A stretch of 64,000 nt of DNA from Antedon mediterranea (Eukaryota; Animalia; Echinodermata), in contig NC_092674.1 in the NCBI RefSeq assembly GCF_964355755.1, positions 21,824,001 through 21,888,000 on the forward strand, given 5' to 3'. The position numbers and the translations under genes were made by a program. The notes beneath the pieces were generated by a model, which saw nothing but the letters and a program-made list of their open reading frames with translations, did not search any database and was not told where the DNA came from. Positions 1 to 64,000 of the stretch are shown here, piece after piece. Within the stretch, counting starts at the first letter, position 1; each line of letters opens with the position of its first letter.

Positions 1-1863
1 ATATTTTTAATCTATGTTTATTAAATATTTTAATAGAAAACGCGAGTTAAAAATGAGGTACAAAAGCCGGCGAGCCGAAATCCGCGCGCTAAAAATAACT
101 TTGGAAAACACCTACCCATTTTCAAAACACGATCGCACGAGGTCCATAATAGGTGGTGGAGTAATTTTTGTTGCATGTTATCAGGCTTTAAATACTCTTT
201 ATTTTGATATGTAAATCGGTTATTATTATTATGTACATCCGCCTCAAATGTCAATTTTAACGATAACAATTTAATTTTTTAGTCTTTCCCATTATCAAAA
301 TCTGGCTAATTTAGTATTGAATTGAAGCTAATTTATATTTCTGTTTGATAAACCACATCGTTTTATTTGACTTTGCGTGGACCTCGTGCGAAGAGGCCAA
401 CAAGACCAACCACTGAAAAAAATAATCCCTACCATAAATATCAGTGTTTACCATTTTCCTTACGGGGGGGATTCAGTTCTCCGCTTATTACTAAATTACC
501 GTCGCCCAGACAATGTGCATGGTATGCATGTTTAGCGCGTTAATTAATGATTGGATAACCCCTGCAGTGGACTGTTCCATTTTCTGAACTAGTCTTCGCC
601 GCACACGAGGCATGTCGAAAAATGTCGCCTCTCATGGAATATTTGCTTCGAAACGTCAATTTTACCGATTTATTAAATTATTTAATAAGTGGAATATTTA
701 TAAATCTACTATATAAAGCAAGTACGTTAGGAAGAAATGTACCGAAGAAATTTAAGAAGCTTTGATTTTGCTATGCAGCGGCTGTAAGCCATTCTATGTA
801 GGCGGCCGAAACGCGCTTTGGCCTGTGTTGCCGTTGTATATCTACGCTGTTTCTAGGCCTAAATTTTATTCCGTATATTTCAATTCAAAGTGCAACTTTT
901 GGTTAGAATAATCGAAAGGGAAATAAAATTAAACATGTTACAATTATACCATTGAGGTAATTACTTTGTTAAATAAAAAATTTCTTCCCGATATTTCTTA
1001 GGCAGAATTTAGCGTCAGGCTTTTATTTAGACCTTTAGCTAGGGGCCTATATAACTTAACTTGTAGTAGGCGCGGCCGAGTCTACGTTCGGCCCGGCGGC
1101 GCTCCAAATGGAATCGAACACATAATAAGCACGGGCTTAATTCTTATTTTTGGCGGTTCGAAAATCAATTAAAATAATATATGATTATAAATATAACTTG
1201 TTATATTAATATTAACATAAAAATGTATACTTACGAAAAATAATATTTAATGAAAAGAAACAATACCCACACAGTTTTTTAACGCAATATTTTTTTTTCT
1301 TCACATTTTAACATTTTTTAACAATATTTTATGTTGTATTTCAGAATTACCTACCTGTCAATATAAATAACCTTACTAAAATACATATTACATTTTATGC
1401 AATGCAAAAAAAAAGAAGTTAATTCACACATTGGTTCAAAAGTTATGAATCATTTAAAGACAGGAACTTTTTGGGCTTTTTTGAGACATTGGGAAAATCA
1501 CGCGTAAAAAGCCCTCGGACGAATTTTGGAGGGCGATATCTAAAAAAAAAAATGTCGAGGACACCCAAAAAAAAATATTCTTGTACAACTCTGTTGTATC
1601 TATGGGTTTGGAAAAAATAAGAACTTTAAAATTATTAGTATAAAAGTTATAACCCTTCAAATATGGGTTCAAATATAATTAGAAAAAGTGCCATTTTTCA
1701 AGCAAAAATCACTGTTTTTTGGGCACTTTAACGGACCATAACTTTTGAATGGATAATCCGATTTCAATCATTTAAATTGCAAAAGTTTATGTTCAGTAAG
1801 TTCCTTCTGATTAACTGAAAGAAAAAGTACCATCATTAATTTGAATTTTTACATTGGGATACC
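1..1863. mobile_element. Non-autonomous DNA transposon, right portion; terminus ...CATTGGGATACC followed by TA
   Basis: Sequence at about 1575-1863 recurs as a reverse complement (with a deletion) at 18004-18236, where it starts TA|GGTATCCCAATG. GG..CC termini next to TA. No transposase ORF seen. The left boundary is not defined. Confidence 0.5.
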
Positions 1864-2621
1864 TATTATTAGGGAACAGCTTAATTTTCCTTTCCTTAAA
1901 TAATAATTCCAACACAAAAATCAATGTATCCGGATATCGCATCTGTCGCATCATGAATTGTGGCACCTTCTATAAAAATATTCCAGTTGGTTGATTCAAA
2001 GCATCCTTTAGAAGAGTTGAAGTTTATCAATAGTGCTATCTGATATGAAGTATAGAGTACAGTAAAGTTTTTCTGTATTCCAAATGTGTACACATTAACC
2101 ATACTTGTTCATTTTGATTAAATGATAGAAGCTTAATGCAAAACTTCATGCACACAAAAAAATGAAGAAGAAAGGCCTAGCTTGAGAATAGCATATGGTG
2201 TTGATGAATTCCATCCATCAAAACCTTTTGTGTTTTATTTCAACTATTTTTTATATAAATTTATATTACTTTTGAAATGATTTTTAGAGTGGTGGAGTAA
2301 GTGTAAGGCTGCAAATGCAGGGGCGGACATATTTTTTGTCTAACTTTTTTTAATTATTAATTGATAATAATAATTAATTTTTATTTATTGATTATATAAT
2401 TTCCAGAATGTATTAGCTTACCAGAAGTACCTTCGTCGAGGACTTCCTCTGAAGTTAAAAATGTCGCATGTGATTTACCGGCGGAAAAAATAGGCGGGAT
2501 ACGATGGTATTGCTGTTTGGTAGCCCGATATATACTATGTGGGGCCTGTGTCCTGGACTTCTGGGCAACCCCCTTAAAATAGTTCTGCGACCGCCCCTGA
2601 AGATCTGTGGTAGATGCTATT

Positions 2622-4140
2622 TAGGTGATCATTTAGAATAAAATGATCACCTATTGTTATTGTATGAAATCTTTATTATTGGTTATCCGCAACGAAGTTG
2701 CAGGATAACCTCTTGTGATTGTACGAAATCATTCTGTATGATTTTTGTGTAACGCTTTTCTCTAAAACTCGCAAACATAACATTTCGGTAACTATCTTAA
2801 CATATTGACATTTACGTAACGTCGTCAAGCGAAGCTTTTCATGACGTTTACAATTGCGCAACGTGACTTACGCGCAATTTAACGATTTTGTCGTATTTAA
2901 CGTAGCTCAACAACCAAATAACATTTCAACTTGAAACTTTGCAAAAGTTTAATTTATATCATGCGCTAACTTTCTGTTGAAAAAAAATTGCGTGTTTTAC
3001 ACAAAGTTACGCGCGCACGCGCATTTAAAATTTCAAAATGCGCAACAATAATTTATAATCAACTTTCTACGCGTTTCATGTCGTTTTAAGCATGTCAAAA
3101 ATTCCCACGCGTGCGCACATTTTTATGTGTGCGGTGCGCACGTAGTATTGAAAACGTACTTTTTTCGCGTGATTTATATTTTTCCAGCCTTTTCTAGTAA
3201 TTTTACCAAATTTTAAACAATTTCGACTTAAAGATACGTCATACGAGCACGTCGAATTGGACAATTTGCGCGCGTTTTTTATGAAAAGGTTAAAAAATTT
3301 GTTTAAAATATGACTTTTTTTAAACAGTCGTAATTTCTAAACTAGACGGTCAACTTTTTGTGGATGGCATATTCTGGAAGTAGATGAGTTGTAGATATCG
3401 GATCAGGTATTAATATGGCTAACCGGACATTGTGACGTCATCGTATGGCCATGCGAATATAAAATTTAGGATTTTTGTATCTTTCGTCATAGCTCATCAC
3501 ATTGAATAGAGCGCATCTCCACTTATCCGTTTTCCATTTTCACCCCGATTTTGATTTTGTCTAGGTCAATCAAGTATCTTTCGCATGAGTTAAAAATATT
3601 TTAATTGTTTTGACGTCATCATGCCTAAAAATTTAAATCACGTGTGGCATTAATTTCATCTTTACAGTAAATTTTAATCTGTTATAGCTCGTAAGAATAA
3701 AATGTGATAATCACGATTAAAATTTTTTTCCGGAAGCTATTGGATTGTAAATACGAAATTATGTAAAAATGTTGCCAATCGGAATTCTTCTACACGCTAA
3801 TACGTTGTTGCTGAGATAATTTCCTTTCGGAATTGCTACCTTCGCGTTTCATTTTAAAACCGTCAACATGTTAAAAATTGCAATAAATAGCGGGTCCCGT
3901 AATTTCACCTATTCTACACTGTATGTGATATGGATACAGATTATACTGTGTATATACTATATATGAATTTAAATAATAAAATTCAGCAATAACAACATAT
4001 CATATTCTTCAGTTCAGGTCATAATGGCAACGTGAACACTTCCTTTTGTCCTTAACCTATCCCCTTAATGTTAATGTTGCACCACTTGCGCGGCGGATAA
4101 CCAAACTCGTCAAAGTGACGAGTTAAGTTACATGTCTAGT
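2622..4140 (+). mobile_element. Non-autonomous Helentron/Helitron-like element (composite)
   Basis: 5' inverted repeats TAGGTGATCATTT..AAATGATCACCTA and GGTTATCCGCAAC..GTTGCAGGATAACC. 3' subterminal GCGGATAACC, hairpin ACTCGTCAAAGTGACGAGT, then CTAGT. Homologous to 11438-13193 and 39078-41590. Confidence 0.65.
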
Positions 4141-4552
4141 TAATTGATTAATTCTTGATATGTTAAATGGCATAATGAAATGTATACTGAAAAAAGGCCA
4201 AATACATAGAATTTAAGCAATGGTACACATCTCATAAAATACGTAATCAAAATTACACTGAATGAAATACTACTATAATAATGCAATGAGAACCCACTAT
4301 GGTAAATAATCGTAAACTTTTGTAATTTATATCCACTATATGGATTTATATAAATATAGTTATAGGGAACTACCTTTATAACAGTGGTTCATGACTAATA
4401 CTTCACATAACAATAGATTCATAATATTAAAACAATTACTGGAAAAATTATAAATACAGAGAACACTAAGTTAAAAGAAAGAAAGTAGGCCTACTTGGGA
4501 ATGTAATCCTTCACTATATGGATATGATACACCTAATAATAATAATGTATTA

Positions 4553-5408
4553 AGTCAAGTCAAGTCAAGTCAAGTCAAGTCAAGTATCATTTATTATCAT
4601 TTGTTTTAGGAAAAACATAGAAATTCTGTTTGCTCTGTTGGCGGAGCACAATATCCAACGGACACAACACGAACTCAAAAACAAAAACATTACAAAAAAA
4701 AGTCTACATCATATTTAAGGCTCTAATAGATCCTGGAAAGAAACTATTTGTAAATCGTGCCTTATTGGCCTTAATAGAACGAAATCGCCGACCGCTGCGC
4801 ATCAACTGGAACATACTAGAGGCCGGATGAAAATGATCATCTTTGATAGCCACTGCCTTTTTCAGAAGACGATCCGAAAATATGTTCTCCAAAGGCAGTT
4901 GTGTAGATCCAATTATACGCGATGCGGTCTTGACTATTCTATTTAGGTCACGCTTTTCATTTTCGGTAGCGCTACCGAACCATACCGTTAAAGAATACGT
5001 TATTACACTCTCTATAACTGACCTATAGAAGGACGACATTATTTCAGAGTTTATACCAAATGATTTAAGTCTACGTAGAAAGTAGATTCTTCTTTGGGCC
5101 TTTCTAATAATGTTACGTGTGTTAATATGCCACTTCAGATCATTTGAAATATAAATACCCAAGAATTTAAATTCTTCTACAAACTCAACTGATATACCAT
5201 TAATAAATATTGGATATTTGACATTAAGTGATTTACGGAAATCAACAACCATTTCTTTAGTCTTAGATACATTCAAGAACAGATTTTTTTCGTTACACCA
5301 GTCTACAACTCGTTTAACTTGGTTGCGATAATTAGACTCATCACTGTCATCATTGATTAGACCTACAATGGTAGTATCATCCGCAAATTTGAAGAAAACG
5401 CTCCCCAA
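4553..5408 (-). mobile_element. 5'-truncated Rex1/Babar-like (CR1-group) non-LTR retrotransposon; RT C-terminal ORF 4704-5408 and (ACTTG)n 3' tail
   Basis: The ORF has FKFADDTTIVGLI, LNVSKTKEMVVDFRK, FKFLGIYIS, FYRSVIESVITY and RFTNSFFP motifs typical of Rex1/Babar RTs. A (CAAGT)n microsatellite at 4553-4585 marks the 3' end. Confidence 0.85.
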
Positions 5409-6799
5409 ATTGTTTCAACATGTTACGGTTGCTGACATATTGGTGGCATACTTCACACTACAATATAAATATAGTAATAACAATTACTGGTAAAATAGTT
5501 AATACACATACATAAGGAAATATAGGTATTTTTAAGTACTTGGGTGGGTAATACTTATTGCTTAATAATTTTTAAGTTCGCGTTCATATGTTCTTTCATT
5601 GAATGAAGTGAGCCCTCTGTTGTTTATAGACAAAAATTGATTTCATATCCATAAATTAAGCAATAATATTTTTTTTATTTAGTCAATTTAAAGGCCTGTG
5701 AAATAGGACAAATCAATTCTTATATTCAGGGGCGCACCCAAACAATTGTCCGTTTTATTGATATCTCATAAAAATATAATAAAATTGTTAGTCTTACAAA
5801 ATAATTAAATTATTATGTGGAATTTATGCATAACAATGGAACATAAAAATTGATTTAATAACGACAAAGTTTGTCAAATATTATGCTACTACTGGTGTAC
5901 TATACATGAATATTGGTCCTACTGACATAGCATGCAAGGCCGTAAAGCAAGATGCTTTAAATATAATTATATACAATATAGACGATCTGTGCAGGGGAAT
6001 TGGGGTGGGTGGTGAAAATTAAAAAATTTCAGACGAGGCTATAGCGCCTTGTCTTTCTCATGCTGGCTACATCCCTGGCACCGCATTTATTTAGTAACTA
6101 CTAAGAAAAGTAACATGCTGTTTACACTGTAAACATAAGAATGTCTCATATGCATTTCAAATTGAATTTACAATTAATAAATTACACATTTTGTAGTGCA
6201 GTGACACAGGTACATTTGTGCACTGTTTTCACTCTTAAGCTCTGTCTCAACTATCAAACTTTATGTGACAAGAAAATGTGCCCATACTGTATATAGACAT
6301 GATAATGTCATATCACCACCATATTTGGACATATCACTACGCTATTTGGGAGCATCACACTTTACCGTTGCCTAATGTTTTGCATTTATCCGATTCCTCA
6401 GCCCCACATTTTTACCAGTAATCAGTCACAGAAGTATAGTCACAATAAAACTAAACGAAAGAAATTAAGCAACAGCAAAATTTGCAGACATTTTTTTAAT
6501 ACATGTAAAGTATTACAAATACGTCGTAATAGATTCCACTGATTGGTTAGGCATTAGCTTATGTTTGGGATTAAGATGTAAATCTTGCTATAATAAAAGG
6601 GTATTTCTAAAACTAGGTCAAAAACCTTAAAAAAGATATTAGAAATTGTGGCCCACCACATCCATCTCCTCCCAGCACCCAACTCTTGAGTATAGATTAC
6701 TTAAAGATGTTTGATTCATATAATAATATAAGTAGTTCTTTGATAGTAAACCAATAAAACTTACGTTGGCAAGAAGAAGAAGAAAAAGAAGAAATGTTT

Positions 6800-7050
6800 T
6801 CATTATGTTTGATTCAGTTTATTTAGGTGTTTAGGTGTTATTTTTAGGTTGAATGTTTAGGTGTTTAGTTGAATGTTCAGGTTAAATGTTTAGGTGCTTA
6901 GATGTTTGATTCAATTTATTTAGGTGTTTAGGTTGAATGTTTAGGTGTTTAGGTTACTTAAAGACGTTTGATTCAGTTTATTTAGGTGTTTAGGTTGAAT
7001 GTTATAGGTTAAATATTTAGGTGTTTGGGTTGAATGTTTAGGTGTTGCCT
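6800..7050. repeat. Degenerate TTTAGGTG/TTGAATG-rich minisatellite
   Basis: Repeated tttaggtgtttaggttgaatg units are visible in the sequence. Confidence 0.7.
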
Positions 7051-8601
7051 AATTATTTTAGGAATTAGGTTCAGTTGGGCCTGATGGTCTAGGCATGGGC
7101 CCGATCTGACAGCATCTCAAAAATCTTTTGTATTAATTAATATGTGACCATGTCTGTTTTCAGGACCAGATGACGAATATGAAATAATACCAAGTAAGTT
7201 TTTATCGGTTACAACCAAGGCTTATTGATGGTGATAATAGGATTATTAAAAATAATATTTACATTGATATTTTCCTTGAATTAATAATTAATATTTAACC
7301 TTTTATTTGTGCCTTATTTTTTTGTTGGTTTTGGTGATGGGTTAGATTGATTTAAGATATTGTGTTAAATGTATATTACAATGTGCAATTCTAGTTCCTG
7401 CGATCACCATATTAATTTGACTACTTTTTGAACTATTTTTCCCCTCAATGTTTCTGCTATTAAATACCCTTAAATTAGTGATTTCAACTTTACAGCAGTT
7501 ATTATGGAATTTAACTATGACTAAGTAGTTTTTCATTTTTTTAATAAAATGTATTTTAGAAAATGGGTTTCAATATAATATCCAATCATAACTTTATTTA
7601 TATTATTCTTACTAATTTATTTCTTTCAGATGTTTTATTTTGTATAAGTAGTTATAAATATTAGGTTTATTATATCATGTATATAATGTTATATAAACAC
7701 TATTTAACTTATTTCATACTTTTAGTTGTATTGCCATTTTTTTTTGTCTAATATCGAAGTAGGCCTACCCAAATTTTCTTTAGTGCATGTAATTACATTT
7801 GCTAGTGGATCGATAATCATCAACAAACTCAAATTGCTGTTTCCTTTTTTTATTTCACAAAAGAACCAGCAATGAATAAGAAACAAGCATTTGATGGCAA
7901 AACATTTTCATAAAATCAATAGGTATTGTTTTCATATTATTCGAATTTCAACCTAATAAACGTGAGAGTCAATTGGGTTGTTTTACAGTCTTTGAGAGCC
8001 AGTTTTACTCTTTCTAATGCTTTTGTTCCTTAAGGACAGTTGGAAGAAGCTGATTGGCCAATCAACAGGTTGATCATTAACCAATCACACACCTCCACCT
8101 TCTTCTTAACCTTCATTCAATTATTGATTGTTTTCCATGATATTTGACAACTCATGTTCATCAACCAGCTCTTTTGTTTGTTTTTATTTAACTTCATATG
8201 AGGATCTTTTGTTAATTTGAATTAAACACCTGCTTTTGTCAAACGAAATCATCATCATTTTGAGGACATGGACTTGAAGAGGAATATTACTCTTCCATTA
8301 AATCATTTGATAATTTTCTTCCTTTTATATTTACCTTCTATTTCTTATTTTAATTGAATTATTCAATGTAAAGACCATGTTTATAATTATTATGATATGA
8401 ACCCTTCAATAAAAAAGTAGAAGAAAATTATTATCAAATTACAAAAGTAATTTAATTTTTTTACGGCTCTTCTCTTTCATCATACTTGTTGGTAGTGTAC
8501 CTAGGTGATTGCCATCAAATCTCAAGGTCCAGGGTTCAATCCTGACCCAGCAACTCATGGCTGTTTGTACTCCACCTTTAAACCTCAAGTCGGACTTGAT
8601 A

Positions 8602-10150
8602 TTCAATTCAATTCAATTCAATTTCTTTATTGCTGCAAATGCCATCAAGGGCTAATATCGGCTTAAACATACTACATCATACAAACATACATATTTACAT
8701 TTAAAATTGTTGTTATCAATACTTTAGTTAGATTTCAAATTAAGTATGTATCTTATTCATCCTGTAAGTGACATTAGTTACCTGCTTTAGATGTGTATGA
8801 AATTTTTTTTAATAGTTAGTTCTACGATTTCATTCTGTGATACCATTAATTTTATTTCTGTGCCAAAAAATAATATTAATTTTTATATAATTATAATGGC
8901 TGATACGCTGCAACGGATTCAAGTCGTTGAAAAGCGAAAGCTCTCCATTAATGTTTTCACTCAGAAACATAGAATTACCAATATTATTGTTTGCGCCATG
9001 TGTGTGGTAGTTAATAAATTATCTTGGAAGAACATGAAGATGAATTTTATATGAAATTTGCTTTTAATTTACATTTTGAGTCAAAAAATCATCATCATTT
9101 CGAACCGTGTGTTTACATTATAAATTTAAGTTAATGTAAAGTGAAATGAAAATATGGATAGAATAGGAAACAATCTGACCGAATTATGATATCGAATAGA
9201 ATTTAATTTCATGATCAGCATTATATGTACATATAAATTTTATGGCTTGTAATTTTACCGTTATTAAACTAGGACTTTCATTGTTTGTAGTATTTCCACG
9301 GATATGTTGAAAATTTTACGATCTAGGTTCTATAATGGAGAACATTTTATCGTTTATTCTCTTTGAAAACAAAATAACTTTTCATTTTTCTTGTACAAGT
9401 CCTTGGATTTTAAACGTTTTCACTGTTTTTAATACTCCAGTCATTCATTTTTCCGTTTTAGCTGTTTGAAATATTGGGTTTATTGCGTGAATAAGTAAAT
9501 GACAAATTTAAAGTTCTGTTCAATTCATGCCTAGTAGCCCAATAGTTAATATTTACCGCCTTGGTATAAAGGAGAGCACCCTCTGTTAAACATGTTTCAC
9601 TATTATAACAAAATGTATTTACCGTATTAATAATATTAATAATATTAATAATGGTGCAAAACCTCCATATAAAGTTTGTAATGAATCATAGAAGCTTTAA
9701 ATAAATACTTCTAGAATATTGTTTTATGTCACTATTTCAAACACACATTTTCTGCACATAATTTTGTGTGAAGATTCTTGATAATGAATATAGCTTTCAT
9801 TGTGTCCTCTGCCGTACCGCTATGCCTTTGGCAGTAATCTAAACACATCTACTTTGAAAATGGAATCTGTTTTTTCTTCATACTGTATATAAGAAAATGA
9901 TCTCACTCGGATATCTAGGTTGCCGTACGAGTGTTAAAAAAACATAAAGATGGTATGATGTAGCGTAAAGTAATCGGCTTGATTCGTAATATCTGTAGAA
10001 GTTCTTTTTATGTTTTGTTTCCTTCGTCACTGTCAATTTATTTGATAAAATTCTTTACAAAATGATTGATAAGAAAATATGATATTTCAGTTTTTATTAA
10101 GATATCATAATTTATCTACATCAAATTGAATTTTCTCTTATATTTAATGA
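8602..10150 (-). mobile_element. Highly decayed L2/CR1-like LINE 3' portion
   Basis: (ATTCA)n tail at 8602-8622 next to a minus-strand AATAAA. Weak minus-strand RT-like residue VKTFKxxGLV near 9400-9430. No open ORF. Confidence 0.35.
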
Positions 10151-10559
10151 TTTTTGCAATGCCTTGTATTTTGATATGTTTCCAGAAAATTTTATTTTTG
10201 TATTTTATTTGGCAGGTACATTTTTTTTAACTGAAGATGATTAAGTGGGGTGGTGGGGGAGGGGTTATGTATATTCAAACTAGAGCCATAGTGCACCATA
10301 TCACTCTTTGCATATTAGTTCAGTTTCCCAACTTTGCATATCATTTTGTAATAATGTTTTAATGTTCAGTGCCTCTGTATTTAGTTACATTAAAATCATG
10401 CACTGAATTGATTTTATAAAGTTAATCAATCATTTTATATCATTATTTTATCATAATTCATAAGGAACAATATCAAACATTCATCAACAGAAATTCATGA
10501 GATTATTATAATCAATTACAATTACATCAATACGAATATATCAGCAACAATCTCCATCA

Positions 10560-11310
10560 TGTTTATCAGCAGTAGCATAATCATTAACTTTAATCATCAC
10601 TTTTAGTAGACATCATCATCACAATTATTAAACATCACTTTCAGTAGATATTGTTGTAATCATCATTATTATTATTATCACAATCATCATCATTATCACA
10701 ATCATTAATAAAAACAACATTCTTCAGTTTTTATCATAATCATTAATCATCACTTTTAGGTGATATCATCATCAATCATCATCATAATCAGTAATCAATC
10801 ACTTTTAGTTGATATCATCATCAATCATCATAATCAGTATTCAATCACTTTTAGGTGATATCGTCATCAATCATCATCATAATCAGTAATCAATCACTTT
10901 TAGTTGATATCATCATCAATCATCATAATCAGTATTCAATCACTTTTAGGTGATATCGTCATCAATCATCATCATAATCAGTAATCAATCACATTAGTTG
11001 ATATGATCAATCATCATCATAATCAGTAATCAATCACTTTAGTTGATATCATCATCAATCATCATAATCAGTAATCAATCACTTTTAGGTGATATCGTCA
11101 TCAATCATCGTCATAATCAGTAATCAATCACTTTTAGTAGATATCATCATCAATCATAATCATTAATCATCACTTTTAGTAGATATCATCATCAATCATA
11201 ATCATTAATCATCACTTTTAGTTGATCTCATCATCATCATCATCAATCATCATAATCATTAATCAGTCACCTTTAGTTGATATCATCATCATAATCATTA
11301 ATCATCACTA
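10560..11310. repeat. ATC-rich minisatellite, about 44-47 bp unit (atcacttttagttgatatcatcatcaatcatcataatcagtaatca)
   Basis: More than ten recognisable tandem units. Confidence 0.9.
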
Positions 11311-11437
11311 GTAGCACCAAAAATCTTTAGTTATCATAATCAAAGATCTTCATCACTGTAACCAACATTAGCACGGCTCAACTTGATATTTGGTGTACTT
11401 TTACTAACAGTAACATCGTCGTCGTTTTCTTTATTAT

Positions 11438-13193
11438 TAGGTGATCATTTAGAAAATGATCACCTATTGTTATTGTATGAAATCTTTATTATTGGTTATC
11501 CGCAACTTAGTTGCAGGATAACCCATGTGATTGTAAATAATGCCCTAATCTTATTTTGTGTGCAAAGTTCTAACGTATGACGTGCACGTGGCGTTTGTCG
11601 TGCGGATAACTAACTCGTCAAAGTGACGAGTTTCATGTCTAGTTATTTTTTTTCTTTTTATTGTTTCTGTACACTATTTTGTGTAACAATTATCTCAAAA
11701 AGTTTAATGACAATGATTACCAAAATTTCAGAATATCTTTCAAATAATATAACTTAATCCTAATGAGCTTTCCAGCGTGATCACTCATCCGTGACGTCAT
11801 TTATACGCCATTTTGTGAAATCATATTATCAATCATATCTCCATAATTCATTATGACATATTAATGAAATTCACTACAGGTAAACTTCAGGTCAAGGGTA
11901 AAAATATTAGCAAATAAAAAGTTGCGCGTTTCAAGGTCATGCACGTGAAATCGCGAGTTAAAAATTTGAAATGCGCAAAATTAGGTTTTGATCAATTTAG
12001 AGCATGAATTAGGCCATTTGCGCGTTTCAAAAAATTACTGCGCAAAAATGCGTTTTTGTGCGCACGATTCTTAAAATGCGTAAAAAATAAAATTTGATGT
12101 ATAAATCACATTCTACTCACAATCCTTAGTACATTCACCAATTTTGAGTCCATTCCGACTTAAAATAACGCTATACGGGCACGTTAAAAATGACAAAATG
12201 CGCACACTAATTGTACAAAAGTGCAAAAAATGGTAAAAAATAAGGACTTTTTAAAATGAATATAACTCTTCAGAATGGCAGATGACCCCCAATTTTTTTA
12301 ACTTATTATGGAAGCCAATAAGATGTAGATACAAATGTATATACACATTAGACGTACAAAATGGTATGACGTCATCAAATGGCCACTTGAATTTAAAAAT
12401 TAGGAATTTTTTTCTTTTTGTGTGGGTTATCACATTCAATAGAGCGCATCTCCGTTATTTGAGCCCGATTTTCGCACAACTTTTAGTATGTGCTTGCTCA
12501 ATTAATTATTCTTTTAATGAGTTGTCAACATTTTTATTTTGATGACGTCATCACGCGTAAAAACTTGAATAACCTAGGTCGTGTAATTTCAGCTACACCA
12601 TACATTTGAATATCTTATAGCTCTTCAGAATTAAAGGTGACCTTGAAGATTATAACTTATTATGAAAGCTGATGAAATGTAGATATGAATTCATATTAAA
12701 ATTAAGCCTATCGGATGTTGTGATGTTATCATATGGCCAGTTGAAGTTAAAAAGTAGTTTTTAAATTTCTTTAGTCAAAGTTATACAAATTTCAAAGACC
12801 GCGCATTGCGCTTCTACGTGTCAAATTTTCTTCCAATCCTTATATTTATTTGCTCAATTCATTATCTTTCGAAATTGTCATCTTCGAGTTTATTTTGATA
12901 TATCCATCATACCAAAAAATTATAAGATGATGTGTGTCCCGTAATTTCACCTATGCTACACTGTATATAGATATACAGTATATACTGTATATTGTATATG
13001 GCATATATACCGGTAATAGGCACAACTCAACACTATACATATAATAGGATGGAATGTATCATCATTTTCCGATCGTATGATAACGTACGTGCATGTTTAT
13101 AACAAATTATTTTCAGTAATTAATTAATTAATGTCAATAAAATGATAAAAATGATCACCTATAATTCGTCAAAGTGACGAATTAAATTCTAGT
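11438..13193 (+). mobile_element. Nested Helentron-like elements: short inner copy ending at 11643 inside an outer copy ending at 13193
   Basis: Same 5' structures as at 2622. Two 3' hairpin+CTAG ends: ACTCGTCAAAGTGACGAGT..CTAGT at 11612-11643 and AATTCGTCAAAGTGACGAATT..CTAGT at 13163-13193. Confidence 0.65.
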
Positions 13194-13233
13194 TCTTCAT
13201 TATGATTGTATACACTATTTCATATTTTTTCAG

Positions 13234-16200
13234 CTGTTAAAATTGGATTTTGAAATCATTGATGGCAAGTCAGTAGAAAAGGGGTATGTTTTTTATCTTT
13301 GAAGTTGAAGAATGGGTTGTTTACATGTATCAATTTTCATTAATATGATCCAAACATTATGACCATAATTTAAATATGTTGTTCTTATAAATGTTGTTTG
13401 TGTTATTAAATTCTGTTTATTGATACAGTTCTGCAAGTATAGAACAAATTGAAAAAGATGTTATAAAGCAGTATCTTACTGAAATGACAAAACAACTTGG
13501 TGGTATGGAAGACATATTCAATAAGGTACAGTAAGTGCTTTATTTCCAGCCAATTCACTATGAGGATACTGTAGGACATTTTTTAGTCCTGATTACTTCT
13601 TAATATCAATCAACATAATTTCATAATGGCAATACTGTACAGTAAATATACTATGTTTGGTTTTGGCCCTTTGCATTATGTTTAAATTTGCGTATCCGGA
13701 TATTCACCCCCTGGACATTTACCACCCGGAAAACTACCCCCCGGACAACCACCACCTGGACCACTACCCCCTTAGGACAACTACCCCTTTAGGACAACTA
13801 CCCCTTTAGGACAACTACCCCCCGGACAAATACCCCCGGACAACTACCCCCTTAGGACAACAACCCCCTTAGGACAACTACCCCCCGGACAACTACTCCC
13901 CGGACAATTACCCCCTAGGAACAATTACCCCCCGGACAATTACCCCCCGGACAATTACCCCCCGGACAACTACCTCTGACACAATACTCCCCGTAGGACA
14001 ACTACTTCCTGGACAATACTCCGAGGGCAAATAATCTTTTAGGACAACTACCTCCGTAGGACAACTAACCCCTGGACAACTAACCCCCGGACAATTGCCC
14101 CCTAGGAACAATTACCCCCGGACAATTACCCCCTAGGAACAATTACCCCCTGACAACCCCCCCCCCCCCCCCCCCCGGGTAATTACCCCGCGGACAACTA
14201 CCTCTGACACAATACTCCCCGTAGGACAACTACCTCCTGGACCTGGACAATACTCCGAGGGCAAATAATATTTTAGGACAACTACCTCCGTAGGACAACT
14301 AACCCCTGGACAACTACCACCCAGAAAACTATCCCTTTAGAACAACTACCCCCCCGGACGGACAACACCACCCAGACCATTCAACAACCTGACTCTGCAA
14401 CAGTGTATAATAGGAATTAATAACTATATTTTAATTCGTTACTTTGACGAATTACTATTCATTATTGTAAACAATAGTAAAAGATTGAACATAAATATAT
14501 CCTGGTTTAAACTGAAGATTGTCACACATGATCATAGGATAGTCGAACGTATTATATAGTACTCCCTGTATTTACTGTAAAGACTGGGTTCGCTAATAAT
14601 AATAATAATGTTTGCGTCAGGACAATGCTTCGATAACCACTGGTCTTAAAAGAATTAATTTTTGTCTCAAATTTGTCATATAGGCCTATGTATTTTTGTA
14701 CACTTGAAGAATAATATCACTTTTGATATTTGACCTCAATGTTCACTCACCGAATAAACGGCGATCTTTAAATAAATTCCCCTCAAATAAACGGTGATCA
14801 TGTCACTCCCATAAAACATCATATGGAATTAATAATCGGCGTCTATTTCCATTAGATTATACCCCCTCCCATTGAATAAACAACTTTCTTCCAATAAATG
14901 TCCACCTAAAAACCACCTAAACAATAAACAGCCCAGGCCGTTTTGTCAATAAATACGGTACTTTAAATCTAGCACATCTAGGGTCTAGCGTGCTGTTAAA
15001 CAGAATAATCGGTTAAAAACGGGTGTTTCGAAACTAGAGATCCGAGACCCAATACGAAAAGGGAGACCTAAATATACGAAAAGAGAGACCCACGTACGAA
15101 AAGGGAGACCCCACTATACGAAAAGAGAGACCCTATTATACGAAAAGGGAGACCTAAATATACGAAAAGGGAGACCCAAATATACGAAAAGGGAGACCCC
15201 ACTATACGAAAAGAGAGACCACACTATACGAAAAGGGAGACCCTAATATACGAAAAGGGAGACCCAAATATAGGTCTCCCTTTTCGTATTGGGTCTCGTG
15301 TCAGGTCTCTGGTCTCGGGTCTCTAGTTTCGAAACACCCGTTAAAAACAGATGATTTCATTTTTACAGAAACCGTTTGTCTACTTTTGGATTGGGGGGGG
15401 GGGGGGTAGTTGACCGGGGGGTAGTTGACCGGGGGGTAGTTGACCGGGGGGTAGTTGACCGGGGGGTAGTTGACCGGGGGGTAGTTGACCGGGGGTTAGT
15501 TGACCGGGGGTTAGTTGACCGGGGGTTAGTTGACCGGGGGTTAGTTATCCGGGGGGTAGTTATCCTAAGGGGGTAGTTGTCCTAAGGGGGTAGTTGTCCG
15601 GGGGGTAGTTGTCCGGGGGGTTGTTGTCCTAAGGGGGTAGTTGTCCTAAGGGGGTAGTTGTCCGGGGGTAGTTGTCCAGGGGGTAGTTGTCCGGGGGGTA
15701 GTTGTCCGGGGGGTAGTTGTCCGGGGGTAGTTGTCCTAAGGGGGTAGTTGTCCGGGTGGTAAATATCCGGGGGGTAACTGTCTAGGGGGTAGGTGTCCTA
15801 GAACCTTAAATTTGTACATACCAATAGAAAGTGCCTTTTATGGTGAGGTTTCGTTTAACAGTTCTTTATTGTATCTGTATTTGTATTATGCTGACTAATA
15901 ATTCAAAGTTCACGCTTAAACAATTTCACAGAAAACAGAAAGTCTTCAGTCGAGTATGAAAGAGTTCTTTGAGAAACATGATGATTTGAAAAGAATGTTT
16001 ATAAAGGAACTCTCAAAAATACACGATATACTGAACAAACTTGAACAAGCTGCAGTTCCACAGAATCATAGTAAGGTTTAATTGTATTTAAAGAAACCAT
16101 TTTGACATATTGTATTGTTTAATACGAAAACAATGTTTATAGAAAAAAATCCTACTTCTGACATTGACAATAACAGTTTCTGGGAACAAAATAATATTTT

Positions 16201-17516
16201 AGGGGGACCTGTTGAAGGGATTGGAAGTACAGTATATATTGAAAATAGCTTTCATGAAACAAAATAATTTTAGATGAAAGCATTTGAGAGAAAAAATTCA
16301 TGAACATGAAGGCTTTTTTATTCAGCTTGTAACATTTTGCAAAAGTTTGGAATATGAAATAATTTTTCTTTGCAGGTGTCACAACCGCAGGAAATCAAAA
16401 CATCATTGTGCAGAATTCAAAAAATGTGAATATTAATATTGATAATACAATTCAAGGTAGGTCAATGTTGCCATCTGTTTAATATTCTTCAATTTGTGAA
16501 CCCTTTGATTTTTATGTCTGAATACCAGGGGCCGGATTTATCAAACTTGCTTAGCAAAAAAATCGTCTTAACTTTGCCTTAAATCCTTGATTTTGCCTAA
16601 GTCAGATTTATCAATATATCTAAGCAAAAAAATTTGCTTAATTTTGTCTTAAATCTAAGACGAAAAACACCCTGCCTTAAGATGAAAAATTTCGTCTTAT
16701 CTCATTTCTGCAACAGAAACATTCTTTTTTGACAACGCGAGCGCGCTAGGCCGGAACATTGAACATTCGGAAAGGCTACGCTAGTGCGTTTTACGCTGTA
16801 CTACGGACGCTAAAATAATGATATCGATTTTCACAAAGATGGCCTAGAAATTGGACGAGCAAAACTAATATTTTCGGGATAGGTACGACCCAATTGACTA
16901 GCTTTTAGAAAACTGTATCGGCTGCCAAGGGTCGCTGTCATTGATAAAAATAAATAAATGTTGATTTGATTTAAGTTTAGAGCGAATGATTTTCGTATAT
17001 ATTTCCGACTGTTGTGCTCTTTCTCTATTTCAAGTAATAAAAACAATAGTAGCCAGAATGCGCCCTCTCTTGTTGGGAGTGAAAATACGGAGATAAAATG
17101 TTATAGCGCCGCCATCGCTAAGAGAAAAAAGCTAATACGCATGCGTAAGCAAGAATTTTTCGTCTTAAGACATAATTTGCTGCCCTCTAGAGTTTAATTT
17201 TGCGCATGTGCAAAGTAAAATTTACCTAAGACAATTTTTCTGCTAAGACATTGCTAAGACGGTTTGATAAATAAGATTAAGTTATTTGCTTAAGCACTTC
17301 TTAAATATTTCACCTTAAGCAAAAATATAAGCAAATATTGATAAATGCCAACCCAGTGGAATTTGAGAAATATTGGCAAAACAACTATGGCATTTGAGTT
17401 ATTGAGTTATTAGGGTTAAGATTATTCTAAAGACATAATTTGATTTTCTTCTACTTTATCTGCAGAATCCAAATCCAATGGCGGTGTTGCCTTGAATGTT
17501 AAGGACTTCATCAAAA
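13234..17516 (+). CDS. Spliced coding chain of an unidentified gene: exons 13234-13268, 13429-13525, 15932-16070, 16376-16456, 17466-17516 (coiled-coil plus N/Q/I-rich segment); start and end not found
   Basis: All five exons have AG/GT boundaries with compatible phases (2,0,1,1,1) and give an open peptide: LLKLDFEIIDGNSASIEQIEKDVIKQYLTEMTKQLGGMEDIFNKKTESLQSSMKEFFEKHDDLKRMFIKELSKIHDILNKLEQAAVPQNHSVTTAGNQNIIVQNSKNVNINIDNTIQESKSNGGVALNVKDFIK. Confidence 0.65.
13691..15805. mobile_element. MuDR/foldback-type element with long inverted arms made of 15-16 bp GGACAACTACCCCCC repeats
   Basis: C-rich array at about 13710-14380 is mirrored by a G-rich array at about 15390-15805. 9-bp direct repeat TTAAATTTG at 13682-13690 and 15806-15814. 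Confidence 0.8.
15021..15339. mobile_element. MuDR-type MITE nested in the foldback element, with internal ~22-bp tandem repeats (TATACGAAAAGGGAGACCC)
   Basis: TIR GGGTGTTTCGAAACTAGAGA.CCGAGACC / GGTCTCGGGTCTCTAGTTTCGAAACACCC. 9-bp TSD GTTAAAAAC at 15012-15020 and 15340-15348. Confidence 0.85.
16529..17353. mobile_element. PIF/Harbinger-like MITE
   Basis: Imperfect TIRs GGGCCGGATTTATCAA..TTGCTTA / TAAGCAAATATTGATAAATGCCAACC, flanked by CAG on both sides. Internal CTTAAG-rich subrepeats. Confidence 0.6.
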
Positions 17517-18003
17517 GTAAGTCAGCATTATTATAATACTTTACCTTCAAAATTGTTTAAGATTAACAAACCAACGTGGCAAATCCTATTTTGATATCCT
17601 TATTGCACCCAATCCCCTATTGGACTTTCAGATTACTGTATTTTGTATAAAACCAAAACTACAAATTCCAATGACATGGGTTATTTACACTGCCATGGCA
17701 ACTCATGTTAAATCTTCTCGAAATATCGTTTTTATACATACCTAATTGCTTAATATTATTTTAATTAAAGAATAAAAATAGATTTAAAAGTACAAAACGT
17801 TCAACCTAGTAAAAAAAATTTCTGCTGCCCGGCCCACAGCCAGAATGTTTATGGAGGGGTTCAGATTTGAAAAAAATTATTATAGGGTTAACCGACAAAT
17901 TAATTGTAATAACGTAAAAATATAATTAGAAATATTGGGCAGGATGTCAATCAGGGCCGGTGAAACGTTTCTGAAATGAGGAATGGGGGTAAAGGTAATA
18001 GTA

Positions 18004-18236
18004 GGTATCCCAATGTAAAAATTCAAATTAATGATGGTACTTTTTCTTCAGTTAATCAAAAGGAACTTACTGAACCTAAACTTTTGCAATTAAAATGATT
18101 GATATCAGATTATCCTTTCAAAAGTTATGTTCAGTCAAAGTTGCCAAAAGGGTTATAACTTTTATATTAATAACTTATAAGTTCTTATTTTTGCCAAACC
18201 CATAGATACCACAGAGTTGTACAAAAAATTATTAAA
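18004..18236. mobile_element. Left terminal fragment of the same DNA transposon family as 1-1863
   Basis: Reverse-complement match to about 1575-1863; begins TA|GGTATCCCAATGTAAAAATTC. Confidence 0.65.
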
Positions 18237-20312
18237 AGTGAATTTTCCCAGCAACCAAACCTGACTGGGCTCCAAACTCACATCATCCTCAGAAATTGCA
18301 CTCTCATAATGGTTTTTTGTAATTTTGCAATGTTATTTTAACCTCTCCACCTCAGCCCCAGCTGGCTGCTAGGTGAGAGAATTTTAGGAATATCGTGGTC
18401 GGGATAAATTGATAAATAGGAAAAGGAAAATATCGTGCAAACTAGAGTTGATAGACTTCAGTCGATCGTTTAATAACAAACTGAAGGAGAATGGCTCTAT
18501 CAAGCTATAGGGCCTGTCGACAAATTGTCTGCGGAGTAGCAATTAGGCTGGTACATCCCCTGTCATGTGGTACACAGTAGTCTAGCATTACTGAACTTGC
18601 TGTTATGTTTCCGGCAAGGACGCGTTGGAGTATCTGGAGATCGACGTACAATATGTTGCGCTCCTCTGGTGGGATGACGAGATGGATACTTGACTTGTGA
18701 TGGAGTGGTTGGTACTCTGGAGCTGCCTGTAGCCTTTGCTGCGCAACATTTGCCTTACAGAAGGTGGCAAATGATAGGCCACCTGAGTTTCGTGTTGGCC
18801 AAATGCAGAGTAGCACAAAAATGCCAAATTTCTATACCACACCTGCAATTACTTGGGGCTCTTCTTGGTGCACAACTAGCTCAGACTATCACCAGTGCAC
18901 TCACCCTGGACGTGGAATATATTATTATGTGGAGTGATTCAACAACAGTTCTTACATGGATACAATCGGATTCCTGTCATTTTGTCGGGACTCGGATAGC
19001 TGAAATCCAGACGTTGACATCCGACAGTGTGTGGTGGTATGTGCGAACAGATGAGAACCCTACAGATGACATTACTCGAGGTCTGTCAGTTACAGAGCTT
19101 GCGAAAGGATCCAGATGGACTGATGAACTTCATGGCTGCTAGATGCAAAAGATACACGGCAGAGGTATAGTGCCTCGATGCTGGCACGAACCCGAGTCTA
19201 ATCATTAAATTCATCTGCAGATACCAACGAGATAAAGAAGTCCCTATTCTGTGGTGTAACCTTGGCAACTCCAATACAGGATATAGACTTGAAAGAATTC
19301 CAGACTTGCCAGAACTTGTATAAGCACTGGGGGAGAAACTCAACACAGTAGATGGACAAGATACGGTTGTATTAAATGCAGAACAAGTACATGATGCCAA
19401 ATATAAACTCTTACAATCATTTAAAGAAGAGATCGCTACACTCACAACCCAGAAAGAATCACAGAAGAGTAGTCGTCTGTTGGAGCTCTCTCCGGAGCTG
19501 GATGAAACGATAAACATTAAATTTGTATAGGTATACTCAGGAAAGTGGATAAACAACACTAGTGTAGGACCACATCCAATTGTCCTCCCACCATCATATC
19601 CAGTAACCAAGCTTCTTATCCAGGATGCGGATAATCATTTCAACCACCAGGCCGGAACCGAGCAAGTTTTCGCCTTTCTGCGTTGTCGCTTCTGGATATT
19701 AAGAGGACGAACCTCTGTCATAGGTATACTCAGAAAATTCTATTCCACAGGGAGGGTATTGCTTTGTCCCAATTGCAGTGAAAGTTAGACGGTCACAAGA
19801 AAAGTGTTGGGGCCTTGTCTTCAAGTGTATGACAGTTCATCTGGAACTGATAGAGTTTCTTGATGTGGATCTTTTTCTGATGGCATATAGGCATTTTGCC
19901 TCTATGCAGAGAAGTACCATATGAACTCTGTAGTGACTGTGGAACAAACTTCAAGGGCACAGAGAAAAGGATTGAGACTGCACCGAAAGCAATGGAACTG
20001 GAGTCTGGCAACATTTAAAGTGAGATTTTGCTTTAACCCTCCAAGTGCTCCTCTTTGGTGGGTTGTGGGAGTGGGAAATGAGGTCTATCAAATGTGCGCT
20101 GAAAGGAGTTCTACGAGACCGAGTATTACCTGATGTTGTGCTACGTACCATTCTGTCGGAAGTGGAAGGAATTATGAACTCTAAACCTCTTGGCTACGCA
20201 TCCTCCGAGATAGCTGATATCAACCCAGTTACACCAAATATGCTGTTGATTGGGCAGCAGGATCCTGCTCTACCCATGGTTGTGTACAAGGAGTCAGAAC
20301 TAAAAGGACGGC

Positions 20313-21925
20313 GTTATTCCCATGCAATTCTGGATCTTGTTAACAACATCACCTCATCTCTTGACAGTTTTTACTCTCCGTTTTTAGACTTGTCAAAAGC
20401 GTTTGATGTCATCAATCATAAAATTCTTTTTGGTAAATTATTTAATTATGGCATTGGAGAAATTGCATTAAACTGGTTTGAAAGTTATTTAGTAAACCGT
20501 AAACAGTATGTTGCGTTAGGCTCATTTAAATCATCAGTGGAGGCTGTAAATTGCGGAGTGCCTAAAGGGTCGGTTTTAGGACCACTACTATTTTTAATTT
20601 ATGTAAATAATCTTTCTAGATCAAGTGACACTCTGAAAGTCATATCCTTTGCTGATGATACTACGATTTTGTATTCTCATTCTGATATCAATGTCTTATA
20701 TAACACCGTCAACACTGAACTAAATAAAATGACTGACTGGTTCATCTCAAATAAGCTTATTGTTAATGTACAGAAAACTAATTACATTTTATTTCGTACT
20801 CAACAAAGACAAATTGATTTCTCTAATCTTAATATTTACATTAAAGATGTATTGTCCCTTTGACTAATTCCAAAAAAATAAAAAATAAAAGATGGGTCAT
20901 TTTGAAGTATCATAATAGCTATTAACTATCACAAAAAATTTTTCGAAAAAAAAACAAAATTTGACCTTCATTTTTTTGTGTTTCAAGAGACAATACATCT
21001 TTAACAATAATATTATTGAACGTAAACCCGAAGTATTATTCCTCGGAGTTTATTTACATGAATACTTGAGATGGACCAGTCATCATGTATCTAAAAAGAT
21101 ATTGTAATTGGCATCCTTTGTAAATTAAGACATTTTTTTCCACAACATATCTTACTCTTGTTTAACACCCTTATACAACCTCATCTTCTTTATTGCAACA
21201 TTATTTGGGCAGCCGACTACCCATCAAATTTAGAAAAACTTAATAAACAAATTAAACGTGCTGCCCGTATTATTACTTTCTCTCACTATCTCGCCCCTTC
21301 CCAACCTTTACTTAAAAAACTCAATATTCTTAGTAAACATGATCTATTTACAACACAAATTGCTTCCTTTATTTTTCAATTCTTTAATACCAGACTCCCT
21401 GTGACAATGTCTAATCTATTAAGTCATCATACAAAATCACACAAGTACAATTTACGTATCAACAATAAATTTCAGCATCTTGAGGTACCTCTTTTTAGAC
21501 TGAAAATTTCCGAATATTGTATTTCTGTTTCAGGGCCGCGAATCTGGAATGATCTTGATGACAAACCTAAAGCATTTTAAATCTCTTTATACTTTTTGTA
21601 AAAATTAAAAAAAATATCTTATTTCTTTATACTAATTTTTTTAAATATTATTATGATTGTAGTACACTGAAAGTATCTATTTTTATTTCATCGTTTTTGT
21701 TTTTATTTATTATTTTATGTAGTAAAATGTATTAGTTTAAATGTATGTGTATTGTTTCTGGGGTCTTTATCGAGACAAGAAACTTGATTTCTTCTAGAGA
21801 AGACCCCAAATGATGGCTTATTACTAATGTTTTCATTTATGTACACATCTATATATTATACTGTATAATGCCATTGTTGAACAAAATAAATGTTGTTGAA
21901 CAAAATAAATGTTTTTGAACTTGAG
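20313..21925 (+). mobile_element. 5'-truncated L2/CR1-group LINE inserted in the BEL integrase
   Basis: The ORF at 20045-20863 switches from BEL integrase to RT motifs FLDLSKAFD, WFESYLVNRKQYV, GVPKGSVLGPLLFLIYVN and FADDT. It continues at 21005-21580 (FLGVYLHE, YCNIIW, GPRIWN). 3' AATAAA and a TTGAAC-type tail near 21920. Confidence 0.88.
20845..21000. mobile_element. Kolobok-type MITE inside the LINE
   Basis: TIR AGATGTATTGTC / GACAATACATCT flanked by TTAA (20841-20844, 21001-21004). Removing it restores the RT frame IYINNNIIERK. Confidence 0.85.
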
Positions 21926-21954
21926 TTGATCAGATCATGGAGGTATCCTCCATG

Positions 21955-22258
21955 ATCAGATCATACAACATCGGCAAGGGTTCGAGGCCGACTCGCTCCT
22001 AGTTCTGGTGGTGGAACAAGTCTTCTCGGATAAGGACTATAAACCGTAGGTCCAGTGTACACAGTTATAACCTGTGTGTACTTTAAAGAAACCCAGTTCA
22101 TTATTCGAAAAAGAGTAGGGGGTTACCCCGGTGAACTGGTTCACACAATAGCCCCTGTATCAGGGGGATTACCACCTATCTGATAGGACAGTGATTAATT
22201 CACTATTGGTAATCCTTGGCCACATTGTCTAAAGACATAAAATAAAAAAAAAAATAAA
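21955..22258 (+). mobile_element. SINE with a Deu/Nin-type core
   Basis: B-box-like GGTTCGAGGCC; core TCGGATAAGGACTATAAACCGTAGGTCC...TTAAAGAA.CCC...AAGAGTAGGGGGTTACCCCGG resembles the DeuSINE central domain; A-rich tail. An inverted partial copy lies at 46218-46360. Confidence 0.7.
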
Positions 22259-23199
22259 ATACTTACCGACTCTGTAAAAGCGCCAGAAGTGGCAGAGATC
22301 GAGAACTTGAAGTTGGAGACGTGATGATAGTAGTCCACAGTTGAGCCAATCATTACGCGGACCAGGCTACTTTAGCGTTACGTTTGGCATCCACTGAATC
22401 AGTGGATGACCTATCCCCTCAACATGTCAATTGTGGTATAAGTTGACAGGAATAATACTCTGTGGTGTAATAAAAATGCCAGCGTGTTTATTTAAGACTG
22501 CAAGTGTTAAGAATAACTTGCTCTCCATTTTCAACTTCCTCTTACCAATGACCAATAGCAAACAGGCACTGCTTGTCAATCAGGTCCTCACTGACTGGGT
22601 ATTAACCAATCAATTTACTATTAGATAGGTCACTGATTTTATAAAATAGTTTGCGGGAAATTTGATTTCTGACCTTGTACAGGAATAAATACTTTAGTGG
22701 TTGTTTATAATAATAATCTAAATATTTCTCAATGCTGCTTTATGCAAAGCAATTTAACTAGAACTACAGACACATTAAATAAATACTTTTAAACATGAAC
22801 AATAGTTTTGTTAGGGAATTGGGATGGCCGTGTGATATTCAATTTATTAAATTTAATGGGAAAGTATATATCTTTCACAAAATTTCGTATGTCATCAGGC
22901 AGCGTTTTAAAGGCTGGAAGCCCTTTGATCGATTTTGGGAACAAAATGGATTGATAGTCAATCATGAGTACTTCCGAACAGTGCTAATGTATCACGAAAG
23001 TATATTAGTGTTTCATGTTTTATTCACCTGTTGTTGGGTGGTGGACATCTTGTAGACAATGTACAGCAGCAACAAACATACATAATTGATACAAATGAAC
23101 ACAATTTAAATTTGATAACTCTACGCAATTTTATACGAGATAAATGCGTAGACTCGGTCATCAATGACCGTCTACTTGATAATATAAACGACGAGCCCG

Positions 23200-24089
23200 T
23201 GGAAGAAAATGTAGCCTACAACAGAACTATTAGAAAGAATTAATCGCAAAAGGGTTAGGCCTTAGCCAGATATACCACGGAGTTCAAATATCCCCCGCCA
23301 TTCCTCCTGATGGATTGAGGTGGCAGGCATCAAAGCGATTTTAAAATTGAATGGAAGCGCATCGAAAATAAATAAAAGATCTTTCTCGGAAGATTCATTG
23401 TGGAGGAAAATCTGACTTGCTGCATGCGTTTGCATGGTAGGTAGAAATCAACGTTCCGATAAAAATAAAATAATTCACAAATTCTTATCAGATAGATCTA
23501 CGTAAACGTGTGAAGTAGAAAGAGGTCTTATTTACAGTATATCAGTAGGCCTAATATATATTCGTATAAAATATCCTAATTTCCACAACTCAGGATTATG
23601 TCCATAATGATATCAATAGTAAGAATCTGTTATAGGCCTATGCGTAATTTTTTTTAATTAAGCCACTCATTTTTCATTATCATACATTAAATTCAATTAT
23701 ACCATACACAATTCAGTGATTATTTTACAGTTATTTTCTTATTTTCCCAATTGTCTTTTCTCTTACAGGTAATAACGTGGTACGTGCTTCATGATTGATG
23801 GTAAAATTAATTTATACCAGTAACAATAGATTATGGCAAGGCATTTCGGACCGGACGGAGTAGGCCTACTCCTTTAAAGTTGTCATCGGAGGAGAAGATT
23901 AGGTGGAAGAAATGCTTTCCATGGACTGCACCAGAAGTAATTTCTGGTGTCGAAGCACCATCAGAGCACAGCGCTATTTACGCGTTTGGATACATGTTCA
24001 GCCGCATATTTACCAAAACGAACAACATAAGAATACGGGAAACTGGCGAGATATGCATGCGGCGGCCGTCACCTGCAGAGCTAGCTTGA
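23200..24089 (+). pseudogene. Spliced protein-kinase remnant inside the TIR element
   Basis: A mini-exon at about 23595-23619 (CAG|GATTATGTCCATAATGATATCAATA|GTAAG) joined to the exon at 23769 gives YVHNDINSNNVV (catalytic-loop-like). It is followed by IDYGKA, WTAPEVI, SAIYAFGY and CMRRP. A stop and frameshifts are present. Confidence 0.7.
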
Positions 24090-24479
24090 CCACCACCTTT
24101 TATGTAATAACGTTAGATCATGAATAATTAGAAGTCATATGTTTTTCAGAATGGATTTTTAAAAAAGGGGAGCAATAAATTGTAGCTTTTTTTTCTTTTA
24201 TTTATTATTAGTTTATGTATATATATTTTTTTATTTTTCGTATTTGTATTTAATGTTATATTTCGTGGTGGGTCAAACTTACTGACTGACTTATTATGAC
24301 TCTCTCCCCACATGATTACTTCATTGCATTTATTATCCTGTATGTATGTTATTATATTGTGGAAATAAAATTAAATTGAAAATGAAATTATATTTATTTG
24401 CAATTATCACGTATTTTGTTCTATTATACATTGTATAAAATTGTTATAAAACGATGACAACATTACAAAAACAGTTTCT

Positions 24480-26840
24480 GGGTACAACACTTGTAAAAAA
24501 AAATTGTTTTGTACAAAAACATTGACTGGGTACAAAAACGGAGGCAGGGTATAAAAACAGTGGCAGGGTACAAAAACACTGGCAGAGTACACAAACAGCG
24601 ACAGGGTACAAAAACGGTGGCAGGGTACAAAATCGATGGCAGCTGGGTACAAAAACAGTAGCAGGGTACAAAAACAGTAGCAGGGTACAAAAACAGTAGC
24701 AGGGTACAAAAACAGTAGCAGGGTACAAAAACAGTAGCAGGGTACAAAAACAGTGGCAGGGTACAAAAACGGTGACAGGGTACAAAATAGATGGCAGCTG
24801 GGTACAAAAACAGTAGCAGGGTACAAAAACAGTGGCAGGGTACAAAAACGGTGGCAGGGTACAAAAACGGTGGCAGGGTACAAAAACGATGGCAGATGGG
24901 TACAAAAACAGTGGCAGGGTACAAAAATAGTGGAAGGGTACAAAAACAGTGGCAGGGTACAAAAACGGTGGCAGGGTACAAAAACGGTGGCAGGGTACAA
25001 AAACGATGGCAGATGGGTACAAAAACAGTGGCAGGGTACAAAAATAGTGGAAGGGTACAAAAACGGTGGCAGGGTACAAAAACGATGGCAGCTGGGTACA
25101 AAAAAAGTGGCAGGGTACAAAAAAAGTGGCAGGGTACAACATCGATGGCAGTTGGGTACAAAAAATGAGCAGGGTACAAAAAATGAGCAGGGTACAAAAA
25201 CAGTGGAGGGTACAAAAACGGTGGCAGGGTACAAAAACGGTGGCAGGGTACAAAAACGATAGCAGCTCGGTACAAAAACAGTGGCAGGGTACAAAAACGG
25301 TGGCAGGGTACAAAAACGGTGGCAGGATACAAAAACGGTGGCAGGGTACAAAAACAGTGGCAGGGTACAAAAACGGTGGCAGGGTACAAAAACGATGGCA
25401 GGGTACAAAAACGATGGCAGCTGGGTACAAAAACAGTGGCAGGGTACAAAAACGATGGCAGCTGGGTACAAAAACGGTGGCAGGGTACAAAAACGGTGGC
25501 AGTGTACAAAAACAGCGTCAATGATTTTATACAATAGTTCGCGGGAAATCTGATTGCTGACCTTATACAGGAATAAATACTTAGTGGTTGTGATATTCCA
25601 TTTATTTAATTTAATGGGAAAGTATATCTTTCACAAAATGTCAAAAATATCTTTGTATGTCAGGCAGTGTTTAAAAGGCTGGAAGGCCCTGGTGGAAGGG
25701 TACAAACAGTGCCAGGGTACAAAAACGATGGCAGGGTACAAAAACGATGGCAGCTGGGTACAAAAACAGTGGCAGGGTACAAAAACGATGGCAGCTGGGT
25801 ACAAAAACAGTGGCAGGGTACAACATCGATGGCAGTTGGGTACAAAAAATGAGCAGGGTACAAAAACAGTGGAGGGTACAAAAACGGTGGCAGGGTACAA
25901 AAACGGTGGCAGGGTACATAAACGATAGCAGCTCGGTACAAAAACAGTGGCAGGGTACAAAAACGGTGGCAGGATACAAAAACGGTGGCAGGGTACAAAA
26001 ACAGTGGCAGGGTACAAAAACGGTGGCAGGGTACAAAAACGATGGCAGGGTACAAAAACGATGGCAGCTGGGTACAAAAACAGTCGCAGGGTACATAAAC
26101 AGTGGCAAAGTACACAAACAGTGGCAGAGTACAAAAACGGTGGCAGGGTACAAAAAAAGTGGCAGGGTACAAAAACGGTGGCAGTACAAAATCGATGGCA
26201 GCTGGGTACAAAAACGGTGGCAGGGTACAAAAACGATGGCAGATGGGTACAAAAACAGTGGCAAGGTACAAAAATAGTGGCAGGGTACAAAAACGGTGAC
26301 ATGGTACAAAAACGGTATCAGGGTACAAAAACAGAGACAGGGTATGACAAGCAGTGGTCTATGGTACAAAAACTTGTGTTGTATACAAAGTGTCTGGGAA
26401 AAAAGACGATGACAGTGGTACAAAAAACGGTGGCAGGGATACAAAAACGGTGGCAGGATACAAAAACGGTGGCAGGCTATAAAAACAGTCGCAGGGTACA
26501 AAAACAGTCGCAGGGTACAAAAACGGTGGCAGGGTATAAAAACAGTGGCAGGGTACAAAAACAGTGGCAGGGTACAAACACGATGGCAGCTGGGTACAAA
26601 AACTGGGGCATGGTACAAAAACAGTGGCAGGGTACAAAACAGTTGCAGGGAAGAAAAACGGTGTCAGGGTACAAAAACAGAGACGGTACGACCAAGCAGT
26701 GGTCTAGGATACAAAAACTTGTGTTGTATACAAAGTTTCTGGGAAAAAAGAAGATTGCAGGGATACAAAAACGGTGGCAGGGATACAAAACAGTGGCAGG
26801 GTACACACAATTGTGTTGTACTAAAACAGTGGCAGGGTAA
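24480..26840. repeat. 19/23-bp minisatellite (GGGTACAAAAAC(A/G)GTGGCA) in two blocks, about 24480-25517 and 25690-26840
   Basis: About 100 tandem units seen directly. The two blocks are separated by a 170-bp copy of sequence at 22635-22925. Confidence 0.95.
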
Positions 26841-28599
26841 AAAACATACACACTTATTTGTAGCATTTTACGAAAAAAAGTATCAGAGTAACATCAGCAG
26901 AGCTAAACAAATGATGAAAGGGTCAGAACATTTGACTCTGGCAGATAACAGATAACATTACTTTTCAAGAGTGATAAGAAAAAAGGAAACATATTATATT
27001 CAATTTGTTAACCTAAATATATCTTTCATTTTTAATTTAAGATAATTATTTACATAATGATAAAACTTTTTAATGTGTATTAATTTAAATTGGTTATCAT
27101 CACTTGGCGTTTATTTTTATTTATATGTTTATTTTAGGGTTCTTTCATAGGTCAATCATTTTTTCCATTCAAACTTAAAAATTGGCTATTTGTAGTTTAT
27201 TGTATTAATCTTTATGGTTTATTTTACATCATTTATATCTCAATGTATATTGCATTATTGTTCTTATCTTTGATTAAATATTAATATTATGTACTGTAGT
27301 AGGCCTATACACATTTTTAAAAATGCTCAACAAAGTCTCAAACCACATAAAATCTAAAAGTTGAAACTGAATATTTAATGGCCCATGAGAATTCTAGGTA
27401 GCCTGCGCAAAGGTCATCGAGGCCAAACTTAAGAGGATGACTCAAGCTCTTCCATGTGAATCATCTCAGGTTAGACCAACCTCCAGTGGGCAGGACTTGT
27501 AGTTAGAACTTGTGGCTCAAATGACACTCCAGGGCAATAAAATCACAATAACTTACAAAGCACTGACAGTAATTGCTTGTCAAAACCAAATTGCCTAACC
27601 GTAACGCTAACGTAGCCTGGTCCGCGTAATGATCTCAGTGGCCAGTCGGCATTGTTTCGGCGCTATATCCAAGCAGTGACAATCGAGTGAGAGTGGTGGA
27701 TGTTTGTGTCAACAAAGAGGTTTATCGATCTTGTGAAATTGTTGAAAGTAACGATAAAGCCGAAGAATCTAGAGCATAATTATTAGTTATGGCTTTAAAG
27801 ATATGTAATGTTTGAAACATAAGCCACGATAATGTTAAAAGAAGTTTAATCCATTGATTAATGATACAGGAAAATTGGTATGACTTGTACCTTGATTTTA
27901 TTAGGCGAATTTCATTAAGAAATTCTGAGGCCGACTGTTAAGACAGCGCAATATCCAAAAAGTGTCATTGCGCCCTCTGTTGTGGGTTAGCTTGTTGAAA
28001 AATAGCGATTGTATCGTCACAGTAAAGTTGATTATTTTTTAATAAATAGATGGATGTTGTTATAAACAATTCATGATTGATACTTATTTGCAAGTAAAGA
28101 TTCAACTAAACAAACCCAGCAACCCACCAAACAGAACAATTATTGTCGCTGACTAATGATGAAAATTCCCCCTACTATGTTAAATACTGTTATAGTGGGG
28201 AACCTAATGTTCCAAATATCAATTATGTAAGATTTTAATGCTCAAGTTGAGTTGTTGGCAGTTTTGGAATCCTTAGGACTAGTAGAATTCATTGCAACTG
28301 GTGGCCAATTTTTCCCGACCCTATTTTGGCCGCCATCTTGGATTTCAAAATGGCCCCCATTTTTTACTCAAAACTCATAGTAGCTCCTATTTTAAACAAC
28401 AGTCCTAAAATTTATAGCATTTATGTTACCAACCTCAACCCTGCAACCCTCCAAGTAAACACACTCACTATATTATAAAATATATTATATTTTGGTTTTT
28501 GTGAATAGGTTGGGAACCCCTCATGAATGTCAAAATAAACATGCATAATTCAGTAATCATATGCTTAGGTCTTGTCCAGGTCCCTAATTTCCAGAGGCG

Positions 28600-28677
28600 T
28601 GGCCATGTTTTCGAGAACTATTCATGTACACTCACGCATATAGACCCACTAGAGGGTGAGCGAGCAAACCCTCTAGT
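28600..28677 (+). mobile_element. Helitron-like 3' end (hairpin + CTAGT) just upstream of the first Zisupton exon
   Basis: Palindromic arms ACTAGAGGGT(gagcgagca)AACCCTCTAGT ending in CTAGT. Confidence 0.4.
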
Positions 28678-28722
28678 AATGAAATGAGAATTAACATTTA
28701 TAGTACACATTTATATTTTCAG

Positions 28723-31700
28723 AATTTTGGAGATATACTTTTGGTAAATTGTGGAAAAAATCGGTTACTGCTGAGAACACGCCTGATCACCAGGATAGCA
28801 AATGTGATATAGATGTACGAGTAAATGAAACTTTATCACAGAAAGAAGCTGTTAACGATGACTGTGGCAGGAAACTATTAAAGAAAAATTCAAGCATACA
28901 CTGTCAGAGAGGTTATGATGAAAGAGCGAAGCAGAATTTAAATCTCCTGCCAACTGTATGCGTTGACAAAGAGGAAGGTATTTTTGCTGTTCATAAAAAT
29001 GAGAAATCTGCTCATCCCATTCATGTTGTAAAAAGGACAATTGCCAAAGGAGATATGCCAATGAATTTGTTTTGTGAGGTGGAAGAGTGCATGATGGCAG
29101 TCAATCTGGCTCGCTACAGTGGAATAACATCCTTCGAATGTATACACCTTTTATCAGTTGCTGACAGTGAACCGCATCGACAGCAGGGAATGCTCAGTAA
29201 GGACAAGTTGCTAGAGTTGTCTCAATCTCAATCACAGCAGTACTCTAAGGAAATATTACATTCTGCAGATGCATTGAACCAGGCAGCTAGAACATGTGCT
29301 AAATGCAGTGTATATCCCATTTCGCAGATGACAGAAGATAACACATTTTTGTTCTTCTCAGTTTATTGCCCCACAGTAAGCTACTACAATAAGGTGAAAA
29401 GAGTGATAGTGCATTATAAGGCGATTGACAATTCATGGAATTGTAAATGTCCAATGGGTGAGCGGTCATGTGTACATAAAGTAATGGCAAAGTGGTATAT
29501 GTTAGAAAGTGCTCCGCAACTGTTAATGAAAACACTGACCACACCAACACAAACTGAACAAACATCTAAGCCAAATGCAAGCAATTATCCTCCACCTACT
29601 GCAATGAAAAGAAAAATGGTTTCCTATTGGTTAAACAATGCCAGCAAAAGAATACCGTATCCTGTTCCAAAGAAATTCACTCAAGTCAACTTAAATTCTC
29701 TGGATCTAGTTCCTACAGAAATAAGGTGTTCACAGTGTCCAGGAAACCCAACATTGGGTCTACGAAAACTGATAACAAGTCACGCTTCAATCATTACTAT
29801 GCATAAAATTATTAAAGGCAAGTTTATGGCAATGATATGTTCAAATCATGACAATTATAATAAAAAAGTAACACAATTTCTTTCTTCGAACACAAATTGC
29901 ATTGACATGTTTGAAATGGATGAAATTACTTATTAACAACTAGAACAGCCCTCTGAGAGTGCATATACCTCCCCCTACTGTAAAATTCTCCTACATAAGA
30001 TTTTTTTTTTTTGGTGTTTTAATGTTGTGTGTGATTAGGCTAATTTCACTACAACCTTGTGTATGCGAATTTCGTGTAATGGTTATGTAACCAGCCTTTC
30101 AACTAACAATAGTTTCAGTTGACTAACAATAGAACAGCAATGCCAAAAACAAATTGAAAAGAAGTCGGTTTTTTTTAAACTACTTGTATCCAAAAACCTG
30201 TACATTATTAAATCAAATTACAAATGCCAAATTATAACTCTTGCCTCTTAATTGTACCTTTTTTGGACAAGTAGTTCTTGAGAAAATGCCATTTCAGTTT
30301 ACTTGTTACTTTAAGACTGTTCACCGGCTTTTGAAAATTGTCTCCTATCTTTTAACACTAGTAGGTCTGAAAATAATACTAAAAGTGGTCCAGAATTGGG
30401 ATCGTGGTTCGGATTGCTTCCAATGGAGTGGTCCTTGACCACATATCGATCTGTATTTTCATTTTGGTAAAGATCTTGCAATAACTTTTTGAGTAGTCCT
30501 GCTAACAAACAGACACACGCAATCGACTACATATACCTACTTGTCGGAGGTAAAGTTAATTATTGTTAATAACAGATAATCAAACACTCCCTAATAACAT
30601 TGTAATTTGTGTTTGAATAATAATTGAAATAAAATAGTTGAAAATGCCACAACTATATAATTTTAAATTATCATTAATTATTTCAGATGTTAAATTGTAC
30701 ATCAGAGAGTGTACATTATGTTCCTTGCCTTACCGATATCAAGAGTACACGGACGGAATTCACAATTTCGATGACAACTGGTTAATTTCCTTGGAACTAC
30801 TTGTGTTTTTGCGCCACAATCGGATGGTGAGTTATCCCATCCCATGGACAATGAATACAAGGACTTGCATCGGCGGCGAGATAAAACGAGCTTGCCTATA
30901 ACAATGTATCTTGCCTCAGCCCTCTATAGACAGTTTCAAATCAACTGTTAAAATTTTAAAATCATTATCAAAAACAAATGTACTCATGTATACAGTAAAT
31001 CATATATGCAGCCTCATTGCTCTATTGACTCCTCCACGGTAGTTGCAAACAATTACAACAATATGTTGCTGAACTCGATTATTTTTAATTTCATCAAAAT
31101 CGGGCGACAGAAAACTTATTTTCTTTTAATACAACCATAGCTTTTAGGTATTTTATATTATTGAAAACATAAAATTTGAAGTATTAGAATTATTACATTG
31201 TTCCAAAACCATGTAGTGATGTGCAGTGCAACAATTGTTTTAAATACATGGCTATAGGCAGCATTTTTTTCCATGAATCTCCTTAATTTATTTATCTATG
31301 TGATCTGGTGATTGTCATCTACAGTACATCACCGGGCCAAATCAAATCTAAACTGCTGCTGGCCAGTTGCGATACATGACTGACCACACACTCGTGCTCG
31401 TTTTGAAAGTAGACGCATGCCATACTTTCTCTCACTTTTTTTTCAGAGTTATATGGCTCTCGATGGTGTACTTACTGCTTTAGAAAATATGATAAATGAA
31501 AAACTACCATCAAAGGTATTACTACGTGGTTTGGAGCACTTCGAGGCCTTGAGTGAACGATCTTATAACTTTACATGTGTTGCATGTGGTATTCATCCAC
31601 CTATCCTTATAATGGAAATGCAGAAAAACGCTTGCTTTTCATTGGATGGTAAGTTTGTAGAGAAACTATTAATAGGCACAATTCATTATTGTTGTTGGTA

Positions 31701-34700
31701 CACTTTTCAAAATTATTTAACATCATTTTCAAATTATAGTTTCAGAGTTAGAGCTTCCAGATCTAACAGATGAAAATGACTCTGTCGATATTGAGGACTT
31801 TTGGACAAAAGTGAAAAAAGAAAAGCTGATAAATGGGCTACTAATAAGTAAGTGAACATTTAATTATGTTACAGTTATCATTGTATTCACTCAAAACAAT
31901 ATTAATGCAGTATAATAATATTAACAATAATTACCAGCACATACAAAATAAGTTATCGAATGCCAAAATTGAGTTTCATTGGATCAGATGTTGAAAATAT
32001 TGACTATAATCTTCAACAGAGAATGAACGAAACCCATTAAAAGTCAAACCTACATATACAAATTGGGCCCCATTTATTGGTAGACGAACCTGCTCTGCTG
32101 TTAAAGCTATCAACACTGAACATCGAAAATTTGTGCGAGACACCTCTCAACTTGAAGTTGATTGCCGGGAGACTTGTAAAAAACAACTTTTAGAAAGGCT
32201 GCTTTCACCACATATAAAGGCAGGTTTTGTAGTTTTATAAGAACAGTAGCAGAAAAATTAATTAAATGACCCTTGTTTTTTTTTTTTCTTAGTACAATAT
32301 AGTTGAGTACAACTTTTTAGATTTGCGTATATTATTTTGTTCTAACTGTGGTACTTGTTTATTTCAACATCCAGAGACTTTTTAAAATTTAATTAAACCA
32401 AACAACATTTTATAAAACACAAATTTTGCAGGTTCATCAAGTGAAAGATTTGTGCAGGGTATGTGATGTGAAACCAACCGGGTCCAAGCTTGACATGGTT
32501 TTGCAAATACAGGGCAGCAGTGTATGGGGCACTTCAGGTAAACCTTTTCAGAAAGGCATTTATTTTTTGGGTGTATGGTAACAAATAAATAAATGCCACT
32601 TGATATAAAAAAAATACAACACAATTAATATCAAGAAGTTATAAAATACAGTAAAAATTATATCAAAATACTTTGTAAATTGTAGATCTTTGAAGTCATG
32701 AATTCTACTACAAATAGAAATGTGTTCTAATACAGTATTGTGTGTAATGCACTTATTCAAAGCGAGGCATTTATTTGAATAAATACGGTATGTCTAATTT
32801 TCTAGTAGTATTACAAACAGTGATATTGCTGATATTCTGGAAATATTGATATTTTCTTTGTTACTTAACAGGTGGTTGGCTCTCTGCAAGTTGTCCACAT
32901 CAGATTGTATATGGAGTAAAATTCTTGCTCCTGGCCGAAAGTCCAAGGGACTATGTAGACTTGATTATGTCTTTGGCAAAACAACCACCAATTATTGTAT
33001 GTGATATACCCCAGATGGTTTCGAGACATGGTAACCGACGTACAGATGGAGTTATGTTTCAACCAAACGAAGGAAGATTTGTGGAACCAACTGAGGAAAA
33101 CATAAAAGCAGCCAAAGAAGGGACACTGCAAGTTCATCTTAAGACACTAGATGATGTCTATCCCAACATGAATCCTACATCCGTCACTGTAGATACAAAA
33201 GCAACACTTTGCCTCTTCAATACTTTTCATCAATTTGATACAAAAATGGAAAGGGAAGTACTACGAAAAGTTTGCCTATGCCCACAATTAAAAGGAATGT
33301 TAAATTCCCAGGTTGCAGAGCAGCTCCACAGATCTAGAGATTTCTTGAACAGCATGAACCCATCATCACACATTTTCTCTGTTTTGAATATACTAGACAG
33401 CAACAACACATCATTAAACCAGATATATGTTTCAAATATGAAGAAAGTGTTTAAGAAAGAAATAATCATCGATGACTGTAGTAAAGCAGTCATAGATACA
33501 CAAAGTCACGGTACGTTTTTGCAACCATATAACAGTTTCAGGAATTGAAACCAGACATGATACAATTACCATCATTTTGTAGAGTGACATGTATGTTACA
33601 CTACAGTTCGTATCTAAAATTAACCCATTTATATTGCAAATAGCTCATAATCGTATACTATCAACATTTTATCATATGTAATAAAGGAAATAAACAATAA
33701 CCTCAATGAAAGTTTTCCTTTTTAAATTTCATGCTAAGAATACCAATTCCCTTTAGCCCTTATTTATATTTCACCATTGTTTTTTCCAGTTATACCAATG
33801 CCCAGCAACATAAAAACAGAGAAAGCCACTGAGCAGAATGACGATGTCACCCATTCTGGTCAGTTAAACTTATATTAAAAACAATTTTTTCGATCCAGTT
33901 TTTGGTCAAAGGAATAATTATTATGTGATATTAAAATGGCATATTAAAAAAATTGTTTTTAAATATTATATCAGGGGGACAGTACAGTATATCTTTAATA
34001 GGGGTTCTACTGTATTTGAGAACCATCTGTGGGCACGACCTAGTTGGTGTGAGCGTTCCATTCAAATAAACACAATGATAAACCAAAAATTAAATACAAT
34101 ATGTTTAATTTCATTATAGAAACTGGAGAAAGAGATGTACATTCAGAGGACATCAATAATATTTATATTCCCGAAAAATATATAAACGGTAATAGAAATA
34201 AAGTAACAAAAAGCTGAATACATAAAAACACATGTAAAGTACAATTGTAAATTTTTTTTTAAATTGTTAAATTATATGAAGTATATTTAAATATATAGAG
34301 CGTATGGCATCGGTTACCTGTGTCACATTTGAGGAACTCCAAATTGGCCATATAATTATAATTTTATAAATAATAATTTGCAAATGACGAAATATATAAT
34401 ATAGACAACTTGTGCTGTCATAGTAGGGCATAATTATGACCAAACCTGATTTTTTTCAATCTGAAATATATACAATGAACAATACAGTCCAAACAAGTAT
34501 CTAAGGACAGGAATGTTGTGTATGCACAGACAATTTTCAAAATAAAATATTGATAATCATCAATTTTAGATGAGGATGAAGATATAGCAACAGACGAAAC
34601 TGATGCTGTTGCTAAAGAGTGTGACTTCAATACAACACCAGAAACAAAAAATTTGCATCACATCATTGAATCACTCCCAGAATCATGGAATGATGATATG

Positions 34701-37700
34701 AATGGTAAGGAAAAAATTGATCTCTTTCTTATGTACAGTATTTTTAATTTATGCCTTATTTCCAGCTAACCCAGCTCTGAAAATTCAATGATGAAAAAGT
34801 TTTGTTATATATACATTTACATAAACATTTTTTTTTTCAACCAATTTTTGATCAAAGTGAATAACTTTCATGTGACATTAAAATGGCCTATTCAATAATT
34901 GTTTTCAGGGGGACAATACATCTTTAATGACGAGCAAGAACAAGATGAAGAAAATAATGATATTAAGGAAGAAGATGAAGAAGAAATCATGAATGAGAAA
35001 GAAAAACAAAATGAAAACAATAAAAAATCAACACATTTGACGCAAAGTAGGTTAACAATTATGTTATTGAGGTAACAATTAACTGACTTATACAAACTTT
35101 GTTTATGCCATTATAACAAATATTATATAACACCTAAATAAATTCCTGTCATTTGATTGGACGAATGTGGGTCACATGGCATGCAATAGTATGCACTATT
35201 AAACGATCGTTTAATAGTACTTTTTTTGTGTACGAAAAAAAAATCTTTTCGCATTTGGAAAATATTTTGTTTTATACTATTGCTTTTCAAAAAACAACAG
35301 CGCCACCTATTTTGTTTCTTTCCCGGCGATTTGAATGTTATGACTGGTTTTAGTACTTTTCTGGAGAGATATAATATGTACTAATTTAGATCGAAAAGAC
35401 ATTTAAATTAGCTTTAGATAATTTGTAGGATTTTGATAAATTAATGGGAACATCTCTACAAGACGTGGAATCCATATGGTGGAAACCATCATTAGCCTAG
35501 ATAAGTTCCAATTTTCTGTCGAAGTTTTGCCTTTCAGCCAAGCTAGTACTAGGTCTAGCCTAGGCCTGTTAGTATTAGGCTAAGGCCTAGCCTAGGCATT
35601 TTAGCCTTGCTAGGCTTAGGATTGTTTGGTCGTTTGTTGATATAATTAACACTAAAGTAGGTGTGTTTATAAAATACATATTTATTATACAGTAAATATA
35701 ACATTTAATATAATATTAAAAACCAAACGTTACTGTTTTAATCAATGTGAATGAAATGTAAATGTAGGCCTTGGCTAGGCCTACCTTTTATTTGATTCAA
35801 ATGACAGGATTCTATTTAGATGTTATATAAAACAAATAATGAATGTTTTATATTCGTGTAATGGTACAAATAATGGCATTTGGTGAATGATGAAAGGTTA
35901 AATATCAACTCGGCGTTGCCTCGTTGATATATAACCTTTCATCATTCACCTCATGCCATTATTTGTACCATTACACTCATAAACATTCATTATTTGTGTC
36001 TATGCCATTATAACAAATACTATCTATGCCATTATAACAAATACTATATTCTAGGTTTATGCTGTAAGTCATCCAATTGCTATGGTCTCATATTTTGAAA
36101 TATTTAAATTGTATTTCTTCTGCCATATTTTATTGTTATGCATTTTTCATTTGTATGTCTATGCTGTTTTTAAAGGACCCCATTGGAATTCAGTTGATTT
36201 TTCTTTCGACTTTATGGGCTATCCTTGGTTTCTTATTTAATGTATTTGCTTGTAAATTGTTTGTTTTTATATTGTCTAGTAATCTTATGTTGAAAGCGAA
36301 TAAAATCAAATCAAATCAAATCTTATTCAGATTGAACCAACCAATTTAATCTCTATGAAATAGTTCATTTGACATTTATTAAGTTTTCCTTTAAGCAGGC
36401 AGGACTCGACTTGTTTGTACTGTGTACTTGAGCAATTAATGGCTATTTTAATATTAAAATTATTGGCTTCTTACCTACTTATGTTTATTAATTATTTGTT
36501 ATAGGCTATGTTACTTTTGTTCCAACCAGGTAAAGGTAGCCTGAGTAGGCAGTGCAGTTTTTATTACATGCCAGGTTAGTTAAAAATCGAACCCACTATA
36601 TATTGAACTTAATAACAACATTGGATTATTATTATTTTCTTTTTAAAGATATATCAGCATTAACTGGTTTTCTGCAGACAAGACAAACTGAGATGAAACA
36701 AATTGAAGAAAGCCTTAACAAAATAAGGAAAGACGAATGGCTGAAATTGCCAAAGTTCAGCGTCAACCTGGATGATTTGCTGTCACTTATAAGTCCAGGG
36801 TGGATCAGTGATGCGGTAAAAATGTGCTATTTGTTAAATAAATAAATACATGCAAAATGCAAAGACAATACAGCATTATTACCTAATTATTTTGACACCA
36901 CAAATAATCACCTATCTACAGCAGCCAATTGACTGCACTCATTTTCTAATAATTTTTAAAAACATTTCAAACTAGAAAGAAGGGCACTTTATTTATTTAT
37001 TTATTACCATATTTACTGAGGGTAGCCTATCCAGTTCCTAATAGAACTGATCATTCAGGGCCCTCGATAAAACATACATACAGTACAACACATAACATAT
37101 TAAATATTCAAATGACATAAAATATATTAAAGGCTTAAAAATTTACAATGATTATATAAAATTCATATAAAAGTTAAAATCGTTGACAGATAAAAAAAAA
37201 TATATATATATATGCAAAGTGCATACCTAATGTATAATTCCCCTACATATTATTTCCCCTCGAGTGTGATTAGGCTATTTTTGCACTATAACCTTTGTGA
37301 ATGTGAGTTTGTTGTAATGGTTATATATCCTTATACATCCCTGGTTCAATTCCCGCTGAGGGTCTTTTTTAAAGATATTTAACATTTACTATTTATTTCT
37401 ATAGATCGTAAATGCCTACCTGAGTTTAATTGCCTTCCAAAAAAACTTGCAAGATGAGGGGCATGTGTTTGTATTACCGACACACATTGCCACAAGGTGG
37501 AACAACCCACACATTTCACCGTGGTTGGCAAAGAAGGTATTGTTTCACAGTTATTTGCTTTTTGTACCTACCGAAATTGAATTGTTTATTCTTTTTAAAC
37601 AATGGTCAGTTACAATTTAGTTTTTCTCTTTTTGATTATTCTGTATTATAGTAGTTAAAATGTCCATCTTTAAGCTTATTATTATTATTTTTAATTCAAG

Positions 37701-40700
37701 AATATATTGAATATTTATATATTATTTGTGTACATTCATATTTTTTATCACTATTTAGGCCTGCAAAATGTTATGTTGGAGAAACCTGACTCTAAACGCA
37801 AATTTGCTCAAAACTTTGTGATCAAATTCTGTGACATGGATAGGATTAGAATAATAATTATATATTTTGGACTTAAAAATCCATTTGCCATGTTAACGAT
37901 AAATAATCAACTGCATATAAATGATTTTTTATTTCTTCTACATTTTATTATTATTATATATATATTATTATATGGTTCAGCTTATTTTTTGATCATGATT
38001 CAATTTTTGTTTTAATGTTTATGATTGAAGAATCAGATGTTTTTTTTTGTTCAAAGTGAACATTTTAGAGAACATGTCATCAGTAAATTAAGTTTATCTT
38101 TGTTCAACCAATTTCCTCTCTTTAGTTTCCATGTGAAAAGCTTAAACTGTGCAGCAAATTACCTGTAATTAGAAATTCAATCAATGTACAATATGTCACT
38201 TTACCATTATACTTACTTATACACACATAAATTTTTATCAATTTATACAGGTTGTCCTGTTTAAGTATGAGTGGATTCTTGTGCCAATTCATGTGCCACA
38301 ACACTGGATCCTACTTGTGGCACATGTGCCATCGAAATCAGTGAGTGTGTTGGATTCTTTACAGGGTAATAATGATGCACACATCCAGTACTTCAGGTAG
38401 TTTATTTTCTTTAATGTTCTAAACATTGAATCATTATGCCAACAATATATTAATATCTCAACCAATCTTTTGATCTAACATGAAGTTTTGGTTTATAATT
38501 TACATAAAACTAAACGTTACACAGTTATTTAAAATAATATGTAATATTTTTATCCCATTTAAGCAATTATATGGAAAAAAGGTCATCAGAAACAGGTGAA
38601 CTAGGTGGCCCATGGAAACAAATTGAAATGAATACGTGCAAACAAGCTGATGACCACAGCTGTGGTTCTTTTGTTATGTTGGTACGTACTAGGTTTTTAA
38701 AATTTAGATGTATAGTCTGTAAATTATAAGATACGATTATTATCTTTAAAACACAGAAAACCATTTTGCTTGGAAGTTTGTTACACATTTAAATTAAACA
38801 AGATAACAACTATACTTACTATAAATCTTTTAAAGGTAAAGTGTATAGACGGTTTTATATGTATAAATATATATGCTATATATTGACTAACAATAAAAGT
38901 ATAGTACTGTATTAAAAAATGTGGTAAACCAATGTTGACATACTAGACATTTTAGAAAACGGATCAGCTGAACGTCAACACACCTCTGTGTTAAAATAAC
39001 AAAATTGTAATTAATAATAATAGTAACTTTAAATTGATAGATCATTATACGTTTTGTTAAACATAATAATAATAATAACTAGATTTGAACTCGTCACTAC
39101 GGACGAGTTAGGTTATCCGCAGCGCAAACGCCACGTTCACATCATACGTTAGAATATTGCGCACAGAAAAACGATTATGCGATTGAAAAAATATTAGTGC
39201 GCTCTCTATTTTGTGTCACGTCTAAGTATATACAGTATAACACTGTATACGTACTACATACAGTGCAGAATAGGTGAAAATAAGTGACCAAAGTTATTGA
39301 CGCTTTTGGACATGATGACGTCACAAAAAATTTAAAAATGGTAAATCATGCGAAAGATAATTGATTGACCTAGACAATATAAAAACATGGGGGGAAAATG
39401 AAATACGGATAAGTGGAGATGCGCTCTATTAAATGTGATGAGCTATGACAGAAGAGAAAAAAATCCTCTATTTTATATTCGAGTGGCCATACGATGACGT
39501 CAAAATATTAGGTTAGTCATATCAATTCATGATTCGATATCTACAACTCATCTACTTTTAGAATATGTAATAAAAAATAAAATTCACCTTGTAGTTTAGA
39601 ATCTATGACTGATTAAAAAAAGGCATAATTTTGACAAATTGTTGAACTTTTTCATCAAAAACGCGCGCAAATTATCCAATTCCACGTGCTCGTATGACGT
39701 GATTTTAAGTCGAAATTGTTTAAAAATTGGTAAAATTACTAGAAAAGGCTGAAAAACATAAATCACGCAAAAAAAGATGTGCGAGCGTGGACATTTTTGA
39801 AATGCTCAAAATGACATGAAACGCGTAGAAAGTTGATTAGAAGTTGATTTTTCTCATTTTGAAATTTTAAACGCGCGTGCACACGTCTATGTTAAATACG
39901 CGAAATTCATAAAATCGCGCGTAACTTACGCTGCGTGACTCTAAAGTAAAAAAACGAACTTTCCTGCACTTCTACAGATAGAGGTCAATCTTCTGACAAA
40001 GTTATACAATGTAATGTTGATAAGAATTTGAGACAGACTGACCTCTAGAGGTCAGTCTGTTTGATGATAGATCGTCATTATTTCTGAAGAAGCTGTCCGA
40101 TCAGGACAGCGAAACTGTCAAGGTTAGTTTTTACTAATTATTGGTTTGGAAAAAAGAATATTTTCAAGATACATACACTGTATATGTTATATACAGTGTA
40201 GCATAGATGAAATTACGAGACCCATCTTTTAAATCCAATTATTAACACGATGACGTCATCAAATTGACATATAAAGATAACTATTTTAGAAGATAATTAT
40301 CTAAATAATTACATTAATACAAATTTGAAGAATTTTGGGCACGTAAAAGTCAGATGCGCTCTCGTTTAAACGCAATGAACTTTTACGCAAGAGATGAAAA
40401 TACGACTTTTTTATTCAACTGGCTATATGATGACGTCACAACATCTGATTTGAAAAATGTTCACATTAATTCGTATCTACAATCCAATAGCTTCCAGAAA
40501 ACGTTTTAATTATGATTATCACTTTTTATTCTGACGAGCTATAACAGATTGAAATTTACTGTAAAGATGAAAATAGGTGACCCACGTTATTTACATTTTT
40601 AGACATGATGACGTCATAACAATTAAAATATTTTTAACTCATGCGAAAGATAGTTGATTGACGTAGACAATAATAAAATCTTGGGGGAAATGAAATTCGT

Positions 40701-41967
40701 ATGAGCGAGATGCGCTTTGTTGAATGTGATGAGCAATAACAAAATAGACAAAAATCCTATTTTTTACATTTGTGTGGCCATACGATGACGTCATAACATC
40801 CGAGAGTTAAAAATTCTGCATAAGTTCATATCTACAATTTATCTTCTTGCATAATAAGTTAAAAATATTGGGGGTCACCTTCGATCATGAAGAGCTATAT
40901 TGGCATTATTTTGACAATATTTTCTAACTTTTTCAACAGAAACGCGCGCAAATGGTCTAAAATGGTCTGATTTTAAGTCGAAATTGTTTAAAAGTTGGTA
41001 AAATTACTAGAAAAAACCTGAAAAAACCTGTTTTTTTAACGCTACGTACGCACCGCGCGCGTAAAATATTTTGCGCGAGCGGTAATTTTTGACATGCTCA
41101 AAATGTCATGATCAGCGTAGAAAGTTGATTAGAAATTAATTTTGCAAATATTAAAATTTTAAATGCGCGTGCGCGCGTAACTTCTTGTGAAACATGCCAT
41201 TTTTAATCCATAGAAAGTTCGCCCTTGATATGACTTAAATGTTCACCAAGTGCGAATACAAAATGACTTTTGGTTTATAATCTATGATCAATCATTGAAA
41301 TTCATAAAATCGCGCGTAACTTACACTGCGCCACTCTAACGTCATAAAAAATATGGAGGTGCACAACTTCATGCAAATGTCCATATGTTGACTAAGTTAT
41401 GAAATGTTATATTTACAAGAATGACAGATATGCGTGACGCAAAATTCTGGGAAAGAAAGAAGAATAACAAAGAAGATAAAAAAGATCGTGACAATAACAA
41501 GGGTTATCCGCAACTACTAAGTTGCGGATAACCAAAAAAAAAAGATTGTGACAATAACAAGGGGTTATCCGCCAAGTGCGGATAACTAATAAAGTATATC
41601 TTAGTTTTCAGTATGAATGACAAATATTATGTACTGTATTTGTCATTTTTTTGTACTGTAATATAGAAATTATCTTTTTTTTTATCTTTTTCAGAATGCT
41701 TACTTCATCAGTGAAGGGGTGCATCCCTCTTTAATCACACCAGATATGGCAGCCACAATGAGGGTATGGGTCCTAAAGAAATTACTAGGATATGGCAAAA
41801 AGGGAACCCAAGTGCAATGTGATGCGGAACCATGTCTGGGGACAGATGACACATGGATTGGATGTGATGTGTGTGGCCGGTGGTTCCACAAAAATACTTG
41901 TACCACCACCATTGAAACTCCATCTACTGAATGGGAATGCGATATTTGTGTTGCAAGATATCGATAA
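28723..41967 (+). CDS. Zisupton / HMGXB3-related multidomain protein (about 1245 aa from 16 exons: 28723-29817, 30687-30826, 31447-31648, 31740-31847, 32020-32219, 32432-32537, 32872-33510, 33790-33858, 34120-34188, 34570-34704, 34909-35046, 36649-36815, 37405-37536, 38251-38396, 38564-38681, 41695-41967); 5' exon(s) not found
   Basis: All junction phases are compatible and there are no internal stops. SWIM CKCPMGERSCVH; CTLCSLPYRYQEYTDGIHNF; HFEAL..FTCVACGIHP; FW; NWAPFIG..NTE; SAP-like VKDLCRVCDVKPTGSKLDMV; VWGTSGGWLSASCPHQIVYGVKFLLLAESPRDYVD; LNSQVAEQL; Ulp1 GWISDAIVNAYL, HWILLV, LDSL, QADDHSCG; PHD WIGCDVCGRWFH..WECDIC. Confidence 0.9.
34820..34923. mobile_element. Kolobok MITE right end overlapping the acceptor of Zisupton exon 34909-35046
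   Basis: GGGGACAATACATCT|TTAA matches the TIR+TSD of the 20845-21000 MITE. A similar end lies at about 33890-33999, and a complete small copy at about 53543-53639. Confidence 0.6.
35125..36000. mobile_element. Crypton-like non-autonomous element with an ~80-bp terminal hairpin
   Basis: Near-perfect palindrome at 35832-35997 centred on CAACTCGGCGTTGCCTCGTTG. 5' TCATTTGATTGGACGAA..GGTCACATG. Flanked by direct repeats TATGCCATTATAACAAATA at 35104, 36001 and 36025. Confidence 0.55.
39078..41590 (-). mobile_element. Composite Helentron-like element in the last Zisupton intron
   Basis: Reverse complement of the 2622-4140 family: ACTAG + hairpin ACTCGTCACTACGGACGAGT + GGTTATCCGC at 39078-39120, GGTTATCCGC..GCGGATAAC inverted repeats at 41502-41587, and an internally duplicated body. 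Confidence 0.7.
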
Positions 41968-44830
41968 TGTCACCTATGTTAATGAGTTGATGGAGAGAAT
42001 ATTTCATGAATATTGACTGCTCTACAGTATTTGTAATGAGGCAAGTCATTTTTTCATTGAATGAAATTTATTCATAGTAAAATTATTAACAAATACTAGG
42101 CTGGGAATCTAGGCCATTCAAAACAGCAGTGCTCCGATTTTAGACACGGAGTAGACCAGTTATAAATGGCGTGCACAACAAGTTGATCAATCAATAAAAT
42201 TTCATGACAAAAATAGGCTTAAACTTTTTTTTAAACCTGAATGTGAAATGATCACTATTAGATATCACTTTTTCATTAGGTATGGCTAATTTTAAATTAC
42301 ATGTGATGTGTAATGAAAACCAAGTATAAAATCAGGTGTTATACTCAATATAAATCATGTTGCAATACTTTCCTACATGATTATCTCGGGAAATGAAAAA
42401 TTAAAGCTGTTACACTAATTCGATGTCATTAGTGTGTTACAATATAAACTTTTATGGTAGTTTCTGTATAACAACTTGTTTGCGTCGCAACTAATTTACC
42501 TGCAAAGCAATGGTTGTTTGATTTTATTTTTTACTTGCAATGCGAAAACAGGGCATATCGAGGATCTTGATAGTTAAACTTATACTAAAGTATTTTCACA
42601 CACTGAAATTGTTATTATAAATATAACCAGATAAATGTTACCAATATTTGAATGAATTGTAAAACCAATAAGAAAAACTGTATTTATCTTAATAAGGAGA
42701 CCTTTTTCATTGTACATTTAAACATTTAGAAAATTAAAATGTTGACCTTTTGACCTTGGTCACGTGACTTGTTTTATTGTTAAATATAGATATCGATGTA
42801 ATAGGATAAAATGATCAGTATTACATTCCCTTTCCGATGATACTATGGATGACAAAGTTCAGTGTGGAATGTCGGCCATTTCAAAATACAAAATGGCGGC
42901 TGAAGGAATGGTCGAAAAAAATGGCACCTAACTTTTTTTAATTCAGCAACTCAAGAATAACAAAGTTAGCCAATAAAATCTATTTTGGCACAAATATCAA
43001 GCTGGAGCTAGTTTTCCTTACATATGTGACTGTGCTACTTTGATATCTGGAGCTCGGCATACTGTTGTTAGATTGCCTTGTTCAGAGGTACTGTAAGATT
43101 TAGTTAAAAGTTAAAATTGTTATTATATATTTAAAATGTGTGAAAATTGTAATGAATCTTTCATTTGATGTATAGATTTGTAATACTTCAGTTTCAGTAA
43201 TTGTTTCCCAGTTGCTTTGCTTTGTGTGTTATTTGTTTTTTGTAGGCTACTTTTTAAAAATATTTTAGCAGTTCCAAGGAATGTTACTGTTATAGTACAA
43301 TTGGTATTCAGAATTGTTCAGCTTTACTATATACCTTGATGGAAATTTATTAAGAAATATCCAATTTAATGTATGTAAATATAATATGACAAAAATAGAC
43401 ATTTTATTGTTTTTCCAATACTATGTACTTTAATAACACGTTCAATTTCTGAAACCTATATGCTACAGTACTTTTGTACATAATGTTTTACATAAACTAA
43501 AGTCTTGATCTAATAGCTATGCATTTTTAAGTTTCTAGGATAACCACACCCAGGACAACTACCCAACTAAACCCCAGGCCCTTTCAATATCTAAGATACT
43601 GCTGTATTGCCTGGTTAATCATTTTCATAGTGGGTAGTTTTCATTTTGGTATTTTATCCTATAGGATAATTGTTTTTCATTATCGGGTAATTATGGATAC
43701 ATATATTTTATGACATGGTACAAAATACAGTTCTACTCAACTTCTGATTCTGAGATTTGAATAAAGAACCAGAGCCTAGTACAGTTGCTACAGTATGATT
43801 TCTTTTTTCTACAGTTATTAGTTTTCAAAAAGACTTTAAGTCTTTATGATGGGTGGGTACTGTAATGCTTAAATTAATATTTTTGTTAAAAGAAAAACTA
43901 AGAAAAAAATTAAGCATAAATAAATGAAGAGGTAATGTGGAGCCAGTGGGTTAAAAAATAAATAAATAAATATTATATTTTGTTTTAAATTTAAAATTAT
44001 TGTTATTGCTGTATTCAAAGATCTAAATAAAATTTAACTAACAACATACAGAACTACTGTACACAATTTAATAAAACATATTAATGTGTGAAATTGCACA
44101 TTTAAATTAAAGAACAAACAATACTTGAGAAAAGGATTTTGGTAATCAAATGTAAATTATTAATATTTATTTTAATTGATTGGTGGAAATACCATAAATT
44201 TGATAAATATAGGTATTATGATAAAATGAAAATGAACAAATATAATTATGTATTAATTTTCTGATGAACAGTAACAATAATAACAATTAAAGGCTTAAGA
44301 CTTTAGAAATTTGGAACAACTAGAAAGTGGTAAAACCAATCGTGGGGAAAAACTTTTTGCATGCTAATGTTGAGATACTACTGTATATTCTCAACCTAAA
44401 GGGTCTCTCAAAATTATTTTTTAGGCATTGTAATTTTATTTTATTATACAAATGTATTATTTCTGGCTGCCGCTTATGGGAGGTGAATTCAACAACAAAA
44501 AATGTGTCCATGTAGACCGGCAGCCCAGATAAATTTGGTTAGATGAAATAGGTTACGATTCTACCATTTGTTTTGGCCTTCACGATCGATCGAAAGAGGA
44601 TGAATCACGGAAGAAAAATTAAAATATCAATCCACGCGCAATGCATGTTGAGATTAGAAACGACTTATTTGTCACATTTATAACCATTTAAAAACAAAGA
44701 AAGTTATCGCAATAGGATCATATAGTATTTATTTTTACAATAAATATAGTTTGTGACCTTAAATTAGGTCTAAAAAACGTAGGGAATGGGGCTTTAATAA
44801 ATGTCTCTTTCTCATCGTCTAAAATACTAA

Positions 44831-45756
44831 CGCCCGTATTCTTAAACCGGACTTTAGTCGTAGTTCAAAGTTCGACTTGAAAAAGTTGTAGTTCGAGCTA
44901 TTACTTCAAATTCGATTCAAAAACGAAGTAGTCGAAGTTTGCAGTTCGACTTAATGAAGTCGAGCTTTTAGTCGAGTTGCACACGTCTGGGTAACAAAGG
45001 CTATACATTGGCCAATGACAAGAGAGTATTGAGGAGCAGACAAAATTTTGCGCATTGATATCACTTTCCATTTTCTTACAAAACTTTTTACGCATCAGGA
45101 CTATATACATGAAAAATAATTTTAATCGTTAATTATTAGAACAAGATCAGTATTAATTTAACAGTGAAGTACTTTTGATTAACAACAAACAAAATCTTCA
45201 AAATATATTTAGGAACCATGGCGGTACGGTAACTTCCATTTTTCTAGGCCTCCAACAAAGTATGATCGCGACGAACCATGCACTTCCTAGCATGACAAGA
45301 AAGCGCTAGGCCCCCTAAACATTCCATCGCGTGGTGAATTGCCGCATCTCCCATTGTCGCTATGGCGTGACGTAGTTCAAGTCGGACTTGCGCAAAGAAA
45401 ATAATGTAATTTGTATACAGTTGTAAATAAAGATGATTTTCATTATTATAACTTATACCAATGTATATTTAATTAAGCTAATATAAATATAGATATTTCA
45501 TTCTTCAATATCTGGCCAATATAACAACTCAATGACTGTTCCGTTTTTTATAAACATCGTTTAAAAACCATTTAGTCGAACATTTAGCCTGCCCCCTCCA
45601 GGACTAAAAAAATCGATCAAAATCCGTCTCGATTTAGTCGAGGTTGGCCTGATTTAGTCGGTGATTTAGTTGAAGTTCGGTTTATGAATTAAAATGACGT
45701 CATTTTTTTAGTTTTAGCTCGAACTACGACTAAAGTCCGGTTTATGAATACGGGCG
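44831..45756. mobile_element. PIF/Harbinger-type MITE
   Basis: TIR CGCCCGTATTC(T/A)TAAACCGGACTTTAGTCGTAGTTC at both ends. TAA TSD at 44828-44830 and 45757-45759. Confidence 0.85.
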
Positions 45757-45823
45757 TAAGACTAAAGGAAGCCATCATAATGCTCCTAGGGTTGCATTAA
45801 ACTATAATGCTAAACCAGGGCCT

Positions 45824-48800
45824 TTACTGAAGTGCATTCACCTCCATAACACTTTGTGCACGTTCGTCCTCTTTAAAGTCACTCTTCAAAGACTCCTCAT
45901 CCATTTCATGCTCAATGTTCAGTTCCTCACATGGAGTGCTAAGACCGGAGCCTAAGCCATCGTCTTGTACTATCCCTAGCTGGTCCTCATACTCCCCATC
46001 AGGGAAATCTTCCAACATACTGAGTCTGGATAAAGGACCATCAACTTCTGCAAGACAGGTAATAAATTGTTATATGTATTCGATTGTTACAGTAAGTGGT
46101 CCTGTGACTGGGTGTGGTTTTAGGGTTGCTTCGTAATTTGTGGCGTGTCAAGGGCAAATACACTTGGCATAGCCTATCCCTCTCAAGGTACAGTAGTGTG
46201 TGACAATGGCTTTTACAAGCATTTTGTGTACACTGGACCTACGGCTCATAGTCTTTATCCAAGAAGACTTGTTCTACCATCAGTGAACAAGTGAGCCTCG
46301 AACCCTTGCCGATATCATGGCCAAGTATATTACAGTTCCACTGTCTTAATCGCTTGACCAATCAATCAATGGTACGTTACCAAAAAATAGATTTTTTTCC
46401 ATGAAAAGGACTCCCTCACAAAAATAAAGACTCATCGACTAATTAATGACATAATGATAATGATCATACTTGCGAAATATTTTTTGCTATTAACTTTTAT
46501 ACTATAAAACTCAATTTAAAGAAATTACAAAAACAGTAAAGAAAATAGTAAATGACATGAAAAACATAAACGTATTAAAGGTTCTATGTGTTTACCTGAA
46601 TTTCTTCCCGACTCTAGCTCTAATGCAAGCTGCTCTAAAGTATCTTCATCATCAGCTGTAACTTCTTTTCCAAGTTTCAAATAATCTTCATCATAGATCC
46701 TAAAATCATCTCCCTCGATTTCAATACAACTCTTAGGCCGGGAGTCCCCGCCATTTGGAGGTGTTCTATCCATATTCTTACTGGGCTTTCTCTGGGTAGG
46801 TGTGGCTGACTTCCTGTCCAGGCTCCCCGAATAGTTTGTCTTATCTTGGCTTAGCTTATACGATATAGTTGACCGAGATTGTTGCTTGCGTGAGGCTTGA
46901 TTGCGGTCTTCTGCATTGAATTGTGTAACAGTTGTGTACGTAACATCTACTGTAGAAAGACTGCTATCTGGACGCCAATAGCCAGCTCCTAGACACATGA
47001 ATATTATACAAAAAAAGATTCAGTGCATTGAACACTTACTATGAAACAAACATTAAATAAAAATATTTCTAAAATATTAAAATCATTATATAGAGTTGCA
47101 ACACTTTTTGGTTAGATTTATTAAACAATCAAGCTTTGAATAAATCATATTAAGTTTGTTTTACTATATAAGTCAATGATTGTAAAATAATAATCTAAGA
47201 CAATATTTATGTTTACACATTTGTTATTAAATCTTAGATGATGAAGATCATTCAATAAAAAAAAGTAGTTTGATAAAAAAAAGGCCTCAGTTTTCACTTA
47301 ACCACTGCTTAACTAACTTGACTTAAGCAAACAGAATGATAAATGCTTGCCCAGACATTTTGTTATTCAAATGATTTTTAGGTTTGGAATCATTATAAAG
47401 CCATCATATCCAACACACCTTGAAATGAGCACTTTGGAAGACTTGTACTAATTGCATTGCTAGGCTCAATGGTTCGTTGCACAGGTTTTGATCCCTGACC
47501 ACCCATTCCTGCTGTGAAGAACTCATCAAGACCATGCTGATACTGATGCTGGGCTTTCCAGGCTAGCTTGCTTGTTTTTACCAAGTCTTCACTTGGTTTC
47601 CTTGTTATACCTAAGGAAAACAATACTGAATATTACAAAGAACAATGTGTGTGGTGTATGTTTGTCATTTTTTTCTTTAAAAACTGTACATAATACTTTG
47701 ATAGCATCCTTTAAATAAAATACAAAGTGTGAGAAATACCGCCCCCACCTGCAGATGCTGCCCTCTTTTTCTCACTTGCCGCTCTGACATTATCTTTTGA
47801 TGCCCCACCAGAAGTTTTCTGTTGATTTTGAACAGAAACAGGTCTTTTTGGCAACTTCTTGCCAACTCTTTTAACATCTTGGTTTTGTTGATCACTTTCC
47901 AGTTTCTTATAAGGGCCATCATTGTTCATGATGTCAGGTGATATTTTTAACTTTCTGTTTCTGCTACTTGTTCTCCTCGGTCCATTAACATTGTGCCTGT
48001 TTTTTTCTTTGATATCTTGCTTTGAATCGCCCTTATTTTCGATCTTGTTATTCACTATTTTACTTTCTGTAGATTTTCTTTTAGAATTATCAGACGGAGG
48101 CCTTGGAAGATACCTCCTTTGATTTTCTGATGCACTTTTCTTTTCACGCTGTTTCTTTACATTTTTTCCATTTTCATCTTTTCTATTTATTTTTGATGAT
48201 TCTGAAGTTTTTTTATTATTTCTAGCAAAGGAAATAAATTTAATTAGTACATTTCCTAAGAGAAGATTGTTGAAGAAAACCTAATTAATATCATTATTTG
48301 TACAAACTGATCACAATAATATTATGAGATAAGCCTGTATATTTTATACAGGCTCATCTCAAACAAAACCAGAGTAACACTACAATCTATGTAGGGATCA
48401 TTCAACCACTTCATTTTGGTACTACAATCTTTTTTCTAACCTTGACCGAATTTGTGGGCTTATATTCAAGTTAATATGAAATATTCAAGTTGGGTGTGGT
48501 TGAACCTAAAGCTACAACAAAATAACTACTGTCGTATAAATAGAAATTAAAAGAAATTTAAATGTATACTCGTGAAATACATTAAGACTTAAGGATTTTA
48601 CACTTAAAAAAGAGTTTTAGTGACAAACCCTTTGGTGGTTGCTATCTGTGGTTGTTGAGCAGTGTACATAATGGGCTCATCATCTGGTTCTTCTTGTACC
48701 AAATATGAAGTCTGCTCCTCAATGACACTGGTATCAATATTCTAAAAAGGAGGAATGTAAAATATATGTGATTGTAGCAATGACTGATTAAAGAATGTAA

Positions 48801-51800
48801 AATATGTGAGGCATAGAGCCTGTTCATACTTTACAAGTGTAATGGTTGCATGTCGTGAGGTGGTTTCCCGATTAATCGTACGATCAAAACGGTACTGGGT
48901 ATGATCAACTAGCGTTCGTGTTCCCACCTAATCATCCATTCATAGAAGTACTGATGAAGATATCAATCTGTGGCGACAATAGAATGGACCCGAGACCTGG
49001 CTATCTTCGACTTTTAAATAATAGAAAGTTTAGAAAATTTTTTGTTAGACTAGAAATGTACGTTGTATGTATATAGAAAAATGGTTGTAGTTTTCAAAAT
49101 TACGTTGTATAAGTTTTCAAAATTACGTTGTATAAGTTGCGATGTGAAAAACTGTTATTTGATCGTTAGTTGTCGTGTACATAAAGCAAAAACATAAATA
49201 TAATAAAAAAAAAAAAAATAAATAAATAAATAAATAAATAATAAAATAGAATAAAATAAAAATCGTTAGTAAAACTTTAAAAAAGAGTAAAGATATAAGG
49301 AAGAAAAACAAAGAGATCATGGAGCGGCTGTACCAGAATATACAACACTAAGTATTGTAAAGTTAAAACTAAAAAATTAGGCGATCTTGTCAAAGGTCAA
49401 GCGCCTTCAGCCTGCCACGTTTCGATATTCAATATTGAACTTGTTCAATTACACCTTAAACCAAAAGCTGATTAGCCACACGATAAGGAGAAATTTGACC
49501 TTACTAGTGTAAACAGATACATGAAATATGACCTTGCTGGGTAAATTTTTTTCAGTTTACATATGTAAATTGTTTATAGTCCGAACAGTTCATCTGGATA
49601 GTCCAGAGAGTAGGTTACACATGTAATTGAGTTTGAAGTCCGAACACAGCCTTAGATTAATACATAACAGACCTACAGTATGTTACATTAAGTCTGTATG
49701 TAAGGCAATTTACTAAGAAAGTAGGTAAAAATATGACTATGCATGTGTTTTCAATTGAACTATTGGAAAATAGACTACATGCAGAAATCATGTCTCTCTA
49801 TGCATCCACCAATTCTTTCCTGAAAACTGTCAATAATCCTAGTTGAAAGCACATACAGTACTTAACATCATCATAAAAAGAACTTACTTCTGGTAGTGGG
49901 GTAATGGTGACCACACTATTGCATCTGATCTCACCATCAGCTACTGGTGAAGTTGTTGAAAACATACTTGCATATCTTAAGTGCTCTTCCTGCAGTTCGA
50001 GTTCTAATTCTTCATCATCGTCAAAATCAACCAAGCCTAATACAAACAAACATATAGTATTATTTAAAAATAACTTCCTTAAATAGTCTAGTATAGAACA
50101 GAGCTCTGGAAGTCACTTTCAACAGTATATTATGCTTTTGTATTTATGGATTAAGGTATTACAATAATATAACAATACTTGATTCATAAACACATTCTAT
50201 TAACCTCCATCTGCGGCACGATACTTGATGTCTGGTACGCCAGTATAAATGGGAGCAAGATACAAATATTTAAGCACACGTTCCACTTTTTTTAAATTTT
50301 TTATTTTTAGAATGATTTTTGGACAATAATGACATTTTGTATGCTATTAATCAAAAGAAAAACAGTAATAAAACCAACCATTTGAAGAACTAGCATTTAA
50401 TGTTTCTCTTGGACTAACACTCTGAGTGTACATTCTGGAGTTGGACTCTCTCCCAGTCTCGAGTCGTGGTGTTTGTATCTGAGGTAATTCAGTACGCCGA
50501 TGCTTCTTCAGAAGTAGTTTATCAGCATAGCTCATGGATTCTTTAAACTCAATCTTTATCTCATGTTTGGGTTCTTGTTCAGTTCCTGTACCCTCATTCA
50601 CTGTTGTTACACCTAGTTGTGAGAAAAATATAGTGAAAATAAATTGAAAACATTCAATTTTACGTAATATTATAGTAGCATCCCACAAGGACTGGTAAAG
50701 AAAGGTATAATATGGTACATTGTGTGATTTTAAAAAGGAGGTAAAGTTGAGAAAATCTTGATGTTTCAGTTTCTGGAGTAATGAAATTCTCAACTTTACT
50801 TTCTCCTCTTGGAAATCACATGTACCACACACCTAAAGCTCTGTCTACACTATCAAACTAAAATATAGTAGTAGACATCATCGTGTCCATGGGCACATCA
50901 CATTTTTTGTCACATAAAGTTTCATAGTGTAGACAGAGATTTAGTTTACTAGTGTTTCTTCCCCATACTAAATTTACATTTACTGTACACATCTATGAAT
51001 GGTGACACATACCAGGTTTAGATTGATGAGGACTTGAGGTGGGCTTAGAGGTCACTTGTGGCTGACCTCTCCACTCAGCTAATGCTGCAGCAAAAGAGGC
51101 AGAGCTTTCTGCTTCATTATAATCACCATCTAACAAAGAGGGCCCATTTGATACCTGAAACATAAAAAGAAAACATTTTATGAATTGCAAACAATGATTA
51201 CAGAGAACCCTAGAAATTAAATGAGCGTTTTGTAAGTTTTCGTGACAATATAAAAATTATACCTTTCGTCACTTAGTTTTTTATTTATATTAGATATTAC
51301 AGTTACAGATTTGATCTGTACCGTGACTTGAATATGTACGTGTATTCAAGACTAATATTTTGTAGGTTAGCAGTTAATTATGACAAAACTAAAAATAGCA
51401 ACGAATGAACTAAACAAAAAATAAATCAACAACAGTATTATCATGATGAAGAAATACCTGTTGATTGGATAATGAAACTGGCGACTTCTTTTGCTGACGG
51501 GATTCAACAGAAGACATGGCTTCGGGTGCGATTGTGGAATCAATACTACTTCTCTCTGTTTGCTGGTTTGATTTCAATGCGATAGCTCGATCAGGACTAA
51601 GTGGACTATCACTAAAAAAATATATAATTACTGGAAGATAAATATTACTACTTTATACAGTACTCACAGTATGTAGTCAATTCTGGTGAGAAAACCAAAT
51701 TTAGTCTGACCTGTCAAAACTGAGGAAATTCGGATTAGCCAGAAGTGCAGTACCTACCGCGCCAGAGAGACGATCCCCTACTCTTTCTGAATAGTGTACC

Positions 51801-54800
51801 AAGTTCTTTAACAGACACTATAGTACACAGGACAAACGGCTTTACATTCGATTCAAGGCAATGGGAGTAAAGCATCTACAATATAGATAGAATTGAACAT
51901 GTGCCTATCACATGCTAGTTCGATATTATCATTACACTATCACTCTCCGGCCACGATTCCCAGATGGTCTTCCATCCTGAATGCACCCGGGCCTAACGTT
52001 GCTTAACTGCGGTAATCTTACGAGAACTGGAGTTTCAACTCAGAATGGTCAAGAGCTAGGATACAACATACCATTTTAGTATGACTTGAAATCCAGCATA
52101 CCATAGCAGTGGAATACTAATAAATAATCATTTAGGGTGATGAAAGACCTTAATGTTAGGATGTTACTTTTAAAATCCTACAGCTATTTTAAGGTATGGA
52201 GAATTCCTAAATACTGTAGTCAGAAATAAGAATCAGAAACTTACTTTTTGCTTCGTCTTAGTTCTTGGCCAGCTTGATATGGTACAGAGCGGTGTAGTTT
52301 CAGTGCACCCTTCAAGTGGAATTGTGCAAAGCATGCAGCACAGTACAGTTCAGCACATTCCATACATGACTGTTGAATACAAAATGAACTCGATAAGGGG
52401 TGTAAACAAAGTCTTGTAATATTATAATATAAACTATGATAATATACTGTATGATATATAATAAATGGTGTTGCTGCTGATATTCATTATTGAGAAATTC
52501 ATTCAAAATGTCTATACTTTATTAATCAAACCACCAATAATAATAATAACTATAACAATATCCAAATTACTCTTCCCTCACTTAATTAAGAAATTCAGTA
52601 TGAAGAAAAACAACAAATGTCATGTGATAATATTGTTGTCATTCTTACAAGTGCTCCAGCCTTTTCTTCACATTGTCCACAAGCAGGACCATCAAATGTC
52701 TTTCTTGCAGTTAGCTTTGGTCTCACAGCTCGCTTTGGAGCTTCTTTAACGGAAAAAAAATGTAAACATTTATTCAATGAATACAATTGTTCTAAAAATA
52801 TGGACCATATTTATATGTTCAAAGACGCAGATCTGTTTATGAATACTTTCGGAAATGAAAGGTGGTGGTAGGGGAGAGGGGGTTAGGGAGAGAGAGGAAA
52901 CAGTGGAATATGAGAATAAAAACAAAACGCTGTGTACAAAATGATGGGTTTGAAAAGAAAAGGGAGGATAGATATATACCTTCACACCCCCAGGGTTTGT
53001 AATAGTACACATACAAATTTAATTTAAATTTCTATCTTCAGATAGCTTTAGGTATAAACATGTTTTGAGATTGAGCAGCCTTTTAATTGTTGTAATAATT
53101 TAAAAAATGAAAATAAAAAAAATTAAAATTAAAAAAATATGTCTGTTTCTATGTAAATGTTGTCTAATTGGATAGATTCATGGTTTGAAGAATTTAATTT
53201 TAAAAATACTTACTGATAGGACCATCTTTCAAAACTGTTATTTTCTTTGGCTGAAAAACATTTAAAAAAAAACAGAATATAGACTAGAAATTCATCACTT
53301 TTTGCTTTTCTCCTGCATATCGCATTCCTGCATCCGGGTATACATTTTCTATTGTTTATTATACAATGTAAACCTTTTTAACAACATTGATAATAACCAC
53401 ACTTTTTTTTCATCACCGGTAAAGGAGAACGATCATGTGAAATAAAAAAAGTGGTGGTGGTAGAGGACTAGAAAATATGAAGTCCTACTTATATATTAAA
53501 TGTTTATACACTATTGAAAAGGGGAATTGAAAAGATTATTAAAGATATAATTGTTCCCTTTTGTCTCCTCCACTCCAAATCTTTTATTGAAGGTCGGTCC
53601 ATTTCTCATGTTTCTGATGTTTCTGAGGGAATACATCTTTAAATTAAGTGCTAAAATCCACTACACTTTCTTACCTTAGTGGACCTAGGCATTTCAGTAT
53701 AATTTCTGGTGTTCCTGCTGCTATTAGGCCCATGTCCTGCCAAAGCTCCTTCCTTGCCAGACCGCCAGTAACCACCACTTCCTTGACGTCTATATAAACA
53801 GTTTGAAAAAAAAAAGCTAAGATTATGTTGACCTGATACTGAAAGCATCCCAATATCGACAAAGAAGAACTCAATCAATCGTTTCTTAGAGTCTTAGAGC
53901 ATTTCTTCTTACTTTGGTTATCTTTTTTAAAAATCTTTTTTTGATTACTTTTTTTTATTGGACAGAATAGAGCTTAGTATGTGAATTCTGTTCCGACGAG
54001 CTCTCATATGGGAGTTTCAAAGTTCAGACGGTCTTAGAGACAAAGACACCCCTGTTAGTTAGACCATTGCTATAAAACAGTTTTAATTAAGACCGCGTAC
54101 AGAATTACGCATAGAATACCAAATAAGGTAATGTTTGTCACGCTTGTTCAATTCACAATTATAACAGTATGTACAATTATACGCATGAATCTATTCTAGG
54201 CCTATAATAAGAATAAAATCACCGTTATTATTTGATTTAACACTTAAAACTTGTTAAATTGGTTGTCTTTCACAATCAATAATATGTATAATAAGCAACA
54301 AAAAGAGAGGTTTAAGACTGTTTTAAGACTCCTTCGAGCAGGCTTTAATTTTAAAGACTGTTTACAGGATAGACCGCAGTATAGCAATGGTCTATAATAA
54401 AGACTACTTGCTACGTCACAAATTATAGCCGGCTAGGCGCTAAGACCGCTTATAGCAATCCGCTCCTGGAGAACGGAGCGGTGAAAATGATTACTCTGCA
54501 TCATCTTCGTTTTTGTGATTTTCTTAAGATATTTTATGGATTGATTTTCTGTAAAGTGCTTAGAAACATTGTATTAGGCGTCATAAAATAGAAGGCTACC
54601 ATTATAATTATATAATATAATTAGCAAATTATAATTAGTAAACTTACTCTCGTTCCTGTTTTTCCTGGCTCATTGTCATTTTTAACTCGCGGAGGCGCTC
54701 TTCCATTTTTCGGCTATCAATCTCCAGCTGCCTTGTTGCTGATTTTGAAGCATTGAAGGTTCTTTAAAAAAAAAAATGAATATAAAAACATTTATTCACT

Positions 54801-55067
54801 GTATAAATAATGAAGAATTTAAAATTATTTAATCATTAAATTAATTAATTGTGATTTTATGTTACGCAAAATGAGAAGCAAACACTTGCTTATTTAAACC
54901 TCTATGGTCAATTACATAGCTTGTATATATTTGCTGTTACTTCTTTATTAAGATATACAAATGGATGGATATTAAACATTGATATGCGCTGCAAAGCCTT
55001 ACCTTAGTTTAGTTGATAGTGGGTTTTTGCTTGATGTATTGAAGGCCCTCTTTGAAGTCATTGTCAT
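45824..55067 (-). CDS. ZBBX: Zinc finger B-box domain-containing protein 1 (ZBBX) ortholog, multi-exon (about 55067-55003, 54762-54648, 53789-53674, 53250-53214, 52744-52649, 52369-52245, 51611-51458, 51154-51013, 50613-50379, then further exons down to the stop at 45824)
   Basis: Coiled-coil [34 protein letters not shown]-box [62 protein letters not shown] and [21 protein letters not shown] are recognisable ZBBX blocks. The 5' exon phases are consistent. The 3' exon boundaries are approximate. Confidence 0.88.
46218..46360 (-). mobile_element. Partial Deu-type SINE (5' half)
   Basis: Reverse complement of 21955-22065 (GTGTACACTGGACCTACGG..TTATCC.AGAAGACTTGTTC..CTCGAACCCTTGCCGAT). Confidence 0.7.
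50837..50940. mobile_element. Small Harbinger-like MITE
   Basis: TIR AGCTCTGTCTACACTAT.AAACT / AGTTT.ATAGTGTAGACAGAG.T with TAA/TTA flanks. Fragments of the same family lie at about 6237-6360 and 57380-57460. Confidence 0.6.
51947..52056 (-). pseudogene. 5S rRNA-derived sequence (5S pseudogene or SINE3 head)
   Basis: The reverse complement GCTCTTGACCATTCTGAGTTGAAACTCCAGTTCTCGTAAGATTACCGCAGTTAAGCAACGTTAGGCCCGGGTGCATTCAGGATGGAAGACCATCTGGGAAT aligns by eye to animal 5S (GTTCTCGT.CGATCACCGAAGTTAAGCAAC..GGATGG.GACC.CTGGGAAT) with many substitutions. Confidence 0.75.
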
Positions 55068-55779
55068 CTACTTGATCCTCAGAGAGTTGACAAAATACTG
55101 GACAGTAGATGGTATAAAATGTGGAAAGCTAAAAAACACAGCATATCATAAACAACTATTTTGTTTATAAATGTGCCTACTAGTACTAACTAATAGTCTA
55201 CAGCTTATTAACCTTATAATAAGTTATTATTAATAGTAATACTTAATAGTTAGGTGTGGCATGTATTAGGAGAAAGAACAAGGCAGGGCAAAGCCCTTCC
55301 TTATACTAGGCTATACTGTTACTATAGTAAATTTTATTCAACTAAATTTCAATAATCTAGCTAGGCCTAGGCCTCTATAGGCCTATTAATATTTAACTTT
55401 ATTAATTCAAGTTAGGCCCTAGGCTAGGAGAGAGGCTATTAAATTATGATATATGGGCTAGGCCTAGGGCCTTAGTACTTACTCTAGGCCCAGGGCCTAA
55501 TAGGACTAGGCCCCCTCTAGGCCTACTACTCTAGCTAGAGGGCCGGTCTCGTAGGCTAGCTAGGCCTAGCTAGCCTAGTAGCTAGCAGGGCCTATAGCTA
55601 GCAATACATAAATAAATAGAGTCCGGGTATTCCCAGTCCTCTAGCTAGGTCTAGTACTAGTAGTAGGGGCTATTAAGGTATCATGCATTTATGTATTATT
55701 GCTAAAAGGTATTTCGTTTCCTACAAATAGGTTTAATTTTTACGCACTTTTGTTAACAAATGTTTGTTTTGGTTGAACA

Positions 55780-55870
55780 GTTTTCGGCGTCTGGCTGCTA
55801 AGACAACTATTCAAAATGGCGCTGTTGTAGGCTGTTGATATTGAGGGGGCTATATATATTATTATCTATT
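55780..55870 (-). promoter_or_regulatory. Probable ZBBX promoter / TSS region
   Basis: YY1-like AAAATGGCG near 55813, locally higher CpG content, just upstream of the ZBBX first coding exon. Inference only. Confidence 0.3.
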
Positions 55871-57042
55871 CTGAGGTGGGCATCGAAAAAAGAGAGGACT
55901 ATCTGTCCATTCTGTCAATTTTTCTTATTATAGATATCCAGCTGAGCTATCCAAATATTAAATGTTGTTTGGACGTTTTAGTGAGTACTAAAAATTAACC
56001 ATTCATGAGTAAAGTGTTAATAAACTGAATAATAAGGACACCGGTTAAGTGGAAATAAGTTTTTAGAGGACCCATGGAAATTAGTTTTTTTTACTTTTTT
56101 CTTGCCCCGTTTTCTGTGCAATTGTTTTTCTATTTCTATATTAACATTGATTATCAAATAAAAAAAATAAAAATAACTGATCAATTTTCGTTTTCTGATG
56201 ATGAATATTTAATTAATAATAATAATAGACAGTGATTTTGTGCCCGACGACCACCTCCACTCTGAGGGCCTTGAAAACAAGTCTATCTCCCTCTACTGTT
56301 ATCTTACTTTGAAAAAGAATGTGTATATGTACAGATGGGGGTACACAGTATTTCAATTGTAGTATAGTAGCTCTGGTCCAATCGTTGTGCTGGATTTTTG
56401 TTAGAATACAGTAGGCCTACTTGTAAATTCACCAATCAACGACCTACATCAACGACATGACGGAAGATTCAGCCAATCGAAATGACACGTAAGTTATCAT
56501 GTAATTTGCATTATTAATAAAAAAAATTCACGTCAAGAACTCAGCCAACACGTTAACACGGCGACGAAAAAACTGCTGCCTGAATCACCACAATCGAATT
56601 TATCGGTAGGTATGACACCCAAAACTTACAATTTCAATTACTATCTCTTTAATTAAGATTCGTTCCCTCCCAACTGGAACAAAAAATCACAATATTTTTC
56701 TAAAAATAATATGTATATCTAAAGTGAGTGTGTGAGTGGGTCCTACTACTCTAGAACTTGCAGGCAGCGCAGGTGCTTTTTGACAGAGGACAGCGCGTAG
56801 TGCGTGCGTAATGTCGTTTTGCTAATTGACACATTTTATTTAGATGCCTATTTTGTTTTAAATATAATATGGGCCTAAATTATTATTAACCATTCTGTTT
56901 GTTTGTATATTTTCTATTTGTTATTACCAACGTTTTTTTCACACCAATTAAGGTGTTGGATCCTTCCGAGATAATTAATAACAATCAATGTATGCGTGTT
57001 ACATTTCAATTAATATTTATTTATTCAAAGTAGTATTCGTGT

Positions 57043-57150
57043 TCCCCAGTGGCTCAGTCGGTTAGCGCGCCGTACTTATAAACAGTACATGGCTTCGCCC
57101 TTACTGGTTAGGTAATGCGGAGGTCGAGAGTTCGATCCTCTCCTGGGGAA
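57043..57150 (+). tRNA. tRNA-Ile(TAT) with a 34-nt intron (57081-57114)
   Basis: Acceptor stem TCCCCAG/CTGGGGA plus discriminator A; A-box TGGCTCAGTCGG; anticodon stem CCGTA/TGCGG with loop CT-TAT-A^A; T-arm GAGAG TTCGATC CTCTC; TTTT at 57157-57160. One D-stem mismatch. Confidence 0.9.
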
Positions 57151-57530
57151 TTTACGTTTTATAACATTACACCATATTCAAACATTTTGATAGTATTTAA
57201 AATCCTGTCTGATGAACCGAATGTAACTACCTCAGTGGAATGTATTTGTATCTTTACTGGAGTTTTTTTTAGTTTTCACTGGTGGCACTAGTTCGAGAGT
57301 GAATAAAATCAAAGAATTAAGTCACCCCTTCTTAGGTTTTTTAAAAAATTATTCTAAATGTACGTTTCGGTCACAAAAATAAAGTGTGATATGCTTAAAT
57401 AAGGTAGCATCACAAGTTTTTTTTTTGTTACATAAACTTTGAATAGTGTAGGCAGAGCTTATTACTTTTCGTATTTAATGAAAAGATAAAAATGCCAAGG
57501 TATTATGTATATTCAACATTCTGTACTTAC

Positions 57531-59142
57531 TATGCATTGATGATAAAGCATCATTGGTCAAAGGTCACACTTTATGACGGATATGCTACTAGATTTATAT
57601 AAAATATAAATTTTGTGGAGAGAGCAGCAGTAGACGACAGTCTTTATACTGTGTAATGATGAAGCATCATTGGTAAAGGTCACACTTTATGACGGATGCT
57701 CCTAGATTTATATAAAATATAAATTTTGTGGAGAGATCAGCAGTAGACGACAGTCTTTATACTGTGTAATGATGAAGCATCATTGGTAAAGGTCACACTT
57801 TATGACGGATGCTACTAGATTTATATAAAATATAAGTTTGGAAAGAATACAGAAATAGATGACAGTCTTTATACTGTGTAATGATGAAGCGTCATTGGTA
57901 AAGGTCACACTTTATGACGGATGCTACTAGATTTATATAAAATATAAGTTCGGAAAGAATACAGAAATAGACGACAGTCTTTAGGCCTATACTGTGTAAT
58001 GATGAAGCGTCATTGGTAAAGGTCACACTTTATGACGGATGCTACTAGATTTATATAAAATATAAGTTAATTCGGAAAGAATACAGAAATAGACGACAGT
58101 CTTTATACTGTGTAACGATGAAGCGTCATTGGTAAAGGTCACACTTTATGACGGATGCTACTAGATTTATATAAAATATAAGTTCGGAAAGAATACAGAA
58201 ATAGACGACAGTCTTTATACTGTGTAATGATGAAGCGTCATCGGGTAAAGGTCACACTTTATGACAGATGCTACTAGATTTATATAAAATATAAGTTTGG
58301 AAAGAATACAGAAATAGATGACAGTCTTTATACTGTGTAATGATTAAGCGTCATTGGTAAAGGTCACACTTTATGACGGATGCTACTAGATTTATATAAA
58401 ATATAAGTTCGGAAAGAATACAGAAATAGACGACAGTCTTTAGGCCTATACTGTGTAATGATGAAGCGTCATTGGTAAAGGTCACACTTTATGACGGATC
58501 CTACTAGATTTATATAAAATATAAGTTCGGAAAGAATACAGAAATAGACGACAGTCTTTATACTGTGTAACGATGAAGCGTCATTGGTAAAGGTCACACT
58601 TTATGACGGATGCTACTAGATTTATATAAAATATAAGTTCGGAAAGAATACAGAAATAGACGACAGTCTTTATACTGTGTAATGATGAAGCGTCATTGGT
58701 AAAGGTCACACTTTATGACGGATGCTACTAGATTTATATAAAATATAAGTTCGGAAAGAATACAGAAATAGACGACAGTCTTTATACTGTGTAATGATGA
58801 AGCGTCATTGGTAAAGGTCACACTTTATGACGGATGCTACTAGATTTATATAACATATAAGTTCGGAAAGAATACAGAAATAGACGACAATCTTTATACT
58901 GTGTAATGATGAAGCGTCATTGGTAAAGGTCACACTACTTTATGACGGATGCTACTAGATTTATATAAAATAGCCTATACGTTCGGAAAGAATACAGAAG
59001 TAGACGACAGTCCTTGAACTGTGTAATGATGAAGCGTCATTGGTGAAGGTCACAGTTTATCACGGATGCTCTATATAAAGTATAGGGCCTAAGTTTTGGA
59101 AACAGAGCAGATATAGACGATAATCTTTGAACTGTGTAATGC
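57531..59142. repeat. Tandem array of about 14 copies of a ~112-bp unit
   Basis: Unit ACTGTGTAATGATGAAGCGTCATTGGTAAAGGTCACACTTTATGACGGATGCTACTAGATTTATATAAAATATAAGTTCGGAAAGAATACAGAAATAGACGACAGTCTTTAT; the end units are more diverged. Confidence 0.95.
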
Positions 59143-59260
59143 ATCTGGAGAGCTTTCTATGACGCATGTTCTTCGAGTTATAAGAAAGGTACATACGGAT
59201 TGTTAGTTATTCAAATCCCACTCATTATAACAATCATTAATACGTTAAAGGCAAATTATC

Positions 59261-60600
59261 ATGGCTGCTGTTGGAAATGATACCTCGCGGTCTAGTGTGG
59301 AGTGGCAACATCTATTGGTACTGGTGATACTCCAGTGGCTTGTTGCTTCAACAGGTATTATTGCAAACTGCATGGTTATTGGTGTATTTGTTTACGACAA
59401 AACGTACAAAATGTCTTTGTCGATTAAACTAATTTTAAACCAGACTGTGATTGATCTCTTGGGATCGGTATCATTTTGGACGTTTTATGGTCCTAATAAT
59501 TCTGGCGAAAGATTATGTAATGTAAGAGCCTTCTTTTTTTTGTCATCAGCGTCTTCATACAACTTTGCCATCCTTAGTATCGAAAAATACATCGTTATCG
59601 TTCATCCTGTAAGTTATCGAAAGTATTTTGTGTAGTGCATCTGTATCAATGCTGGTAGGCCTGATGTTGAAATAAATAGATATACTGTAGGCCTATGGAC
59701 TGAACTGAACGAAGTCAATGTGTCGTATAAGTATCGATTCTGAACTTAACTTAAGAAAACTTCATTGACATTATGTAAAATGTCTTTTTTTATTACAATT
59801 ATAGCTCCAAGGCCATAAATGTGATGTTATGTACTGTACTGTATGTGTGAAGTAAATGGTTACATGTAACGTACCGGTAGGCCTACTTAATAAATGTATT
59901 ATTGTAAAAAGTACTTGTTATTGCTTTTTGTGATCACATGTGCAACTCGTCCTCCAGTACCACCGTCCAAGAGATTTACTACCAACATTCTGATTAATGT
60001 GTCACATCATGAGTATTAACCCAGACACACATCCTCTTTGGAGGTGGAGTTGCAGAGCAGAAGCACTGCAGAATGAGCATGTATTCGTCCGGAAATTACT
60101 ACCCCTTAAGACCAAATTACACAGACGGTAGCGTAACGGTAAACAAGATATAGAATTTACACACAACGCGGAGCGGATGGGTTGTTTCCGTACAGATTCT
60201 ACCTGGAACAACAATCTACGCGGTTTTCCGCTTATACCGTTACCTTACATTAACAATTTAATCTCGGCTATATTGAAAATCTCATCCATTATGATATTAT
60301 GATAATTATTATTTTTTTATCAACTTGTTTTTTTTTTTGCATGTTCTATACGAAATTAAATTAAATTTCTTCTTTAAATTATTTTCTTCAGACCACCTAC
60401 GCAGCTGTTCTGTTTGTCTCGATTCAAACCTTAGTTCATGATTTTATGAGCGAAACGTCTATTATGTAGATCATACAATCATACAGCCGGCTTTCAATTC
60501 TCCTCAGTACAAGCAATCTGTCTTGAGAATCTCCTTCATCCAAAACAGCAACATAAACTCTCATCATCATTACATTTTTGTTTTCATGAACGTGAAGTCG
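59261..60600 (+). pseudogene. Rhodopsin-class GPCR pseudogene/fragment (TM1-TM3 ORF 59261-59635; possible decayed TM5-6 remnant at 60393-60600)
   Basis: GIIANCMVIGV (TM1 N), LILNQTVIDLL (TM2 D), ECL Cys, SIEKYIVIVHP (DRY-like), then a stop after TM3. The downstream hydrophobic segment contains stops. Confidence 0.7.
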
Positions 60601-60944
60601 TGACAGGCTTGATATCCACTCTCTGACAGAAGTTTATAGAATAAAAACTTGCTGAATCCTTAACATAGTCGTCGTCGCCGCCGGCGTCGCTGCCGCCGTC
60701 GCTGCCGCCGTCGCCAGTCAACAGGTTTCAGATAGCTAATGTAAGTAAGTACTAATAATAATAATACATGGGATATCAAAAGTTATATTTCATTTCGTTT
60801 TATTTAGTTTTATTTCAAACTACCAGCATGGCTATGCTAATAATCAAAGTCAATATTATCTTTTCCAAGCTCGATGTATCGAAGAGTAGGCCTAATTTAA
60901 GGTTAACAGCAAATTAAGTTAAGTCAAGTCAAATTGTTTTGGTT

Positions 60945-61645
60945 TGAATTTTTTAAATTTTTTAAACATTTTTATTACGAAAAGAAGAACTGCAATTACA
61001 TGTAAGATCCACTCGGAACTTTCCTTCTGTTTGTTTCGGCTCAACATCTTGATTCATGTTTTCAGCTGAGAGAAGTCATTAACTTCATTATATATTAAGG
61101 CTATCAATGCCTACGCTACGTGTAATCCTGATTGCTTGGTTTGCATCTTTAGTGTGCTCTGTGCTTTATAGATTACTGCCTCGGTACGTATAAGAAATGT
61201 GTCATAATTGTTTTGAAAAGTCTTGAGAATCTTCTAAAAAAATACATGTTTCAATCACCAAAGCAACAAAATAAACTCTTGATGCGTTGTAATACCCCAC
61301 GTTCAAATTGTTTAGTTTTAAATTTTTTTTTTTATTTTAATACGAAAAGAAGAACTGCAATTACACGTACGATCCACTCGGAACTTTCCTTCTGTTGGTT
61401 CCGGCTTAACATCTTGATTCATATTTTCAGCTGAAAGACGTCATTAACTTCATTGTATTAAGGCTATCAATGCCTACGCTACGTGTAATCCTTATTGATT
61501 GGTGGTTTGCATCTTCAGTGTGCTCTGTGCTTTAAAAAATGTGTCATAATTGTTTTGAAAAGTCTTGAGAATCTTCTAAAAAAATACATGTTTCAACCAC
61601 CAAAGCAACAAAATAAACTCTTGATGCGTTGTAATACCCCGCGTT
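60945..61645. repeat. ~360-bp tandem duplication including the stop/3'UTR of the minus-strand orphan gene
   Basis: 60945-61303 and 61307-61643 are near-identical (for example ACGAAAAGAAGAACTGCAATTACA and AAGCAACAAAATAAACTCTTGATGCGTTGTAATACCCC each occur twice). Confidence 0.85.
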
Positions 61646-63016
61646 TTTGTTTAATTTGCGAGCTCTCATCACCATCTTCTATATTTACAGCGTTCACTTC
61701 GTTCCTCTTAACCTCATTCTCTTTACTAACATTCTTCTTCTTTCTGAATAAGTTGCATCTCCTTTTCTTTTGCTTTTTCTGTGGTTTTTGAAGAACCACT
61801 GGAATATTACTTTCGATCACTTCTAACTGCTTTTTCTGTGTTTTTGGAAGAACCACTGGAATATTACTTTCGATCACTTCTAACTGTGGTAAGTCTTCAG
61901 TTGTGGCGACAGAACCATTTCGTCTTCGTACTCGGTTAAATTGGTAAATATCTAATTTGAAACCAACAAGGGAAGTCTAAATTATACAGATGTCTATACA
62001 GGCCTATTATATTAATTTTGATATAAATATTAATTGAAACTTCACATTTTTCGAATGTGAGTATTTAGTGGGAAAGAAACATGCCAGTACTTGAGTTATG
62101 ACCAGGAAAGAGTGACTCTTTCCTAGTGATAACATTTTATTTGAGACTCAGGAACTTTGACAAAATGTGTTGGTAACCAATATTACAATGTATTTTTCAT
62201 ATTTTATTAGGCCACATCCCTTTTTTAAAATAAAGAATTACCTGTGAACGTGAAGTCGTAGCATGATTGATATTCATATTCTGACATTGAGGTATCAACA
62301 GAATAAAAACTCGCTGAATCATCATCATCATCATCTTCTTCTTCTTCTGACTGAATATCTGGAGTTTTCTTAGGAGATGTTTCTCTACTAGAAAAGGATC
62401 GCTCGATGTCATATACAGATTCGTTAGTGTAATCCCTTTGCATCACCCAGACACACTTGGCGCACATTTCACTGCATGCACGATGTCGGACCACTTTGGT
62501 CGATCGGCTTCGACATCGGCCTTCAATCGGGTCAGTCTTCGGACAGTTTCGGTAGTACCAAAATGGTCTTGGATCACCGTCCAGATAACGAGTTATGGAG
62601 TACGTCAGAGGGGATTCAATTTCCGGATCCTTCCACGAGTCTGCATTATGATCTGATAATTCTATAATAATAAATATATACAAACATGCAGTGTAGCAAT
62701 AATGTGCTTTTCTTATAATATAACATTTTGTTTATTAATATTTATCTTGTAAGCCTAACCCTCCTTGTATACTAATTAATAATGTCTAAATAATAATGAC
62801 ACTTAATTAATGTTATTTCCTAAGTACATATCATACATTTTATGAATTACATATTCCCATCCCGATCTATAATACACACAACACACAGCGGAAGAATAAA
62901 ATTTTTTGTTCAATCAACTCTACCTCAACAGTGATCAATCAAGCGCCGTAAACTTGCAAAGCAATATAGCATATTTAACTAAAAACAATACAATGTTGCA
63001 TACCTGTTTTCATCAT
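61593..63016 (-). CDS. Three-exon hypothetical protein of about 260 aa (exons 63016-63004, 62652-62242, 61951-61593)
   Basis: ATG ATG AAA ACA G|GTATG; AG|AT CAT..ACA G|GTAATT; AG|AT ATT..GGT TGA. Phases 1/1 join the 152-aa and 94-aa track ORFs without stops. Cys cluster, poly-acidic tract, 19-aa internal repeat, polybasic region and C-terminal FCCFGG. Confidence 0.6.
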
Positions 63017-64000
63017 TGTGAATTCAATGGAAGTTTTTCAGCTAATACAGTATAAATTCGTTAAAAACAACAATTTCGCGAGTTATTAAGTTTGCCTGAT
63101 ATTATAATAATAATAGACTAAGTTTGTTTGTCAGGGCAACGAAAACGATGACAACGAGACAGCGCGTGCGTACAAGGCGCATTTCCGATGTGACGTGTGC
63201 ATTTCATCGCGTAAGATAACGCGCTTCCGTCTATCACATGATATTATAATAATGCACGAACTCGATCTGTAATAACCTGTAATTATACTGTAATAATACA
63301 GGGCCGTAGCCACCAGTACGGTTGGTAAGGTTTCAACCTGACCACTTTCCACACAAAGCCTTTGACAACCCAGTGGCTTGAACAGAGATAGTTCCCTTTC
63401 ATTGCGTAAACCGCACCACTTTATTTCTTTGTGGCTACATCGCTGTAATACACCATATTTATTTATATTATTATTTATGTTTACTAGCTGCTAGCTAGAG
63501 ACAATGCAATATAATAATACACAGGATCAACAGTTAATGTTTTATTTTGTTTTATTTACAATGTTATCATTAATGTCTACAAGGCGATAGGATGGAATGT
63601 CAAACTGCCAGCATGGCCCACCGAAATCATAATTTCCATGCATGTATGTGTCGGCGGAATAGTTAAAAGTTAACGACAACAGGTCGTCACATGATACACC
63701 AGACGTCATTCATCTTAGAGATACAGTATTCACACTAGAACAATTTAACTGCGCAAAGCACAAAACGTAGTGTGCACCAACTCTATTACGACAGCAATAG
63801 TACCTTCTAATGAGATGAGTATGCTACAATATTAATCCAATGACGTAATTTGAACATGCTGATATTTTTTGTTATTAATAATCACGCTTCTTTGGCTGCC
63901 AATACTTGGTTTACTTATGTATTTGTTAAGTTCAAACTGCAGTAATGGTGTAGTAGAGGGCACTATAATATAACTAACCACTCCAACACTGAGTTTTACA

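What the first reader, a model, noticed from the sequence alone, without database searches (positions are those of the whole stretch)
13234..28760. Possible host-transposase fusion: an orphan five-exon chain is in phase with the headless Zisupton ORF across an 11-kb TE-filled intron
Seen: the upstream chain ends ...TTC ATC AAA A|GTAAGT at 17516 (phase 1), and I found no natural next exon. The first Zisupton exon starts TTTCAG|AA TTT TGG at 28723 (phase 1), only about 530 bp inside the candidate left end, with no start exon of its own. Splicing gives ...VKDFIK-K-FWRYTFGKLWKK in frame. Almost everything between them is transposon debris. Inference: a chimeric gene joining a coiled-coil/N-rich host N-terminus to SWIM-SAP-KDZ-Ulp1-PHD. 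A phase match alone has roughly a one-in-three chance of coincidence.
Basis: partly seen in the sequence, partly recalled or inferred. Interest (0 to 1): 0.72.

Follow-up and report, generated by a model that had tools for sequence, protein, structure and literature searches.

The report
HEPN RNase gene meets headless Zisupton
The five 'orphan' exons are the tail of a feather-star gene for a predicted RNA-cutting defence protein (CXorf38 family), and NCBI's gene model splices them in frame onto a nearby transposon gene that has lost its own start; the fusion is likely a real but optional splice form, since the one RNA-like data set checked ends the gene early instead.

Summary
The five exons (13234-17516) and exon 28723 splice in frame, and three RefSeq models of Antedon mediterranea (XP_071950011-13) already make this join. 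The chain is not orphan: it is residues 222-360 of a CXorf38/DUF4559 (predicted HEPN RNase) paralog whose first 221 residues lie outside the window; relatives stand alone or carry dsRNA-binding domains. The Zisupton element (28192-43058, 8-bp TSD) lacks the N-terminal zinc fingers of its relatives, so it is headless and the host exons are not part of it. Its 16-exon frame is open (1244 aa), but conserved transposase residues have eroded. Against a simple fusion: in the only RNA-like run, the contig reads through donor 17516 to a stop 18 nt later and a poly(A) signal, and enters 28723 unspliced; no junction was seen, at low depth. RefSeq and that run both read through the GC donor at 29817, so the annotated product is 764 aa (HEPN-helical-SWIM), not the full SAP-KDZ-Ulp1-PHD chimera. 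Verdict: likely a lineage-specific host-transposase fusion used as an alternative splice form; a known kind of event with a new domain pairing; function unshown.

The parts
13234..13283 (+). Host exon A of the CXorf38/DUF4559 paralog (P0001 residues 222-238); begins at an acceptor, upstream exons lie outside the window
13429..13525 (+). Host exon B (helical C-terminal part of DUF4559)
15932..16070 (+). Host exon C (end of DUF4559 match, Pfam aa 11-309); covered by an X1 contig piece 15930-16072
16376..16456 (+). Host exon D (Asn-rich linker); spliced to 17466 in run X1
17466..17516 (+). Host exon E, with phase-1 donor GTAAGT after 17516 used by the RefSeq fusion models
17517..17776 (+). Alternative terminal extension of exon E: 6 more codons, stop TAA 17534-17536 (366-aa protein), AATAAA at 17771; X1 contig runs unspliced to 17689
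17517..28722 (+). 11.2-kb candidate intron: Pao fragment (about 18500-20300), LINE RT fragment (about 20300-21900), broken kinase-like frame (about 23800-24090), 19/22-bp minisatellite (about 24430-26840), left end of the Zisupton element
28184..28191 (.). Left 8-bp target-site duplication ATACTGTT
28192..43058 (+). Zisupton/KDZ-type element, 14,867 bp, imperfect subterminal inverted repeats (about 28230-28361 and 42868-42999)
28723..29817 (+). First remaining transposase exon (phase-1 acceptor; eroded C2H2-like finger, SWIM-like motif at 29442, start of CxC4); GC donor after 29817
29818..29936 (+). Read-through of the GC donor to the stop that ends the RefSeq 764/794-aa models; X1 contig 29675-29973 also crosses it unspliced
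30687..33510 (+). Six exons of the transposase core (CxC4, SAP, KDZ RNase H-like fold): 30687-30826, 31447-31648, 31740-31847, 32020-32219 (GC donor), 32432-32537, 32872-33510
33790..35046 (+). Four acidic linker exons: 33790-33858, 34120-34188, 34570-34704, 34909-35046; an X1 contig joins 32872-33509 to 34569-34705 with 138 letters between, the summed length of the first two
36649..38681 (+). Four Ulp1 (Peptidase_C48) exons with His, Asp and Cys motifs kept: 36649-36815, 37405-37536, 38251-38396, 38564-38681
41695..41967 (+). Last exon, PHD-like finger and stop
43059..43066 (.). Right 8-bp target-site duplication ATACTGTT

Best explanation
A CXorf38-family gene for a predicted HEPN RNase ends 10.7 kb upstream of a headless Zisupton transposase in the same orientation, and a share of its transcripts likely splices from the donor at 17516 to the transposase's phase-1 acceptor at 28723, while others read through that donor and stop locally. 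Steps: (1, shown) the host gene has DUF4559 with the RxxxxH motif and no dsRNA-binding exons in the window, unlike its paralog on a contig of the same length; (2, shown) the element is bounded by an 8-bp TSD and lacks the zinc-finger exons of its relatives; (3, inferred) those exons were lost by internal deletion, leaving an internal acceptor with no partner of its own; (4, annotated by RefSeq, not seen in my reads) the host donor is spliced to it; (5, seen in one run) the competing outcome is a 366-aa stand-alone HEPN protein; (6, RefSeq plus one run) the weak GC donor at 29817 is often not used, so the usual fusion product would be the 764-aa HEPN-helical-SWIM protein, and a 1605-aa form with SAP-KDZ-Ulp1-PHD would need both GC-AG introns removed. 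The fusion is a lineage-specific splice form with no demonstrated function; the transposase is probably no longer able to mobilise the element.
For: Three RefSeq models carry the join, and no RefSeq short form turned up among 881 candidates of 30-419 aa; if NCBI's RNA had shown only read-through, a complete 366-aa model would be expected (inference; pipeline behaviour recalled). 0 of 150 other proteins match both halves (11 host half only, 139 transposase half only). Paralog P0002 and 21 other relatives have an N-terminal zinc-finger region that a profile does not find in the window (best E 0.12). TSD and inverted repeats put the host exons outside the element. Both halves are covered by spliced contigs in X1 (16456 to 17466; 33509 to 34569 via 138 letters). 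Coexistence of parental and fusion transcripts is the usual state of young host-transposase fusions (18 of 33; 10.1101/2020.05.07.082677, section 5).
Against: In X1 the contig with spliced exon D-E goes on unspliced through 17516 to 17689 and the contig over the big exon starts at 28629, 94 letters before the acceptor, with no break at 28723; no loose end at either site was listed (both tables were cut). RefSeq models can contain ab initio parts (PMC12605758 passages) and I could not see the evidence lines for these three. An open 16-exon frame despite erosion of conserved residues fits a neutral by-product less well than it fits selection.
Confidence: 0.55

Rival explanations
1. Two separate units. 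The HEPN gene ends at 17536 with its own poly(A) site; the headless element is transcribed by read-through or from its own left end; the join is a gene-prediction artefact that gave a start-less 400-codon frame an upstream exon.
For: X1 shows read-through at the donor, with zero cover just before the acceptor of exon E, so it is not plain genomic background there, a stop after 6 codons and AATAAA at 17771; unspliced entry at 28723; 6 of 11 host-half relatives are stand-alone proteins of 223-388 aa, so 366 aa is a normal size.
Against: Three RefSeq variants share the join and no short RefSeq form was found. X1 is one low-depth set of contigs (depth about 6), which drops minor forms, and also has unspliced cover elsewhere (16314-16375, 27632-27800, 30753-30923).
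Confidence: 0.25
2. A selected, domesticated fusion gene: the frame of the transposase has been kept open under host selection while its cut-and-paste chemistry decayed, giving a HEPN RNase joined to zinc-binding, and in the long form Ulp1 and PHD, modules.
For: 1244 codons and 15 introns intact; simulated neutral substitution leaves the frame open in 26 of 500 runs at 2% and 0 of 500 at 5%. At 166 conserved columns the window copy alone has lost 15 and the paralog alone 5 (p 0.04), so it has drifted for a while; its two clear deletions (about 13 and 4 residues) are both in frame. Ulp1 His/Asp/Cys motifs are kept. Exon contigs have the depth of neighbouring unique DNA, so no close sister copies are evident.
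Against: No second species with the fusion among 150 proteins; insertion age unknown and the TSD is perfect; differences from the paralog may predate insertion; RefSeq and X1 both read through the GC donor, which leaves most of the open frame outside the annotated protein; no dN/dS could be computed.
Confidence: 0.16
3. The upstream exons belong to a larger Zisupton element that captured a HEPN gene as cargo.
For: KDZ elements do carry extra domains and genes (Ulp1, OTU, UCH; TET/JBP in PMC12730594, passages).
Against: TSD and inverted repeats close the element at 28192; 0 of 139 transposase relatives carry the host half; the host gene extends more than 13 kb further upstream, beyond the window.
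Confidence: 0.02

Closest known systems
Host-transposase fusion genes (KRABINER, SETMAR, CSB-PGBD3; Cosby et al., 10.1101/2020.05.07.082677, passages and section 5 read)
   Same: Host exons spliced in frame to a DNA-transposon acceptor; parental and fusion transcripts can coexist.
   Different: There the acceptor usually lies just before an entire transposase ORF and the host part is often a chromatin or transcription domain; here the acceptor appears to be an internal one left after loss of the first exons, the host part is a predicted RNase, and neither junction reads nor purifying selection are shown.
CXorf38 / DUF4559 family of HEPN domains (PMC3710099, passages; 10.64898/2026.05.28.728550, passages)
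   Same: Pfam DUF4559 at E 1.8e-34; RNxxMH motif (172-177) and the Asp 28 residues before it are kept, the same spacing as D134 and R162 in human CXorf38; the family is known for swapping C-terminal partners.
   Different: [quoted passage not shown]
Zisupton (KDZ) DNA transposons (8-bp TSD, TIRs, SWIM-CxC4-KDZ; PMC12730594 and PMC11343200, passages)
   Same: 8-bp TSD, inverted ends, SWIM-like motif, CxC4, SAP-like region, KDZ-type core, Ulp1, PHD.
   Different: No start exon or N-terminal zinc fingers; Asp to Glu and Asp to Asn changes and two in-frame deletions in the core; no close copies evident.
Zebrafish F-box::CxC7 genes (PMC12062965, passages)
   Same: A cellular-type domain joined to a KDZ-derived zinc-binding domain.
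   Different: Different domains; F-box also occurs in a Zisupton isoform itself, so direction of capture is unclear there.

Membership tests
Host-transposase fusion gene (Cosby criteria) | Host domain in frame with a transposase-derived domain in an annotated model | tested here: met
Host-transposase fusion gene (Cosby criteria) | RNA evidence for the fusion junction | tested here: inconclusive
   One low-depth RNA-like run shows read-through at both sites and no listed junction; both ends were never on one laid stretch. RefSeq's own support not visible.
Host-transposase fusion gene (Cosby criteria) | Splice acceptor supplied by the transposon | tested here: met
   28723 lies inside the TSD-bounded element; whether it is the ancestral acceptor is inferred only
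Host-transposase fusion gene (Cosby criteria) | [quoted passage not shown] | not testable with these tools
   No eukaryote genome or orthologous DNA available; no second fusion among 150 proteins; indirect signs only
CXorf38/DUF4559 HEPN | DUF4559 profile match above cut-off | tested here: met
   120 bits against cut-off 27, aa 11-309
CXorf38/DUF4559 HEPN | RxxxxH catalytic motif | tested here: met
   R172, N173, M176, H177 and D144 invariant in 9 of 9 aligned proteins; these residues are encoded outside the window
CXorf38/DUF4559 HEPN | HEPN fold | tested here: inconclusive
   Helical model with pLDDT mostly 70-90 over aa 11-310; best structural match Z 8.1, unspecific
CXorf38/DUF4559 HEPN | RNase activity | not testable with these tools
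   Predicted only, also for the human protein in the passages read
Zisupton/KDZ transposon | 8-bp target-site duplication | tested here: met
   ATACTGTT at 28184 and 43059, the only shared 8-mer in the two end windows; chance for windows of that size 0.068
Zisupton/KDZ transposon | Terminal inverted repeats | tested here: met
   Imperfect and subterminal: score 66 against a maximum of 37 in 500 shuffles
Zisupton/KDZ transposon | SWIM + CxC4 + KDZ core | tested here: met
   SWIM-like motif at 29442 (no Pfam SWIM hit); CxC4 E 1.7e-5, just under cut-off, on one exon; colinear with CxC4-bearing relatives. The Pfam KDZ model itself did not hit the single exon tested.
Autonomous, active Zisupton | Complete ORF with own start and N-terminal zinc fingers | tested here: not met
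Autonomous, active Zisupton | Intact acidic catalytic residues | tested here: inconclusive
   Asp in 11 of 18 relatives is Glu here (31615); Asp at 33003 and Glu at 33318 kept; Asp in 15 of 18 is Asn (33219). Which of these are catalytic is recalled, not tested.

The most novel reading that the evidence does not exclude
A crinoid has domesticated a Zisupton transposase by splicing it onto an innate-immune-type HEPN RNase that lost its dsRNA-binding domains: the transposon's zinc-binding modules (and, in the 1605-aa form, its Ulp1 protease and PHD finger) replace the dsRNA sensors and would aim the RNase at chromatin or at the element's own repeats, with alternative splicing switching between free and tethered nuclease.
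Probability: 0.1. Interest if true: 0.75.

Novelty: new member of a known kind. Interest (0 to 1): 0.42.

Why it matters
Transposase capture by splicing is well described in vertebrates, mostly with chromatin or transcription domains. This locus would extend it to an echinoderm, to the little-studied Zisupton superfamily and to a predicted defence RNase, and it seems caught at the early stage where short and fused forms compete. It is one RT-PCR away from a yes or no. If the junction is not spliced, it is a useful example of a RefSeq model joining a host gene to a headless transposon.

Tried and rejected
No whole genome is held, so copy number, the first exons of the host gene and the paralog's DNA could not be read. 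Run search: no holder on record as RNA; X1 is a guessed RNA run, treated as RNA-like because two of its contigs are spliced. Direct laying of reads across both splice sites was not done: the stretch contains a 2.4-kb tandem repeat, so the two ends were laid separately and the junction could only have shown as a loose end, in tables that were cut. Parts without cover in X1 (30960-31487, 17744-17800) are not used as evidence. Idea that exon E is the first helix of a lost dsRNA-binding domain: suggested by a global alignment but not supported by BLAST (match ends at aa 308) or by a small and poorly built profile (312 of 458 scored shuffles as good); dropped. dsRBD exons were not found in the window with 9 homologs. 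Third protein search covered only 1547-4415 aa and found nothing: uninformative, so a wider survey of DUF4559 partners was not achieved. Structure searches gave only generic helical matches; the domain was not folded alone. Two small candidate exons (35429-35478, 36505-36529) put stops in the frame and were removed; the decay simulation was therefore void and was redone. Rfam: 0 matches in 11000-44000. Earlier findings: none returned. Paper searches for a prior description: DUF4559 (2 listings), CXorf38+HEPN (2), Zisupton+HMGXB3 (0), CXorf38+transposase (4 listings on other topics, not opened); most subscription papers are not in the library, and Bohne 2012 and Iyer 2014 were not read.
Full report
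Observation. A search with the 28723 exon returned two proteins labelled Antedon mediterranea: P0001 (764 aa, 100% identical) and a paralog P0002 (1315 aa, 55%). The joined window exons are an exact substring of P0001 from residue 222 to the end. P0001 stands for XP_071950012 and XP_071950013, and a 794-aa variant XP_071950011 differs only by 30 extra N-terminal residues. So NCBI's annotation already makes the proposed join three times.

The host part. Residues 11-309 of P0001 match Pfam DUF4559 (E 1.8e-34); residues 1-221 have no real match in the window, so the gene starts upstream of base 1 and the chain is not orphan. DUF4559 is the CXorf38 family (one relative is so named), described as a HEPN family fused to dsRBD, NACHT, ankyrin, CARD or DEATH domains and proposed to act in antiviral defence (PMC3710099, passages). 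The RNxxMH motif (172-177) and D144 are invariant in 9 of 9 aligned proteins; the spacing equals that of D134 and R162 proposed as catalytic in human CXorf38 (10.64898/2026.05.28.728550, passages). RNase activity is a prediction. Of 152 proteins held after the library-wide search (best 150 of 448 hits, plus P0002 and P0003), 11 match only the host half, 139 only the transposase half, and only P0001 and P0003 match both. Of the 11, five carry dsRNA-binding motifs and six have DUF4559 alone. One dsRBD-bearing protein is an Antedon paralog on a contig of the same length as P0001's, 32% identical; others come from Anneissia, Ptychodera, lungfish and eel. No dsRBD exon was found in the window.

The element. 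An 8-bp duplication ATACTGTT at 28184-28191 and 43059-43066 bounds 14,867 bp with imperfect subterminal inverted repeats (score 66; 0 of 500 shuffles reach it, maximum 37); a shared 8-mer alone would arise in 6.8% of random window pairs. In the DNA-like runs a unique contig ends at 28220 and depth jumps more than 100-fold over 28056-28583, which agrees with a repeated terminus starting near 28190 (the tool warns that depth is no copy number). 8-bp TSDs and SWIM-CxC4-KDZ are the marks of Zisupton (PMC12730594, PMC11343200, passages). Sixteen exons from 28723 to 41967 give an open frame of 1244 codons with two GC donors (29817, 32219), Ulp1 motifs and a PHD-like end; exon choice beyond 34704 rests on splice signals and frame, not on reads. 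P0002 and 21 other relatives have an N-terminal zinc-finger region; a profile from 17 of them hits 58 of 152 proteins but nothing in the six frames of the window (best E 0.12). The element is therefore headless and the host exons lie outside it.

State of the transposase. At 166 columns conserved among 17 relatives (missing N-terminus and the exon absent from P0002's model left out), the window copy alone has lost 15 and P0002 alone 5 (binomial p 0.04). Losses include a Cys and His of a finger at 28854 and 28914, and Asp to Asn at 33219; an Asp found in 11 of 18 relatives is Glu at 31615. Two deletions of about 13 and 4 residues are in frame. Neutral substitution would leave the frame open in 98 of 500 runs at 1%, 26 at 2% and 0 at 5%. 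The insertion age is unknown, so this is a hint of selection on the frame, not proof.

RNA. Five runs hold the exon; none is on record as RNA. X1 behaves as RNA: it has a contig spliced 16456 to 17466 (GT-AG) and a 1411-letter contig joining 32872-33509 to 34569-34705 with 138 letters between, the length of my two predicted exons. But the first contig continues unspliced through 17516 to 17689, which gives a stop at 17534-17536, a 366-aa protein and AATAAA at 17771. The contig over the big exon begins at 28629 and has no break at 28723, and another crosses the GC donor at 29817, as the RefSeq models do. No loose end was listed at either site, but the tables were cut (3 and 1446 rows not shown), depth was about 6, contigs drop minor forms, and X1 has other unspliced patches. 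The two sites were laid in separate calls, so a joint between them could not be listed. On the other side, no short RefSeq form was found among 881 candidates of 30-419 aa. RefSeq models mix alignment evidence and ab initio parts (PMC12605758, passages; PMC4414376 and PMC5753468 passages added nothing); that multiple variants usually mean transcript support is my recollection.

Mechanism and verdict. Most likely (0.55) the host gene has two outcomes at 17516: read-through to a local stop, or splicing across 11.2 kb to the orphaned acceptor of the headless element, giving mostly a 764-aa HEPN-helical-SWIM protein because the next donor is a weak GC. This matches young host-transposase fusions, where parental and fused transcripts coexisted in 18 of 33 cases (10.1101/2020.05.07.082677, passages and section 5). 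Rivals are a prediction artefact joining two units (0.25), a selected domesticated gene (0.16) and a larger element (0.02). Zisupton-derived genes and F-box::CxC7 fusions are already reported (PMC3424704, PMC12062965, passages); a CXorf38-KDZ pairing did not appear in my searches (listings only for 29 and 75), which do not cover most subscription journals or bioRxiv supplements. Structure prediction gave a confident helical N-terminal domain and an unreliable C-terminal half with no specific match. Novelty: new member of a known kind; interest 0.42.

Noticed in passing
window 22680-24100 and 25554-25690: A broken protein-kinase-like frame (YG and WTAPE motifs; Pfam kinase E about 0.05, below cut-off) with stops, and a second 78% similar copy of its upstream flank at 25589-25688, inside the long intron next to the minisatellite.
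   Followed up: partly
window 2645-4140 (-), 11437-13195 (-), 39065-41590 (+): Three related repeats (70-80% alike) that end in a hairpin; one sits 40 bp before host exon A and one fills the last intron of the Zisupton gene. Family not determined.
   Followed up: no
window 13690-15810: Fold-back element: arrays of a 15-bp unit in opposite orientations around a core that itself holds a 22-bp tandem array.
   Followed up: no
window 16522-17357: High-copy insertion in host intron D-E, with several unrelated flanks in run X1; spliced out cleanly.
   Followed up: partly
window 29817 and 32219: Two of the 15 introns of the transposase have GC donors, more than usual; the paralog's RefSeq model also goes astray at the first of these junctions.
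   Followed up: partly
window 7165-7194: A 30-nt exon-like piece with good AG/GT ends in the intron upstream of exon A; not part of P0001 or P0003.
   Followed up: no
P0011, P0050, P0100, P0122, P0146: CXorf38-type HEPN plus two to several dsRNA-binding domains in crinoids, a hemichordate, lungfish and eel: a candidate dsRNA-activated RNase family of animals, predicted in 2013 and apparently little tested.
   Followed up: partly
P0002, P0072, P0075: Relatives of this transposase carry different C-terminal proteases: OTU (P0002), Ulp1 (P0072), UCH plus Ulp1 (P0075).
   Followed up: no
window 45800-51000 (-), 59249-59635 (-), 61300-62730 (-): Exons of unrelated host genes on the minus strand, including a GPCR-like frame at 59249-59635.
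   Followed up: no

What the first reader, a model, noticed from the sequence alone, without database searches (positions are those of the whole stretch)
28192..43058. Zisupton transposon with a fully spliceable SWIM-SAP-KDZ core-Ulp1 protease-PHD protein in an invertebrate genome
Seen: 16 exons join in phase with no stop (3737 nt plus 1 nt from a missing upstream exon, about 1245 aa). They encode a SWIM finger, Cys clusters, a SAP-like helix pair, the AESPRD/NSQVAEQL core, an acidic linker, a Ulp1/C48 protease with His (QHW), Asp (LDSL) and Cys (QADDHSCG), and a C-terminal PHD finger. The ORF track shows only scattered pieces of this. Known: Zisupton, described from fish, is a multi-exon DNA transposon with SWIM and Ulp1 domains, subterminal inverted repeats and 8-nt TSDs; HMGXB3 derives from it. 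Inference: a transposon coupling deSUMOylation with a histone-tail reader could counter SUMO-dependent TE silencing. This Ulp1+PHD version in a non-fish host is the best candidate for an under-described system here.
Basis: partly seen in the sequence, partly recalled or inferred. Interest (0 to 1): 0.85.

Follow-up and report, generated by a model that had tools for sequence, protein, structure and literature searches.

The report
Crippled Zisupton transposon keeping SUMO protease
This is a 14.9-kb cut-and-paste jumping gene in a feather star whose spliced gene joins a likely disabled transposase to an intact, predicted SUMO-removing protease and a predicted histone-reading finger; it is a variant of the known Zisupton family, whose members appear to swap such protease tails.

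Summary
The 16 exons join without a stop (3737 nt, 1245 aa). An NCBI model from the crinoid Antedon mediterranea equals aa 604-1245. Ten of 15 introns are spliced in contigs of a second sample. The element has an exact 8-bp target duplication and about 170-bp degenerate inverted ends. A fish homolog folds like an IS256/Mutator DDE transposase; the tail folds like SENP SUMO proteases, triad intact.

(1) The transposase core looks crippled: Glu at the first DDE Asp, NxxH for DxxH, two in-frame deletions, N-terminal zinc-finger exons missing, about five-fold faster evolution than its same-species sister, yet the frame stays open. (2) That sister carries OTU instead of Ulp1, with the switch at an exon boundary. 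Among 55 relatives the tail holds Ulp1 (11), Josephin (6), USP (4) or OTU (3), often with PHD.

Ulp1+PHD is not unique: it occurs in other invertebrate Zisuptons and is published for Ginger1; this scan also found Ulp1-PHD-SprT Zisuptons on other DNA. Verdict: new variant of a known kind; the anti-silencing role is untested.

The parts
28184..28191 (.). Left copy of the 8-bp target-site duplication
   Evidence: Identical to 43059-43066. The left edge is fixed independently: a unique X1 contig ends at 28220, one word-length into the repeat, and an X7 contig starts matching at 28193.
28192..28679 (+). Left end of the element; multi-copy; degenerate inverted repeat 28193-28361 with a palindromic GCCGCCAT/AAAATGGC core
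   Evidence: X1 summed depth 2525 against 19-30 for unique contigs; inverted match to the right end
28723..29817 (+). Exon 1 (aa 1-365): decayed C2H2 finger, first in-frame Met at aa 112, SWIM-like CxC-x6-CxH (aa 241-252), start of CxC4; GC donor
   Evidence: the X5 contig 28629-29469 enters it unspliced
30687..30826 (+). Exon 2: CxC4 cysteine cluster
   Evidence: Pfam CxC4 E 1.7e-5; junctions not seen in X5
31447..31648 (+). Exon 3: first strand of the RNase H-like core; first catalytic position is Glu469 (Asp in 36 of 47 homologs)
   Evidence: intron 3 spliced in X5
31740..32537 (+). Exons 4-6 (31740-31847, 32020-32219, 32432-32537): insert in the core with the SAP helix pair; 12-aa in-frame deletion after aa 610
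   Evidence: the homolog model matches SAP structures at this position
32872..33510 (+). Exon 7: catalytic core with Asp662 and Glu767; DxxH motif reads NxxH (aa 734-737); 4-aa in-frame deletion after aa 773
   Evidence: 507 relatives at E<=0.001
33790..35046 (+). Exons 8-11 (33790-33858, 34120-34188, 34570-34704, 34909-35046): acidic low-confidence linker; similarity to the OTU sister ends at the end of exon 10 (aa 921)
   Evidence: introns 7-11 spliced in one X5 contig
36649..38681 (+). Exons 12-15 (36649-36815, 37405-37536, 38251-38396, 38564-38681): Ulp1/C48 protease with Trp1019, His1085, Asp1102, Gln1143, Cys1149
   Evidence: Pfam; PDB sequence hits SENP5/2/1/3; fold hits SENP3/2/5/1, E 3.5e-12
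39077..41590 (.). Nested high-copy repeat in intron 15 (two related ~1.3-kb units; Helentron/HINE-like by recalled end motifs); not part of the Zisupton gene
   Evidence: organism B contigs join across this region (38947 to 41689); spliced out in X5
41695..41967 (+). Exon 16: end of the protease, PHD finger (Cys1197-Cys1240, all eight zinc ligands, Trp1209 and Trp1218), stop codon
   Evidence: Pfam PHD E 6e-4; intron 15 spliced; model confidence low
42477..43058 (+). Right end; multi-copy; degenerate inverted repeat 42868-43037
   Evidence: X1 summed depth 4258 in the bin 42604-43207; a unique X1 contig ends at 42506
43059..43066 (.). Right copy of the 8-bp target-site duplication
   Evidence: chance about 0.006 given the left edge +-1 and the right edge +-25

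Best explanation
This is a transcribed and spliced copy of a Zisupton DNA transposon, bounded by an 8-bp target duplication, whose cut-and-paste core is likely disabled while its intact Ulp1 tail is predicted to strip SUMO from proteins near DNA bound by the element's protein, with the PHD finger likely docking on histone H3. Shown: ends, duplication, exon structure, open frame, RNA joints, intact protease triad, altered DDE/DxxH residues, missing N-terminal fingers, faster evolution of the core. Inferred: an ancestor like the OTU sister P0002 exchanged everything after exon 10 for a Ulp1-PHD tail. In intact family members the tethered isopeptidase would remove SUMO or ubiquitin from the transposase-DNA complex or from silencing and repair factors beside it, protecting it from tag-directed removal; four unrelated protease folds can fill the slot. 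This lineage then lost catalysis, would move only with a transposase supplied in trans, and keeps its frame open because the downstream protease is still of use to the element family.
For: TSD and inverted ends; multi-copy ends; 10 of 15 junctions. A fish homolog model matches the ISCth4 (IS256/Mutator) transposase best, Z 10.1, rmsd 3.6, 215 aligned, followed by Tn5 and integrases. The tail matches SENP3/2/5/1 ahead of the NEDD8 protease and SENP5/2/1/3 by sequence. Relative-rate test in aa 413-830: 38 window-private against 7 sister-private changes (chi2 21; outgroup P0003), 29 against 9 and 31 against 10 with two other outgroups; no excess in aa 71-330 (6 against 9; Fisher p 0.002 and 0.076). 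Branch lengths 0.23 against 0.044. Window plus P0002 is 100/100, nested with another OTU carrier at 97/95; OTU carriers are rejected as one clade (p-AU 0.0013), USP carriers also (0.018). Catalytic Cys motifs are retained in most tails. Intronless single ORFs L002, L003 and L005 show that such fusions are not gene-model artefacts.
Against: No activity was measured. That Asp-to-Glu at the first DDE position kills the enzyme is recalled from other DDE enzymes, and P0005 and P0104 also have Glu there. Junction 13/14 inside the protease, and junctions 1, 2, 5 and 6, were not seen, and introns 1 and 13 are read into, so a full-length mRNA is not shown. Other copies with this same core were not found: exon 7 is at single-copy depth in X1. 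Selection at the level of an element family on a protein acting in trans is theoretically weak. The deep branches of the tree are poorly supported. Pfam KDZ and SWIM profiles do not hit.
Confidence: 0.55

Rival explanations
1. Early host domestication: the insertion is fixed and the host keeps the protein as a DNA-tethered, histone-reading SUMO protease, as HMGXB3 is said to derive from Zisupton (recalled).
For: The frame is open over 1245 codons despite the decay of the core (about 3.5 stops expected in the core alone by hand calculation, P about 0.03; 5-6 expected over the whole frame). All splice sites are intact and a 2.5-kb nested insertion is spliced out. A second sample has the same right junction (X5 contig 43004-43808). 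The N-terminal DNA-binding part is not accelerated.
Against: The ends and TSD are still well preserved. Tail sequence occurs at more than single-copy depth in X1 and in organism B runs. The RNA shows retained introns. No ortholog protein was found in two searches with the tail.
Confidence: 0.2
2. An active autonomous Zisupton of a divergent subfamily; the substitutions are tolerated or adaptive after the tail swap.
For: Open frame, spliced RNA, exact TSD, Asp662, His737 and Glu767 kept; Glu at the first acidic site occurs in 2 other homologs.
Against: Seven private changes at conserved core positions plus two deletions where 87-96 of about 112 and 128 of 133 homologs have residues; N-terminal fingers missing; no second close copy of the core.
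Confidence: 0.13

Closest known systems
Zisupton DNA transposons (KDZ group; Bohne 2012 and Iyer 2014, neither held; known through passages of PMC12730594, PMC11343200, PMC9297572, PMC12062965)
   Same: 8-bp TSD, inverted ends, multi-exon gene of about 1200-1400 aa, SWIM-like motif + CxC4 + transposase core; close homologs in fish, some with the F-box+CxC7 tail described for platyfish Zisupton; Ulp1 tail (recalled for fish Zisupton; Pfam C48 on several homologs).
   Different: Crinoid host; PHD after Ulp1; core apparently disabled and N-terminal fingers lost; the nearest sister carries OTU; Pfam KDZ does not recognise this clade.
Ginger1 and Mutator transposases with C-terminal Ulp1, Ulp1+PHD or OTU (PMC2836005, passages read)
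   Same: Same tail logic: Ulp1 or OTU as alternatives, Ulp1+PHD in Ginger1-9_HM; a USP (C19) on another transposase is also mentioned; the authors propose a role of ubiquitin/SUMO removal in transposition.
   Different: Different transposase (Gypsy-like integrase or MULE); Josephin and SprT-like tails were not in the passages read.
Helitron-borne VTD/OTU deubiquitinases (PMC9741609, passages read)
   Same: Interchangeable deubiquitinase classes fused to a transposon protein; repeated domestication; activity shown for Helitron VTDs.
   Different: Rolling-circle elements and a different protease family; no SUMO protease.
Human SENP1/2/3/5 and yeast Ulp1
   Same: Fold (TM up to 0.87 by target), His-Asp-Cys triad, oxyanion Gln, Trp lid residues.
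   Different: Only 19-25% identity; fused to a transposase and a PHD; specificity untested.

Membership tests
Zisupton (KDZ) | 8-bp target-site duplication | tested here: met
   left edge fixed; feature per PMC12730594
Zisupton (KDZ) | Terminal or subterminal inverted repeats | tested here: met
   99 of 167 identical, score 109 against background max 75 of 632; degenerate
Zisupton (KDZ) | CxC4 cysteine cluster | tested here: met
   Pfam CxC4 E 1.7e-5 on exon 2, just below the cut-off because the exon is split; above the cut-off in homologs
Zisupton (KDZ) | SWIM zinc finger | tested here: inconclusive
   CxC-x6-CxH motif conserved in homologs; no Pfam SWIM hit
Zisupton (KDZ) | KDZ transposase domain (PF18758) | tested here: inconclusive
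   No Pfam KDZ hit in 55 or 15 proteins, fish homologs included, and none among the 25 of 34 families shown for 50 more; but the fold is a DDE transposase and NCBI names homologs HMG domain-containing 3-like
Zisupton (KDZ) | Homology to fish Zisupton-type proteins | tested here: met
   P0023 (Leuciscus; F-box + CxC7) E 1.4e-34, P0036 (Labeo) E 2.4e-32. Repbase consensus proteins were not available.
Autonomous DDE transposon | Intact D-D-E triad and C/DxxH motif | tested here: not met
   Glu469 for Asp (Asp in 36 of 47), Asn734 for Asp (136 of 142); Asp662 and Glu767 kept; positions assigned from the homolog model; motif per PMC3706591
Autonomous DDE transposon | Several full-length copies with different TSDs | not testable with these tools
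   No host genome held; ends are multi-copy, core single-copy by depth
Ulp1/SENP (C48) protease | Fold and His-Asp-Cys triad with oxyanion Gln | tested here: met
Ulp1/SENP (C48) protease | Cleaves SUMO rather than NEDD8 or ubiquitin | not testable with these tools
   SENP1/2/3/5 rank above NEDP1 by fold and NEDP1 is absent by sequence: a hint only
PHD finger (H3K4me reader) | C4HC3 ligands and aromatic cage | tested here: inconclusive
   Eight ligands and two Trp present; Pfam score below the cut-off; model pLDDT 33-42; binding untested

The most novel reading that the evidence does not exclude
Animal Zisupton transposases have an exchangeable C-terminal slot filled by any of four unrelated ubiquitin/SUMO isopeptidase folds (Ulp1, OTU, USP, Josephin), often with a PHD and sometimes a SprT-like protease. 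This locus records a fresh OTU-to-Ulp1 swap at an exon boundary followed by loss of transposase catalysis, leaving a selected, DNA-tethered, histone-reading SUMO protease: a counter-silencing helper or a host gene in the making.
Probability: 0.3. Interest if true: 0.72.

Novelty: new variant of a known kind. Interest (0 to 1): 0.42.

Why it matters
Transposases of several superfamilies carry SUMO or ubiquitin proteases, and their substrates are unknown. Here two close relatives in one species (77% identical in the core) differ mainly in carrying OTU or Ulp1-PHD, and the wider family also uses USP and Josephin. That is a natural swap experiment for asking which tag the host puts on a transposase or its chromatin, and whether removing it aids transposition or counters silencing. 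If selection on the tail of this core-disabled copy is confirmed, it would also be a domestication caught early.

Tried and rejected
Host genome not held, so copies and empty sites could not be counted. tblastn of the sister's first 133 residues found nothing in the window at E<10, so the missing exon is not nearby. An in-frame ATG-bearing candidate mini-exon at 28523-28655 with a GT donor exists (worked out by hand; the script test was off by one base), but it has no homology, and X5 reads through it unspliced; not adopted. Foldseek on the homolog model gave no match at E<=0.001 (ISCth4 rank 4, E 0.35); the wide VIA search resolved it. Two protein searches with the tail found no close relative; longer proteins were not searched, so the donor of the tail is unknown. 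The ESM Atlas lists three Ulp1+PHD clusters of 303, 64 and 88 members at 0.93-0.95. The alignment truncated P0002, so its private-change lists were replaced. No run is on record as RNA; X5 is RNA by inference from GT..AG joints that X1 contigs cross unspliced. Lack of exon 7 cover in X6/X7 is a hole and not proof. Josephin carriers are not rejected as one clade (p-AU 0.16). A search of viral contigs was not completed. A KDZ profile search on loci was not possible. Literature searches listed no paper on Zisupton with OTU, USP, Josephin or PHD tails, but the two founding papers are not held and may describe some of these; one search was swamped by the name Josephine. Supplements of PMC12730594 (Zisupton sequences) were not read.
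Full report
Observation. Joining 16 exons by coordinates gives 3737 nt plus one base, 1245 aa, with no internal stop; introns 1 and 5 are GC-AG and the rest GT-AG. A search with exon 7 returned P0001, an NCBI model from the crinoid Antedon mediterranea, which equals model aa 604-1245 exactly; this names the likely host. Contigs of run X5 (another sample and study than X1; RNA by inference) show GT..AG joints at 10 of the 15 introns: 3, 4, 7-12, 14 and 15. The shorter sides at introns 4 and 14 are only 29 and 30 nt. One 1411-nt contig runs from exon 7 through exon 12 and on, so the core and the start of the protease lie on one contig. Introns 1, 2, 5, 6 and 13 were not seen spliced; a contig reads through the intron 1 donor, and the long contig appears to run into intron 13. 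X1 contigs cross introns 2-5 and 7 unspliced, as DNA should.

Ends. The same 8-mer flanks the element at 28184-28191 and 43059-43066. The left edge is fixed independently: a unique X1 contig ends at 28220 and an X7 contig starts to match at 28193. The first 170 bases match the reverse complement of the last 200 at 99 of 167 positions, score 109 against a maximum of 75 in 632 background windows; with edges so bounded, an exact 8-mer has a chance of about 0.006. Both ends are multi-copy (X1 summed depth 2525 and 4258, against 19-30 on unique contigs), while exon 7 is at single-copy depth. The element sits just after a Bel/Pao remnant (DUF5641, E 2.4e-4). Intron 15 holds a nested high-copy repeat that organism B contigs join across.

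Family. Exon 7 has 507 relatives at E<=0.001, of which 150 were listed. Named ones come from hemichordates, amphioxus, nemerteans, a mussel and fish, and two are called HMG domain-containing 3 or 3-like. A model of the fish homolog P0036 (pLDDT 78) best matches the IS256/Mutator-type ISCth4 transposase (Z 10.1, rmsd 3.6, 215 aligned), then Tn5, Mu and integrases, with a SAP domain inserted in the core. Asp173 on the first strand, Asp375 after the fourth and Glu482 on the following helix make the expected triad; they correspond to window positions 469, 662 and 767. CxC4 is detected; SWIM is present as a motif only; Pfam KDZ hits none of 55 and 15 proteins, fish members included. Papers give 8-bp TSDs and inverted ends for Zisupton (PMC12730594, Introduction and passages), SWIM + CxC4 + KDZ as its layout (PMC11343200, passages), multi-exon invertebrate members (PMC9297572, passages) and an F-box + CxC7 tail in fish (PMC12062965, passages), which P0023 and P0028 carry. 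I file it as Zisupton. The founding papers were not held, so Ulp1 in fish Zisupton and the origin of HMGXB3 are recalled. Passages of PMC3424704, PMC7599744, PMC5751038 and PMC5718144 added nothing.

This copy's core looks crippled. It has Glu at the first catalytic Asp (Asp in 36 of 47 homologs) and Asn in the DxxH motif (Asp in 136 of 142; motif per PMC3706591, passages). It also has changes at Lys473, Glu569, Arg638 and Asn740, a 12-aa deletion after the SAP and a 4-aa deletion after the catalytic Glu. About 135 N-terminal residues with zinc-finger motifs in the sister P0002 have no counterpart in the window, and the next finger is decayed. Against P0002, the core (aa 413-830) has 38 against 7 private changes with outgroup P0003, and 29 against 9 and 31 against 10 with P0031 and P0018. 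Residues 71-330 show no excess (6 against 9, 10 against 10; Fisher p 0.002 and 0.076). Yet there is no stop or frameshift. With a nonsense-to-missense opportunity of about 0.06, neutral decay of that size would give about 3.5 stops in the core alone (hand calculation, P about 0.03). This is modest evidence that the frame is held open by selection on what lies downstream.

The tail. P0001 matches SENP5, 2, 1 and 3 by sequence (E 5e-11 to 6e-10) and SENP3, 2, 5 and 1 by fold (E 3.5e-12), ahead of the NEDD8 protease; His1085, Asp1102, Gln1143 and Cys1149 are in place. The PHD has all eight ligands and two tryptophans but was modelled poorly. The sister P0002 is 77% identical in exon 7, shares the linker to the end of exon 10, and then carries OTU. 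Of 154 proteins, 55 had tails of 120 aa or more and were scanned: Ulp1 11 (the window's P0001 included), Josephin 6, USP 4 (one with Ulp1 as well), OTU 3, F-box 3, PHD-type 8, SprT-like 1, no family 17. Catalytic Cys motifs are mostly kept. Metagenome loci L002 and L003 are intronless 1520- and 1530-aa ORFs with intact DDE and DxxH, Ulp1, PHD and an HExxH protease, and L005 has OTU + PHD motifs. On a 42-row tree of the core (13 short-tailed rows left out; 33 labelled, 10 of them by motif or BLAST rather than Pfam) the window pairs with P0002 at 100/100, inside an OTU group at 97/95. Tail type changes 8 times against 14.0 in shuffles (0 of 500 as low). OTU and USP carriers are each rejected as one clade (p-AU 0.0013, 0.018), Josephin carriers are not (0.16); deep branches are weak. 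Tails are therefore inherited but swapped repeatedly, and an OTU-to-Ulp1 swap is the simplest reading for this lineage.

Mechanism. Shown: structure, RNA joints, intact protease, altered core. Inferred: intact members use the tethered isopeptidase to remove SUMO or ubiquitin from the transposase-DNA complex or nearby silencing and repair proteins, with the PHD docking on H3; this copy would no longer cut DNA but still supplies the deSUMOylase (0.55). Rivals are host domestication (0.2), an active divergent element (0.13) and an unselected chimera or dying copy (0.12). Organism B contigs match exon 16 at about 96% with no cover of exon 7 at 90%, which I cannot explain and which fits a chimera or tail-only derivatives.

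Novelty. Ulp1, Ulp1+PHD and OTU as alternative transposase tails, and a USP on another transposase, are in print for Ginger1 and Mutator (PMC2836005, passages); interchangeable deubiquitinases are in print for Helitrons (PMC9741609, passages). Ulp1+PHD clusters are common in the ESM Atlas, and this scan noted Ulp1-PHD-SprT Zisuptons elsewhere. My eight searches listed no paper on OTU, USP or Josephin tails in Zisupton, within a library that lacks the founding papers. The locus is a new variant of a known kind; its interest lies in the same-species OTU/Ulp1 pair and in the disabled core with a kept protease.

Noticed in passing
P0046, P0062, P0067, P0078, P0084, P0122: Zisupton cores fused to Josephin deubiquitinase domains (nemerteans, a mussel, unnamed contigs); Cys motif matched in 5 of 6; I found no paper on Josephin in a transposase.
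   Followed up: partly
L002:689-5248, L003:414-5003, P0012: Intronless Zisupton ORFs ending in Ulp1 + PHD + SprT-like HExxH metalloprotease.
   Followed up: partly
P0029 (amphioxus), P0155: P0029 carries both USP and Ulp1 after the core; P0155 is a 2097-aa single protein with a USP-like region and about 650 further residues without a Pfam family.
   Followed up: no
window 27633-27776: Bel/Pao retrotransposon remnant (DUF5641) just left of the element; more Pao-like and LINE RT fragments at 18678-21580 and 4704-5414.
   Followed up: partly
window 39077-41590; also 2645-4124 and 11458-12992: Very high-copy repeat made of related ~1.3-kb units with a terminal hairpin (Helentron/HINE-like, recalled), nested in intron 15.
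   Followed up: partly
window 24511-26805: Tandem array of a 19-bp unit, about 110 copies, upstream of the element.
   Followed up: no
window 23811-24089: Short reading frame resembling a protein-kinase C-lobe fragment (by eye).
   Followed up: no
window 43004-43808 and 45824-50832 (minus strand): An X5 contig spans the right junction; a minus-strand multi-exon host gene lies to the right, so its 3' UTR may run antisense into the element's end.
   Followed up: no
window 33885-33959 and 34832-34905: A 75-bp duplicated multi-copy segment in introns 8 and 10, the second just before the tail-swap point.
   Followed up: no
window 44827-45760 and 35123-35830: Small MITE-like elements with inverted arms (58 and 34 bp), the second inside intron 11.
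   Followed up: no
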